64,000 nucleotides of DNA from Takakia lepidozioides (GCA_030704615.1 CM060731.1:48918001-48982000); one strand, 5' to 3'; positions 1 to 64,000 are shown, counted from the first letter of the stretch. Numbers and translations: made by a program. The notes: generated by a model from the letters alone, not told the origin.

Positions 1-483
1 CCCATTGGCTGAGCTGGGTCATGGGGTATGCACAGCCTGTTATGGAAGTCAGCCAAAATTGCTATTGCACTTGTGCACAGCTAACAACAAGCCAGTCAGA
101 ATGTTGGATAAGTGTTGATTAAGGGTCTTCCATCCTGCATGGAGGGAGATTTTCCTGCGAAAGGGGCAACAACATACACTTGTGGGCATTGTCCCTGCAG
201 GATATCAAGCCTCAGAATTTGCTTGTGGGGTTTGTTGCGGGGGATGGAAGCTCCACCAAAACTTGCCACTACACTCACACAGTCCATGAGAAAAAGGATA
301 CAGAGACTTCATTGCCGTATGGGGTGGAATAGACATCTCTAATACAACATCGATTACAGCCCTGCTGCTCTAGCTCCTAGTTTGGCCGTAGATGTGACAC
401 ACTAGCACAATGACTAAGACAGAGGAACCAAGTCCTAGTGGGGAATGCAAGAAAACTCCAATTCTGAGTGGTCGAAGTGATAC

Positions 484-3400
484 CTTCAAGGGAGCATAAG
501 CAATGACAATAACATATATACGAAGGTCGAATTTTTTCCCACCAACCAAATAGGGGTTATCAATGTATCGCTGCACTATGTAATTTTCCACCTGTAGATT
601 GCACCAACACTTCATAGTTTATAAATCTACATTAGACCTTGATGAAGCAACTTTTAAAAAGACTAAAAGATGTCTAAAAGACCTCCACACGTGGTCACCA
701 GGTTGAAATTCAAACTTAAGAGTAGGCTTCCTACCTCTGGCCAGTAAGTTACCCCAGCTGGGAAAAAGGCAATCCACATGTTTGAACATGGGAATGATGG
801 TGAGATGGGCAACATTTCTTATGGGTAACTCTGCTAAACAAGAGACAAAATTGAACAGATCACCAGCTCAAACTTGAGAAGCTCAAACCATAGCTGAAAC
901 CTGTAGTTCTCCTTGAGTCTCAATTCGGGGTTGGATGCTCAAGTTGCTCCAGAGTCAACAATGTTATTGAGCTAATCGAAGGAAACAGCTTCTCCCCTCT
1001 TTTGCCCTGCTTACACCTCTACCCCCATCTGCAGAGTCTGAACCGGGCATGTATGGCCACAAGGATACAGCAAGCAACATCTAAGGGTACACCATCCTCA
1101 TCATCTCTGTCTTTTTAGAAGTTCCCAGAGGCCTTTAGCTATTAGTAATCAAAGTGCTTGGTGGCTTACCTGCACGAGGCACTCTGCCTTAATGCAAATG
1201 TTTGATGCTATACTTGCCCTTTGGTTTCTGTGGTCCTATTGTGTTGTTCTGCTTGTGTCCCTTGGGGCCTCCCATGGATGTAATGAACTCCATTCTTTCT
1301 TACTCTGTATCTCATGACTTGCTCATTCATGTATTGAATGGCATGAGGACCCACATGAAGGAACCCCATAGTCCATTTAGGAGTTCTTAGTGTGTACGAA
1401 CCCAGCCAAAAAGCTCAAGAGTGATTACCGTCCAGATGCTCAGAGTTAATTTGACCAAATTCTACAATTCATCTCCACCTTTTCCACGAAGGCTCTTGTT
1501 GATACAAAAAATCTCTCCCTCTTCTTGGGTGCTCTCAAACTCCCTCGACCATCCAGGGGTCGATGAACACAACCTCTAATGCCTTCATCTTTTTCATTTC
1601 AGGAATAACGAGGCGTAACTGGATAATAATGCCCTCCTACCTCTCTAGGAAATTTTCTACAGCCCTCATAGGAACCTCTGTGCCTTCTGAGTTGGCTCTC
1701 AAAGGTTGTGGATTGAAACGGAGAAATGGTTTAGAGAAGGAAACGCTCCAATCTGCCCAATTTGTGCATTGGAGGAAGTGGAAACAGATCACTTCTTCTT
1801 CTCCTGTCCACCACATTACTAGATACGTAGGAGATATTACTATCTATTCCCATTCCTTAGCAAAGACTTTCAGATCCCAAGTGCCTTGCGGCCTAGCTGC
1901 TTGGGGCCCTTTGTCTTAGGGTGTCACTTGATGAATCTTGAAATGCTCATTTCTTGTTCTACCCTCCCATTGGCCCTGTGGGTGTTATAAAGTACTTTCT
2001 TTCTCTCTCATGTTTTCTTCCATTTTGTCCCATAAGCTCTATAAGCTTTCTACGGACGTTATAAAGCACCAATTCATTTTATTTCTCTAGCACTTTGGGA
2101 ATTCCCCTAACACTGAGCCACTTCTAGACTACATCGAATAACCCTCTATCAGTTGTAAGGAGGTTTCTGGCTTTGAACGAACACTATGCTGTTCCAAACC
2201 TGAGAGAGCTACCAATCAGGAGGGGTTCAATAGACTTATCAAGGGCCATGAGACTGTCACTTTAAAGTACTATGTTTTCAAGTGCGAACTTCTCTCTAGG
2301 TGGGAACAGGTCACAACACCCCTAAATGCAAAGAAACTGGCAGAGAACACAGAAGATAGTCATGGAAAGTCTTAACTGTTGAAGACAAAGGAGCTGGCAT
2401 TGCAACTTGCCTGAGGGTTCTCAATCTTCCAGCGATGGTCTTTCTTCCATTCACTGATCTGATTCAGGCGCGTGAACAGAAAGATGCCCCTTCCTCGTGC
2501 CTTTCCCACTGGTTTCATTATCCACACGCCCTGTCACAAAAATTTTGTTCACAAGAGAATAGAATCAGTTCCACTCACAATGCTCAAGAAAAGGTGGACT
2601 CCTGCCCGAGAAAGGTACATTATGGTGTCTTCACCACGAAAGGGCTACTGCCTTCCATTTGGAAGGTGGAAACCAGAGCACTTTGTTACAATTATTCCAG
2701 AAACAACCTCTTACCACCCAGTCCCTTGGAAGATCAATGATTGAGGAATGCATCATGAAGATTAACTTTGCAATGTGCTTTTGGAAAGTTACTCTATTAC
2801 TTGGTCCAGAGAAGAGTGTGCTTATTTGACTCTATACTCTCTCTATACATAACTGTAAGATAATTTGAGCACTGACCATTTCTTGGAGACTTTTTGCTGC
2901 CTTCATCTTTGAAAGATTCTGGCCCTGAAAATCATCAAACAGTACGAATCCAAAGTTCTTGGGGGTAGAAGGGAACACCTGGAGAGAATATATGAAGCTC
3001 TGTCCGGGAAACTGAAAATACTAGGTCACAGTTTCACTGAGAATTGTCAAAGTGTCCCTGCTGTGACATGGTTGGATTGCTGTGTAATCTTGGAAGTCCT
3101 CACATGAATACTGTGCAACTAGCTGCACAAATTCTAATACAATTCAGTGGTTGACTGGCAGAAGGGTTGGAAGGAAATACCTTTCAGAGTATGATGTGGT
3201 TTTAAGTATGCCTATGAGAGAGCTTATGGAAGATTGTACCGGAGAAGTGCGCTTGAACTCCTCCACAAATAGTCCATACTCAGCTGGCAACGCGTACGTC
3301 TGTGGGAAAAAATTGTACCTATTTTCACACCCTGGGTTTGGATTCTTCACTGGTCCCACTTGAGACGTATCAAAACTTTTGCAGCTTTTACACGTTACAA

Positions 3401-6400
3401 CCACAATTTGCTGTGGCTGGACCAATGTCAAGGAAATACTTTCAAGGATTTGGATGTTCAAAGAGCTTATTAAAAAAAACACAGAAAATAAGAAAGTGGG
3501 GCCCTCAACAAGCAGCCCAAAAACTACAATTGAACATCAAGAGATTCATAACGAAAAATCTAAGTGAGGGATTGGCTATCCCTGAAGTAGCAGTCCCAGA
3601 CTTTTTAGCGGAGTATATGAAAAGAAAGAATTCTTTGTGCCAGCAAGAGGCCCAAAGACCCAAGGAAAGAAAACAAGAAGGGAAAGGAAAGGAACTTTAT
3701 AACGTCTATGGAAAGCTCAAAGAGCTTATGGGACAGAAGAACATTGGAAACAAGATAGAAAGGACCAGTTGGCACCCAAACAACCAGCCAACATTACCAG
3801 AGATCTATCAACTTCAACATATTCTCTAGGAGGGAGAGCCTTGCGTAAATATATTTTCCTTCAGCTCTACCCTAATGATTCTGTCATACTTTCAAAATAT
3901 TTCCACACATCCTGGGCTTTTAGCCAGTGGGCATGCTGCAGAGAGGTTGTCCAATTAGAAGAAAGTGGAATGCAGGGATACCAACACCTCCCAATAAAAG
4001 AGGTGGGATAAACAAGTAATTTGGCTGCAAGCTTTTATCAACAGGGAGGACCAACAATGTACTGGAACTGAAGCTTTGTTATTGCTAGTGCCCCCTAACA
4101 TAAAGTTCCATCAGCTCCTGTGTAATACGCTTGTTGCAGTCGTGTTTGGAAGAAATTTCCAGACCTTCTGTATTTTGTGGCAGTAGGCAAGCAACGAACA
4201 GGCCAGGTTGCTCAAAGAAATTGGAAACAGAAGAAAGAAATGAAATGAAATGAAGGAAACTTATGTGAAATAGAGGGATAGACAGACAGAGAGATGCACT
4301 GATAGCCTCCTCCCCACTGTAGATACTGCATGAGTAACTTACAACGTTGTCAAAATTGTCTACGTGACCGTACCCATACAGAGAAAAAGCTTAAGATACT
4401 CAGATTTGTGGATTGATCCCTACTTGGCAGCCTCTGTGTGTTGGCCCTCACGTTCCAGTGTTTTCTTCATGCGCTTCAAATTCTTAATCAACAAGTCCTT
4501 CCGTGTCAACTGTACTGTCTCCCTGCCCGTCAGTGTTCCTCTTGATTTCTTCCTTCCCTCTCATGTCACACTCCCAGCTAGAGATCTTAGTTTCTTATTG
4601 GTGTACATTTGACCTTGCACAATTGACTGTTCTGTCTGTCTCTTACACACACGCATACTTCGGATGTCTTTTTAAGACCTAATGTCTTCGAGGTCTCCTA
4701 TGGACAGAACGAAATATCATCTCTCTATAATTGCTCTCCACTACCATGTCCCAGGTGACCTTTGAGCTACATTTAGCTCCTTGTCACAGAAGGGATGTCT
4801 TTGGCTCGGAGTGAGCTATGGCCACAGGGTATGAGCAGTCAATCACTTGCTAAAAAGGAGGTCATCCTCAGAGGGGAAAGGGTGACACATTTTGTAATGT
4901 ACCGCATGCTCTCCAGCAGTGCAATGTTGCAGAAACAACTTCAAAGTTGAGGTGGTCTAAGGTAAGGAGTTGAACCTCATAGTAGTTCCGAAAGTGGTTG
5001 AACCTCTGCAAATCACACATAAGAGGGGAGGTGAGTGTACAAAGTTGTCTGGATTTCTGTCACATTCTCATCAAGGGTCTGAGTTTGTCTGTGCTGTATA
5101 GCTTCCTCTGTCTTCATCTCCATTACTCCACCTCAAATGACAATTAAACAAGCCTTCACTTAAACCAAAGATCTTCCAGGGTGACTGAAAAGGGACAAAA
5201 GTATGTTGCTGTGATCAGAGACAAGGCTCCCTCTGACTTCATCTCCGTCAGTGCACCTCAAGATGAGGGTGCTTGGAATTTCCCACTTGTTGCTGCTGTG
5301 CTGTTCTCTCTAAAGACCAGCCCTTATATGATCTCTTGCTAACCCATGCTGAGCACCCCTTGGCCAAAACCCTCAACTTTGCAAATTAAACAACTGTTTA
5401 CTAAAGCCAAAGATCTTCCAATGGTGACTGAAAAGGAACAACAGTTATTAGTGTTATGAGAGGCAAGCACAGACCTGGTGGTCAGCAAGGTGAATGTGAT
5501 CGAAAAACTCATACATCCATCCCACATCTGACCAGAAGAAGTCCCATTCCAACTCACTGCATGCATACATACAAGCCCATCACAACATGTTGCAAGAAAT
5601 TAATCTTATTTACAGCGACAGTGTGATAGACCTTACTATACTTTGCTTACATTCTAGAGGTCACGTATTACTCTTTACAGAGACCTAAGGGACGGAGTCT
5701 ATGAGCTTTACTTTTCTATGAAATGTGTTAATCAGGGATGGGTCCATAGAATTGGGTTCCAGGTGCGTCTCTCCTATCTTCAAGTATTGACACAAAAGGA
5801 AGACTACAATTTGGAAGTTTCATGAATGGTACCTCCCTATACTGTGATTACCACAACTGGATAACATGCTGATTTTCAATACAAGAAGGGTATTATCAAA
5901 CTTCCAACATGACATTAAGATTCAAAAAAATCTACTGATGCAACCAGAGATATACACAACAGGCTTTGGTCAAATACTACCTCTCAGTTTCCAGCCACCC
6001 ACGGGCTTTCAAAACTTCATAGATGACAGTCGTCTTCCAACAACTTCGAAATTTGATACTGCTCAGATCACCAACATAAATCAGAAAGAAAGGAAAAAAG
6101 AAAAAATCTTCACATTGGGAAAGGTGGACGCGTTGCTGAAGCAAGAGTAACTTATGGTGTCACTTGACCCAGAAGGGCTACTGCCTTCCGGTAGGAAGGT
6201 GGACACCTTTGTAACAACCAACAGGGTGGTTTGAACTCACAACCACTTGTAAGAGGGTATATGCCCTTACCACTGGGCTACATGTTGATTGTTCAATGTG
6301 CATCAGGTATAATAAGCATCCTATGTGGTTAACACACACACACATATGACAATTTGACTTGCTTGCGTGGTGAGGGAAAACCGTGAGACCTATTGACCAT

Positions 6401-6734
6401 ACATTGGAATCAGTTCGAAAATTGGTTTAAACCTTCAAACCAGAACCAAAACCAGATGTATGGAAAGCGCCCATGCCGCAAATAGCCAGAAACGTTTTGG
6501 AGGCAATGAATGCTTGAAAGCTCAATTAACATTCGGTCTCGTGAGAGACAAAGATTTGGGCTTGGTCAGCATGCTTAATATTCAATCCTTGGAATTGTTG
6601 ATGCCAACACAGCGGCCCACTCAATCTGAGAAATATACTCGTTTCAAGCTACATTTGGTTTAATGAGTCATATTGAAATGTGGCAGGCGTAAAGTAGAGG
6701 CTTACACATTCTTAGAAGTTGGTCTTTGAGCCAT
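484..6734 (-). CDS. TTLL9: Tubulin polyglutamylase, TTLL9-like (5' part; continues beyond position 1)
   Basis: Eight phase-consistent exons spliced by eye: 6706-6734, 5981-6058, 5475-5556, 4976-5005, 4424-4509, 3240-3318, 2411-2530, 484-591. Product: [49 protein letters not shown]...[26 protein letters not shown]...[42 protein letters not shown]...[24 protein letters not shown], which carries TTL-family motifs of the TTLL9/TTLL1 type. There is an in-frame stop upstream of the ATG, and the donor after 2411 is GC. Confidence 0.9.
1400..2085 (+). mobile_element. Degenerate L1-clade LINE 3' end (zf-RVT + 3' UTR) in TTLL9 intron
   Basis: 1751-1810 encodes [20 protein letters not shown] (zf-RVT-type CCHC knuckle). 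It is followed by a 3' motif shared with three other loci and a CATTT-like tail. The left boundary is approximate. Confidence 0.6.
3695..3990 (-). mobile_element. LINE/SINE 3' end remnant (same 3' motif family)
   Basis: ctttataacgtc..ggaaagctcaaagagcttatgggaca is the reverse complement of the motif at 2020-2066 and 62387-62430. The upstream extent is approximate. Confidence 0.5.
6150..6283 (-). mobile_element. tRNA-derived SINE-like element
   Basis: The minus strand reads GTAGCCCAGTGGTAAGG (A-box-like) ... GAGTTCAAACC (B-box-like). Its body (ttatggtgtc..aagggctactgccttcc..ggaaggtgga..ctttgt) recurs at about 2620-2690. Confidence 0.55.
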
Positions 6735-6907
6735 GGGGCTATGAGTCCCTTGTGTTTCTTGGGTCTAGAGGTGCTCAACACAATCCTACACGTTCCAGGG
6801 TCAAAAGGCATGGAATTATTGTCCCTCCTTTCCAATTCCTCCTTCGAAGCGTGCTTTCAACGTGGCTATACAGTATGTGATCAAAACTTCCAATTGGGAA
6901 TCTCCAA

Positions 6908-6946
6908 CCTTCCTTCCTCCCTCCCTCCCTCCCTCCCTCCCTCCCT
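6908..6946. repeat. (CCTT/CCCT)n microsatellite upstream of TTLL9
   Basis: Seen directly. Confidence 0.9.
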
Positions 6947-7738
6947 CTAGTAGACGTGAACTTTCTTCTTCCAGTGCTCTTCTTCTTGGTCAACTTCTTC
7001 GCAATACTTGGGGTCGATGACAATTGTATGTAAGGTTTAACAGCTACGACCGGATCTTGGAAGGCAGGGGCAATGCTATCCAAAGCATCTTGAAGTCGAA
7101 ACAGTCATTCAAACCCAGGAAACAGCAGTCATTCAATTTCAGGAGGGTTTACAATAAACATGTGATTAGTTTCACAACTCGATCCTGACGATATTATGTT
7201 CAGCGTGGGAGAAAAGAAGTGGGGGTGAGAGAGTATACTCAAATTATGTCCACACACACAGCAGATTTCGACACAGTCGGAAGAGCCCACATGCAAATTC
7301 AAGAAAACGCCTTGAGAGAACATTGAATGATGGCATAGACAGCGAGGGGGCTCCTTGAATTTTATGCCCAGGGCCGAGGACCGGCAAAGAGGAAATTCCT
7401 TTTGCTCCTCTCCCACATCACGCAATACAAAGCAGGTGTCAGGTACATCCCTGCCTCTTTCATCTGCCCAGACAATCTTCTCAGCATGGATTTCCTCAAT
7501 TTTTGGATGCAAATTGTCTTTTTGACCGCCACAATCATATGACGACAATGATGTGGCAAAGCATGCCCACTATGCCACCCTATTCCTGCTCTACATTCAA
7601 ACCCTACACTAGGTCCACCCAGATTTTCCCCTTTCTTCACGCTTTGCTTTTCAGCCAAAATCTGGCCCATGCAGTTCTGAGCTGTCTTGCGATGGATTTT
7701 CTTTAGCTGGGCTGCTATCGATTGCCCTTGTGTAGAAA

Positions 7739-8363
7739 CAAGTGTTGGGCGGTTATTTGATATCAGGCGGTTAGGGATGTTTCACTTTAACTTTGTATTC
7801 ACATCTTCCGGTTCCGGAGTGTTTGAGCTTTCTCATTTTTGATATCCTGTCGGTTAACAACAAATATAAATTTGAGCCTATGCGGTTATGGACAAATGGA
7901 CTTTCTCTCTGGATGGCATCCCGCGGTTCAGTATCCGGTTATCAAACAAGTCATGGGTAATTTTAATGATGTAAAATATACCAAAAATTAAAATCTAATG
8001 TAAAAATACTAGGTAATGAAAAATAATAACAGTTATTTGTATCAGAGAGTTTCATTAGGAGCTGAACCATAATCTGACCTAAATTAAAGGTTCATATAAC
8101 CATAGAATATGTTAGTAACCTCTAGTTAAAGGGCGGATATAAAGGTTCATAACTTGCCTCTTGTCTCCACCAGTTCTGGATCAAAAACAAATACAAAAGA
8201 AAAACAAAACCACAGATTCTCAAGCGGATCCGGTTATCCGATCTATTCATATCCGACGGTTCCTAACGGAGGTGAATATTTAAATTTTTGACCTCTGACA
8301 GATCCGCATATATATATCCGGGTTGGGATCCGCCGGGGGGTTTCAAATATCCGCCCAACACTG
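7739..8363. mobile_element. Non-autonomous hAT-type element (MITE-like, ~625 bp)
   Basis: TIRs CAAGTGTTGGGCGGTTATTTGA / TCAAATATCCGCCCAACACTG. Perfect 8-bp TSD TGTAGAAA at 7731-7738 and 8364-8371. Repeated subterminal CGG(T/A)T motifs. Confidence 0.85.
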
Positions 8364-9080
8364 TGTAGAAAACCTTGAGAGCAGGTTGACGGTTTCTTTT
8401 CTTGTGCATTTGTGGAGATTTTTGAAAACACAGTCCATTCACTCGACAGCAGTTTGCAATGTTTTTTTGGGGCTGCTTCCTTGAAGCAAAAGCAAAGACC
8501 TTCCTGGTTTTTTATATATGAAATTTCCATTTTAATACCCTATGGATGAATTTGCCAAATATGGATGATATAAATGGATTAAAGTACGGAGGCGGATGAT
8601 TCTATCCTAATTTCAATGGATGAACAGAATGTATGGCTATTTTTGCAAAACACTGCGTTTTTTTTCCAAATTTCAGAAAAAACGCTGCTTCGAACCAGGG
8701 ATCGCCATGACAGGATTGACCAATGCAGATTTGACACGTCAGACATCAAGGAGCAATATTAGATATCCACATCCCCTTGTCAGCAGCACGTCAGAATCGT
8801 CCCTGATGTGAACACGTGGCAAGGGCCGGCGATTCCAGCCGATTCTATTGGCTGATCCAGATACCCATGTTAAATCAAATTGAGGTTCCGAATACGTCGG
8901 GGAATGGTGATCCGCCACGGACACCTGGGGTTTCGTCGGTCGTCGTCTTCCTCGCCAACGAAGAGCTCGGTGCGAGCATCTGAGAAGAGAAGCGTGGTTG
9001 AAGCGATCGAGTCGGGCTGATATGTGTCTGAGGAGGAGGGAGGATTGTATGCATGTGGAACTGGGAGGGATTTGGAAACC

Positions 9081-10915
9081 ATGGTGACAAGCCTTCTAAC
9101 GCCCTCAGGGTCAAGTGCTCGCTCTCGCCCTTCCACGAGTTTTGTTAGATCGCCTGCGCATTCCTCCACACCACATTTGGCATCGGTCACGGTTCCATTG
9201 GCAGATCAAGAAAAATCTGAAATTAACGGAGAAAGCTGGATTTTTCCCTTTGCACGATAGACAGGTAGCACAGTCTACCAGTGGTACATCCGGCGGGTTC
9301 GAGACCTTCGGGGATCCTTCGTCGTCAGGTTTTGTTCTCTTTTGATTTTTGGATTTTGTTCGCGTCCTTCATGTGTCAGGACGCTGATTCAACAGATGAG
9401 TTCAAATTTGGATTGCTGGTCGGCGTCTTGTTGCAGAAAGTTGTATTTCTGTTCGAGTTGAGGTTTTTTATATGTTTGTATGCTTCACCCGTCACACCGT
9501 CCTTAGGTTCTTCTGGCAGTTATATGCTTTCCGGGTAATCTGTTGACTGGCAAGGATTGGAGGTCTATGAAAGGGTGGAGCATGGCGAGATCCATCGACA
9601 GGCCCTTTTAGTTTGGATGGTGGGGTGACCATTGAATTCAACAATTGGCACATTTGGTATTGGTGATCAATCAGTTGGTAGCACTTGATTATCCAGGCCT
9701 GGTGTTTGTGGAGCATGGCAGGGAGTGATTGGGAGTCTGACGATGCTGGCAGAGGTATTACCGGCCGGACATGGGAGGGCCACAGCTTGGATTCTGGTAT
9801 CGGTGGCCTCATCTTGGCGCCTTCCCGTGGGCTGCTTCAGCCTCTTTCTCAGGTTTGTTTACCAAGCATTTTCTGTTCTCAAGTGCAAGTGCCACAGATG
9901 CCTAAAACAACTCTGGGATTTATGACAAATGAAGCAGACAAGGCTCTGCCGTTCATGTTCTGCGGGACTGAAGACTGATATTATATTTGAAAGCTTTGGG
10001 GTATCAACTGGAGATCCAATCATACATACATCTTGCATTTTCTGATGAGCTGTGGATGGCGTTCTGCAATTGGCTGTGAGTTTGATGGCACAAGCCATTA
10101 GGGTTTGAGTTTACAGGGGTGAAGCAAGCAATCAGAAGCTGTGCATCTCTGCAAGAAGAACATAACTTTTTTTTCGCCGAGGATATGGGTCAAAGTATAT
10201 TGCATATGGGTCAAGGCATGGGTTACTGCAGATTAGGGCAGATTAGGGTTTCCGTTTGCCAAGCAGTGAATGGCATCAATCCATGATGGGACGGTTAAGA
10301 AAGAGGGTGTTGGCGAGTGCAGGAGACAGCCATGGGAATAGTATTGCGAGCTGTAGGAACTGGAACTGGGTGGACTACAGGGTCTGGCTTAGAAGGCCCA
10401 TCAGACTCCAAGGAAAGAGGCAGCAGTGAAGGGGACGCAGAGAGGCCAACACCAATTCGGAGTAAATCACCCCGGCGTCGCATGGGTGTGGCCTTCACTT
10501 GCAACGTGTGTGGACACCGTACTACCAGGGCGATCAACCCTCATGCCTATACCGATGGCACTGTTTTTGTGCAGGTTTGTTTTCCTCTGCTCTCTTCTTA
10601 TGCTCAATCCTCCATTCTGTCCATTCTCTAAAAGCGCAAACCTATGAAATCAATTTGACTCTGTTTTCAGTCGGTCTGAAGTGTTTGAAGGGGTCTAGAT
10701 TTTGCATGGCTGCTAGGGTTACAGATTATCTGAGACTCTGGCTTGTTGTGTGGATGATGCAGTGTGGAGGGTGTAATGTGTTTCACAAGCTGGTTGACAA
10801 CCTGAATTTGTTTCATGAACTGAAGGGCCGGATCTTTGAAGGGTACAATAATCCTGGCTTTGGACATCATCAGTCTTATGACTTCCTGACGATAGATGAT
10901 TTCCCTCTTACATAG
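9081..10915 (+). CDS. Zim17/DNL-type zinc-ribbon chaperone (Hsp70 escort), probably plastid-targeted
   Basis: Exons 10323-10574 and 10763-10915 give GWTTGSGLEGP...SPRRRMGVAFTCNVCGHRTTRAINPHAYTDGTVFVQ|CGGCNVFHKLVDNLNLFHE (zf-DNL CxxC...CxxC). The putative first exon from ATG 9081 is Ser/Arg-rich like a transit peptide (MVTSLLTPSGSSARSRPSTSF). Small exons near 9260-9420 are not firmly resolved. Confidence 0.85.
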
Positions 10916-10971
10916 GCCAAATTTTTTCTGAAGTCCATCAACAATTTGAGAAGTTTTCTGTTGTCCTTTCA

Positions 10972-11315
10972 GTTTGTTTGTTGATTGTACAGACAACCCA
11001 GTGTATATACAGTTGATGTCCCAATTTTACTACATCTGTGATTGAAGCTTTGCCATTCTTATTGATGAGAAGAAACTGCTAGGTGTATTTTGACCCCTTC
11101 CTGAGAGTTTCCTCGTATCAAATTGAATGGATGGTTTGAGTGTTTGTTTGTTGATTGTACAGAGAACCCAGTGTATATAAAGTTGATGTCCCAATTTTAC
11201 TACAAATGTGATTGAAGCTTTTCCATCTTATTGATAAGAAGAAACTGCTAGGTGTATTTTGACCCCTTCCTGAGAGTTTCCTTGTAGCAAATTGAATGGA
11301 TGGTTCGAGTGTTTG
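10972..11315. repeat. ~170-bp tandem duplication in the 3' region of the DNL gene
   Basis: gtttgtttgttgattgtacaga...gaccccttcctgagagtttcct...aattgaatggatgg occurs starting at ~10972 and ~11142. Confidence 0.85.
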
Positions 11316-12305
11316 CATCTTTTAAGGAAACAAAGTCTGTCTACTGATATTTGAAATGCAAGTGGGATTGCTTGCCCTCATGAATTTTAACTGCGATTGA
11401 GGATTGTTCTTGTCAGATCTGGGGTGGGTTGAGAAAGTACACAATTGTAAGCATCTATCCATCTGTTGTTAGCGGTGGGCAAACATACATCAGTGGGAAG
11501 TGCAAGGTTGGAAAAAAACTGAAGGACTCAGGTTGTTGGTTGATTTTTGGCGAGTGTAGAACCTTTCATCTTTATTTTGTATCTGCTAAGAACATTCCAA
11601 TGTATGAAACTGAAGGTGAGGTTTTCTTCAGTTAATTGGAATAAAATTCTAACAGTTGATGATACACCCACAGTAGTTCTTGTGGCTGCTGAATATCTAC
11701 AAACATAAAATCTTCCATTGCACCACCAGTACAATGAAGATATCCATGTACCCTTATTCAGACGCACACAACTCAGACATTCAGAAACTACCCAATCCAT
11801 GTTTAGCACAAATCATCAATTGCAAACATCCTTTTGAATGCTTGCTCTTGCTTTCCTGATTCGAACTTCCATACACACTGTACTTCTGCTTAAAGGCACC
11901 TGCAATCACCATGGCCTCATAGTTTGCTTCCCTCAGTTCTATCCAGAGGGTAGCTGCTGCAGCCACTAAAATCTCTACTGATGCATATAACCCACAATCC
12001 AAACGTCCCGAGTTGGTCTGATATCTAAGCATTCCAATGTGGTCTTAACCCTGTGTTTTCCATGCTCACATTGAGCAGACTCGCCAGTCGTTCGCAGGTT
12101 TGTAAGAAAAAATATGTTACAAATGGAAGCAGCTAAGAATTTCGGAAACATTCCAGCATGATATCACATGTACTGGATAGTGCGAGGCGCTAAGCATTCG
12201 TGATCTGACCTCGAGCCCTGCCAAATGAATGCTTTCGTAGAATCATGGACGTGTCGATCAGCAGGTTAACCAGAGGAATCCTTTGGAGATGGAACAACTG
12301 GGAGA

Positions 12306-12860
12306 TCATCGTTCTCGGAAAGAGCTAGATCTCTCCCCAATGGGCATAGAGGGCCGCCCCAGCCCAGGGGAGGGCGAAGTCTTCACCGTCTTGCTTCGGC
12401 TCACAGGTGTGGCAGTGACATGGACCAGCATCTGGTTGCCTGCAAACAAATCACTCAACTGGAGATTGGACTGCCGCGCTGCTTCCATTAGCCGCCCGTA
12501 TGATTCTCGGACCCTTGTAATCAAAGATTGCAGCTTTGACTTTCTCTTCATTTGCCGTCTGTCGGGAAGCTGTGTCGCTTGCTTTGGCCTGCTCGGTGAC
12601 TGCGCCACAAGCGTGGGGGTTTGAGCTCCACATTTGGACCTGCCCGGTGATTCCCTTCCCTTTTGCTCCTCCTTACCTCCCAATTTCTTCAACTGGGGCA
12701 CCTGCTCGGGAGGATTGCAACTCTTCCCTCCATTCAATCTCTCGTAGCCCCGCTTATTTCCCGCCGTGTCACACCCACTCGTACGGTAAGCCCTCTTGTT
12801 CTTACCCGGAGCTGTGGGTAAGTGTGAGCGAAACCCCCCAAACACTACTTTCCTGGCCAT
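12306..12860 (-). CDS. Uncharacterised basic, low-complexity protein (~184 aa)
   Basis: Single long ORF from ATG 12860 (MARKVVF...). It contains an amphipathic helix LQSLITRVRESYGRLMEAA reminiscent of small plant-specific proteins. No family recognised with certainty. Confidence 0.45.
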   Translation of the reverse strand: MARKVVFGGFRSHLPTAPGKNKRAYRTSGCDTAGNKRGYERLNGGKSCNPPEQVPQLKKLGGKEEQKGRESPGRSKCGAQTPTLVAQSPSRPKQATQLPDRRQMKRKSKLQSLITRVRESYGRLMEAARQSNLQLSDLFAGNQMLVHVTATPVSRSKTVKTSPSPGLGRPSMPIGERSSSFRER

Positions 12861-15800
12861 TCTATCCAAAAATGTTACTAATCTCCCTACTCTCCTTTTC
12901 CGAATCAGGTAGACGAAGGAAGCAGCGAAAGTGCACCTGTTAATCCAGATTCCAGATTCAACCTCTTCACCTCAATCTATGCAGCTCAATGTTCCAGCTC
13001 AACAAGCTGCAGCCATCATTGGCGCCTCTCATTTTCGCAAAGGCCACACCGCCTGCACAACGAGTAAGACATATGTTCCTCTTATTGTACACTGCATGGG
13101 GGCTTAGGCTTCAATCAGAGTCCTTGTAAAAAGCTGCTACCCACTACCAACTGCTGGATGATGAGCTGCTGAATGCAGACAACGAGAACGCAAAACGCAA
13201 AGAGGACGCCCAGCGCCAACCTTGAAGATGTGTAAGAGGTTGATGATGAAGCTAAAGAGAAGTGTAAATCTTATGTGAGAATGACATACAGGGGTCCTCA
13301 GAGCATAGTGAACGTCGACAGCTGCTTTTCTACTACTGGTTGATCCCTCCTATATGGTTTCCCAAAGACCCCTTGGAGGAGACGAGAGAGGAGGAAGATT
13401 TCATGATCCCCGCTGTTTAGTCTCCATAAAACCAGGATAGGCAAGAGGAGCATACGACTGATCCTGGCCTGATCCTGAGGTTTCGGAGTGTGGTGACAAC
13501 AAACTGACAGCAAAGAAAACACTGACAGGACCCGGAGACCAGGGAGTTCGTCTTCCAAAGAGCTTGACTCGAGAGAGTAAGCCTGAAAGCACTAGCTCAA
13601 CTTCTGCAGGCGCAGATGCAAAAGATTTCCTCTATAACCTTTAGCTGGGAAAGTGGCCCGTAGCACAAATCCTGAGACTGGCGATAGGGTAGGTTGCTCC
13701 TGACATGGTTGGTGCAGATCAGAGAAGTCCATGGAGACTGGTGCTTTTGGCAAAGCAAGCCTACCGGCACACTTGTCTCGTTCCCTCGGTGCCTGCTGGC
13801 TGTTGCATTGACTTCAGGTCTATAAAGGCCTCCAACGCGCCTTAGTTTGAAATCGATTATAGTTTACGACGGCCAATTGTCATCTTCATAAGCTAAAATG
13901 ACAATTTGTAGCTTTTTGTCCTTGTAAGGATGACCTGCATAGAAAAGAATGGGGTTACATGCTGTATCTGTTATGAGAGATGGGTGTGGTCAGTGTGGAG
14001 GATAGTTGGCTGCAGACGAGTAAACTCTCGAGTAATAAGTGAGTGGGTTACATTATGGGCAGGCTCCTCAAAAAAAGATTGCTTTCAACTTTCGGCAAAA
14101 CGCAACTCAATCAGGCATGGAAAGGGCGCAGACCCAAAAATTGAAGAAACGGTTTGAGGCATACCTACCGGTATGGGCAACTGCCTTAATTTAGTTGTAA
14201 TCAACTTGTGTTTAGCCATCGGAATTGCTGTCTGAATGTGCAGAATTTGAAACAGAGATCTGCATTAACTGCCTGCTAGCTACTACGACTCTCCCCGCAT
14301 TTATGATACGCGTCCTCTTGCTTTTTCGAGCACCAGAAGAGACAAAAGAAACTAGATTGAAGGCATGAGCTCATCAGAGCAATATGATTGTCTACAAACT
14401 CTTGCGGCCTTTTCTCTAATCCAGACTCTATATCCTGTCAGTGCACGAATATCACTCTGCGGTCCCACGCTGTATTTTCGAACAGATTATAAGTAACATA
14501 TGACATACACTATGTAACAGGTGTGTCTGCGGTTCAACTCCACATCTGGAACTGTGTTGATTTTATATAGAAGGAAAAGTTACCTCACCTCCCAACTCCC
14601 AACCCATCGACTTATGTATCGGATCGCACGGTGACGCACCAGACCCCAGTGGGTATTTTTAGATTCCTGAGAGCGGACTTGGAGAAATTCTTTCAACAGT
14701 GCAAGATAAGTAAGTTATAAAGTGACCTGGAGCAATGATATAAATGTACCTAGATACAGTAGCAACTTCGCTTGCTGGGCACGTGCATTGCAAGTAGAAC
14801 TGTAGTCTAACGCTAGTCTGACAAAGCCTCATCAATATACACGATCTTTGTTGCGGGAAGCTGGCAGGAATCACCCCGTTTCCAATCAGCCCATGTTACT
14901 TACTCAAAGCACTGGTACCTGGCACGGCTGATCAAACCGCTGATCAAACCTTCATTGTCACTTGCAGTCCCCGAGCTATGGCTCACGAGGGCTTTTATCA
15001 GGAGGGGGTTTTCATGCCCCGTCCCTTCCAGTTAGTCCATTTTTTGTCCATGGTCTTTCTTCGCCCAGGCATTCACTGACCCACTATAGTTTTGCGGAAA
15101 ACATGGTGAGATCTGCACTATCAATGTGCCACCTAGCTGCTCATCCCTTTGCTTCAACGTGCCAGCACTGGCCAATAAGGAATCATCCTGATTTCATGTG
15201 CACATCTGCCATGTCTTCTACATAACCATTTGAAGGACAGTCCCACAGTAATGTCATCCAAGGTGACTTGGATTGGAAAGGAAAATTTTAATAAATATTT
15301 CTTAGTGTTGGTTGGAAAGTGTCTGTTGATGACTAAACAACCTTACAAAATGTTTGGATTTTGTACGACTGCAGTCTGGGAACCCATGAATTGTGAGCAT
15401 TCAAGAAGCCTTCTCATTTGCATCTGTGATTTCAATGTTACTTCGGGCACCTGAATTTCCAAAACCTTGCAGTACCGCTTGTTGTGATGAGCACCCCACA
15501 TTACTCTTCTCGTCAATGTACCAAGTTGGCTCGGTGTAAGTACACACTTGCTGTAAAATACCTCCAAAGAAATTGCAAGTCTTCTTACAATCGTCATCAG
15601 CAGAATCCAACAAATAAGTTTCTCGATTCCTTAAAAAAAAAAACTCGGGAGTGGCAGACCACGTCTCGCTTGTTTTCATAAGGTCACGACACACAGCTTG
15701 CGAGAATAGCTAGTTTTTGCAGTATCCACGATACAAGCTTGTAAATTGGGGTTATCATAATTTGAAATTTGGAGGGAAAAGTGGGCGTGGAGGTGGTGCA

Positions 15801-18332
15801 GTGTGTGCCTGACATATCTTACCACTTTAGCACGGAGAACAGATGCGCAGCGTGCACCTCAATCCGTGATGCCATTAAGAGATTTGTGTCTTGTTTATTG
15901 AGATGAGGTTGGCGGAGGATTCTTTCCCATTGAGCTTTACACTGTCTATGTGGTACTCTCTACACTGATGCATCTCGCGGTCGAATGCTCCAATTGTTTA
16001 TATATGCAAATCCTTCCCCACTGATTGGCAGATTGCACTCTCTTCTTGGCAGAATAATAAAGAGCTCTTCCAAGTGACGCCACCGGCACTGAGACACACG
16101 AACAATCCTGACACACGGCTGGGTACTGCTGTGTGCACTCCCGCCGTGTGTAGAGTGTGACCGATGCACGACCGATAGAAAGTGAAGGCAGAGTTAGAGC
16201 TGAGAGGGAACGACGTGCCGCGTTTTCTTGGGCAATGGTTGGAGGTAGTGCCGCTGTTCTGCAGACTTGTGCTTTTAGCACCTCAAACTTTCTCCAGGAC
16301 ATGCATCCTTGACCTCCAAGGTCAGAGTGGTTTAAAAATTCAAGATTATACACAGGTGTGTTCTGGACAGCGATCAACATTATGAAGAGCTAAAGAGTGG
16401 TTGTTGAAAGCAGCGCAGAGCCTGGCGATGTTGGGCATTGACCGCGGCCTATCAAGCCGTGCTTAGTGGAGTGGTGAATTTTCAATCTCCGGCAAGCGAG
16501 CCACCTTGTTTTTGTCGCATCAAAACTTGCTTTGCGAGGCCTGCTCCAAATTTGTCGACCCACAAAAATTACGTCTTTTACAGTAAATGAGGAGTAAATG
16601 ACATGAAGGAGAGATTGCGAGCTCGTTGTTGCAAAGTCATGGTTCAACGTGCATGGACTTGAACATCAAAATACATCGCCTGCTTATTAAAACTTCTGCC
16701 ATTCCTGATGTGTACCAGAGAGATTGCTGTGGGCAAAGCTAACTTAACATACATTTCCCAGCCACACATCTAATTGTATCATCATCTTCGAATCACGAGG
16801 ACCTTGTTGTGAATATACTACACTGATTGAAGATGAATGTTTGTATATTAGGATGGATTACCATTCGATCGAGCCGCTGGTGAGCCATGCCTTGAATCCT
16901 CGTCAACCGAACTTTTCCGTAGATTATTCTTGCATTCTTTGGAGCCCGTTTGTTTGTTATCTTTGTCACATTCTCGGGTAGAGAATGTCATATCATGTCC
17001 CCAAACTCTCGGTAGCAGATGTATGTGGAAAAACCTACACTTGATCAGCTATGCAGGCCTGCCTTCCTCAAAATTTCAGTCAACAGCCCACAGCGCTTAG
17101 AGTTTTCGGGCAAGGGTTTGATTGCAAGCACTTCCATCATTACAATGGTAATTAACTCGTCTGTGTGCAACGATTTTTTCTGGTCATTGATCTGTTAATT
17201 CATGAGGGGTAAGCTACAAAATGATACACAGATAAGGAACGCATGATGGGACCACTTTCGTTAAATTGCTGAAAGATTATACACACCATCACTCCTTTGA
17301 AATCCCCCCAATTATGTAATGGCTCAGTAACCGGAAGTTTTACCCTGGCGGGATGGGACGTGTAGAGCACGAAATCGAGTAAGTTTGCAACCTGCTTGGG
17401 TGAAGCAATCGTGCATCGACACCGAGCCTTTCAATGCGCTAGCTCAACAGCGTGGGGTTGGTCATACGTTGCTATCTCCACATTTTCTACCCACTCGCAG
17501 CAACTGATAGGATGCATGCACCAAAGGCATGGGGTGCGCATCTTGTGTGCGCTCTCTGTGCGCTGGGCCTTGCAGCCAGGTTGCATGAATCAAAGCACAT
17601 GGTTGTCGATGCAAAATTCATGACTTTGGATAATTAACCCCCTGGGTGCCTGATCATGAATCTTTCCGTGAAATTTAGTCTGCGTGAATGTATTCTGTAA
17701 ACCTGCATTATGTCAGTTGACGACATTGCCACTTCGATAAAATAGGACATCTGGGTAGTCGTCATTTGTGTATGTGAAGGTGTATAGGAGCTTGGAAAGT
17801 CATGCATGAAAACGTGCAGCCTTCTTGGCCTGTGCAATCTAAAGGGATGTAGTGGTGTTGATACTATGGAACCAAGTGGAGTCATTTGTCAGGAAATTGG
17901 GTAGCTGGTGGTCAGCCCACATGCATACTATATGCCACATGGTCCATTTGCCTGTAAAGTGAGCTGTTCTTGGATCTAATTATGTAGATACAGGTCTGAA
18001 ATTTTTGATAACTGGCCCCAGGATTTCAGTGGAGACATATCTGGAAAACTACAACACAGAATTATCCCTCGTTTCGCTCCACATAGTACACTTTGAACAG
18101 GACTGATGTAGGTACGATAGACCTGTAACATATCATCAATGCAAGGAAGCCTGTCGAAGCTGAACGCTCCATATTAAGAACAAGTTCAGCACAAGCAAGA
18201 AACGCTCGCACCCCCTCTGTTGAAGCCTCGTTGAAGCTTGTCTAGATTTGAAGACTCTGTCACGACTATTTATGTTTTTGTGTATGAGTCCTGAAGTTTT
18301 TCGATCACTGTAGTTTGAAGTAGTAAGTTACA

Positions 18333-19369
18333 ATGGCGGCCACCCTCTCGGTGCAAGAAGAGCTACAGGTGCCGATCGACCGTGTCTGGAACGCGGTCAA
18401 GGATGCAGATATCCTGCTACCAAAACTCGTGCCAGAATTCATCAGCAGCCAGTATAAGCTAGAGGGTGATGGAGGCCCTGGGACCGTCCGCCTGATCCAA
18501 TTTGGGCCTGGTATGTCAGATTACCTTTTGAAGACATCTAGATACTTGTAATTACGTGCGTTTAAATAGAGTTCTAGCCCATCATTGCATGCATTTTTTG
18601 GGAGATCAAGTTCTTAATATAGTCTGAACGTTCATTTGAGCGCTTCAAACGCATAAAAAAAAACCAGACTTCGTAGTTTATCATGCACAGGTCACCAAGT
18701 GTTGATCCTGTTGGGAGTTTCGGAGAGAGAAGACTGTCGAAAATGCAGCGCAAATGAGAGCATTGAGCAGATTTCCTTGTGGGCGGGCTTTATCAGTGCC
18801 CTGGGAATTTTGCACATACATGGTGGTCGCCCGGTGGTCGTATGTGGAAATTAGCAAGATTCATAGATAGAAAATCAAGAGATGTCATGTGTAGTACTGT
18901 GGACCTTTCAGCACAGCTTTGAACTCAAAACGTCAGACTACTTCCCCACTACTTCATAGTCGTGGAACGTAATTCCAAGAGTTTAGTGCCCCGCAGCGTC
19001 GTGTTGGGGAAAGTACTAGTTCATATGCAGTGAAGTGGGGAGAGACATAGAGAGCATAACGTGCGTGACATGCGTTGATCAGCGATGCCGGATGTGACCA
19101 TTGCAAAGGAGCGCATCGACGTGTTGGACGACGCGAGCCACACTGTTACCTACACTGTGATTGAGGGACCAACTGACAAGTACAGCCTCCTCAGGACCAC
19201 AATTATCTTCACTGCTGGAGCCGACGGAAAATCTACCATAGCTTCCTGGAGTGTGGAGTACGAAGCAGTTGGAGATCAGGGGCCCCCAGAGCCTGCCATG
19301 CTGGGTGCTTTGCATGTGTTCAAGGCTGTAGAGGGTTATTTGCTCTCTGACCTAGCAGCATATACGTGA
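18333..19369 (+). CDS. PR-10 / Bet v 1 (START-like) family protein, 154 aa
   Basis: Exons 18333-18510 and 19083-19369 (GT-AG, phase 1). Glycine loop LEGDGGPGTVRLIQFG and the motif KERIDVLDDASHTVTYTVIEG. Confidence 0.93.
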
Positions 19370-21904
19370 GGCGATCTAGGTAGTGGTCTCTACAGAGCTC
19401 CGCGTTACCTTCAGTCTGCTCCAGGAATACTAGCCTAATTACTCTCCTGGTGCGGCCACCGCACATGGGTCATTACATACGCGATTCCAGATCAGAACTT
19501 TGTTAGATATATAAGTGGCCGACGCTGCAAATATATTTTTGATTTGGCATTCGATTCTTGAAGGACTCCTTCGGGAACACATCTAGGTATGCTAGATTTA
19601 TTCTCGAAGGTAGTGCTGAGTGTTTCTTTCAGCTTATGAATAAATTCGATTTCCCGGATCCGACGCTTAACATTCAGAGCTGGGGCCGATGGCCATGTGA
19701 TTGGAACATATTCTCGAGCTCAAGCTTCTCTGGAGGGCTCCGTGAAACGATTCCTAACCTGTGGATGCATACATGTAACTAGCTCCTAAATGACAAGGAC
19801 CTACACTTGTAAAACAATGGAAGCTTGCACTCTTCATCCTTCCAGTGAGAAGCACACAAACTGCTGATTTCTGAATGTAAACTAATTCATCGTCTTGGCC
19901 CCGCCCTAGGGATTCATTCCAAAAGGCCTTGATGATGTGAAATGCAGCGCAATTCACTTGATCAGAATGCCAATTCAATTGAATAACCCTAATTTGCAAT
20001 TCAATTGAATTGTAATCTATAATTTTTAACGCAATTTTGTATATATAATATATATAATATATTGTATATGTATCGTATTACACATATACATACGAGAGTA
20101 TAAGCTGAATATACATGCTGGCCCGTCTATTCCTGCTGCCCGTCCATCCTTTGCTTGTGGTAAAGCCTAAGTCACGACATGAGTCGCGTAGCCTAAAGGA
20201 GAAAAATATATACTAGAAGAGAGAGCGAGAGCTGAGAGCGAGGGAAAAGGGACAGAGAGAAATGAAGTGATGAAGGGTTTTTAGGGCAGAGGTGCCCTAA
20301 AAAGTGAAAGGATCAAATCAGTTGGAGGACGAGAAGTAACGAGAGAGAAGAATGCAACAACAAGTTTAGGGTTGAGCGGTGGTGGAGCGGTGGTGGCGCT
20401 ATGTATGATGGAAGCCTTCTTGGATCACAAAATGACAAGATCTGCCCATGAGTAAGCACATTCCCATATTGGCATGAGTTCCCCAATCATTGATAAAGAT
20501 ATCATTTTAGCTAAAGCTGTAGTTCTTGTGTACGTGCAGGTGACTCATGAGTTTTGAGGAGAGAAACTTTAGGGGTAGTAGAGTGGGTTTACCCAAACGC
20601 TCCTCAAACACACACACTGAAAGAAAGAGCTTGATCACATGGTTTGTCTTCAACCTGCCCACACTGTGTACTGTGGTTTGCTAAATACATTTTAGGATAG
20701 AGTAGTTGTTGTTTCAAAGTAACATTTGGTTCATCTACTTGATAGCCTATGTGAACTTTAAGTGACGTAAGTCCTATGGGGAGTGTGTGAGTGGATGCAG
20801 TATGTGACTATAGAATAACAGCAAACAATTACAACAAGGGCAAGGTCGAAGGCATTGGCACTGGGGCTATTAAGCAGAGATAAAGACGATCATGTGAGCA
20901 TGGAAAACAACCATTTGGATGGTGACAAAGTAGTGGATGATTTAGTACTTTATGTGGAAGCAATGTTGAATGAGGGTGCCACAATGAAATCAATCGCCAC
21001 TGCCCTTTCTTTGATGATGTACGCCATTGAGAAGATTGTATCAGAAGTCCAAGGGTCTCCTTTCAAAGTTTCATCATCAATTGAGTGTCCAAACGCTTGT
21101 GTGAAAAGATTCAAGAGTTACTATCCTATTGAAGAGAATGGGACAAATTGAGGAATGAGAACAGTGCAATCTGCCTTAAGGAGGTCAAATTGGCGGATTC
21201 CTTGAAGGAAGGATTAATGAAAACGGTCGATATCGTCGATCACATGTTCATGCTCGTTTCTTTCGTGAGTATGAACGTTTGCATGGGTAAGCTCATGGTT
21301 TTCTCTTGTTTGTACTTTCATTGTTAAGCTACAATTTACATTGGAATGTTATTCTAATGTGTGGTGATGTGTTTTGATCATGTAGATGGACCAGCCACCT
21401 TATTGATGACCCACGATTCAGGGAAGACCCCCGACACATTTGGTAACGAAGACTTGGGGCCTCGTGGGAATCAAAGGTGGCGATGTGCAGGTGGTTTGCA
21501 TGACCTTCCTACCAAAGGAGCTGAACTCATTCCTGACATGGTTCGTGTCCGTGCACAAGCTTATGAAATTGGAAAGGTTGGGAAGGATTCGATCTCTTGT
21601 TTTCATCTCCACTACTACATGTCTCGGTATTATTGTGGTTTGGCAACGCATGAAAATAGATATTTTGATCAATTGGACCTCATTGGTAATACCGTGTTAA
21701 GTAGGGAAGCTCCTCCAACTTTTAATTACACAAGCTCTTGTATGTAATTGTGATTAATTAACTGAATAAGTGGGACAATCACATTCAAAGATAATTATTT
21801 TATTTCTGTCACGTACTTGAGGATTTCTGTTAAATAAGTGTCATTCATCATATCCATTGTCCATATTGAACCATACACCCTAAACATCAAACCATACTAC
21901 TTGG

Positions 21905-22373
21905 GGGCAGGGCCTGGGTTGTACGATCTTTGGAGGGTTGTGAAATTGTTGGTTTCATTAGGAAGTGCACAGCGTGAGGGCTCATGAGGCCGCCTTTTTT
22001 ATCTCCAACAATCTTTGTCTGCCCCACATATGAGACAATGATGACCAACTTGCCTCATTTTCAAGAACCCTCTATTCATAAATCTAAGAATTTTGCATAC
22101 AGTAGTAATAAAAATCCTAAGTCAGACAAGATGGAGAGATTGAGGGCAGGGCCTGGGTTGTACGATCTTTGGAGGGTTGTGAAATTGTTGGGTTTCATTA
22201 GGAAGTGCACAGCGTGAGGCTCATGAGGCCGCCTTTTATCTCCAACAATCTTTGTCTGCCCCAATATGAGACAATGATGACCAACTTGCCTCATTTTCAA
22301 GACCCTCTATTCATAATCTAAGAATTTTGCATACAGTAATAAAAATCCTAAGTCAGACAAGATGGAGAGATTG
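21905..22373. repeat. ~239-bp tandem duplication
   Basis: gggcagggcctgggttgtacgatctttggagg...gtcagacaagatggagagattga occurs twice. The copies differ mainly by short indels. Confidence 0.9.
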
Positions 22374-23559
22374 AAGTAGAACCTTGATGTCTTTGACTTT
22401 GAGTTGACCGATGATGATATCAAGCCCTTGACAAAAGCCTGCGCACCAACGACCCTGAGAATTTTTGTGTATCAATCTCTTCTGAGGATGAGTTTGACTG
22501 GTGGGTGTTGCTTACAATCTAAATATGTTAGCATGTTTCATCTGCACCTTGAGACACTAACCAATTTCATACTGCCAAGCCCTTTATAGTGCCAATATAT
22601 GGCTATGTACATATACCAAACATGATACCACTGTAAGAGTATCAACGTCTAAGAGTTGATATATTAAACTCTCTATCGAACACACAGCCCAATTGCAACA
22701 TGATACCTTTGTAAGGGTATCGAAACAAGATTATTGGAGATAATTCTCGAAATGAACATGTCTTTTGTTTTCTCTGGGGTTGTGTCATGGGGCCAGATAC
22801 TAGTGCCAGGGGAGTACATGATGATGCAGGGGAAGCCATTCATCAATTGTGAGGTTTGAAATTGTCTGTTTCTTTCAGAGCTAGCCATATTTCTTTTGCC
22901 AGTGAACCAGAGGAAGCTGAAGCACTTCTGAGTAAGCCATCTGTCTCCCAAAGGGTCCCCCAAAAAATGAGATGGAGCTAGCCCTGGCATGCACATCAAA
23001 CCCATTTAGCTCACAAGCAGTTTAAGGAGGTTTGCATAAACATTTGGCAAAGGTTTGAGGGGCTTTGCCTCATTCCAACAACAGTATTTACCAAAGCACA
23101 TAACGTGCTTGTAATAACACTCGGGCTGCATGTGGGGTTCATGGGATGCTGAATGGAAGTTGAGGAATTTGAAAGGCTGGAGTGGGAATCGAGAGCATGA
23201 ATGCTGGGTTCTGCAATAGGATGAGATTATGGTTGTAGTGCAACGTTGTAGTGGGTTTGTTATTGGCAGCCCAACACTTGCAAGCCACATGCCCACTCCT
23301 ATGAAGGTGTGACTGGTGATCTAGTGACCAGTCACTTAGTCAAACCAGCGATACGCAGGCAGTGGGTAGAGTGGTGGATGAGCAGCACATGGAGAGAGGT
23401 GTGCACATGGAAGATCAATGTCAAGTCCATATCAGCCCTTATGCCAAGTTATATTGCTTCCCCTTGTGCTCAATACCTCTACAGAGCGTGACTACAAACG
23501 TTGAAGGGCCAAGCATAATTTCTTGTCATTACCACCATGGTGGTTTGAGTTTATTTCAC

Positions 23560-25000
23560 TGTATAACTTGTCCCAGTATAATTTTTTCTGAGACCTAACA
23601 AGCTGATTGATATCTTTACGGAGCTGGTAGTACCTCGCCCACAATTCTCTGTTGGTTTCCAAATTGCAGCACTGTTTATAGAGGGCTCCTGTCTCAGCTA
23701 TCTTGAGTTTAATCTCATTAGTCCCCAACTAACTGCTCTACCGCAGACAATTAGTTTCCTCCCAATGATCTTGTCAGCCACGGAGGAAACGAAACTCTCC
23801 CAAGAGTCCACTGCTCTTTCGACTTCATTTATTGCGTTAACAGAGCGTGACTGAAGTTCTTGGAGCGATTGGACAAAATGAGGGAGAGCCTCTTGCAAGG
23901 CCTGGACGTACTCAGCCTTGACCTCCTCATTGTGGAATTTTTCTATGCGCCACTTCCGAATCGAACGTTTCACAGATCTCTTGGTGGTGGGAAAACACCT
24001 TTTGATCTCAGTCCAAACCAGCAAGTGGTCAGAGGTACCAATATCAGTTCTGTCGATCAACACATCGGCACACTGGGGGAACAAAATTTTGTCCATTATG
24101 ATATAGTCCACAATGGAACGTTCCCCAGTTTGGGGTTCCTCACGAGTCCACTGCACTTGGTCACCTCTTGTCCTGTTATTCAAGGTCAAAAGCTGAAGCT
24201 CTTCTAGACAGTTAATTAACCGTCTGCCATTAGAATTCAGCTCGTCCTCACCAAAAGGTCCAATGATATCGTCCTGATGGATCCCTTTGCCCACCCAGGC
24301 ATTGAAGTCCCCCAATAGTACCACCTGACCTTTGGCAAGGAACGAAGCACAGTCCAGCTTCAAACTTGTGAGGCCTTGTCTGCGTCAGCACACAGGGTCC
24401 CCTCTGTGGGCATGTAAACACAACGGACAAAGAGGTCCGGCAGAGTACTCATGCCGCCCTTCAAATTCAGTTTTAGCCAGATACTATGCTCGTACCTCAA
24501 ACCCTTGTTGATAATTTCACAATTGTCAAACAAGAAATCACGGACGAACTTATTTGAGATTGAATTGATGCAGGACTCTATTAGAAGCACTTTTGGTCAT
24601 TGCAACCTTCAACGTACCCCTGTTATCAAGTCTCGAGATGGTACCATTAACCATGAAATCCAAGCCTAAGGTAGAGCATGTAGTTTTAAAGGACACATCG
24701 TCCATCCTGGGATTCACCCCAAAAACTACACATGAAGCCCTAGATTTGGCATAAGTAACCAATTCCCAGGGATCACCCTGAGGAGTGTTGATGTTGATAG
24801 GAGCTAAATTTTTGATTGTTTTCACAGGCCATAAGTTTAAGCACAGGAACCAACCCGAGCCCCAAGTGCCGAGTATGCTAGACAGAGCATACGACTGCCC
24901 AATTTGGGCGGAGGGGCTGCCCCCAAGCGGTAGGAGTCCGCTTGTTACCATTCAGAGATCACACTCCAGGGAGTTGCAGGGAATGGCCCGTGTAGGCATA
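23560..25000 (-). mobile_element. LINE fragment: partial APE-type endonuclease domain, possibly with an ORF1 remnant
   Basis: ORFs 24360-24590 and 23698-24363 carry CVYMP, VVLLGDFNAWVG, NSNGRRL, SIVDYII and TSDHLLVW (EEP endonuclease motifs). Frameshifted, with no RT domain following. Confidence 0.85.
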
Positions 25001-25189
25001 TTCTAAAGAGGGAAAGGCCCCAAGCTTTCCAACTAAATCCAATGCACTACCTTACCTGAAGCAAAACGCTTAAGGTCGAAACAAACAAGGACACGAGGTC
25101 AGAAGGCCGGCATTTAGTGACAGAGACATTAATGTACTCCGTTTCAAGTCCACCCAATGTCAATAGGCTTCCTAGAGGACAGGGAGAAA

Positions 25190-25192
<3 letters not shown>

Positions 25193-25222
<30 letters not shown>
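25193..25222. repeat. (GA)n microsatellite
   Basis: Seen directly. Confidence 0.95.
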
Positions 25223-25225
<3 letters not shown>

Positions 25226-25629
25226 GAAATGAAATAGGGTCTGGTTGTTTGTTTCTCCCTTGGCACCTAAGGTGATATTAGTTGTCCTCCGCATACATAT
25301 CCAGCACACCAGAAAGAGAAGAAAGCTCTTTGAACTTACTTGAAGCATCTTGTATTTCCGAGGGTGCAACATCCTTCATACTCAGGATGGACACGGTTGC
25401 CTTACCAAATGTGTCAGCTCTGCTGCTGCCTCTTCCTTGGCCTCTTCCTGTCCACCCAACCATGACACGTACCATGAAAAACTCACTTGACATTTCTATC
25501 CCACTCTTCTTATTGAGTAAACCAAAAACAATAGACAATCGTAGCCAAGTGCTACGCGATGAACAGCTGTAGAATCTAACAAGCGAGGACTGGGATAAAA
25601 ACAGAGATAAGAATGCGTACGTTGCCAAT

Positions 25630-25880
25630 CCCTCTGTAGGTATACTAAACAGGGCAACTACCTCATAACGATACCTCAACCTGCATATAGGCTGATTTGA
25701 CCAGGTTTCTTTGTAAGTCAGGCGCTATACCTCTGGTGGTATACTAAACAGGGCTACTGTCTCATGACGATACCTCCGCATAAATATAGATTAATTTGGC
25801 CAACTTTTCTTGTAAAATGAAATACTATACCTCTGTAGATATATCAAACAGGGCTACAACCTAATGACGATACCTCTACT
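25630..25880. repeat. Three ~100-bp-period subterminal repeats
   Basis: cctctg..g(g/a)tat..aaacagggc...c..a(a/t)gacgatacctc variants at ~25630, ~25730 and ~25830. Confidence 0.75.
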
Positions 25881-27860
25881 AGTATATATGTGTAGTATAT
25901 ATCTCTCCTTTAGGCTACGCGACTCATGTCGTGACTTAGGCCTTACCACAAGCAAAGGATGGACGGGCAGCAGGAATAGACGGGCCAGCATGTATATTCA
26001 GCTTATACTCTCGTATGTATATGTGTATATGATACATATACATATATATATATACATGATAATATATTATATATATTATATACAAAACTGCGTTAAAAAT
26101 TATAGATTACAATTCAATTGAATTGCAGTCAGCAATTCAATTGAATTGCAAATTAGGGTTAGTTCAATTGAATTGGCATCGCAATTCAATTGAATTGGCA
26201 TCTGATCAAGTGAATTGCGCTGCATTTCACATCAAGGCCTTTTTGGAATTCCCTACCCGCCCCCCCTTGGTTGTACATATTAGGTTGGATCTAAAATTGG
26301 GCCTTACAGCGCATGCAGTCAGCACTCGTGAAAAGAAGTCTGTGCGTCTGTACATGTAAGTTAGGCCTATATGTGACCTTGTTAGGTGTGTTACGAAAAT
26401 CGTGATTCGGTTTCTCCTCTCAGATTTAGGTGCAGTTCAACAGGTCAATTTGGCAGTTATTACGCTTGTGGTTGAGAACAGTGCAGAGGTCGTGTTTTGT
26501 GTTGCTTTTTTAATATTTGTCTTCTGTGCAAGTTCAAGAACGCAGAATGTCTGAAGTGAGATTTGGACCCCTTGCTCTGGATCGCTCGGGGAAATCCCAC
26601 CTGACCTGTTTGAAATGATACTTGAGTATCATTTTAAACTTACCCACCTTCCACTTCCGAAATTGTCTCAGCTGCTCGATTCGCCAGTTCTCATTACCAA
26701 GTGAGAGGCGTACCTAGCCATCTGGAATCATACAAAACTACAGGACACACATACAAATCTCGTGTAACAAAACTCAAGTAGAATTATTATTACAACTTTG
26801 ATGGCAGAATTGGTAGACCATGTGGAGTTGATCAAATTGAGCCTTGGTAGAAAAACTAAGTGCTAGCTTTCAAATTCAGGGAAACCATGGTTGAAGGTAA
26901 AAGTAGGCAATCCTATCCCAAATCATACTCTCACAAACAGGGTAGGTGCATACGATTAGCCCTAAATCTTTGTTGGCAGGTAGCCACTAGCCACAGTCAT
27001 TAAGACTTGCTATCGAAAATTCGCGGGTACCATAGGAATGAATCGGTTTCGAAGCAACAAACATGCTTATTAGATCATTTGGCATGGGATGATCATTAAT
27101 AATACAAATACTGCGACACTGTGAGTTGTAATGTCGCAGTAATGTTTGTGTATATAGTAAGGCAAAGTCCAAGAGCAATGAAATATGATGAAAGCATCAC
27201 CATCCCAACTGAGATTTTGTTGGTGACAAAGTCCAGTGGGAGTACTCAGAGGCAAGAGTCACAGGGTCAAGTTTATTGGCTCCTTCCTCAAGGCATCAAT
27301 GTTGGAAAAATGGATGATCCTGATATACCTTCACTGGAAAATACCCAAACATGACAGATATACCCCTCCACTAGTTAACATAGCTATTGCTATTAATGAA
27401 CATCAAATATATTCAAAAATATATATATATTTTTGGATTTTGTTAAATATATTTTTAATCAGTAACAGCCATCGGTAAATGGCTGGAGACCGGTGATAGT
27501 CGGTCGCTTTTCTTCCCTCACAACAAGCATTCGTGTCTTTTACGACTGAGGAAACAACTCATTTTAAGTCGAAAATGACATAAAACAGGAATCGACTCAA
27601 GTAGTAAAGGATTTGTTACAACATGGAAGTTGTATCGAACATCCAATGATTGGAGTGGTAAAGGCCGCAGACACTTGAACGACTGCGAAACTTTAATTCC
27701 CACTATTGCTGGAGACCACGTGTCGTAAGCGGGCCACCCGCCCGTGTGTCTAACTTTTTGGGCTGACTTTGACTTTTCCCTCCGCATGAGGGGAATGATA
27801 CCTGTGTTTCGCCGGGTATCAAACCGGGCATCAACCCGAGTCTCTCCTAACCTAACCTAC

Positions 27861-27887
27861 TATATATATATATATATATATATATAT
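27861..27887. repeat. (TA)n microsatellite
   Basis: Seen directly. Confidence 0.95.
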
Positions 27888-28182
27888 TTGAGCCCATCAT
27901 GTTGACCGGAGCGGCCATCGCCGTCGATCTCAGGTTAGGGTCGAGGCCTGGGAATACCCAGACCTGCGCCGGCCGCCATACCCCTGCCGGTAATCAGTGG
28001 GTTTGGGGAAGCATGCCACCAATCCCTTTATGGGGTATCATTCGTTCGCCCTAACCTGACTGCAGTTGTCATGTCAGCAACTTGGGCAGGTTAGGGGTGC
28101 CAAAATGGCCTCAAAAGCTGAGTTGGCCCCCTTCCATTTGGTCGAGACCCCTACCCCTTCAGGCATTGACCGCGGTGACACA

Positions 28183-28233
28183 TGGACGCGGACGTGGACG
28201 CCTACATGGACGACGACGTGGACGCCGACGTGG
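28183..28233. repeat. 4 x 12-bp minisatellite (TGGACGNNNACR) in a CpG-rich patch
   Basis: tggacgcggacg tggacgcctaca tggacgacgacg tggacgccgacg tgg. Confidence 0.8.
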
Positions 28234-28539
28234 CAGCGCCGCGACGAGCAGCATTGCTGCCACGTGGCCACGGGCCCGGGGCGCCACCTGGTAGTCGATC
28301 ACGTAACTTGCAGTGCTACATGCCCAGTGGCAACTGCGACTACGGAAGTCGGAGCAACCACTGCTTTACTACTTTAAATGAAGTGCTCGAATTACTTGAA
28401 CAATCATTCATAGTGGTTCATGCTTTGTAGTTTTGGTGTTTGTAGTGAGCCGACTAGTACATACGCATGTTATGCCATACAAGAGAACTCATCATGCATT
28501 AGAAATGCGAAAACGATGAAAGACATGCCATGAAACAAA

Positions 28540-28830
28540 ATGAAATGAAATGAAACAAAACGGTACTTTATTACATCTGCGGAAAGCTCAAAGAGCTTAT
28601 GGGACAAAATGAACCAAAGTAAAAAAAACAGCCCAAAAGCTACTACTGCTCTGGGGATTGCCTAAGAATCAAGGCCTCATGCAAGTGCAGTTGTGATCCT
28701 CATAATGCAAGACTTCCTGACAGATTGAGTTCCACGGAATAGACCATCTACCCATGGAGGTTTATTGTAGCCATTGATCCACAGGGAATCATAGGTAATT
28801 TTGTGCTTGAAATCTGGCCATTTAGGATGA
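28540..28830 (-). mobile_element. LINE 3' end remnant with (TTTCA)n tail
   Basis: (TGAAA)n at 28540-28556 is followed by the shared motif ggaaagctcaaagagcttatgggacaaaatg. Confidence 0.55.
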
Positions 28831-29939
28831 ATCTGGACCCACTCTCTATCCCCGCTCATTCAGCTTTCCATGCTTTTGCACAAATCATGCATTCATCCTT
28901 GCCTTGCTGCTAGGTGCTGACAATGACAGCCTAGATTTGTTGTAGGAAACACCCAACTCAGCTTATCACACTAGTTCCAATGTTGAATTGTGTCTGCTAC
29001 TCTCTGAAATGTAACAGGCATTCACCTTTTTGCCTCGGTTGTCCCATCATTGATTGGGGCAGAAAAGTATCCATTCCACAGCTTCTCCTCATCTCTGTTA
29101 CTTGTTTTTTGATACTTTCCTGTTGTCACATTGGCAGTATCATGTCAAAGTCACTCCAAACTAGATTCACTCAACTAGCTAACTTGCAAAATTCAACATG
29201 GAAATTTAGGGCCGTTTCTGATAAGAGGGAAAAACAAGGTGAAATGTATTGAAGAAGATGTCTTCATTAGCAGTGTCTGATTTTATTAATTGTGCCGCTG
29301 CTGCTAGTTAATCATCTACCCGTGCAGGTTTCATGTAGCTACAGAGTCAATCTGGAGCTTGAAGCCCGGCCCTCTTGGGTGAATTTGCACCCACACTCTA
29401 TCCCTGCTCCTTCAACTATCCATGTCTCTACACAAATCATGCATACATCATTGCCTTGCTGCTAGCAGCTGATGATGACAGCCTAGATTTGTTCTAGCAA
29501 ACACCCCAACCCTACTTGGAAAAACAGGTCGAAATGTATTGAGAAATGTGCCTTCATTAGCAGCACCTCATGCTATCAATTGTGCTACTGCGGCTACTGT
29601 TCCACTTGCAACAAATGACCATCTACTCCAGCTGATTTCTTGTAGCTATTGATCCTTCAGCCTGAACCTGAACATGAATCTGGACCTCTATCCCTGGTCC
29701 CTCAGCTATCCCCGGTCCTTCAGCTATCCCTACCCGTGTACAGATCATGAGTACATCCCTCAGCCTTGTTGCTAGCAGCTGACAGTTACGGCGTGAAGTT
29801 CTTCCAGAAAACACCTACTTAACAGTATTTCCAATTCTGAATTGCAACTGATTCTCTCTGTAGTCGAATAAGCACTCATCTTTTTGTCTCCATTGTCCCC
29901 CCACTGACTGGGTCGGGAAAGTATTCATTCCAAAGCTTC

Positions 29940-30610
29940 TCTTTAGGGCAGTGGTTAGATTGACATTTGGTACAATTCCAGCTTTGATGATATCCCCATG
30001 CACCTCTTTGCCCTTCTCCAGGGCTGCCAGGCTTGCACAAGCATTGCAAATGCACACAAACATGATGTGCTTCCCCCATCATTTGCTCATAGGTCTCCAA
30101 AGCCTCCATCCCACGTCCCTGCCATGCATACCCTGCAAGCATCGCACTCCACGACACCACATCTCGTTCAACCATAGTGTCGAACACTCCCTTTGCATCC
30201 TAGATGCACCCACATTTTGCAAACCTGTCCACCAGGGTATTGTTCAGAATGCCAGCTTTGAAGATGTCGCCATGCACCTCTTCCCCCTTTTGCACTGCTG
30301 CCAGGGCAGTGTTCAGATTGACATTTGGTACAACTACTAGCTTTGATGATATCCACATGCACCTCTTTGCCTTTCTCCAGGGCTGCCAGGCTCGCACAAG
30401 CATTGCAAATGCACACAAACATGATGTGCTTCCCCCACCCATTTGCTCATAGGTCTCCAAAGCCTCCATCCCACGTCCCTGCCGTGCATACCCTACAAGC
30501 ATCGCACTCCACGACACCACATCTCGCTCAGCCATAGTGTCGAACACTCCCTTTGTATCCTAGATGCACCCAAATTTTGCAAACATGTCCACCAGGGTAT
30601 TGTTCAGAAT
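29940..30610 (-). pseudogene. PLS-class PPR pseudogene fragment, internally duplicated (~360-bp period), truncated by the large element
   Basis: MFDTMVERDVVSWSAMLAGYA..GRGMEALETYEQM and FVCICNACASLAALEKGKEVH motifs lie in different frames. 29980-30250 is repeated at 30340-30610. Confidence 0.85.
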
Positions 30611-30720
30611 GCAGCGTAGCTACGGCGTGAGCCCAGCCCCGTGAGCCTGGGAGCTGAGCTCACGTTCAAGCTTTGAAGCGTGAGCTGAGCTCACGCTTCA
30701 GGGAAGCGTGAGCGGCACGA
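30611..30720 (+). promoter_or_regulatory. Left terminus with clustered CGTGAGC motifs (putative transposase-binding sites)
   Basis: Four CGTGAGC and two GCTCACG in 110 bp. Palindromes CGTAGCTACG and TGAAGCGTGAGCT-G-AGCTCACGCTTCA. Confidence 0.6.
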
Positions 30721-31031
30721 ATCTGCTGGAGAAGCAGGTCCTATAGGCGAGGATTGCAGGAAGAGGGCCTATTACCGTGGACAAAACAAAGGAGGCCACC
30801 ATGCACCATGTCTGCAATGCGTGCCAAAAAAGAGGAATATGTAAATATGGCAGATTTGAGCTCAGAATGATTGACACAGTTTATTTCAATTCACAGAGAG
30901 ACGCTTACAATGAATCGCAAGTGCATTTGCCCTGGTTCCGTGAACGAAATGTATATGTTTGTCATAAAATGAAAAGTCTTCACACGGCAACCTGGAAACC
31001 AGCATGGGAAGCGGGCATGGCTCGTATGTGT

Positions 31032-34000
31032 TCAAAGAGAAGTTGGCGGAGCTCTACGCGAGGTGTCCTGCTGCAGAAGGGTGATGACTTCTCCGTAGCC
31101 TAGTGTGGCTTGGTGAATGAATTGGTCTCTCTTACCGTCGCAACACATAATTACAAGGTATATGTAATATTGATGCTTGCAGGGGACCCACTTCCCTCTC
31201 ATGCCGAGAGCGCCCTCACGCATCGTTACAAAATCCGGACAAGTGCACGAAGGGAAATTCCCGATGGTAACCTGATATTCTTTGGCATGAAGAACTGAGC
31301 CAATTGACAGCACTGTGTAAATCCGTCCATACCCCGGGGAAGGGACTTCGGTGATACGAGTCACCCTAGCCTGCAAAATTCTAGCCGATTCCATCTTGCA
31401 TTCGTGATCTGCACCCGAAGCAACACGGCGCACTGTTTTTCCATCTCTTTGTGTTGGGTGGGAGTCGGCACCGGGTGGAGGCATTGTCGGAGCATGTGGC
31501 ACATCTGTGCCGACAGTGCATAAGGGCACCACCCGGGACCGTGCAAGACAAAACCCTCTCTCCTCCAGCATGCTTATCTCGGTTGAGGACAGCGATGTCC
31601 CAATTTTCACAGGCCAAATTGCGGGGGGAGGGGGCTTCATTATCACGGAAGGACGAACTGTTCCCTTCACGCATCGTGCCATATCGTCTGGGCAGAACCA
31701 AAACTTGTGCTCTTTTGACTCCCCACTATGATAAGGTCGGAACAACCCTGTGAATGTTGGAGCTGGAGTCCCCCTTGAGCCTTTGCATATTTTTGATTTG
31801 CATTTCTTGAATGAGGGGGTCCGAATTGCCATGCAAGCCACTCTAGATCCTGGTGGGGTGCGTTCTATATGCCAGTCACTATCAATGCAATCAGATTCCT
31901 GCACCATGGCCACCACCTCCTCCAATGGGATTTCCGCTGCTATGCTTGCATGTTCTGCACCTGCTCCACAGGAGGAGGACCCACCTGGGAAGGGGCCGGC
32001 ACAGGACTTAGTTTGCACTGGAGACACCTTTGGCACAGAGAAATTGACCCTGTCTGGCCTATGGGAATCTCCATCTGACCCTGGAAGAGTGTTTAATTTC
32101 CTTTTGCATGATCCAAATCTTTCCTCGCCTTCCAAATGGGGGAGCCTGGATTGCAAAGGGGAGCCTTCAGTGCACCTGTTTAGAGCTCTGGCCATCTTTG
32201 ACGGGTCTCCGGACCTACTCGCAGCCCTTAGCATCAACAAAGTCGTATCGGGGCCCTTCCCTCCACCCCGTCCCATCAGAAAATTGCGGTACTTGGTTTG
32301 TTGTGTAAGTGCCCGCACCATGTCATCAGCAGTGGCCACATACAAGTCACGACCTGCTTTGGTAGACTGCTGCATCCAGGCGTTGTGAACAGTCTCTGCC
32401 AAATTACACGATGGCATGTCGGCCAAGTCCTCCAAGGACATGTCCTGCAGGAGGCATTGCATGGAAATGTGAGGAAAGAAAAGAAATGGTAGAGGTTCTT
32501 CAAGTGACAATCGAACAACCCCAAATGAACAGGCACGATGCAAAGTGCAATTTGTGTTTAAGGAAAACTTGTGAGGCTTACCGTCGTCATGAAAGCTCCC
32601 CACTGTCTGTACCTGAAGTGCCAGAAAACCAACCAGTCCTCCAACTCCTTCAGGTGGATACCTGTAGCAGCACCAGAGGAGAACCACCAAGCCCGGATTG
32701 CCTGGTAAGTGCTCTCAGCTTCTCCCATTGAGGTGGCATTCTTGTACTTCATACAGAGCCTTCTATGCTCCAACTGAAGGTCAGGGCGAATGCAGCTCTT
32801 TGTATGACGTGCCAGAGATTGACTCCAATGGAAGAGGCATGTGCGCTCCCTATTTTCCATTGGGACCTTAGGATCCCCCGAACCAAACACGCGCCGCACT
32901 GCATTGAAATTTGCCTGTGCACTATCAGCCATGAAGCCCGCAAAATTTGTGTTCTGTATTCCATTGCGCTGCATGACGGCCAGGAGGGAATTCCACATGA
33001 GCATCTGGGATTCAGTGTCCTCCGACTGCATATCACAAATTGCTATGGAGAGCACACGCTGGTACGCTGGATCATACACATGGCACGCCATGGTTGTCCA
33101 ACCCTTCACCCGTTTGCAGTGATCAAACATTAACCAACATTTAGCCAAATCTCCTCCAGGTTGCATTCGGCGGACAATGCTCACACCACTGCCTTGGCCC
33201 ACAGCGGACATCTTGAACAAATACACTTTGGACGAGCCCTGGCCAGGGAACATACTGTTTTGAATGAATTCATAGCGACTCCTTCGTTTGAGGTCCATAA
33301 TGTTGTCCATGAATCCAGTAGTGCCTGTGCCCATTCTGAGTGCATTCACCTGGTTTCGAATATTGGGAGAGCTCAACACGGAGAAATGGTCCATGACTGC
33401 CTCAAGGGAATCTGCATCCAGCATTGGCTGTGTCGCATCCCCTTCACCCAGTATGTGTTTTTCCAGGAATGCCTTGCTAGCTGCAAGCGCTATAGCAGAA
33501 GGTGTTGCACAAGGGGCATTGTGGAACTCTTGCTTCAGTAGATTTCTAGCGATGTCCACGCTATCCCTGCAACTCCCTTTGGACACAGGATGCTCGTGTG
33601 CACCCATATGAATGCAGGCACGAGTCATTGTCTTGCATCGATGTGCCACCTGATACATACGAGCGTGGCAAACAGAAACACAGGACGGGGAAAGTTTGCA
33701 GAACCTGCACACAAAAGTATTGGTCTTGGGAGGTGCAAGCCCTGGGGTGAAAGGATTCAGGGGCACACCTTCCCACTCACTTTCGTTTGGCTGAGCGCTG
33801 TTTCTCAGCCGAGGGCAAGAAATATTCAGGCACTTGCAATGCCCAACGCAAACCGACCTCCGAAATTTCAAGCCAATGTCGTTATGGATGTTCGACGTTT
33901 TTGTCCTGCACCAAGGATGTCCGTCATGTTTCTTGTCCATGCCCTGCAGAAGCCCAGCCAGTCCACTGGAAGACGTGGGAGGGTTGAGCTCAAACAAGAT

Positions 34001-34611
34001 GTCCCCATCAAACTGAGCTGGCACGTATTGAACCCGTTGCACTGGAAGGGACTCCCAATCAACAAAACGTAGCTCGCTCTTGCACCCAGGCACACCTGCG
34101 AGGGCTTTCAATTTTGGAATGACACTCGTTATCTCTTGCAATTCGTCATCATCCAATAAGGGAGTTTGCACTGGCGGAGGAATCTCAGAAACATCCTCCG
34201 AGGACGAGTCCGAAAGAGTCACGAAGGTAGTGGATGTGCTCACCTCTTGTTTCACAGGAACTGTGCCCTTTTGTTGCACGACCGATGCTGCAGTGCCAGG
34301 GGTAACGACTGATCCTGCTGATTGTCTTCTCTCTTTTCCAGGACACGGTATGTTCCTGGAAGGACTCTCCACTTCCTTCCACACTCGCCAACCAAGGGTT
34401 TCTCCAAGTGCCCAGAATCCAAATTCCCATCCTCGTCATACACCTCTTTCTGAACAAGCAGAGAACCCAACTCCAGCGGGAACACTGTAACCAGCTCATC
34501 CTCATGAACAACTGCATACCCATCGTCGTCTGCAGTGGCAGTCAGTGGAAGAGTACCTGCATTGGAATGGAATCGAGCGAGTGCATCTCGCTCCCTCGAC
34601 ATGTTTTCCAT
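31032..34611 (-). pseudogene. Mutator-like DDE/SWIM transposase, left copy, 1-nt frameshift near 34340
   Basis: Exons 32582-34611 and 31032-32444 (137-bp GT-AG intron), mirroring the right copy. It reads gtcctggaaaa where the right copy has gtccttggaaaa, splitting the N-terminus (257-aa and 608-aa ORFs). This may be a sequencing indel. Confidence 0.75.
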
Positions 34612-35548
34612 CACTGAACGAAACTGGCGATTCAGAACGGAATCCCCGAACTGAGAGCCCGTAATTATCGAAAGTGGAAATACCACCAGCAAACTGAGGT
34701 CAACAAGGGTAGCACCAAACCAAAGGCTGCCGGCGATGCATGCCAAGGATGTAGGGATGACGTGCACCTTCACCTCCCACCAACCAGAAAAACCGTTTTG
34801 AAAGACCAGAGCCACAAGAAGCCGTGCTGTTTTTGGATGGAAAACAAACCCTGAAAATGACATGAAACCATCCATTATGAAATGACGGCAACAACCCTGG
34901 AGAGCAGTAAACAGGAAGATCCGATTGTAATGAGATTGTGTTGCGCCAGAATAGCACAGAACAAACACTGACACTCCAAGAGATACCTCGCACGAATGTG
35001 TGCAACACATGGTCATATCCGACACAATCCTTTATACCGAATGACCCCATGGGGACGGTCACGGCAAAAAAAAAACCACAGGGCATGCAGTACAACACAC
35101 GTGGATGCATATGTGAAGCATAACAATTATTGCGAATCTGGAAGAACTGCTCGGAATTGAAAAAGCACTACATTTCTACGGCACATTCGAATTTGAAAGA
35201 AGGCAAGGAGGCCGCCATGTATTGGCAGGCGGCGAAGTACATCTGACATATATCCAAATGCATGCAACGGATGTTCTTTTTCTTCGGCGCTTTATTAGCT
35301 GGGTAATACAAAGACGCCAAAATGGATGAATTCCGTTCGCACACAATATCAACACCCGCATCCAAATACGGTTGACAACGTCCATTTTTATTTTTGTTAC
35401 ATGCGATACCAGCACTTGTTGCAAACGTCAAACTGGAGAGCTCCAGGGGCATCGTGGGGAGCCCTTGTTTCCAGCGGAGGAGAAAGAGAAGGAAGTCATT
35501 ATACTTCACGAGTTCTAGAAATAGAACAGGAATAGAGCTAGATATAGA

Positions 35549-35910
35549 ATGAGGATGGAAAGAGTGGAGGAAGAGGAAAAGGAGGAAGAAGAGGGAATAC
35601 ATGAAAGTGTGGCGATGGAGGAGCAGGAATCTGGAGAAGAACAACAACCCACCATAGTTCCAGGAACAGGCGAGGAGGACACTGCGTCTGAGGGAGAGAC
35701 AGACGACATGGAGGAAGATGTTGACACTGGCCTCACGAAGAATCTGACCACGGGAAAGAGGAAGGGGGAGAGGCTCACCTACATAGTCGGCGAAGAGAGC
35801 AGCCCGAAGCGGAAAGGGTCCCCGGCAATTGGGGAGTCTTCTCGAGTAGCTACGAAAAAGGTAAAATCTACAGGACCCACATTTGTGAAGAATTCGGCTT
35901 TCAATGGCAG
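35549..35910 (+). CDS. Acidic, NLS-bearing putative first exon of a second element gene (left copy)
   Basis: MRMERVEEEEKEEEEG...EGETDDMEED...GKRKG...SPKRKGSP...TKKVK. It ends at a canonical donor CAG|GTATTT (35910/35911), 35 bp before the array starts. Confidence 0.5.
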
Positions 35911-35944
35911 GTATTTGAGAAAGAAAGAAAGAACCATTCAGTGG

Positions 35945-38900
35945 CAGCTCAAACAGTGTGCGTTGCCGCACACTGTTTGAGCTGCACATGTCACTGTTTA
36001 ATGGTGTGCAAATTCTTCCTTCAACGACACCTTTCTGAGGATGAAATGAAATGACCCCGCACTGCCAGCTCAAACAGTGTGCGGCAACGCACACTGTTTG
36101 AGCAGATCTTTTCAATGTTTTAGGGTGCAAAATTTGGCCTTGGAGTCAGTTATCTGCGGGTGAAATGAACCCTTCACTGCCAGCCCAAATAGTGTGCGGC
36201 AACGCACACTTTTTGAGCTGAACATTTCAATGTTTCAGGGTGCAAAATTTGGACTTCAGGGGCACCTTTTGAGGATGAAATGAACCCTGCACTGCCAGCT
36301 CAAACAGTGTGCGGCAACGCACACTGTTTGAGCTGAACATTTCAATGTGTTTAAGGGTGCAAAATTGGACTTCATGGGTACCTTTCTGAGGATGGAATGA
36401 ACCCTCCACTGCCAGCTCAAACAGTGTGCGGCAACGCACACTGTTTGAGCTGAACATTTCAATGTTTTAGGGTGCAAAATTTTGTCTTGCTGTCTGTTAT
36501 CTGAGGTTGAAATGAACCCTTCACTGCCAGCTCAAACAGTGTACGGCAACGCACACTGTTTGAGCAGATCTTTTCAATGTTTTAGGGTGCAAAATTTGGT
36601 CTTGCAGTCAGTTATCTGAGGGATGAAATGACCCTTCACTGCCAGCTCAAACAGTGTGCGGCAACGCACACTGTTTGAGCTGAACATTTCAATGTTTTAG
36701 GGTGCAAAATTTGGACTTCATGGGCACCTTTCTGAGGATGGAAGGAACCCTGCACTGCCAGCTCAAACAGTGTGCGGCAACGCACACTGTTTAAGCTGAA
36801 CATTTCAATGTTTCAGGGTGCAAAATTTGGACTGTCAGGGCACCTATCTGAGGATGAAATGAACCCTTCACTGTCAGCCCAAACAGTGTGCGGCAACGCA
36901 CACTGTTTGAGCAGATCTTTTCAATGTTTTAGGGTGCAAAATTTGGGCTTGCAGTCAGTATCTGAGGGATGAAATGAACCCTTCACTGCCAGCTCAAACA
37001 GTGTGCGGCAACGCACACTGTTTGAGCTGAACATTTCAATGTTTTAAGGTGCAAAATTTGGACTTCAGGGGCACCTTTCTGAGGATGAAATGAACCCTGC
37101 ACTGCCAGCTCAAACAGTGTGCGTATGTTTTAGGGTGCAAAATTTGGTCTCGCAGTCAGTTATCTGAGGGTGAAATGAACCCTTCACTGCCAGCTCAAAC
37201 AGTGTGCGGCAACGCACACTGTTTGAGCTGAACATTTCAATGTTTTAGGGTGCAAATTTGGACTTCATGGCACCTTTCTGAGGATGGAATGAACCCTGCA
37301 CTGCCAGCTCAAACAGTGTGCGGCAACGCACACTGTTTGAGCTGAACATTTCAATGTTTCAGGGTGCAAAATTTGGACTGCAGGGCCACCTATCTGAGGA
37401 TGAAATGAACCCTTCACTGTCAGCCCAATCAGTGTGCGGCAACGCACACTGTTTGAGCTGAACATTTCAATGTTTTAGGGTGCAAAATTTGGACTTCAGG
37501 GGCACCTATCTGAGGATGAAATGAACCCTTCACTGCCAGCTCAAACAGTGTGCGTTGCCGCACACTGTTTGAGCTGAACGTTTCAATGTTTAGGGTGCAA
37601 AATTGGAGATTGCAGGGGCACCTATCTGAGGATGAAATGAACCCTTCACTGTCAGCCCAAACAGTGTGCGGCAACGCACACTGTTTGCGCTGAACATTTC
37701 AATGTTTTAGGGTGCAAAATTTGGACTTCAGGGGCACGTATCTGAGGATGAAATGAACCCTTCACTGTCAGCTCAAACAGTGTGCGTTGCCGCACACTGT
37801 TTGAGCTGAACGTTTCAATGGTTAGGGTGCAAAATTTGGACTGCAGGGGCACCTATCTGAGGATGAAATGAACCCTTCACTGTCAGCCCAAACAGTGTGC
37901 GGCAACGCACACTGTTTGAGCTGAACATTTCAATGTTTTAGGGTGCAAAATTTGGACTTCAGGGGCACCTATCTGAGGATGAAATGAACCCTTCACTGCT
38001 AGCTCAAACAGTGTGCGGCAACGCACACTGTTTGAGCTGACCGTTTTCAATGGTTTAGGGTGCCAAAATTTGGACTGCAGGGGCACCTATCTGAGGATGA
38101 AATGAACCCTTCACTGTCAGCCCAAACAGTGTTCGGCAACGCACACTGTTTGAGCTGAACATTTCAATGTTTTAAGGTGCAAAATTTGGACTTCAGGGGC
38201 ACCTATCTGAGGATGAGGATGAAATGAACCCTTCACTGCCAGCCCAAACAGTGTGCGGCAACGCACACTGTTTGAGCCGAACATTTCAATGTTTTAGGGT
38301 GCAAAATTTGGACTTTAGGGGCACATTTCTGAGGATGGAATGAACCCTGCACTGCCAGCTCAAACAGTGTGCGGCAACGCACACTGTTTGAGCTGAACAT
38401 TTCAATGTTTCAGGGTGCAAATTTGGACTTCAGGGGCACCTTTTGAGGATGAAATGAACCCTGCACTGCCAGCTCAAACAGTGTGCGGCAACGCACACTG
38501 TTTGAGCAGATCTTTCAATGTTTTAGGGTGCAAAATTTGGTCTTGCTGTCAGTTATCTGAGGGTGAAATGAACCCTTCACTGCCAGCTCAAAACAGGTGC
38601 GGCAACGCACACTGTTTGAGCTGAACATTTCAATGTTTCTGGGTGCAAAATTTGGACTTCAGGGGCACCTATCTGAGGATGAAATGAACCCTTCACTGCC
38701 AGCCCAAACAGTGTGCGGCAACGCACACTGTTTGAGCTGAACATTTCAATGTTTTAGGGTGCAAAATTTGGACTCCAGGGGCGCCTTTCTGAGGATGAAA
38801 TGAACCCTGCACTGCCAGCTCAAACAGTGTGCGGCAACGCACACTGTTTGAGCAGAACTTTTCATTGTTTAGGGTGCAAAATTTGGATTTCTAGGCACAT

Positions 38901-39240
38901 ATCTGAGGGTGAAATGAACCCTTCACTGCCAGCTCAAACAGTGTGTTGTAACGCACACTGTTTGAGCAGAACATATCAATATTTAAGGGCGCAACATTCG
39001 GCCTTCATGGGCAGATATCTGTGGATGAAATGAACCCTTCACTGCTAGTTCAAATAGTGTGCGGCAACGCACACTGTTTAAGCTGAACATTTCAATGTTT
39101 TAGGGTGCAAAATTTGGACTTCAGGGGCACATTTCTGAGGATAAAATGAACCTTTCACTGTCAGCTCAAACAGTTTGCGGAACCGCACACTGTTTAAGCA
39201 AAACATATCAATATTGAAGGGCGCAACATTCGGCCCTCAT
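35945..39240. repeat. Tandem array, ~28 x 116-bp hairpin-containing units (left arm)
   Basis: Each unit has CAGCTCAAACAGTGTGCG-gcaa-CGCACACTGTTTGAGCTG followed by aacatttcaatgttttagggtgcaaaatttgg-[variable ~16 nt]-tctgaggatgaaatgaacccttcactg. Confidence 0.97.
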
Positions 39241-39740
39241 NNNNNNNNNNNNNNNNNNNNNNNNNNNNNNNNNNNNNNNNNNNNNNNNNNNNNNNNNNNN
39301 NNNNNNNNNNNNNNNNNNNNNNNNNNNNNNNNNNNNNNNNNNNNNNNNNNNNNNNNNNNNNNNNNNNNNNNNNNNNNNNNNNNNNNNNNNNNNNNNNNNN
39401 NNNNNNNNNNNNNNNNNNNNNNNNNNNNNNNNNNNNNNNNNNNNNNNNNNNNNNNNNNNNNNNNNNNNNNNNNNNNNNNNNNNNNNNNNNNNNNNNNNNN
39501 NNNNNNNNNNNNNNNNNNNNNNNNNNNNNNNNNNNNNNNNNNNNNNNNNNNNNNNNNNNNNNNNNNNNNNNNNNNNNNNNNNNNNNNNNNNNNNNNNNNN
39601 NNNNNNNNNNNNNNNNNNNNNNNNNNNNNNNNNNNNNNNNNNNNNNNNNNNNNNNNNNNNNNNNNNNNNNNNNNNNNNNNNNNNNNNNNNNNNNNNNNNN
39701 NNNNNNNNNNNNNNNNNNNNNNNNNNNNNNNNNNNNNNNN
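39241..39740. other. Assembly gap (500 N) at the palindrome axis
   Basis: Run of N. True size and contig orientation are unknown. Confidence 1.
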
Positions 39741-42700
39741 AAATGTTCAGCTCAAACAGTGTGCGTTGCCGCACACTGTTTGGGCTGACAGTGAAGGGTT
39801 CATTTCATCCTCAGATAGGTGCCCCTGAAGTCCAAATTTTGCACCCAGAAACATTGAAATGTTCAGCTCAAACAGTGTGTGTTGGCGCACACTGTTTGGC
39901 TGACAGTGAAGGGTTCATTTCATCCTCAGATAGGTGCCCCTGAACTCCAAATTTTGCACCGAGAAACATTGAAATGTCCAGCTCAACAGTGTGCGTTGGC
40001 GCACACTGTTTGAGCTGGCAGCGAAGGGTTCATTTCCCTCAGATAACAGACAGCAAGACCAAATTTTGCACCATAAAACATTGAAAAGATTCTGCTCAAA
40101 CAATGTGCGTTGCCCGCATACTGTTTGAGCTGGCAGTGAAGGGTTCATTTCAACCTCAGATAACAGACAGCAAGACCAAATTTTGCACCCCAAAACAGTG
40201 AAATGTTCAGCTCAATCAGTGTGCGTTGCCGCACACTGTTTGGGCTGACAGTGAAGGGTTCATTTCATCCACACATAGGTGCCCCTGAAGTCCAAATTTT
40301 GCAACCACAAACATTGAAATGTTCAGCTCAAACAGTGTGCGTTGCCGCACACTGTTGGGCTGACAGTGAAGGGTTCATTTCATCCTCAAATAGGTGCCCC
40401 TGAAGTCCAAATTTTGCACCCTGAAACATTGAAAATGTTCAGCTCAAACAGTGTGCGTTGCCGCACACTGTTTGGGCTGACAGTGAAGGGTTCATTTCAT
40501 CCTCAGATAGGTGCCCCTGAAGTCCAAATTTTGCAACCTGAAACATTGAAATGTTCAGCTCAAACAGTGTGCGTTGGCGCACACTGTTTGAGCTGGCAGC
40601 GAAGAGTTCATTTCACCCTCAGATAACAGACAGCAAGACCAAATTTTGCACCCTAAAACATTGAAAACATCTGCTCAACAGTGTGCGTTGCCGCACACTG
40701 TTTGAGCTGGCAGTGAAGGGTTCATTTCAACCTCAGATAACAGACAGCAAGACCAAATTTTGCACCCTAAAACATTGAAATGTTCAGCTCAATCAGTGTG
40801 CGTTGCCGCACACTGTTTGGGCTGACAGTGAAGGGTTCATTTCATCCACACATAGGTGCCTCTTAAGTCCAAATTTTGCACCCCGAAACATTGAAATGTT
40901 CGTTCAAACAGTGTGCGTTGCCGCACACTGTTTGGGTGCTGACAGTGAAGGGTTCATTTCATCCTCAGATAGGTGCCCCTGAAGTCCAAATTTTGCACCG
41001 AGAAACATTGAAATGTTCAGCTCAAACAGTGTGCGTTGCCGCACACTGTTTGGGCTGACAGAGAAGGGTTCATTTCATCCTCGAAATAGGTGCCCCTGAA
41101 GTCCAAATTTTGCACCCAGAAACATTGAAATGTTCAGCTCAAACAGTGTGCGTTGCCACACACTGTTTGGGCTGACAGTGAAGGGTTCATTTCAACCTCA
41201 CATAGGTGCCCCTGAAGTCCAAATTTTGCACCCAGAAACATTGAAATGTTCAGCTCAAACAGTGTGCGTTGCCGCACACTGTTTGGGCTGACAGTGAAGG
41301 GTTCATTTCATCCTCAGATAGGTGCCCCTGAAGTCCAAATTTTGCACCGAGAAACATTGAAATGTTCAGCTCAAACAGTGTGCGTTGGCGCACACTGTTT
41401 GAGCTGGCAGCGAAGGGTTCATTTCACCCTCAGATAACAGACAGCAAGACCAAATTTTGCACCCTAAAAACATTGAAAAGATCTGCTCAAACAGTGTGCG
41501 TTGCCGCACACTGTTTGAGCTGGCAGTGAAGGGTTCATTTCAACCTCAGATAACAGACAGCAAGACCAAATTTTGCACCCTAAAACATTGAAATGTTCAG
41601 CTCAATCAGTGTGCGTTGCCGCACACTGTTTGGGCTGACAGTGAAGGGTTCATTTCATCCACACATAGGTGCCCCTGAAGTCCAAATTTTGCACCCTGAA
41701 ACATTGAAATGATCAGCTCAAACAGTGTGCGTTGCCGCACACTGTTTGGGCTGGCAGTGAAGGGTTCATTTCACCCTCAGATAACAGGACCCCTGAAGTC
41801 CAAATTTTGCACCCTAAAACAATGAAAACAGCTCAAAACAGTGTGCGTTGCCGCACACTGTTTGAGCTTTGTGAAGGGTTCATTTCATCCTAGATAACAG
41901 ACAGCAAGACCAAATTTTGCACCCTAAAACATTGAAATGTTCAGCTCAAACAGTGTGCGTTGCCGCACACTGTTGGGCTGACAGTGAAGGGTTCATTTCA
42001 TCCTCTCATAGTGCCTCTGAAGTCCAAATTTTGCACCGAAAAACATTGAAATGTTCAGCTCAAACAGTGTGCGTTGCCGCACACTGTTTGGGCTGACAGT
42101 GAAGGGTTCATTTCATCCTCAAATAGGTGCCCCTGAAGTCCAAATTTTGCACCAAGAAACATTGAAATGTTCAGCTCAAACAGTGTGCATTGCCGCACAC
42201 TGTTTGGTCTGACAGTGAAGGGTTCATTTCATCCTCAGATAGGTGCCCCTGAAGTCCAAATTTTGCACCCTGAAACATTGAAATGTTCAGCTCAAACAGT
42301 GTGCGTTGCCGCACACTGTTTGAGCTGGCAGTGAAGGGTTCATTTCACCCTCAGATAACAGACAGCAAGACCAAATTTTGCACCCTAAAACATTGAAAAA
42401 AGTTGCTCAAACAGTGTGCGTTGCCGCACACTGTTTGAGCTGGCAGTGAAGGGTTCATTTCAACCTCAGATAACAGACAGCAAGACCAAATTTTGCACCC
42501 TGAAACATTGAAATGTTCAGCTCAAACAGTGTGCGTTGCCGCACACTGTTTGAGCTGGCAGTGAAGGGTTCATTTCACCTCAGATAACAGCAAGACCAAA
42601 TTTTGCACCCTAAAACATTGAAATGTTCAGCTCAAACAGTGTGCGTTGCCGCACACTGTTTGAGCTGGCAGTGAAGGGTTCATTTCAACCTCAGATAACA

Positions 42701-43243
42701 GACAGCAAGACCAAATTTTGCACCCTAAAACATTGAAATGTTCAGCTCAAACAGTGTGCGTTGCCGCACACTGTTTGAGCTGGCAGTGAAGGGTTCATTC
42801 CATCCTCAGAAAGGTACCCATGAAGTCCAAATTTTGCACCCTTAAACATTGAAATGTTCAGCTCAAACAGTGTGCGTTGCCGCACACTGTTTGAGCTGGC
42901 AGTGCAGGGTTCATTTCATCCTCAAAAAGGTGCCCTGAAGTCCAAATTTTGCACCCTAAAACATTGAAATGTTCAGCTCAAACAGTGTGCGTTGCCGCAC
43001 ACTGTTTGGGCTGGCAGTGAAGGGTTCATTTCACCCGCAGATAACTGACTCCAAGGCCAAATTTTGCACCCTAAAACATTGAAAAGATCTGCTCAAACAG
43101 TGTGCGTTGCCGCACACTGTTTGAGCTGGCAGTGCGGGGTTCATTTCATCCTCAGAAAGGTGTCGTTGAAGGAAGAATTTTGCACCTTAAACAGTGACAT
43201 GTGCAGCTCAAACAGTGTGCGGCAACGCACACTGTTTGAGCTG
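39741..43243. repeat. Tandem array, ~30 x 116-bp hairpin-containing units (right arm, opposite orientation)
   Basis: Period 116 (gtgaagggtt at 41641 and 41757). Loops read TTGC. Two main unit variants: TAGGTGCCCCTGAAGT and TAACAGACAGCAAGA. Confidence 0.97.
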
Positions 43244-43273
43244 CCACTGAATGGTTCTTTCTTTCTCAAATAC

Positions 43274-43635
43274 CTGCCATTGAAAGCCGAATTCTTCACA
43301 AATGTGGGTCCTGTAGATTTTACCTTTTTCGTAGCTACTCGAGAAGACTCCCCAATTGCCGGGGACCCTTTCCGCTTCGGGCTGCTCTCTTCGCCGACTA
43401 TGTAGGTGAGCCTCTCCCCCTTCCTCTTTCCCGTGGTCAGATTCTTCGTGAGGCCAGTGTCAACATCTTCCTCCATGTCGTCTGTCTCTCCCTCAGACGC
43501 AGTGTCCTCCTCGCCTGTTCCTGGAACTATGGTGGGTTGTTGTTCTTCTCCAGATTCCTGCTCCTCCATCGCCACACTTTCCTGTATTCCCTCTTCTTCC
43601 TCCTTTTCCTCTTCCTCCACTCTTTCCATCCTCAT
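43274..43635 (-). CDS. Acidic, NLS-bearing putative first exon of a second element gene (right copy)
   Basis: Mirror of 35549-35910 with one H/Q difference and the same splice donor at 43272-43273. Confidence 0.5.
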
Positions 43636-44567
43636 TCTATATCTAGCTCTATTCCTGTTTCTAGAACTCGTGAAGTATAATGACTTCCTTCTCTTTCTCC
43701 TCCGCTGGAAACAAGGGCTCCCCACGATGCCCCTGGAGCTCTCCAGTTTGACGTTTGCAACAAGTGCTGGTATCGCATGTAACAAAAATAAAAATGGACG
43801 TTGTCAACCGTATTTGGATGCGGGTGTTGATATTGTGTGCGAACGGAATTCATCCATTTTGGCGTCTTTGTATTACCCAGCTAATAAAGCGCCGAAGAAA
43901 AAGAACATCCGTTGCATGCATTTGCGATATATGTCAGATGTACTTCGCCGCCTGCCAATACATGGCGGCCTCCTTGCCTTCTTTCAAATTCGAATGTGCC
44001 GTAGAAATGTAGTGCTTTTTCAATTCCGAGCAGTTCTTCCAGATTCGCAATAATTGTTATGCTTCACATATGCATCCACGTGTGTTGTACTGCATGCCTG
44101 TGGTTTTTTTTTTGCCGTGACCGTCCCCATGGGGTCATTCGGTATAAAGGATTGTGTCGGATATGACCATGTGTTGCACACATTCGTGCGAGGTATCTCT
44201 TGGAGTGTCAGTGTTTGTTCTGTGCTATTCTGGCGCAACACAATCTCATTACAATCGGATCTTCCTGTTTACTGCTCTCCAGGGTTGTTGCCGTCATTTC
44301 ATAATGGATGGTTTCATGTCATTTTCAGGGTTTGTTTTCCATCCAAAAACAGCACGGCTTCTTGTGGCTCTGGTCTTTCAAAACGGTTTTTCTGGTTGGT
44401 GGGAGGTGAAGGTGCACGTCATCCCTACATCCTTGGCATGCATCGCCGGCAGCCTTTGGTTTGGTGCTACCCTTGTTGACCTCAGTTTGCTGGTGGTATT
44501 TCCACTTTCGATAATTACGGGCTCTCAGTTCGGGGATTCCGTTCTGAATCGCCAGTTTCGTTCAGTG

Positions 44568-47500
44568 ATGGAAAACATGTCGAGGGAGCGAGATGCACTC
44601 GCTCGATTCCATTCCAATGCAGGTACTCTTCCACTGACTGCCACTGCAGACGACGATGGGTATGCAGTTGTTCATGAGGATGAGCTGGTTACAGTGTTCC
44701 CGCTGGAGTTGGGTTCTCTGCTTGTTCAGAAAGAGGTGTATGACGAGGATGGGAATTTGGATTCTGGGCACTTGGAGAAACCCTTGGTTGGCGAGTGTGG
44801 AAGGAAGTGGAGAGTCCTTCCAGGAACATACCGTGTCCTTGGAAAAGAGAGAAGACAATCAGCAGGATCAGTCGTTACCCCTGGCACTGCAGCATCGGTC
44901 GTGCAACAGAAGGGCACAGTTCCTGTGAAACAAGAGGTGAGCACATCCACTACCTTCGTGACTCTTTCGGACTCGTCCTCGGAGGATGTTTCTGAGATTC
45001 CTCCGCCAGTGCAAACTCCCTTATTGGATGATGACGAATTGCAAGAGATAACGAATGTCATTCCAAAATTGAAAGCCCTCGCAGGTGTGCCTGGGTGCAA
45101 GAGCGAGCTACGTTTTGTTGATTGGGAGTCCCTTCCAGTGCAACGGGTTCAATACGTGCCAGCTCAGTTTGATGGGGACATCTTGTTTGAGCTCAACCCT
45201 CCCACGTCTTCCAGTGGACTGGCTGGGCTTCTGCAGGGCATGGACAAGAAACATGACGGACATCCTTGGTGCAGGACAAAAACGTCGAACATCCATAACG
45301 ACATTGGCTTGAAATTTCGGAGGTCGGTTTGCGTTGGGCATTGCAAGTGCCTGAATATTTCTTGCCCTCGGCTGAGAAACAGCGCTCAGCCAAACGAAAG
45401 TGAGTGGGAAGGTGTGCCCCTGAATCCTTTCACCCCAGGGCTTGCACCTCCCAAGACCAATACTTTTGTGTGCAGGTTCTGCAAACTTTCCCCGTCCTGT
45501 GTTTCTGTTTGCCACGCTCGTATGTATCAGGTGGCACATCGATGCAAGACAATGACTCGTGCCTGCATTCATATGGGTGCACACGAGCATCCTGTGTCCA
45601 AAGGGAGTTGCAGGGATAGCGTGGACATCGCTAGAAATCTACTGAAGCAAGAGTTCCACAATGCCCCTTGTGCAACACCTTCTGCTATAGCGCTTGCAGC
45701 TAGCAAGGCATTCCTGGAAAAACACATACTGGGTGAAGGGGATGCGACACAGCCAATGCTGGATGCAGATTCCCTTGAGGCAGTCATGGACCATTTCTCC
45801 GTGTTGAGCTCTCCCAATATTCGAAACCAGGTGAATGCACTCAGAATGGGCACAGGCACTGCTGGATTCATGGACAACATTATGGACCTCAAACGGAGGA
45901 GTCGCTATGAATTCATTCAAAACAGTATGTTCCCTGGCCAGGGCTCGTCCAAAGTGTATTTGTTCAAGATGTCCGCTGTGGGCCAAGGCAGTGGTGTGAG
46001 CATTGTCCGCCGAATGCAACCTGGAGGAGATTTGGCTAAATGTTGGTTAATGTTTGATCACTGCAAACGGGTGAAGGGTTGGACAACCATGGCGTGCCAT
46101 GTGTATGATCCAGCGTACCAGCGTGTGCTCTCCATAGCAATTTGTGATATGCAGTCGGAGGACACTGAATCCCAGATGCTCATGTGGAATTCCCTCCTGG
46201 CCGTCATGCAGCGCAATGGAATACAGAACACAAATTTTGCGGGCTTCATGGCTGATAGTGCACAGGCAAATTTCAATGCAGTGCGGCGCGTGTTTGGTTC
46301 GGGGGATCCTAAGGTCCCAATGGAAAATAGGGAGCGCACATGCCTCTTCCATTGGAGTCAATCTCTGGCACGTCATACAAAGCGCTGCATTCGCCCTGAC
46401 CTTCAGTTGGAGCATAGAAGGCTCTGTCTGAAGTACAAGAATGCCACCTCAATGGGAGAAGCTGAGAGCACTTACCAGGCAATCCGGGCTTGGTGGTTCT
46501 CCTCTGGTGCTGCTACAGGTATCCACCTGAAGGAGTTGGAGGACTGGTTGGTTTTCTGGCACTTCAGGTACAGACAGTGGGGAGCTTTCATGACGACGGT
46601 AAGCCTCACAAGTTTTCCTTAAACACAAATTGCACTTTGCATCGTGCCTGTTCATTTGGGGTTGTTCGATTGTCACTTGAAGAACCTCTACCATTTCTTT
46701 TCCTTCCTCACATTTCCATGCAATGCCTCCTGCAGGACATGTCCTTGGAGGACTTGGCCGACATGCCATCGTGTAATTTGGCAGAGACTGTTCACAACGC
46801 CTGGATGCAACAGTCTACCAAAGCAGGTCGTGACTTGTATGTGGCCACTGCTGATGACATGGTGCGGGCACTTACACAACAAACCAGGTACCGCAATTTT
46901 CTGATGGGACGGGGTGGAGGGAAGGGCCCCGATACGACTTTGTTGATGCTAAGGGCTGCGAGTAGGTCCGGAGACCCGTCAAAGATGGCCAGAGCTCTAA
47001 ACAGGTGCACTGAAGGCTCCCCTCTGCAATCCAGGCTCCCCCATTTGGAAGGCGAGGAAAGATTTGGATCATGCAAAAGGAAATTAAACACTCTTCCAGG
47101 GTCAGATGGAGATTCCCATAGGCCAGACAGGGTCAATTTCTCTGTGCCAAAGGTGTCTCCAGTGCAGACTAAGTCCTGTGCCGGCCCCTTCCCAGGTGGG
47201 TCCTCCTCCTGTGGAGCAGGTGCAGAACATGCAAGCATAGCAGCGGAAATCCCATTGGAGGAGGTGGTGGCCATGGTGCAGGAATCTGATTGCATTGATA
47301 GTGACTGGCATATAGAACGCACCCCACCAGGATCTAGAGTGGCTTGCATGGCAATTCGGACCCCCTCATTCAAGAAATGCAAATCAAAAATATGCAAAGG
47401 CTCCAGGGGGACTCCAGCTCCAACATTCACAGGGTTGTTCCGACCTTATCATAGTGGGGAGTCAAAAGAGCACAAGTTTTGGTTCTGCCCAGACGATATG

Positions 47501-48148
47501 GCACGATGCGTGAAGGGAACAGTTCGTCCTTCCGTGATAATGAAGCCCCCTCCCCCCGCAATTTGGCCTGTGAAAATTGGGACATCGCTGTCCTCAACCG
47601 AGATAAGCATGCTGGAGGAGGGAGGGTTTTGTCTTGCACGGTCCCGGGTGGTGCCCTTATGCACTGTCGGCACAGATGTGCCACATGCTCCGACAATGCC
47701 TCCACCCGGTGCCGACTCCCACCCAACAAAAAGAGATGGAAAAACAGTGCGCCGTGTTGCTTCGGGTGCAGATCACGAATGCAAGATGGAATCGGCTAGA
47801 ATTTTGCAGGCTAGGGTGACTCGTATCACCGAAGTCCCTTCCCCGGGGTATGGACGGATTTACACAGTGCTGTCAATTGGCTCAGTTCTTCATGCCAAAG
47901 AATATCAGGTTACCATCGGGAATTTCCCATCGTGCACTTGTCCGGATTTTGTAACGATGCGTGAGGGCGCTCTCGGCATGAGAGGGAAGTGGGTCCCCTG
48001 CAAGCATCAATATTACATATACCTTGTAATTATGTGTTGCGACGGTAAGAGAGACCAATTCATTCACCAAGCCACACTAGGCTACGGAGAAGTCATCACC
48101 CTTCTGCAGCGGGACACCTCGCGTAGAGCTCCGCCAACTTCTCTTTGA
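44568..48148 (+). CDS. Mutator-like DDE transposase with GCM/WRKY-like N-terminal zinc domain and C-terminal SWIM finger (~1147 aa), intact right copy
   Basis: Exons 44568-46598 and 46736-48148 (donor ACG|GTAAGC, acceptor TGCAG|GAC, phase 0). Catalytic candidates: WLMFDH (D1), FMADSAQAN (D2), CLFHW (CxxH), CNLAETVH (E). SWIM finger: SCTCPDF...PCKHQY. The start codon is inferred. AATAAA at 48295. Confidence 0.85.
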
Positions 48149-48459
48149 ACACATACGAGCCATGCCCGCTTCCCATGCTGGTTTCCAGGTTGCCGTGTGA
48201 AGACTTTTCATTTTATGACAAACATATACATTTCGTTCACGGAACCAGGGCAAATGCACTTGCGATTCATTGTAAGCGTCTCTCTGTGAATTGAAATAAA
48301 CTGTGTCAATCATTCTGAGCTCAAATCTGCCATATTTACATATTCCTCTTTTTTGGCACGCATTGCAGACATGGTGCATGGTGGCCTCCTTTGTTTTGTC
48401 CACGGTAATAGGCCCTCTTCCTGCAATCCTCGCCTATAGGACCTGCTTCTCCAGCAGAT

Positions 48460-48569
48460 TCATGCCGCTCACGCTTCCCTGAAGCGTGAGCTCAGCTCAC
48501 GCTTCAAAGCTTGAACGTGAGCTCAGCTCCCAGGCTCACGGGGCTGGGCTCACGCCGTAGCTACGCTGC
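48460..48569 (-). promoter_or_regulatory. Right terminus with clustered CGTGAGC motifs
   Basis: Reverse complement of 30611-30720 with one substitution. Confidence 0.6.
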
Positions 48570-50149
48570 CATAACAGCGGAGGCACGAGGGTAGAGGAGT
48601 AGAGGAGGAGCTTGGGCGGGGGTGCTCGGGTGTGCCATCGCTGGAAAAGCACTTGATTGTTGCCTGACTCTACCCTTGGTAAGTTTCGTTCAAGTTCGTG
48701 GCCAGTCGATTTGGTGTGCGGCATGAATTAGGTTCCTGCAAGCATGAATGTTTCTGTCGTAGCGCCTGGAAAGACATGGCAGATTGCCATCCAAATGATG
48801 ATCATGACTAGTAACTTTCCACTTGAACTCTACAAGTACGAGCCACCGCTGCGATCTTTCATACCTGATTCTATACTTCCTGCATTGTGCATTTGAACAC
48901 AGCGGTTAATTGCCTTTCTTGAATCTTGACAGTGATGCCTGTTTTGTTTATCCTTCTCTATGGTGTGTTCCTTGCTAGGTTGGTATTTCTTCATTTTTTT
49001 CCCTGCCCAGAGAAGGATATACTTACGTCTTGTTAGTGAGTCTTGTTGAGCTAATTTTTGGAGCTACCTGCTAGCAATTCATGTTGTAAAACCCTACAAA
49101 TTTAGGCTGCACAGTCATTCATACATGACAGTTTGTGGGGTATGTGACCATTACGGTGAGGATACCTGCACGATGAGTATTTATTGATCACAAAAATCTG
49201 CTTACTATTACCTTTGTGAGGGGCTCACAGTAGTTGAAGCTACCTTGATATATACAATTGGTTGCATCAATCTGCTGCGTCTGAGCTACCTATAGACCCG
49301 GGTGAATGCAGGGTTGACTGGACCAAAATAGACGTTACCAGCACAGTTTTAGATGACTGCAATTGATTGTGTCATCAATTGAAATTGAATTAACTCATTA
49401 AAACCAGCAAATATATATGTCATTGGATTCCTAGCTTCAATACACACCCATAGCAACTCTCCAATCATGAATTCGATAAGAAATGACTCCGCTATGGACT
49501 TTTGAACACCGTCATTGTGGACTGTTACCGCAATGAATGGAATTACAATGGACTCAAGTTCTCCTATGTGCCATTAGTGAATTCCATTGAAATTTGGACA
49601 TAAGGTGGCCATTTTGGTCCACATCATAGGTATGTATTTGACGTGGCAAAATCATTTGTCATTTGACTCATATGGACTAATATATGAAAAACAAAATAGG
49701 TGTTTTTGAAAAGTCCATAGCTCATCTTGTTTTTTGGATTTTGGGTGTCATTTTTTTTCTAGAAGTATAAAAACCTATAATCTTCAATGGCTAGGTGTCA
49801 TATTGAAATGTTTTTGTAAACTCTAATTTTTAGTTTTTCATAATTTCTCTAAATAATAGACTAAAATGTTTAATGAATTATATCTTTAATATTTGGGGTA
49901 GGACTCTTTACTAAATATGTTCAGTATACCATTATCTATCATTTAAAATAAAACTTTGGGTTAGTATCATCAATTTTATGTTTTGGTCATGGACTTTCAT
50001 GGAGCAGGATCTGCCGTTTTTGGTCCACTCAACCCTGCAACTGCCCATCCCAATAGGACTCAGGGCCTTAGGCTTAGAATCGATACTTTGAAAGTTGGTG
50101 AGCAGAGGTGCAGGGACTACACGGTCCTGAAGAGGGTGGCTCTCTGATG

Positions 50150-50800
50150 AGAATACCCACGGACACTGTTTTAGAAAATGGGTATTGCCTTCAGCGCGCC
50201 CACACATCGGGCATTGATAATCTCCCTTTCCTCTCTGCATGTGTTATTTGTTCAAGAATTGACCCCCTGCCCTGGGGTTAAATTTTAGTTTAATGCTGAG
50301 GATAGGTAGGCCTTTCAGTCTAAGGTCCACCCATGTCACAAACTGGAAACAAGTTCAGGGATGTTTATGCCTAACTTATTTTTGTTCAGGCATTATTCAT
50401 GCTTCCGACGTGGCTTTAGACACTTCAGCCTCCAAGTGAGCTTCATCCCAGCAGGGTCAGTTCATCTTGCCCAAACTTCAGGTACTTGAAACATCTCCTC
50501 TACCTTTTTCTGCCATGACTTAGCCTGTTTAACAGGACGGTCTTGCTTCCAAGAAATAGAGTCTGTCATCTTAGGGTATCTGGTATTAGGCACTGAGCCC
50601 ACCATCTGACCTTGAACTAACTCATGACTTTGAGAGGTCAAGGGTGGTGCGCCAAACTCACCTTGAACAGCCGCATTAGCTATTGTAGAGCACGCTGACA
50701 TGCTCTCTTTGAGCACCGAAAGCTAAATGGATTTTAAAGTTTTAGGCATGGTTGGAGTAACTGCTCTCCCACACGGCAATGCCTACTCCAAGGTAGGCCA
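50150..50800 (-). mobile_element. Degenerate LINE ORF2 C-terminal fragment
   Basis: ANAAVQGEFGAPPL (post-RT motif) and CPMCGRAEGNTHFLKQCP (CCHC) in broken frames. Confidence 0.55.
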
Positions 50801-52422
50801 ACATGGTCGTTGTAACTTCAGTATTAATCCCTCTGCAGTGGAAACATTTGAGTGAGAATATCCAAAGTTTGTGTTTAGTTGTTTGACCAGTTTTGTGTAT
50901 GTTCATCATAGTTACAACTGGAGGAGAACTCCACAGCAAGATATGTGCTGGAAGGGAGCACGCAGTGGTGGCGTTTAATGATCGTGGGGAGGGAGGAGGG
51001 GATCTGGCCTAATCTGGCCTACCATGTAGACTTGTGAACTGTTGTCGCTGGCTGGTTTCAAGTGAGAGTGCATGCCCTTTTCTGTCAAGCTGCATTTGTA
51101 TATGGCTTGTACCAAGTGTGGTTGTTGTTATAAAAAGGACGATATCAGCGAGGCAGGAGAAGAGTAGCAGATGTAACATATGTAGCTAAATGTAAAGTTT
51201 GTCACACTGGTACTGGGTACCAAGTCCAGTCTATTCAAACAGGTGAAGACACCCCTGAGTTTGTGTCACTTATCTTTGCTATTATGACTTGAAACTACTC
51301 TCCAACGAGCTACCCTTTTTGTGTTATAGTGAGGGGGGCAAGTGGATCCCATTTTTGGATTGCTGGACAGTAAACAGTTTTCTAGTGTGTGGAAGAAGGG
51401 CCCAATAGTGTGATTGTTGATTGCCAAGGAATTTTTGAGTGTCCGTGTTGAAAATGTTTGGTTTCTCTTGCTGCCATGTTAGTGCCTTGAAGAATTTACA
51501 TTTTACTGTCCTCTGATTCCATCAGCTTGCCTGCATATGTTGTCGCATTTGTGGGGCTACTATTCAACTTAAGTATGTCATGTGTTTGTGCAGCTGATTT
51601 GCAGGGATGGCAGGTGGCCTGCAGCTCTCCCTCACGTTACCTCCCACCACATCTTGGAAAAACATTTACAGGTGTGGCACCCCCTTAGCTTTTGTGCAAT
51701 CTGGTGTTCCCTACTCATATTTTCACTGATATTGCGTACCTCATGGCCTAGGTGGGGTAGAGGGGTAGAGTAATCTCTTGTTGTTGTTAGCACGTGACAG
51801 CCGAGCTCATCCTTGCGTACCTAATTACCTAAACTCAACCATGACGCTAGATTGACGAGGACCAATGCAAGAAGATGAGCCTTCAAGAGAGAGACACCCG
51901 GTTACATCACAAGAGGAGCAAGATAAAATAGAACACAAAAAAACTTGTCCCTTCTGTCAATCATTGGTTGGGATCGAAGAGGAATATGACAAAGCATATC
52001 ATCAATATTTGAATGTTGATTCTCTGAAATTGAACCATGTGGAGGAATATAGAATTTGGAAACGTGTGGAAAGCAGGTTTGTCATCTATGTGGATTACTT
52101 GCACTTCTTGAAGGCTGCACTTGCGTTCACCAGAGACGATCCAGATTTGGCCTCTGATTGAAAGGTAATTTCCTCGGTAATTTCATGACAGAATTAGGTA
52201 GTATGGTTGTCATGAAGCTGGAAATGTCAGTAGGTTGTTGGTTTTGTTGGTTTGTTGGTTCTCATGAAGCTGGAAATGTCGGTAGGGTGTTGGTTTGTAG
52301 CTCCATCCTTGCCCCCTCATGTTGCTATCTCCGTACATAACCAACCTGGAGTTGTAAAAAACTGGTTTAATGGGAGTGAGGGGCTGGGAGTATGTAGGGC
52401 ACTCAGGAAGCGGTTTAAAACA

Positions 52423-53700
52423 ATGGTGCAGTCGGGGAGTAAGTTAGAGAATTCACCTACGAAAACGAAGAGTTCCAAAGCGGCATCCGAGGATACTATG
52501 GGCGAATGAGGGGGGCAGAAATCAGCAGATTACTTCAGGGATGTCCTCAAGCTGAATGCGACAGGCAAGAATCCCAAACAACTTATCTTAGACAAAGACA
52601 TCACCAAAGAACAATGTGCAAAGTTGTTTGGACAACCTGCAAACAAGAATGACTACTTTTACATGGGTTGTACTGACAAGAGTCTGATTCCCAAAATCGA
52701 GGACCTGTGGAATAAGGTTCATGGGTATGACTGTAAGCCAACTGGTGGTATCATTGCAAACTTGATGGCAAGGGGCATTGTCTATGAAAAAAGGACTGGA
52801 CAAAAACTCAACTGGGCAGCATATGCGGTATGGACAGCTAAGCAACAAGAAAGAATGAAGGAGCATCGAGAAGCAAATGACCCCGACAGCACAGACAGTA
52901 AACCAAAGCTAGGAGTTTGTGAATTGAAAGAGAGGCTACGCAAAACCCCAGGTAGAGGCAAAGAAGGACTGAAACAAACGCCTGAGCAAGTAATTACAGA
53001 GATGGAAAGGAAAAAACATGAGCATGAGTATGTGGCAACTGCCCTAGCGAGTCTTCATGAACTACATGATTTGAAGTATAAAGAGATGTGTGGGGCAAAT
53101 GAAGAGTTAGAGAGGTTAAAGAAAGGGAAGTTGGACTTGATGGAGAAGACACGGACTGTTCTGGTGCAAATGGAAGACAGACAATGGTGACTTGCAGAGT
53201 GTCGGAACAAGATTGCAGACCTAGAGGCCAAACTCTCCTACAAGGGTGCCACAATCCGAGCCGGGGAAGAGACCTTAATGCAAAAAGGGGAAGAGAGTGT
53301 TGGGTTACTGAACTGTGGAAAGGGAAGGCAGTCTGAGATGCAAAGGGAACTTGACCAGAAGAAATCAATTGAAGCAGAATTTTGCCTCAATGATGATAAG
53401 ACCGAAAAAAAGTTCAATGCTTTGTGTGATGCAAGGGACCAGTAAGACAGGGACATTAGAGTGGCAGAAAATGTGGTTGATGTTGCTGACACAGAAAGGA
53501 GTCTTATCCAAGATCAGATTGAGGCCTTGACAAATGGGGACAAAGGACTCGCCATCTATCCTATGCCTATATGTCATCCTCAAGTGATCAAAGATAGTAT
53601 GTCCATCAAAGATTTCCACTGTTGGGACATGGTGGTGGTATTTTGTAAGCACACTTACCATCCCGCAAGCAAAGGTTTCTTGATGGAGAAGTTTTCTTAA
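52423..53700 (+). pseudogene. Disrupted gene: helical domain, coiled coil and RING-like remnant; probably transposon-borne
   Basis: Consecutive same-strand ORFs broken by stops and frameshifts: ARGIVYEKRTGQKLNWAAYAVWT, an E/K-rich coiled coil, then CWDMVVVFCKHTYHP. It is followed by GGTAA-rich repeats. Confidence 0.45.
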
Positions 53701-54207
53701 ACAAAAAAGGTATCTTGCTGGAGAAGTTTCCTCAAAATGAAGCTTCCTGAGCAATTTCCCAAGTTACTCTCAATAATTTGATAAACTCTCGGTAACTTGG
53801 TAAATTATGGTAAATCATGGTAACTTCCAGTAATATGATAATTTGATAACTTCTGGTATTTACTCCCGGTAAGTTCCTCTGGGCTATGTCCGTGACAAGT
53901 ACGTCAAAAAGGTCACTAGTCTTTGTATTGTACCCAATAGTTGTCTGAAATTTAACGCTTGGATGCTTGACTTGTAGAGTATCAATATGGTGGTGCTCGA
54001 TATATGTAGTAAGTTAAATGGATTTTTTGTGGACTTTGTCTCATTTACCATCAAATTCCAGTTCATGAAAGCTCACCCTCCAAAGAAGGCATTACCTTTT
54101 ATCTTAGGAGGCTTGACCACACTTTAAACCAAGGAAGCGTTTCAGAAGATTCAAATGCCTACATTAGTTATGTGCATAAATTTTTTAGTACTTCAATATC
54201 TCAATCA

Positions 54208-54440
54208 AAGATTTTCAGCAAGTTATATCAGTCAGATTTTCAGCTGAGCATTTTAGTAATTCAGCTACATTTTCAGCAAGATTTTGGGCAATTATTTTCA
54301 GTAATTCAGCTAGATTTTCAGCTAGATTTTCAGCCAGATTTTTAGCGAGTATTTCAGTATTCAGCGAGATTTTCAGCAAATATTTTATTATTTCAACTAG
54401 TTCTTCAACAAGTATTTTAGTATTTCAGTTAATATTTCAA
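54208..54440. repeat. Degenerate ~11-12-bp tandem repeat (AGATTTTCAGCW-like)
   Basis: Repeated gattttcagc / tattttcag / ttcagcta units. Confidence 0.7.
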
Positions 54441-54763
54441 CAAACATCTCCATATTTTAATAATTAGTAAATCTGAAGATCAGTTTTGTAATATCATACA
54501 TCAATAAAGTTCTGGACAGAGCCTCTTTCCCCGCCTTTATAAATAAATAAATACATATTTTTTCTTCTTATGCAGAATATGTTAGAAATATTCTTAAAAC
54601 GATATAGTTTGAATGTGTGCTTACCTTATTTCAATATAGTATTTTAAGACTTAGACTTTTAGGGTGGAGCCATTACGCGACTAGCCGCTTACTTTCTAGA
54701 AGCCAAGTTTTGCAAGCCTGACACACAGCTGCTACGAGTAAGTAGAGTTCACACTTCATACTT

Positions 54764-55998
54764 CTAGACTTGAGCGCTCAGATTGGGCTCGAAAAGAAGT
54801 TCCGGATATAAGCCCATATCATGTTGGTCAAGGACGACGTGGGTGATGCTCTGCACTCTGCCTGTGCTCCAAATCCTCTGGATGAAATTGAACTTTAGCA
54901 GGAGTCTTGACCTCGTAATGGAGTTGATGATGAGATGATCTTCTTGGACAACAACAGAGGACGGGTCGCCTGCGGTGGCCCACAGTCGAAGTTCCATGTC
55001 GCCTGGCGTCCGTGTGATGAGTGAGAACTGGTTTAGAGATGGTTCATACTTTCGGACATCGATATAGGCTAATTCCCCTGTCTCGTCGTTGAAGGAGCTC
55101 ATTGATTCACATTGACGTTGATACAGCGTGACTACAAGAAGAGAGCCCTCGTAGTTCACAATGTTACTTGTGCGACCTACATGATCTCTGTACACCCAGC
55201 GAGGAAATCTCTGGCAACCTGCTACGAAAACACCCATCTCCAAGTCGTAAGTGACAATACCGTCATCGCCGTCATCTACTGCCACCACCATGTAACGAGA
55301 TTGCCACATGTGACAATGTTATATCTCTTATGACCCACCACGCGAAATGTGCTGAATGGGAGGATACCGTGGGTGGCAGTCCATGCATCGGTGGACGAGT
55401 CATATACAAGCAAGCTTCTCATTTTTTCCACATGATATAGATAATCTTGAATGATGAGGACTTTGTACTTGTTCGTACCACTTTGTGCCATGTGGATCAC
55501 AGGATCTGTCATCGTTAGAGCTTCCAGACAATTGGAGTATTTAGGCAGCCTTTTCCACTGCCTTGTGAGTGGATTGCACACCAAAAGCGAAATTGGCAAG
55601 GGCCGGCATCTGAGAAAGTACTCCCCCATACAAAAGAGCCCTCCTGCTCCCGATTTGATGTGGGAGTATGCGGAAGGAAGAAATGACAGATTAGGCATGT
55701 TCCACCACCTTTCTGCTCCAAAATCGTATGCGACATAGTACGTCAAGTGCACCTTGTGCTGAAAGATGAGTATGGCTTTGAACTCTATCCCAGGATTCTG
55801 GACCTCCGAATGCATATCTATAAAATGGGAGGAAAAGGGAAAGGATTGCCACTTCTTACACGTTGACAGATTCCGGAATAGGGCTGGGATGGAGAGGCGA
55901 GCCGCAATTTTCTCTTTCAGGTCTTCTGGAAGGGATGCCCACAAATTTGGGTCCAAGTCCATGTCAAAAGCTGATTCTGAGATGTTTTCGATGCGCAT
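54764..55998 (-). CDS. F-box protein with FBA/kelch-like C-terminus, single frameshift near 55300
   Basis: LWASLPEDLKEKIAARLSIPALFRNLSTCKKW (F-box), GAGGLFC and LLVCNPLTRQWKRLP. The C-terminal half (IVTYDL...LLFEPNL) is in an overlapping frame. Intronless. Confidence 0.8.
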
Positions 55999-57479
55999 CA
56001 GTCTCTAGAGGTATAAAGTTTCTCGGACGCCCCACTTTAGCCACCACAAAGTATATGCATTGATCACTTTCGCCCTTCCCTTCAGGTCAGAAGGTTAAAT
56101 ACAATCAAGTTGATTTGCCACTTGCGTACGGTAAGCAATTTAAGAAGTTTTGAGGATGTAAGTTCTGTTGATCCAAGCTGGCGGCTGCTCAACTGGAGCT
56201 ACTGTTGGCTTTTCGGTTTAACATAAAATTTCTAGTCGAAGACACAATCTTTCCAGGCGCTTTAGTTTACTTTCCAGACGGTTATGAAACTTTTTATGTA
56301 ACTCCTAGAAGATCTGTAGTTCGTATGTTACGGTTCATTTCCACTTTATCTGGTGCCAGCTTACGTGATATATATTGAGTACCCAAGCAGTGGGGAAATA
56401 TGAGAATATATTAAATGCATTGCAGGCCATTGTAGTGACATGAACGTTCCAGATGGATCATGAAACTTTGCCAGTATGGAGTAAGGGAAACGAAGAACAA
56501 TTCCAACATTAATGTGAGTTCATGCACAGGAGCTCATGGGAGAGGGTAGGCAGCAAAGCAAGGACTCTTTCAGAATACATCAATGCAGCCTGTTAGATTA
56601 CAGAGAGACGCAGACAACAAGATGCACCGTTGATCTTTCTTTGGACATTGCCGTCCTCTCGACCTCGCCAGCACATTTTCAAAGTCTTGGGAGCAATTCA
56701 GCTTAGGAACTAGTGTGCGATAAGTACGGTTGGGGTGTTTGCTAGAACGAATCTTAGGCTGTGGTTGTCGGCTGCTAGCAGCAAGACGAGGATCTATGGC
56801 GCAGGAGGGATGGCTGCTCGGATGGCTGCAGCAACAGGGATAGGGTGTGGGTCCAGATTCATCCAAGAGGGCCGGCAAATAATACTATACCAGGACCACA
56901 GCTTCCGAAAAAGAACTACTGCCTCAGGCAGGGAGGCCATGTACAGTGCGTCTCAGCCCAAGCACATGAGTGAGGTGGACTGAAGACGTAGCAATATATA
57001 GCACTGAGTATGACTAAGTAGGCAGAAGCAGGCCCTGCAATTAGACGCTGTTCATCTCACGAAAGTGAGCAGTTTAAAGAGTTCGATTATTCCTCCTGTA
57101 ACCGTGTACTTACTTCGGTACAGCTAGGTGAAAGTGATACATTAGTTTCAGCAGAGTGAACAGCGATGGATATAAACTATATAATAAGGGTCATCATAGC
57201 TGAGCAGGCCTTGATTTGGCACCTGACCACCAAACTTCAAAGAGCACCCTGAAATCGAAGCTAGTCAAAGAAAGAGCATATTACTTTAGAAACAGATTCA
57301 AAGCGGGGATGCCGAATTCAAAACCCCAATGTATGTCCGAGCAGGAATCTACAAGAAAATCTATACACGCCCAAGGGAATAAAACTCTTTGTACTCCAAG
57401 CAAGGCTTCAGGAGTACAGATGATTAACTACTGGCTAAGCTAGATCAGCATGAATGAAAGCACTTGCTTACAAGAGAGG

Positions 57480-58200
57480 AGCTACTGGGGGATTTCTTTT
57501 AGCATGGTCTGTCCAGGAAGGACGTTAAGCAATAGCAAGGAAGGAGGGGGATTAATAGGGAAGGAGCCCCAGAAGGAGTAGAAATGCATCACCATTGACC
57601 AGACCTGCGAATTCTAGGACAGTAGAAGAGACAATACTAGTCCAGGGTTTCAGATCCCCTCAAGCAGAGTGCAAGTAGAATCAGACTGGTCTGTTACAGC
57701 TTTAGTGGGAAGAATCCTGTTGGCAATCTTCCAGAGGATTCTTCCAGAGGAAGGCTGACACTTTAGCTGGTCTGTCCTTCCTCCATATGTCATTCCAGAT
57801 CCCTTCCAGATATGACCCCAGGTGTCTCGAAGATGCAGATTGTTATCCCATTTAGTTTGCCACTTCGAGGAAAAGGACTGAGGAGGGGAGAGAAGGGAGT
57901 ACCCCATCTTGACCAAATAAGCGAAAAGGGGGAGTGTTTAGAATCCATCCAGCTCCACACACTAAGGTCGAAGTACTGTAAACCAGCCAACGGGTGACGC
58001 AGGAACCATGTGAACTTAGCATGCCAAGCCCATTCCATTTCCTTGCCCTGAGGAGGAACCGGATTAACAATGCCTGTCATCATACCTTATATGAAAGAGA
58101 GAGGACTTGTTCCTTTGAACAGGGAACAGTCATACCACCGAACTGGTCCACTTGAAAGCCTATCCCGGAAGCACAATCCTCTTGCCACGAGAGAATGAGG
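57480..58200 (-). mobile_element. Degenerate L1-clade LINE 3' fragment (zf-RVT region)
   Basis: WGHIWK...ILWKIANRILPT..CTL motif typical of zf-RVT, with multiple stops. Boundaries are approximate. Confidence 0.55.
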
Positions 58201-58769
58201 ATGACAATGGCCCCAGATATTGGCCCCGATGCCATCTAAAGGGGAGGAGCCCGAGTAATGTAACTGTTATGCGGTATGCATATTGTTGATGAGCATCTGA
58301 CGATGGATGTGACTCATATTGATTCCACGGCTATGTAGCTACTGGTAGGTGGAGAAAACATTAGAAGTGAGAAAAATCATGGATGGAAGGTGTAGAAAAG
58401 GAAAGCTCAGCTGGAGGATTGCCCGGAAGAGGAAAGAGGCGAAGCATGTCCCAGACACGAGGTGTATGTATCGCATGATTGGTGGACGAGAAGAAAGGAA
58501 TTTCTCTTTGCAACCAAAATGACAAGTTAGCTAGACTTGCTGTAAGTTGAGTTGATGAGGATCGTCATCAGCAACAAGTCAGCAAACCGCAGTGCCCATG
58601 TTCATCCCAAGATTGTAGGCCTATCTTTCGGAGTTTGAGATGCCAACCACTTTTCACCAAAGGGGTTCAATGTTCTTGCAAGCAAAATTCTCATCAGTGT
58701 GTGTGGCTTCAAGAAAGGTGAGCTAACGTTCTTTTTCTTAGAGGGGAACACCCCGAGCTGACACCGTAC

Positions 58770-58815
58770 CTGATTTGAACCCCGGCACTCGTTGCTCTAT
58801 CCAACTCCGCTACCC
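58770..58815 (-). mobile_element. tRNA-like SINE head
   Basis: Minus strand GGTAGCGGAGTTGGATAGAGC (A-box-like) ... GGGTTCAAATC (B-box-like). Too short for a tRNA. Confidence 0.4.
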
Positions 58816-59587
58816 ACTGGTAACAGTAGTAGATTTGGTAGTAGCTACTGTCTTTCTAAAAGCGGAGAATAACGTTAGTGGCGTGTCTTGTGGATCATTC
58901 AGAACACCACAATCGTCTGTGAGTCGACTATAAGAAAATGAGATTGAGGATTGTCCACACATGAGGTTTGGAGCAGTGGCGAATCAAGCCTCAACATGTT
59001 CAATATGGAGCGCACAGGGCTGGGGTATCCCACAGATTCCCCCATATCATGGAACTCACATGGCTGGGCACTCCAAATCAGGGCTCTTGAGCTAAAACGA
59101 GGATTATGTTGTGGGCCCTCCAAGCCTTTCGGAGCGGGGCCCATGGGGTGGATTACCAGGCTAGTCGGGAGATGATTATCCATTGCAGGATGTAGAGGTG
59201 GTGCAAGACAGCATGCAAAGCCTTGCAAGAAGTAGGCAGGAAATTATCTTGGGGTAAGCAACCCACTCGTGCCTGGAGGGATAATTCTCCGTGCTGTTGT
59301 TTCTTGGCAGTTTCACAGGCAGCCTGATGACTGGCTGCCAAGTGACAAATGCAAGCTTCCAATTGGGTCGTGTGGAAGAGTGAGGGCGCATGCATTGCTC
59401 GTTGTGGGGTCGAGCGACACGCGTGGCAGCACCTTCCACTTCCAGCGCTGCTGCCCACATTCATCCGATGGAGCAAAGCAATTTTGCACATTGTCAAATG
59501 AAAAGAAGTTCCTTTTCGTGTCTGGCATCGCAGCGCCGCTGCTCTACGCACCGTTGGCAAAGTCTAGGAGCTGCTACTCGGTCCCTT

Positions 59588-59598
59588 CCTTATAAGAC
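59588..59598 (+). promoter_or_regulatory. Putative TATA box of GAPC
   Basis: ccttataaga about 150 bp upstream of the ATG at 59740. Confidence 0.4.
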
Positions 59599-59739
59599 TT
59601 CCCGGTTCTGAGGTTTGCGTTGAGGAGGAGATCAATCAATCGGTTTCGGAGGTTTTGCGGGTCCGTTGTTTTCTTGAAGTCTTCTGCTGCTAGCTTGCAC
59701 ACGAGTGATTGCCCGATTTTCCGAATTGAGTCCGTAGCC

Positions 59740-63966
<4,227 letters not shown>

Positions 63967-64000
63967 TGAATACAGGAATTTTAAGGCTTGCCAATATACC

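Follow-up and report, generated by a model that had tools for sequence, protein, structure and literature searches.

Transposons that pair a helper gene with inverted-repeat arrays have been described in algae. In Ectocarpus, the transposase of Sola1-1_Ec32 lies opposite a gene for a ParB-like and N4C/N6A methyltransferase protein (PMC12477816). In Bostrychia, the ParB-like gene of the Plavaka elements PAG2/PAG3 has tandem arrays of inverted repeats next to it, and homologues occur in a Chondrus Mutator (10.1101/2025.02.11.637652). Binding of these algal helpers to their own elements, and modification of those elements, has so far only been proposed (PMC12477816; 10.1101/2025.02.11.637652). 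Like these systems, the locus studied here comprises a large DNA transposon with a palindrome array inside the element and a helper gene in its relatives. In contrast to them, the carrier is a GCM-DDE-SWIM Mutator element in a land plant, the array runs to at least 29–31 repeats of a 116-bp unit, and the helper is known from relatives and absent from the window (the whole stretch of 64,000 nucleotides that was analysed). The literature searched held no report of a land-plant form of a transposon with helper and array. We conclude that the element probably belongs to this known kind, first described as algal transposons with a predicted ParB-like helper, and that the large palindrome in which two of its copies appear is probably a product of assembly.

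Comparison with other transposons revealed further likenesses and differences. VANDAL elements are also of Mutator type and have non-coding tandem repeats that change more quickly than their other sequence and serve as targets for a regulator encoded by the element itself (PMC5735166). Similarly fast repeat turnover was observed here, with outer arms 99.7% identical and arrays that are colinear for five units. The motif bound by VANC is short and non-palindromic, and VANC strips methylation, whereas here a predicted ParB-like/amino-methyltransferase protein is paired with a long palindrome. Mutator/MULE elements are marked by a DDE transposase with a (C/D)xxH motif 15–45 aa past the second D (PMC5499845), and the right transposase of the window has D494, D560, C589xxH592 and E691. 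Target duplications of 8–10 bp and TIRs (terminal inverted repeats) of over 100 bp are further marks of the superfamily; the window contains a single end type, the far ends of both copies being missing. The likeness to MuDR/MULE extends over the DDE core, CxxH and SWIM, fold matches to ISCth4 and GCM, and a 9-bp duplication in one complete relative (L007, 8/9 matching). Unlike MuDR/MULE, the family has a GCM-type DNA-binding domain, genes that diverge from the centre rather than converging from the ends, and, in its relatives, short, imperfect and unlike ends instead of long TIRs.

In foldback elements the arms enclose a single insertion that has a target duplication, and their repeats are terminal. 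At face value, the long inverted arms and the tandem repeats within them resemble foldback and Mutator/Foldback elements such as Tm1 (PMC3169594). Unlike foldback elements, the locus has internal repeats, lacks a duplication and has a scaffold gap at its centre.

Anatomy of the two inverted arms

Self-BLAST of the window returned a single inverted match, 30611–39233 against 48569–39947, with 95.2% identity overall. The left arm is 8,630 bp long and the right arm 8,829 bp, and arm-to-arm alignment showed that the inverted similarity ends exactly at 30611 and 48569. As the original prediction had described for mirror arms of about 8.6 and 8.8 kb, each arm holds a terminus, a Mutator-type transposase, an acidic exon divergent from it and an array of 116-bp units (Table 1). 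The transposase is of the GCM-DDE-SWIM class. The element sits inside the second of two left-flank PPR repeats (29945–30252 and 30303–30612, 94.5% identical), and a 13-bp subterminal motif at 30768 in the left terminus is common to the ends of relatives.

Table 1. Features of the locus, with coordinates in the window
Feature	Coordinates	Strand	Remarks
Left flank, two tandem degenerate PPR repeats	29945..30610	-	outside the element; Pfam PPR E 1e-6
Left copy, transposase-side terminus	30611..30790	+	starts with G; TGAGC repeats, hairpins
Left transposase exon 2	31032..32444	-	catalytic E, zinc finger and SWIM; the right-arm counterpart gives a weak Pfam SWIM match
Left transposase exon 1	32582..34602	-	frameshifted, 1-bp deletion at 34339/34340; public contigs have the extra base
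Left region between divergent start codons, 0.95 kb	34603..35548	.	probable two-way promoter
Left acidic exon, 104 aa	35549..35860	+	29% D+E, basic KRK motifs; GT donor at 35861
Left array, 29 units of ~116 bp	35945..39240	+	18-4-18 palindrome in each unit; ends at contig end
Assembly gap, exactly 500 N	39241..39740	.	sole N run of the window
Right array, 31 units	39741..43243	-	ends at contig end
Right acidic exon	43324..43635	-	
Right transposase exon 1	44577..46598	+	open; N-terminal folded domain, GCM-like domain, D494, D560, C589xxH592
Right transposase exon 2	46736..48148	+	open; E691, zinc finger, SWIM 1074-1098
Right copy, transposase-side terminus	48390..48569	-	end type as at 30611

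Outside the arrays, the outer ~5.3 kb of the arms are 99.7% identical, with 18 substitutions in 5,324 aligned bases and five small indels; the transposase copies differ by eight amino acids, four per exon. These differences are biological because nine of the 12 transitions lie in CG/CHG context, the pattern expected of methylated plant DNA, and because right-arm alleles recur in public contigs, which have the right-arm letter at the eight substitution sites listed and the right-arm form at three indels. The arms are two real, young copies of one family, a claim of the original prediction that is upheld by the amino-acid differences, indels and separately evolved arrays as well as by the mutation context and public alleles. 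For the outer arms, one contig placed twice and sequencing error were ruled out by mutation context, public alleles and different flanks, while some single-base indels in the arrays may yet be consensus errors. Two alleles at one locus were likewise ruled out, since the flanks are unrelated. The left copy also has private mutations, including the frameshift at 34339/34340 that had earlier been overlooked.

The right-copy transposase is intact and open over two exons (1,144 aa). Pfam recognised a weak SWIM domain alone, and the predicted structure of exon 1 matched, by Foldseek, the ISCth4 transposase (E 6e-5), a member of the IS256 family, and the GCM domain 1odh (probability 0.97). Relatives, whose loci were searched by tblastn with the joined right-arm exons as query, are 26–64% identical in the transposase, and homologues are split at the same intron; many of the JGI matches presumably come from Sphagnum-associated assemblies, which, taken with the PPR-rich flanks, suggests a seed-free plant as the source. 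No exact copies of the window proteins were present in the protein collection searched, and searches of PDB sequences, PHROGs and phages with the window sequences gave no useful match.

The >3-kb array of hairpin units predicted for each arm was borne out as 29 and 31 units with 18-4-18 palindromes. The 116-bp consensus unit contains an 18-bp stem and a 4-nt loop, and every unit has two-fold symmetry across 40 bp. The arrays contain 57 palindromes and the remainder of the window none, with a chance expectation of 0; the folding z is about −4.9. Units 1–5 are colinear between the arms and the remaining units have expanded separately in each; loops occur in both orientations, four of them flipped. 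A structured RNA or CRISPR-like array was ruled out, there being no Rfam match and the spacers being conserved rather than unique. The exact palindrome was absent from the JGI metagenomes searched.

Palindromes and a helper gene in relatives

The closest relative (L089), with a transposase 54–64% identical to those of the window, has the order transposase, divergent acidic ORFs ~1 kb upstream, four palindromes and a ParB-like exon, within a sequence that stops before any methyltransferase exon. It has further palindromes between later exons, and the transposase end carries some as well. A 12-bp core, TGCG-N4-CGCA, is common to L089 and the window, with the loop TTGA/TCAA in the former and TTGC/GCAA in the latter; a chance match of the core would occur about once in 256 before the loop is considered, as a palindrome leaves four free bases. 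Exact cores number 52 in the window arrays, none elsewhere in the window, five in 9 kb of L089 and four in 1.03 Mb of other loci. Another relative (L004) has a 138-bp palindrome array, and other families carry other palindromes, a pattern consistent with family-specific palindromes in which site and protein change together. Both arms of the window are probably L089-like elements truncated in the array.

Analysis of related loci revealed a ParB-like/amino-methyltransferase gene upstream of the transposase in 15 of 31 non-redundant loci versus downstream in one of 22 (p=6e-4), 13 of them divergent; these 31 loci are related, and so are not 31 independent events, and many of the long-read loci come from one sample. 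The helper was undetected in 16 of the 31 and lies downstream in L091. Among long-read loci, those found via the transposase had a ParB-like exon upstream in all four cases (L001–L004), and those found via the ParB-like exon had a divergent transposase in three of four (L005–L007). The window transposase falls on its own long branch in a 23-row clade (SH-aLRT 100) of a tree made by a quick method with a midpoint root and near-duplicate loci left out, and the helper is present in all seven rows of this clade with enough upstream DNA. In the complete relative L007 (1221–17007, its ends defined by alignment to other copies), a single transposase lies divergent from ParB-like and methyltransferase coding sequence between unlike ends with the 8/9 target duplication; TIRs of the relatives are short and imperfect.

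Assignment of the two helper domains draws on different evidence. The methyltransferase exon of relatives scores 0.93 to N6_N4_Mtase clusters and is followed by an exon with a motif-I-like stretch. The ParB-like label is the weaker of the two, given for a DGNHR motif and for the language-model neighbours DUF3723, ParB_N and DUF6551, the structure model being too poor for a fold call. No ParB or methyltransferase sequence is present within the window, where the arms end in the arrays, and it is likely, judging from the layout of relatives, that the predicted helper gene lies beyond the array of this family.

The acidic exon had no homologue among 1.84 billion proteins searched. By position, it has equivalents in L089, L004, L006 and L007, of which L004, L006 and L007 have a small divergent basic/acidic exon in that place. 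It is probably a 5' exon or an upstream ORF of the helper gene.

Origin of the head-to-head arrangement

Assembly most likely created the giant palindrome by setting head to head two separate young copies, each cut inside its array. We consider it likely that two independent recent insertions gave rise to the two arms, that their contigs broke in the arrays and were joined by Hi-C, and that the helper gene lies beyond the array. In this sequence of events, a large Mutator-type DNA transposon of a seed-free plant would have inserted twice, each long-read contig would have broken in the internal palindrome array, and Hi-C scaffolding would have placed two look-alike contig ends head to head over the 500-N gap. 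Both 3d-dna and SALSA2 insert 500 N by default, a gap of this length is uninformative on size, and Hi-C scaffolding is liable to invert or misjoin contigs (PMC9292758). There is no support for a single palindromic element, because there is no target duplication, the flanks are unrelated, the ends are unlike in complete relatives and the gap is of default length. Specifically, a target duplication of 2–12 bp was absent from the 30611/48569 boundaries, where three of nine bases match, a test weakened by two relatives with both ends present (L005 and L006) that also have no duplication. The PPR repeat is interrupted at 30610, and its expected continuation, known from a paralog, is missing at 48570, where the right flank is unrelated. 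Neither sign of a single foldback insertion, a target duplication or flanks that rejoin, was found.

Searches for further evidence at the ends gave little. Loose ends at 30611 in public contigs belong to paralogous PPR repeats and were ruled out as an empty site. An automatic search with loose settings for ends plus duplications gave matches at chance level and was discarded. No public short-read contig crosses even 5.7 kb of the element, and neither the gap nor either array is spanned by a read.

The original prediction had offered two readings of this arrangement. Its single element, with the whole transposase in inverted arms, is unsupported in view of the missing target duplication, the unrelated flanks, the two identical transposase-side ends and the default gap. 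Its alternative, a large family whose copies carry an internal hairpin array and were joined at the gap, is supported. Of the three-part module it proposed, the parts stand as a real unit that is incomplete, since relatives add a ParB-like/methyltransferase gene past the palindromes; the module is not categorically a new system, the design having been described for algal transposons.

Alternatively, the head-to-head join could be real and represent a rearrangement scar, in which two copies at different sites recombined through palindromes or mirror array halves, fusing their transposase halves, while the intervening DNA was inverted or translocated and the near-perfect 8-kb inverted repeat broke the assembly. 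This explanation likewise predicts unrelated flanks and no target duplication, and the two-fold symmetry of the units over 40 bp and the loops in both orientations are in its favour. Nevertheless, a polarity switch is absent within either array, the fixed 500-N gap bears no sequence evidence, and contig breaks in long arrays are a simpler cause. Long near-perfect palindromes are unstable. If it did apply, the arrays, probable helper binding sites, would double as orientation-free recombination sites, and a very young family with a transposase still intact would have produced an ~18-kb palindrome and a rearranged chromosome; we regard this as unlikely.

Slightly less credible is the idea that the contigs are true chromosomal neighbours and that the gap conceals at least 15 kb, made up of each element's far half and the intervening DNA. 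Hi-C joins are usually a sign of proximity and PPR-like repeats lie on both sides of the window, but one young family would have to have inserted twice, side by side and in opposite orientation, and PPR-like repeats are no proof of proximity because they are very abundant in this organism. Finally, one ~18-kb foldback-like element moving as a unit, with a whole transposase gene in each TIR, is very improbable. The arms do share 99.7% identity across 5.3 kb and stop at an identical base, and a transposase could in principle pair two like ends. Yet a target duplication and rejoining flanks are lacking, complete relatives combine a single transposase with unlike ends, and no inverted arms were found in the fetched relatives checked for them (L001–L008). 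Under the preferred reading of two separately inserted copies, the palindrome chiefly flags a scaffold join for re-checking.

A candidate role for the arrays

By analogy with relatives, a whole element is predicted to contain a terminus, an outward-pointing transposase, a two-way promoter, the acidic exon, the array, a spliced ParB-like/N4C-N6A methyltransferase gene and an unlike second terminus, and to make a 9-bp target duplication. Its predicted dimeric ParB-like domain may bind the palindromes and bring the methyltransferase to the element's own copies, where the bound helper could mark or shield them against host 5mC silencing, in the manner of VANC on VANDAL. Selection for more sites would then explain the fast growth of the arrays, as for the targets of VANC (PMC5735166). 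We give this mechanism of helper–palindrome binding and anti-silencing about an even chance.

That transposons encode ParB-like/methyltransferase helpers accompanied by palindrome arrays of their own has so far only been predicted from algal genomes. The land-plant family, whose transposase is intact and whose copies differ by 0.3%, has a 30-unit array and a core kept in L089. It offers a concrete protein–site pair, a predicted one, that is suited to asking whether transposons set or protect marks on their own DNA.

The element is present in at least three public samples, with pieces of its inner region identical and deep. In run X4, identical or near-identical inner-region pieces have a depth of 317–602 compared with 14–37 for diverged pieces, suggesting tens of close copies in that run, read depth itself being no copy number.

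Subterminal motif and structural subfamilies

A 13-bp subterminal motif, found in the window at 30768-30780 and 48400-48412, is kept near the ends of distant relatives at eight fetched loci (L002, L003, L005-L008, L013 and L092), and is a candidate binding site for the transposase. Short-read contigs from public sequencing runs included two types of variant, one carrying different sequence across window 33897-34126 (runs X5 and X6) and the other, of deep coverage, with a sequence that departs from the window's to the left of 34982 (run X4). These variants represent structural subfamilies.

Arrays and gene order in related loci

L003 carries an array at 16826-21173, downstream of its related transposase, whose 170-bp units number at least 24 and all contain a 15-1-15 palindrome; this array probably belongs to an adjoining element. 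L005, L006, L007 and L008 also have in common a conserved region at about 13100-14700 that contains short ORFs. It follows the methyltransferase and precedes the far terminus, and a Pfam search returned no match for it. In L002 (4951-9785), L091 (13255-13776) and L038, the ParB-like/amino-methyltransferase helper gene lies either upstream in the transposase's direction or downstream of the transposase; these are rearranged or adjoining elements.

Other repeats and genes in the window

Numerous degenerate PPR repeats occur at 28500-30610, with more at about 2000-3750, 56700-56875 and 62240-62450. The repeat at 30260-30610 had a summed depth in public runs ~10x that of the transposase, which makes it a very abundant family. 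The inverted pair listed below has a TA-rich centre; its members are 80% alike, lie 5.7 kb from each other and are possibly two copies of one small non-autonomous element.

Additional genes and elements in the window
Feature	Position	Length
F-box / Kelch-like beta-propeller gene piece	54764-55998 (-)	
LINE-type endonuclease fragment	23698-24363 (-)	
Inverted pair	19907-20215 and 25893-26255	about 350 bp
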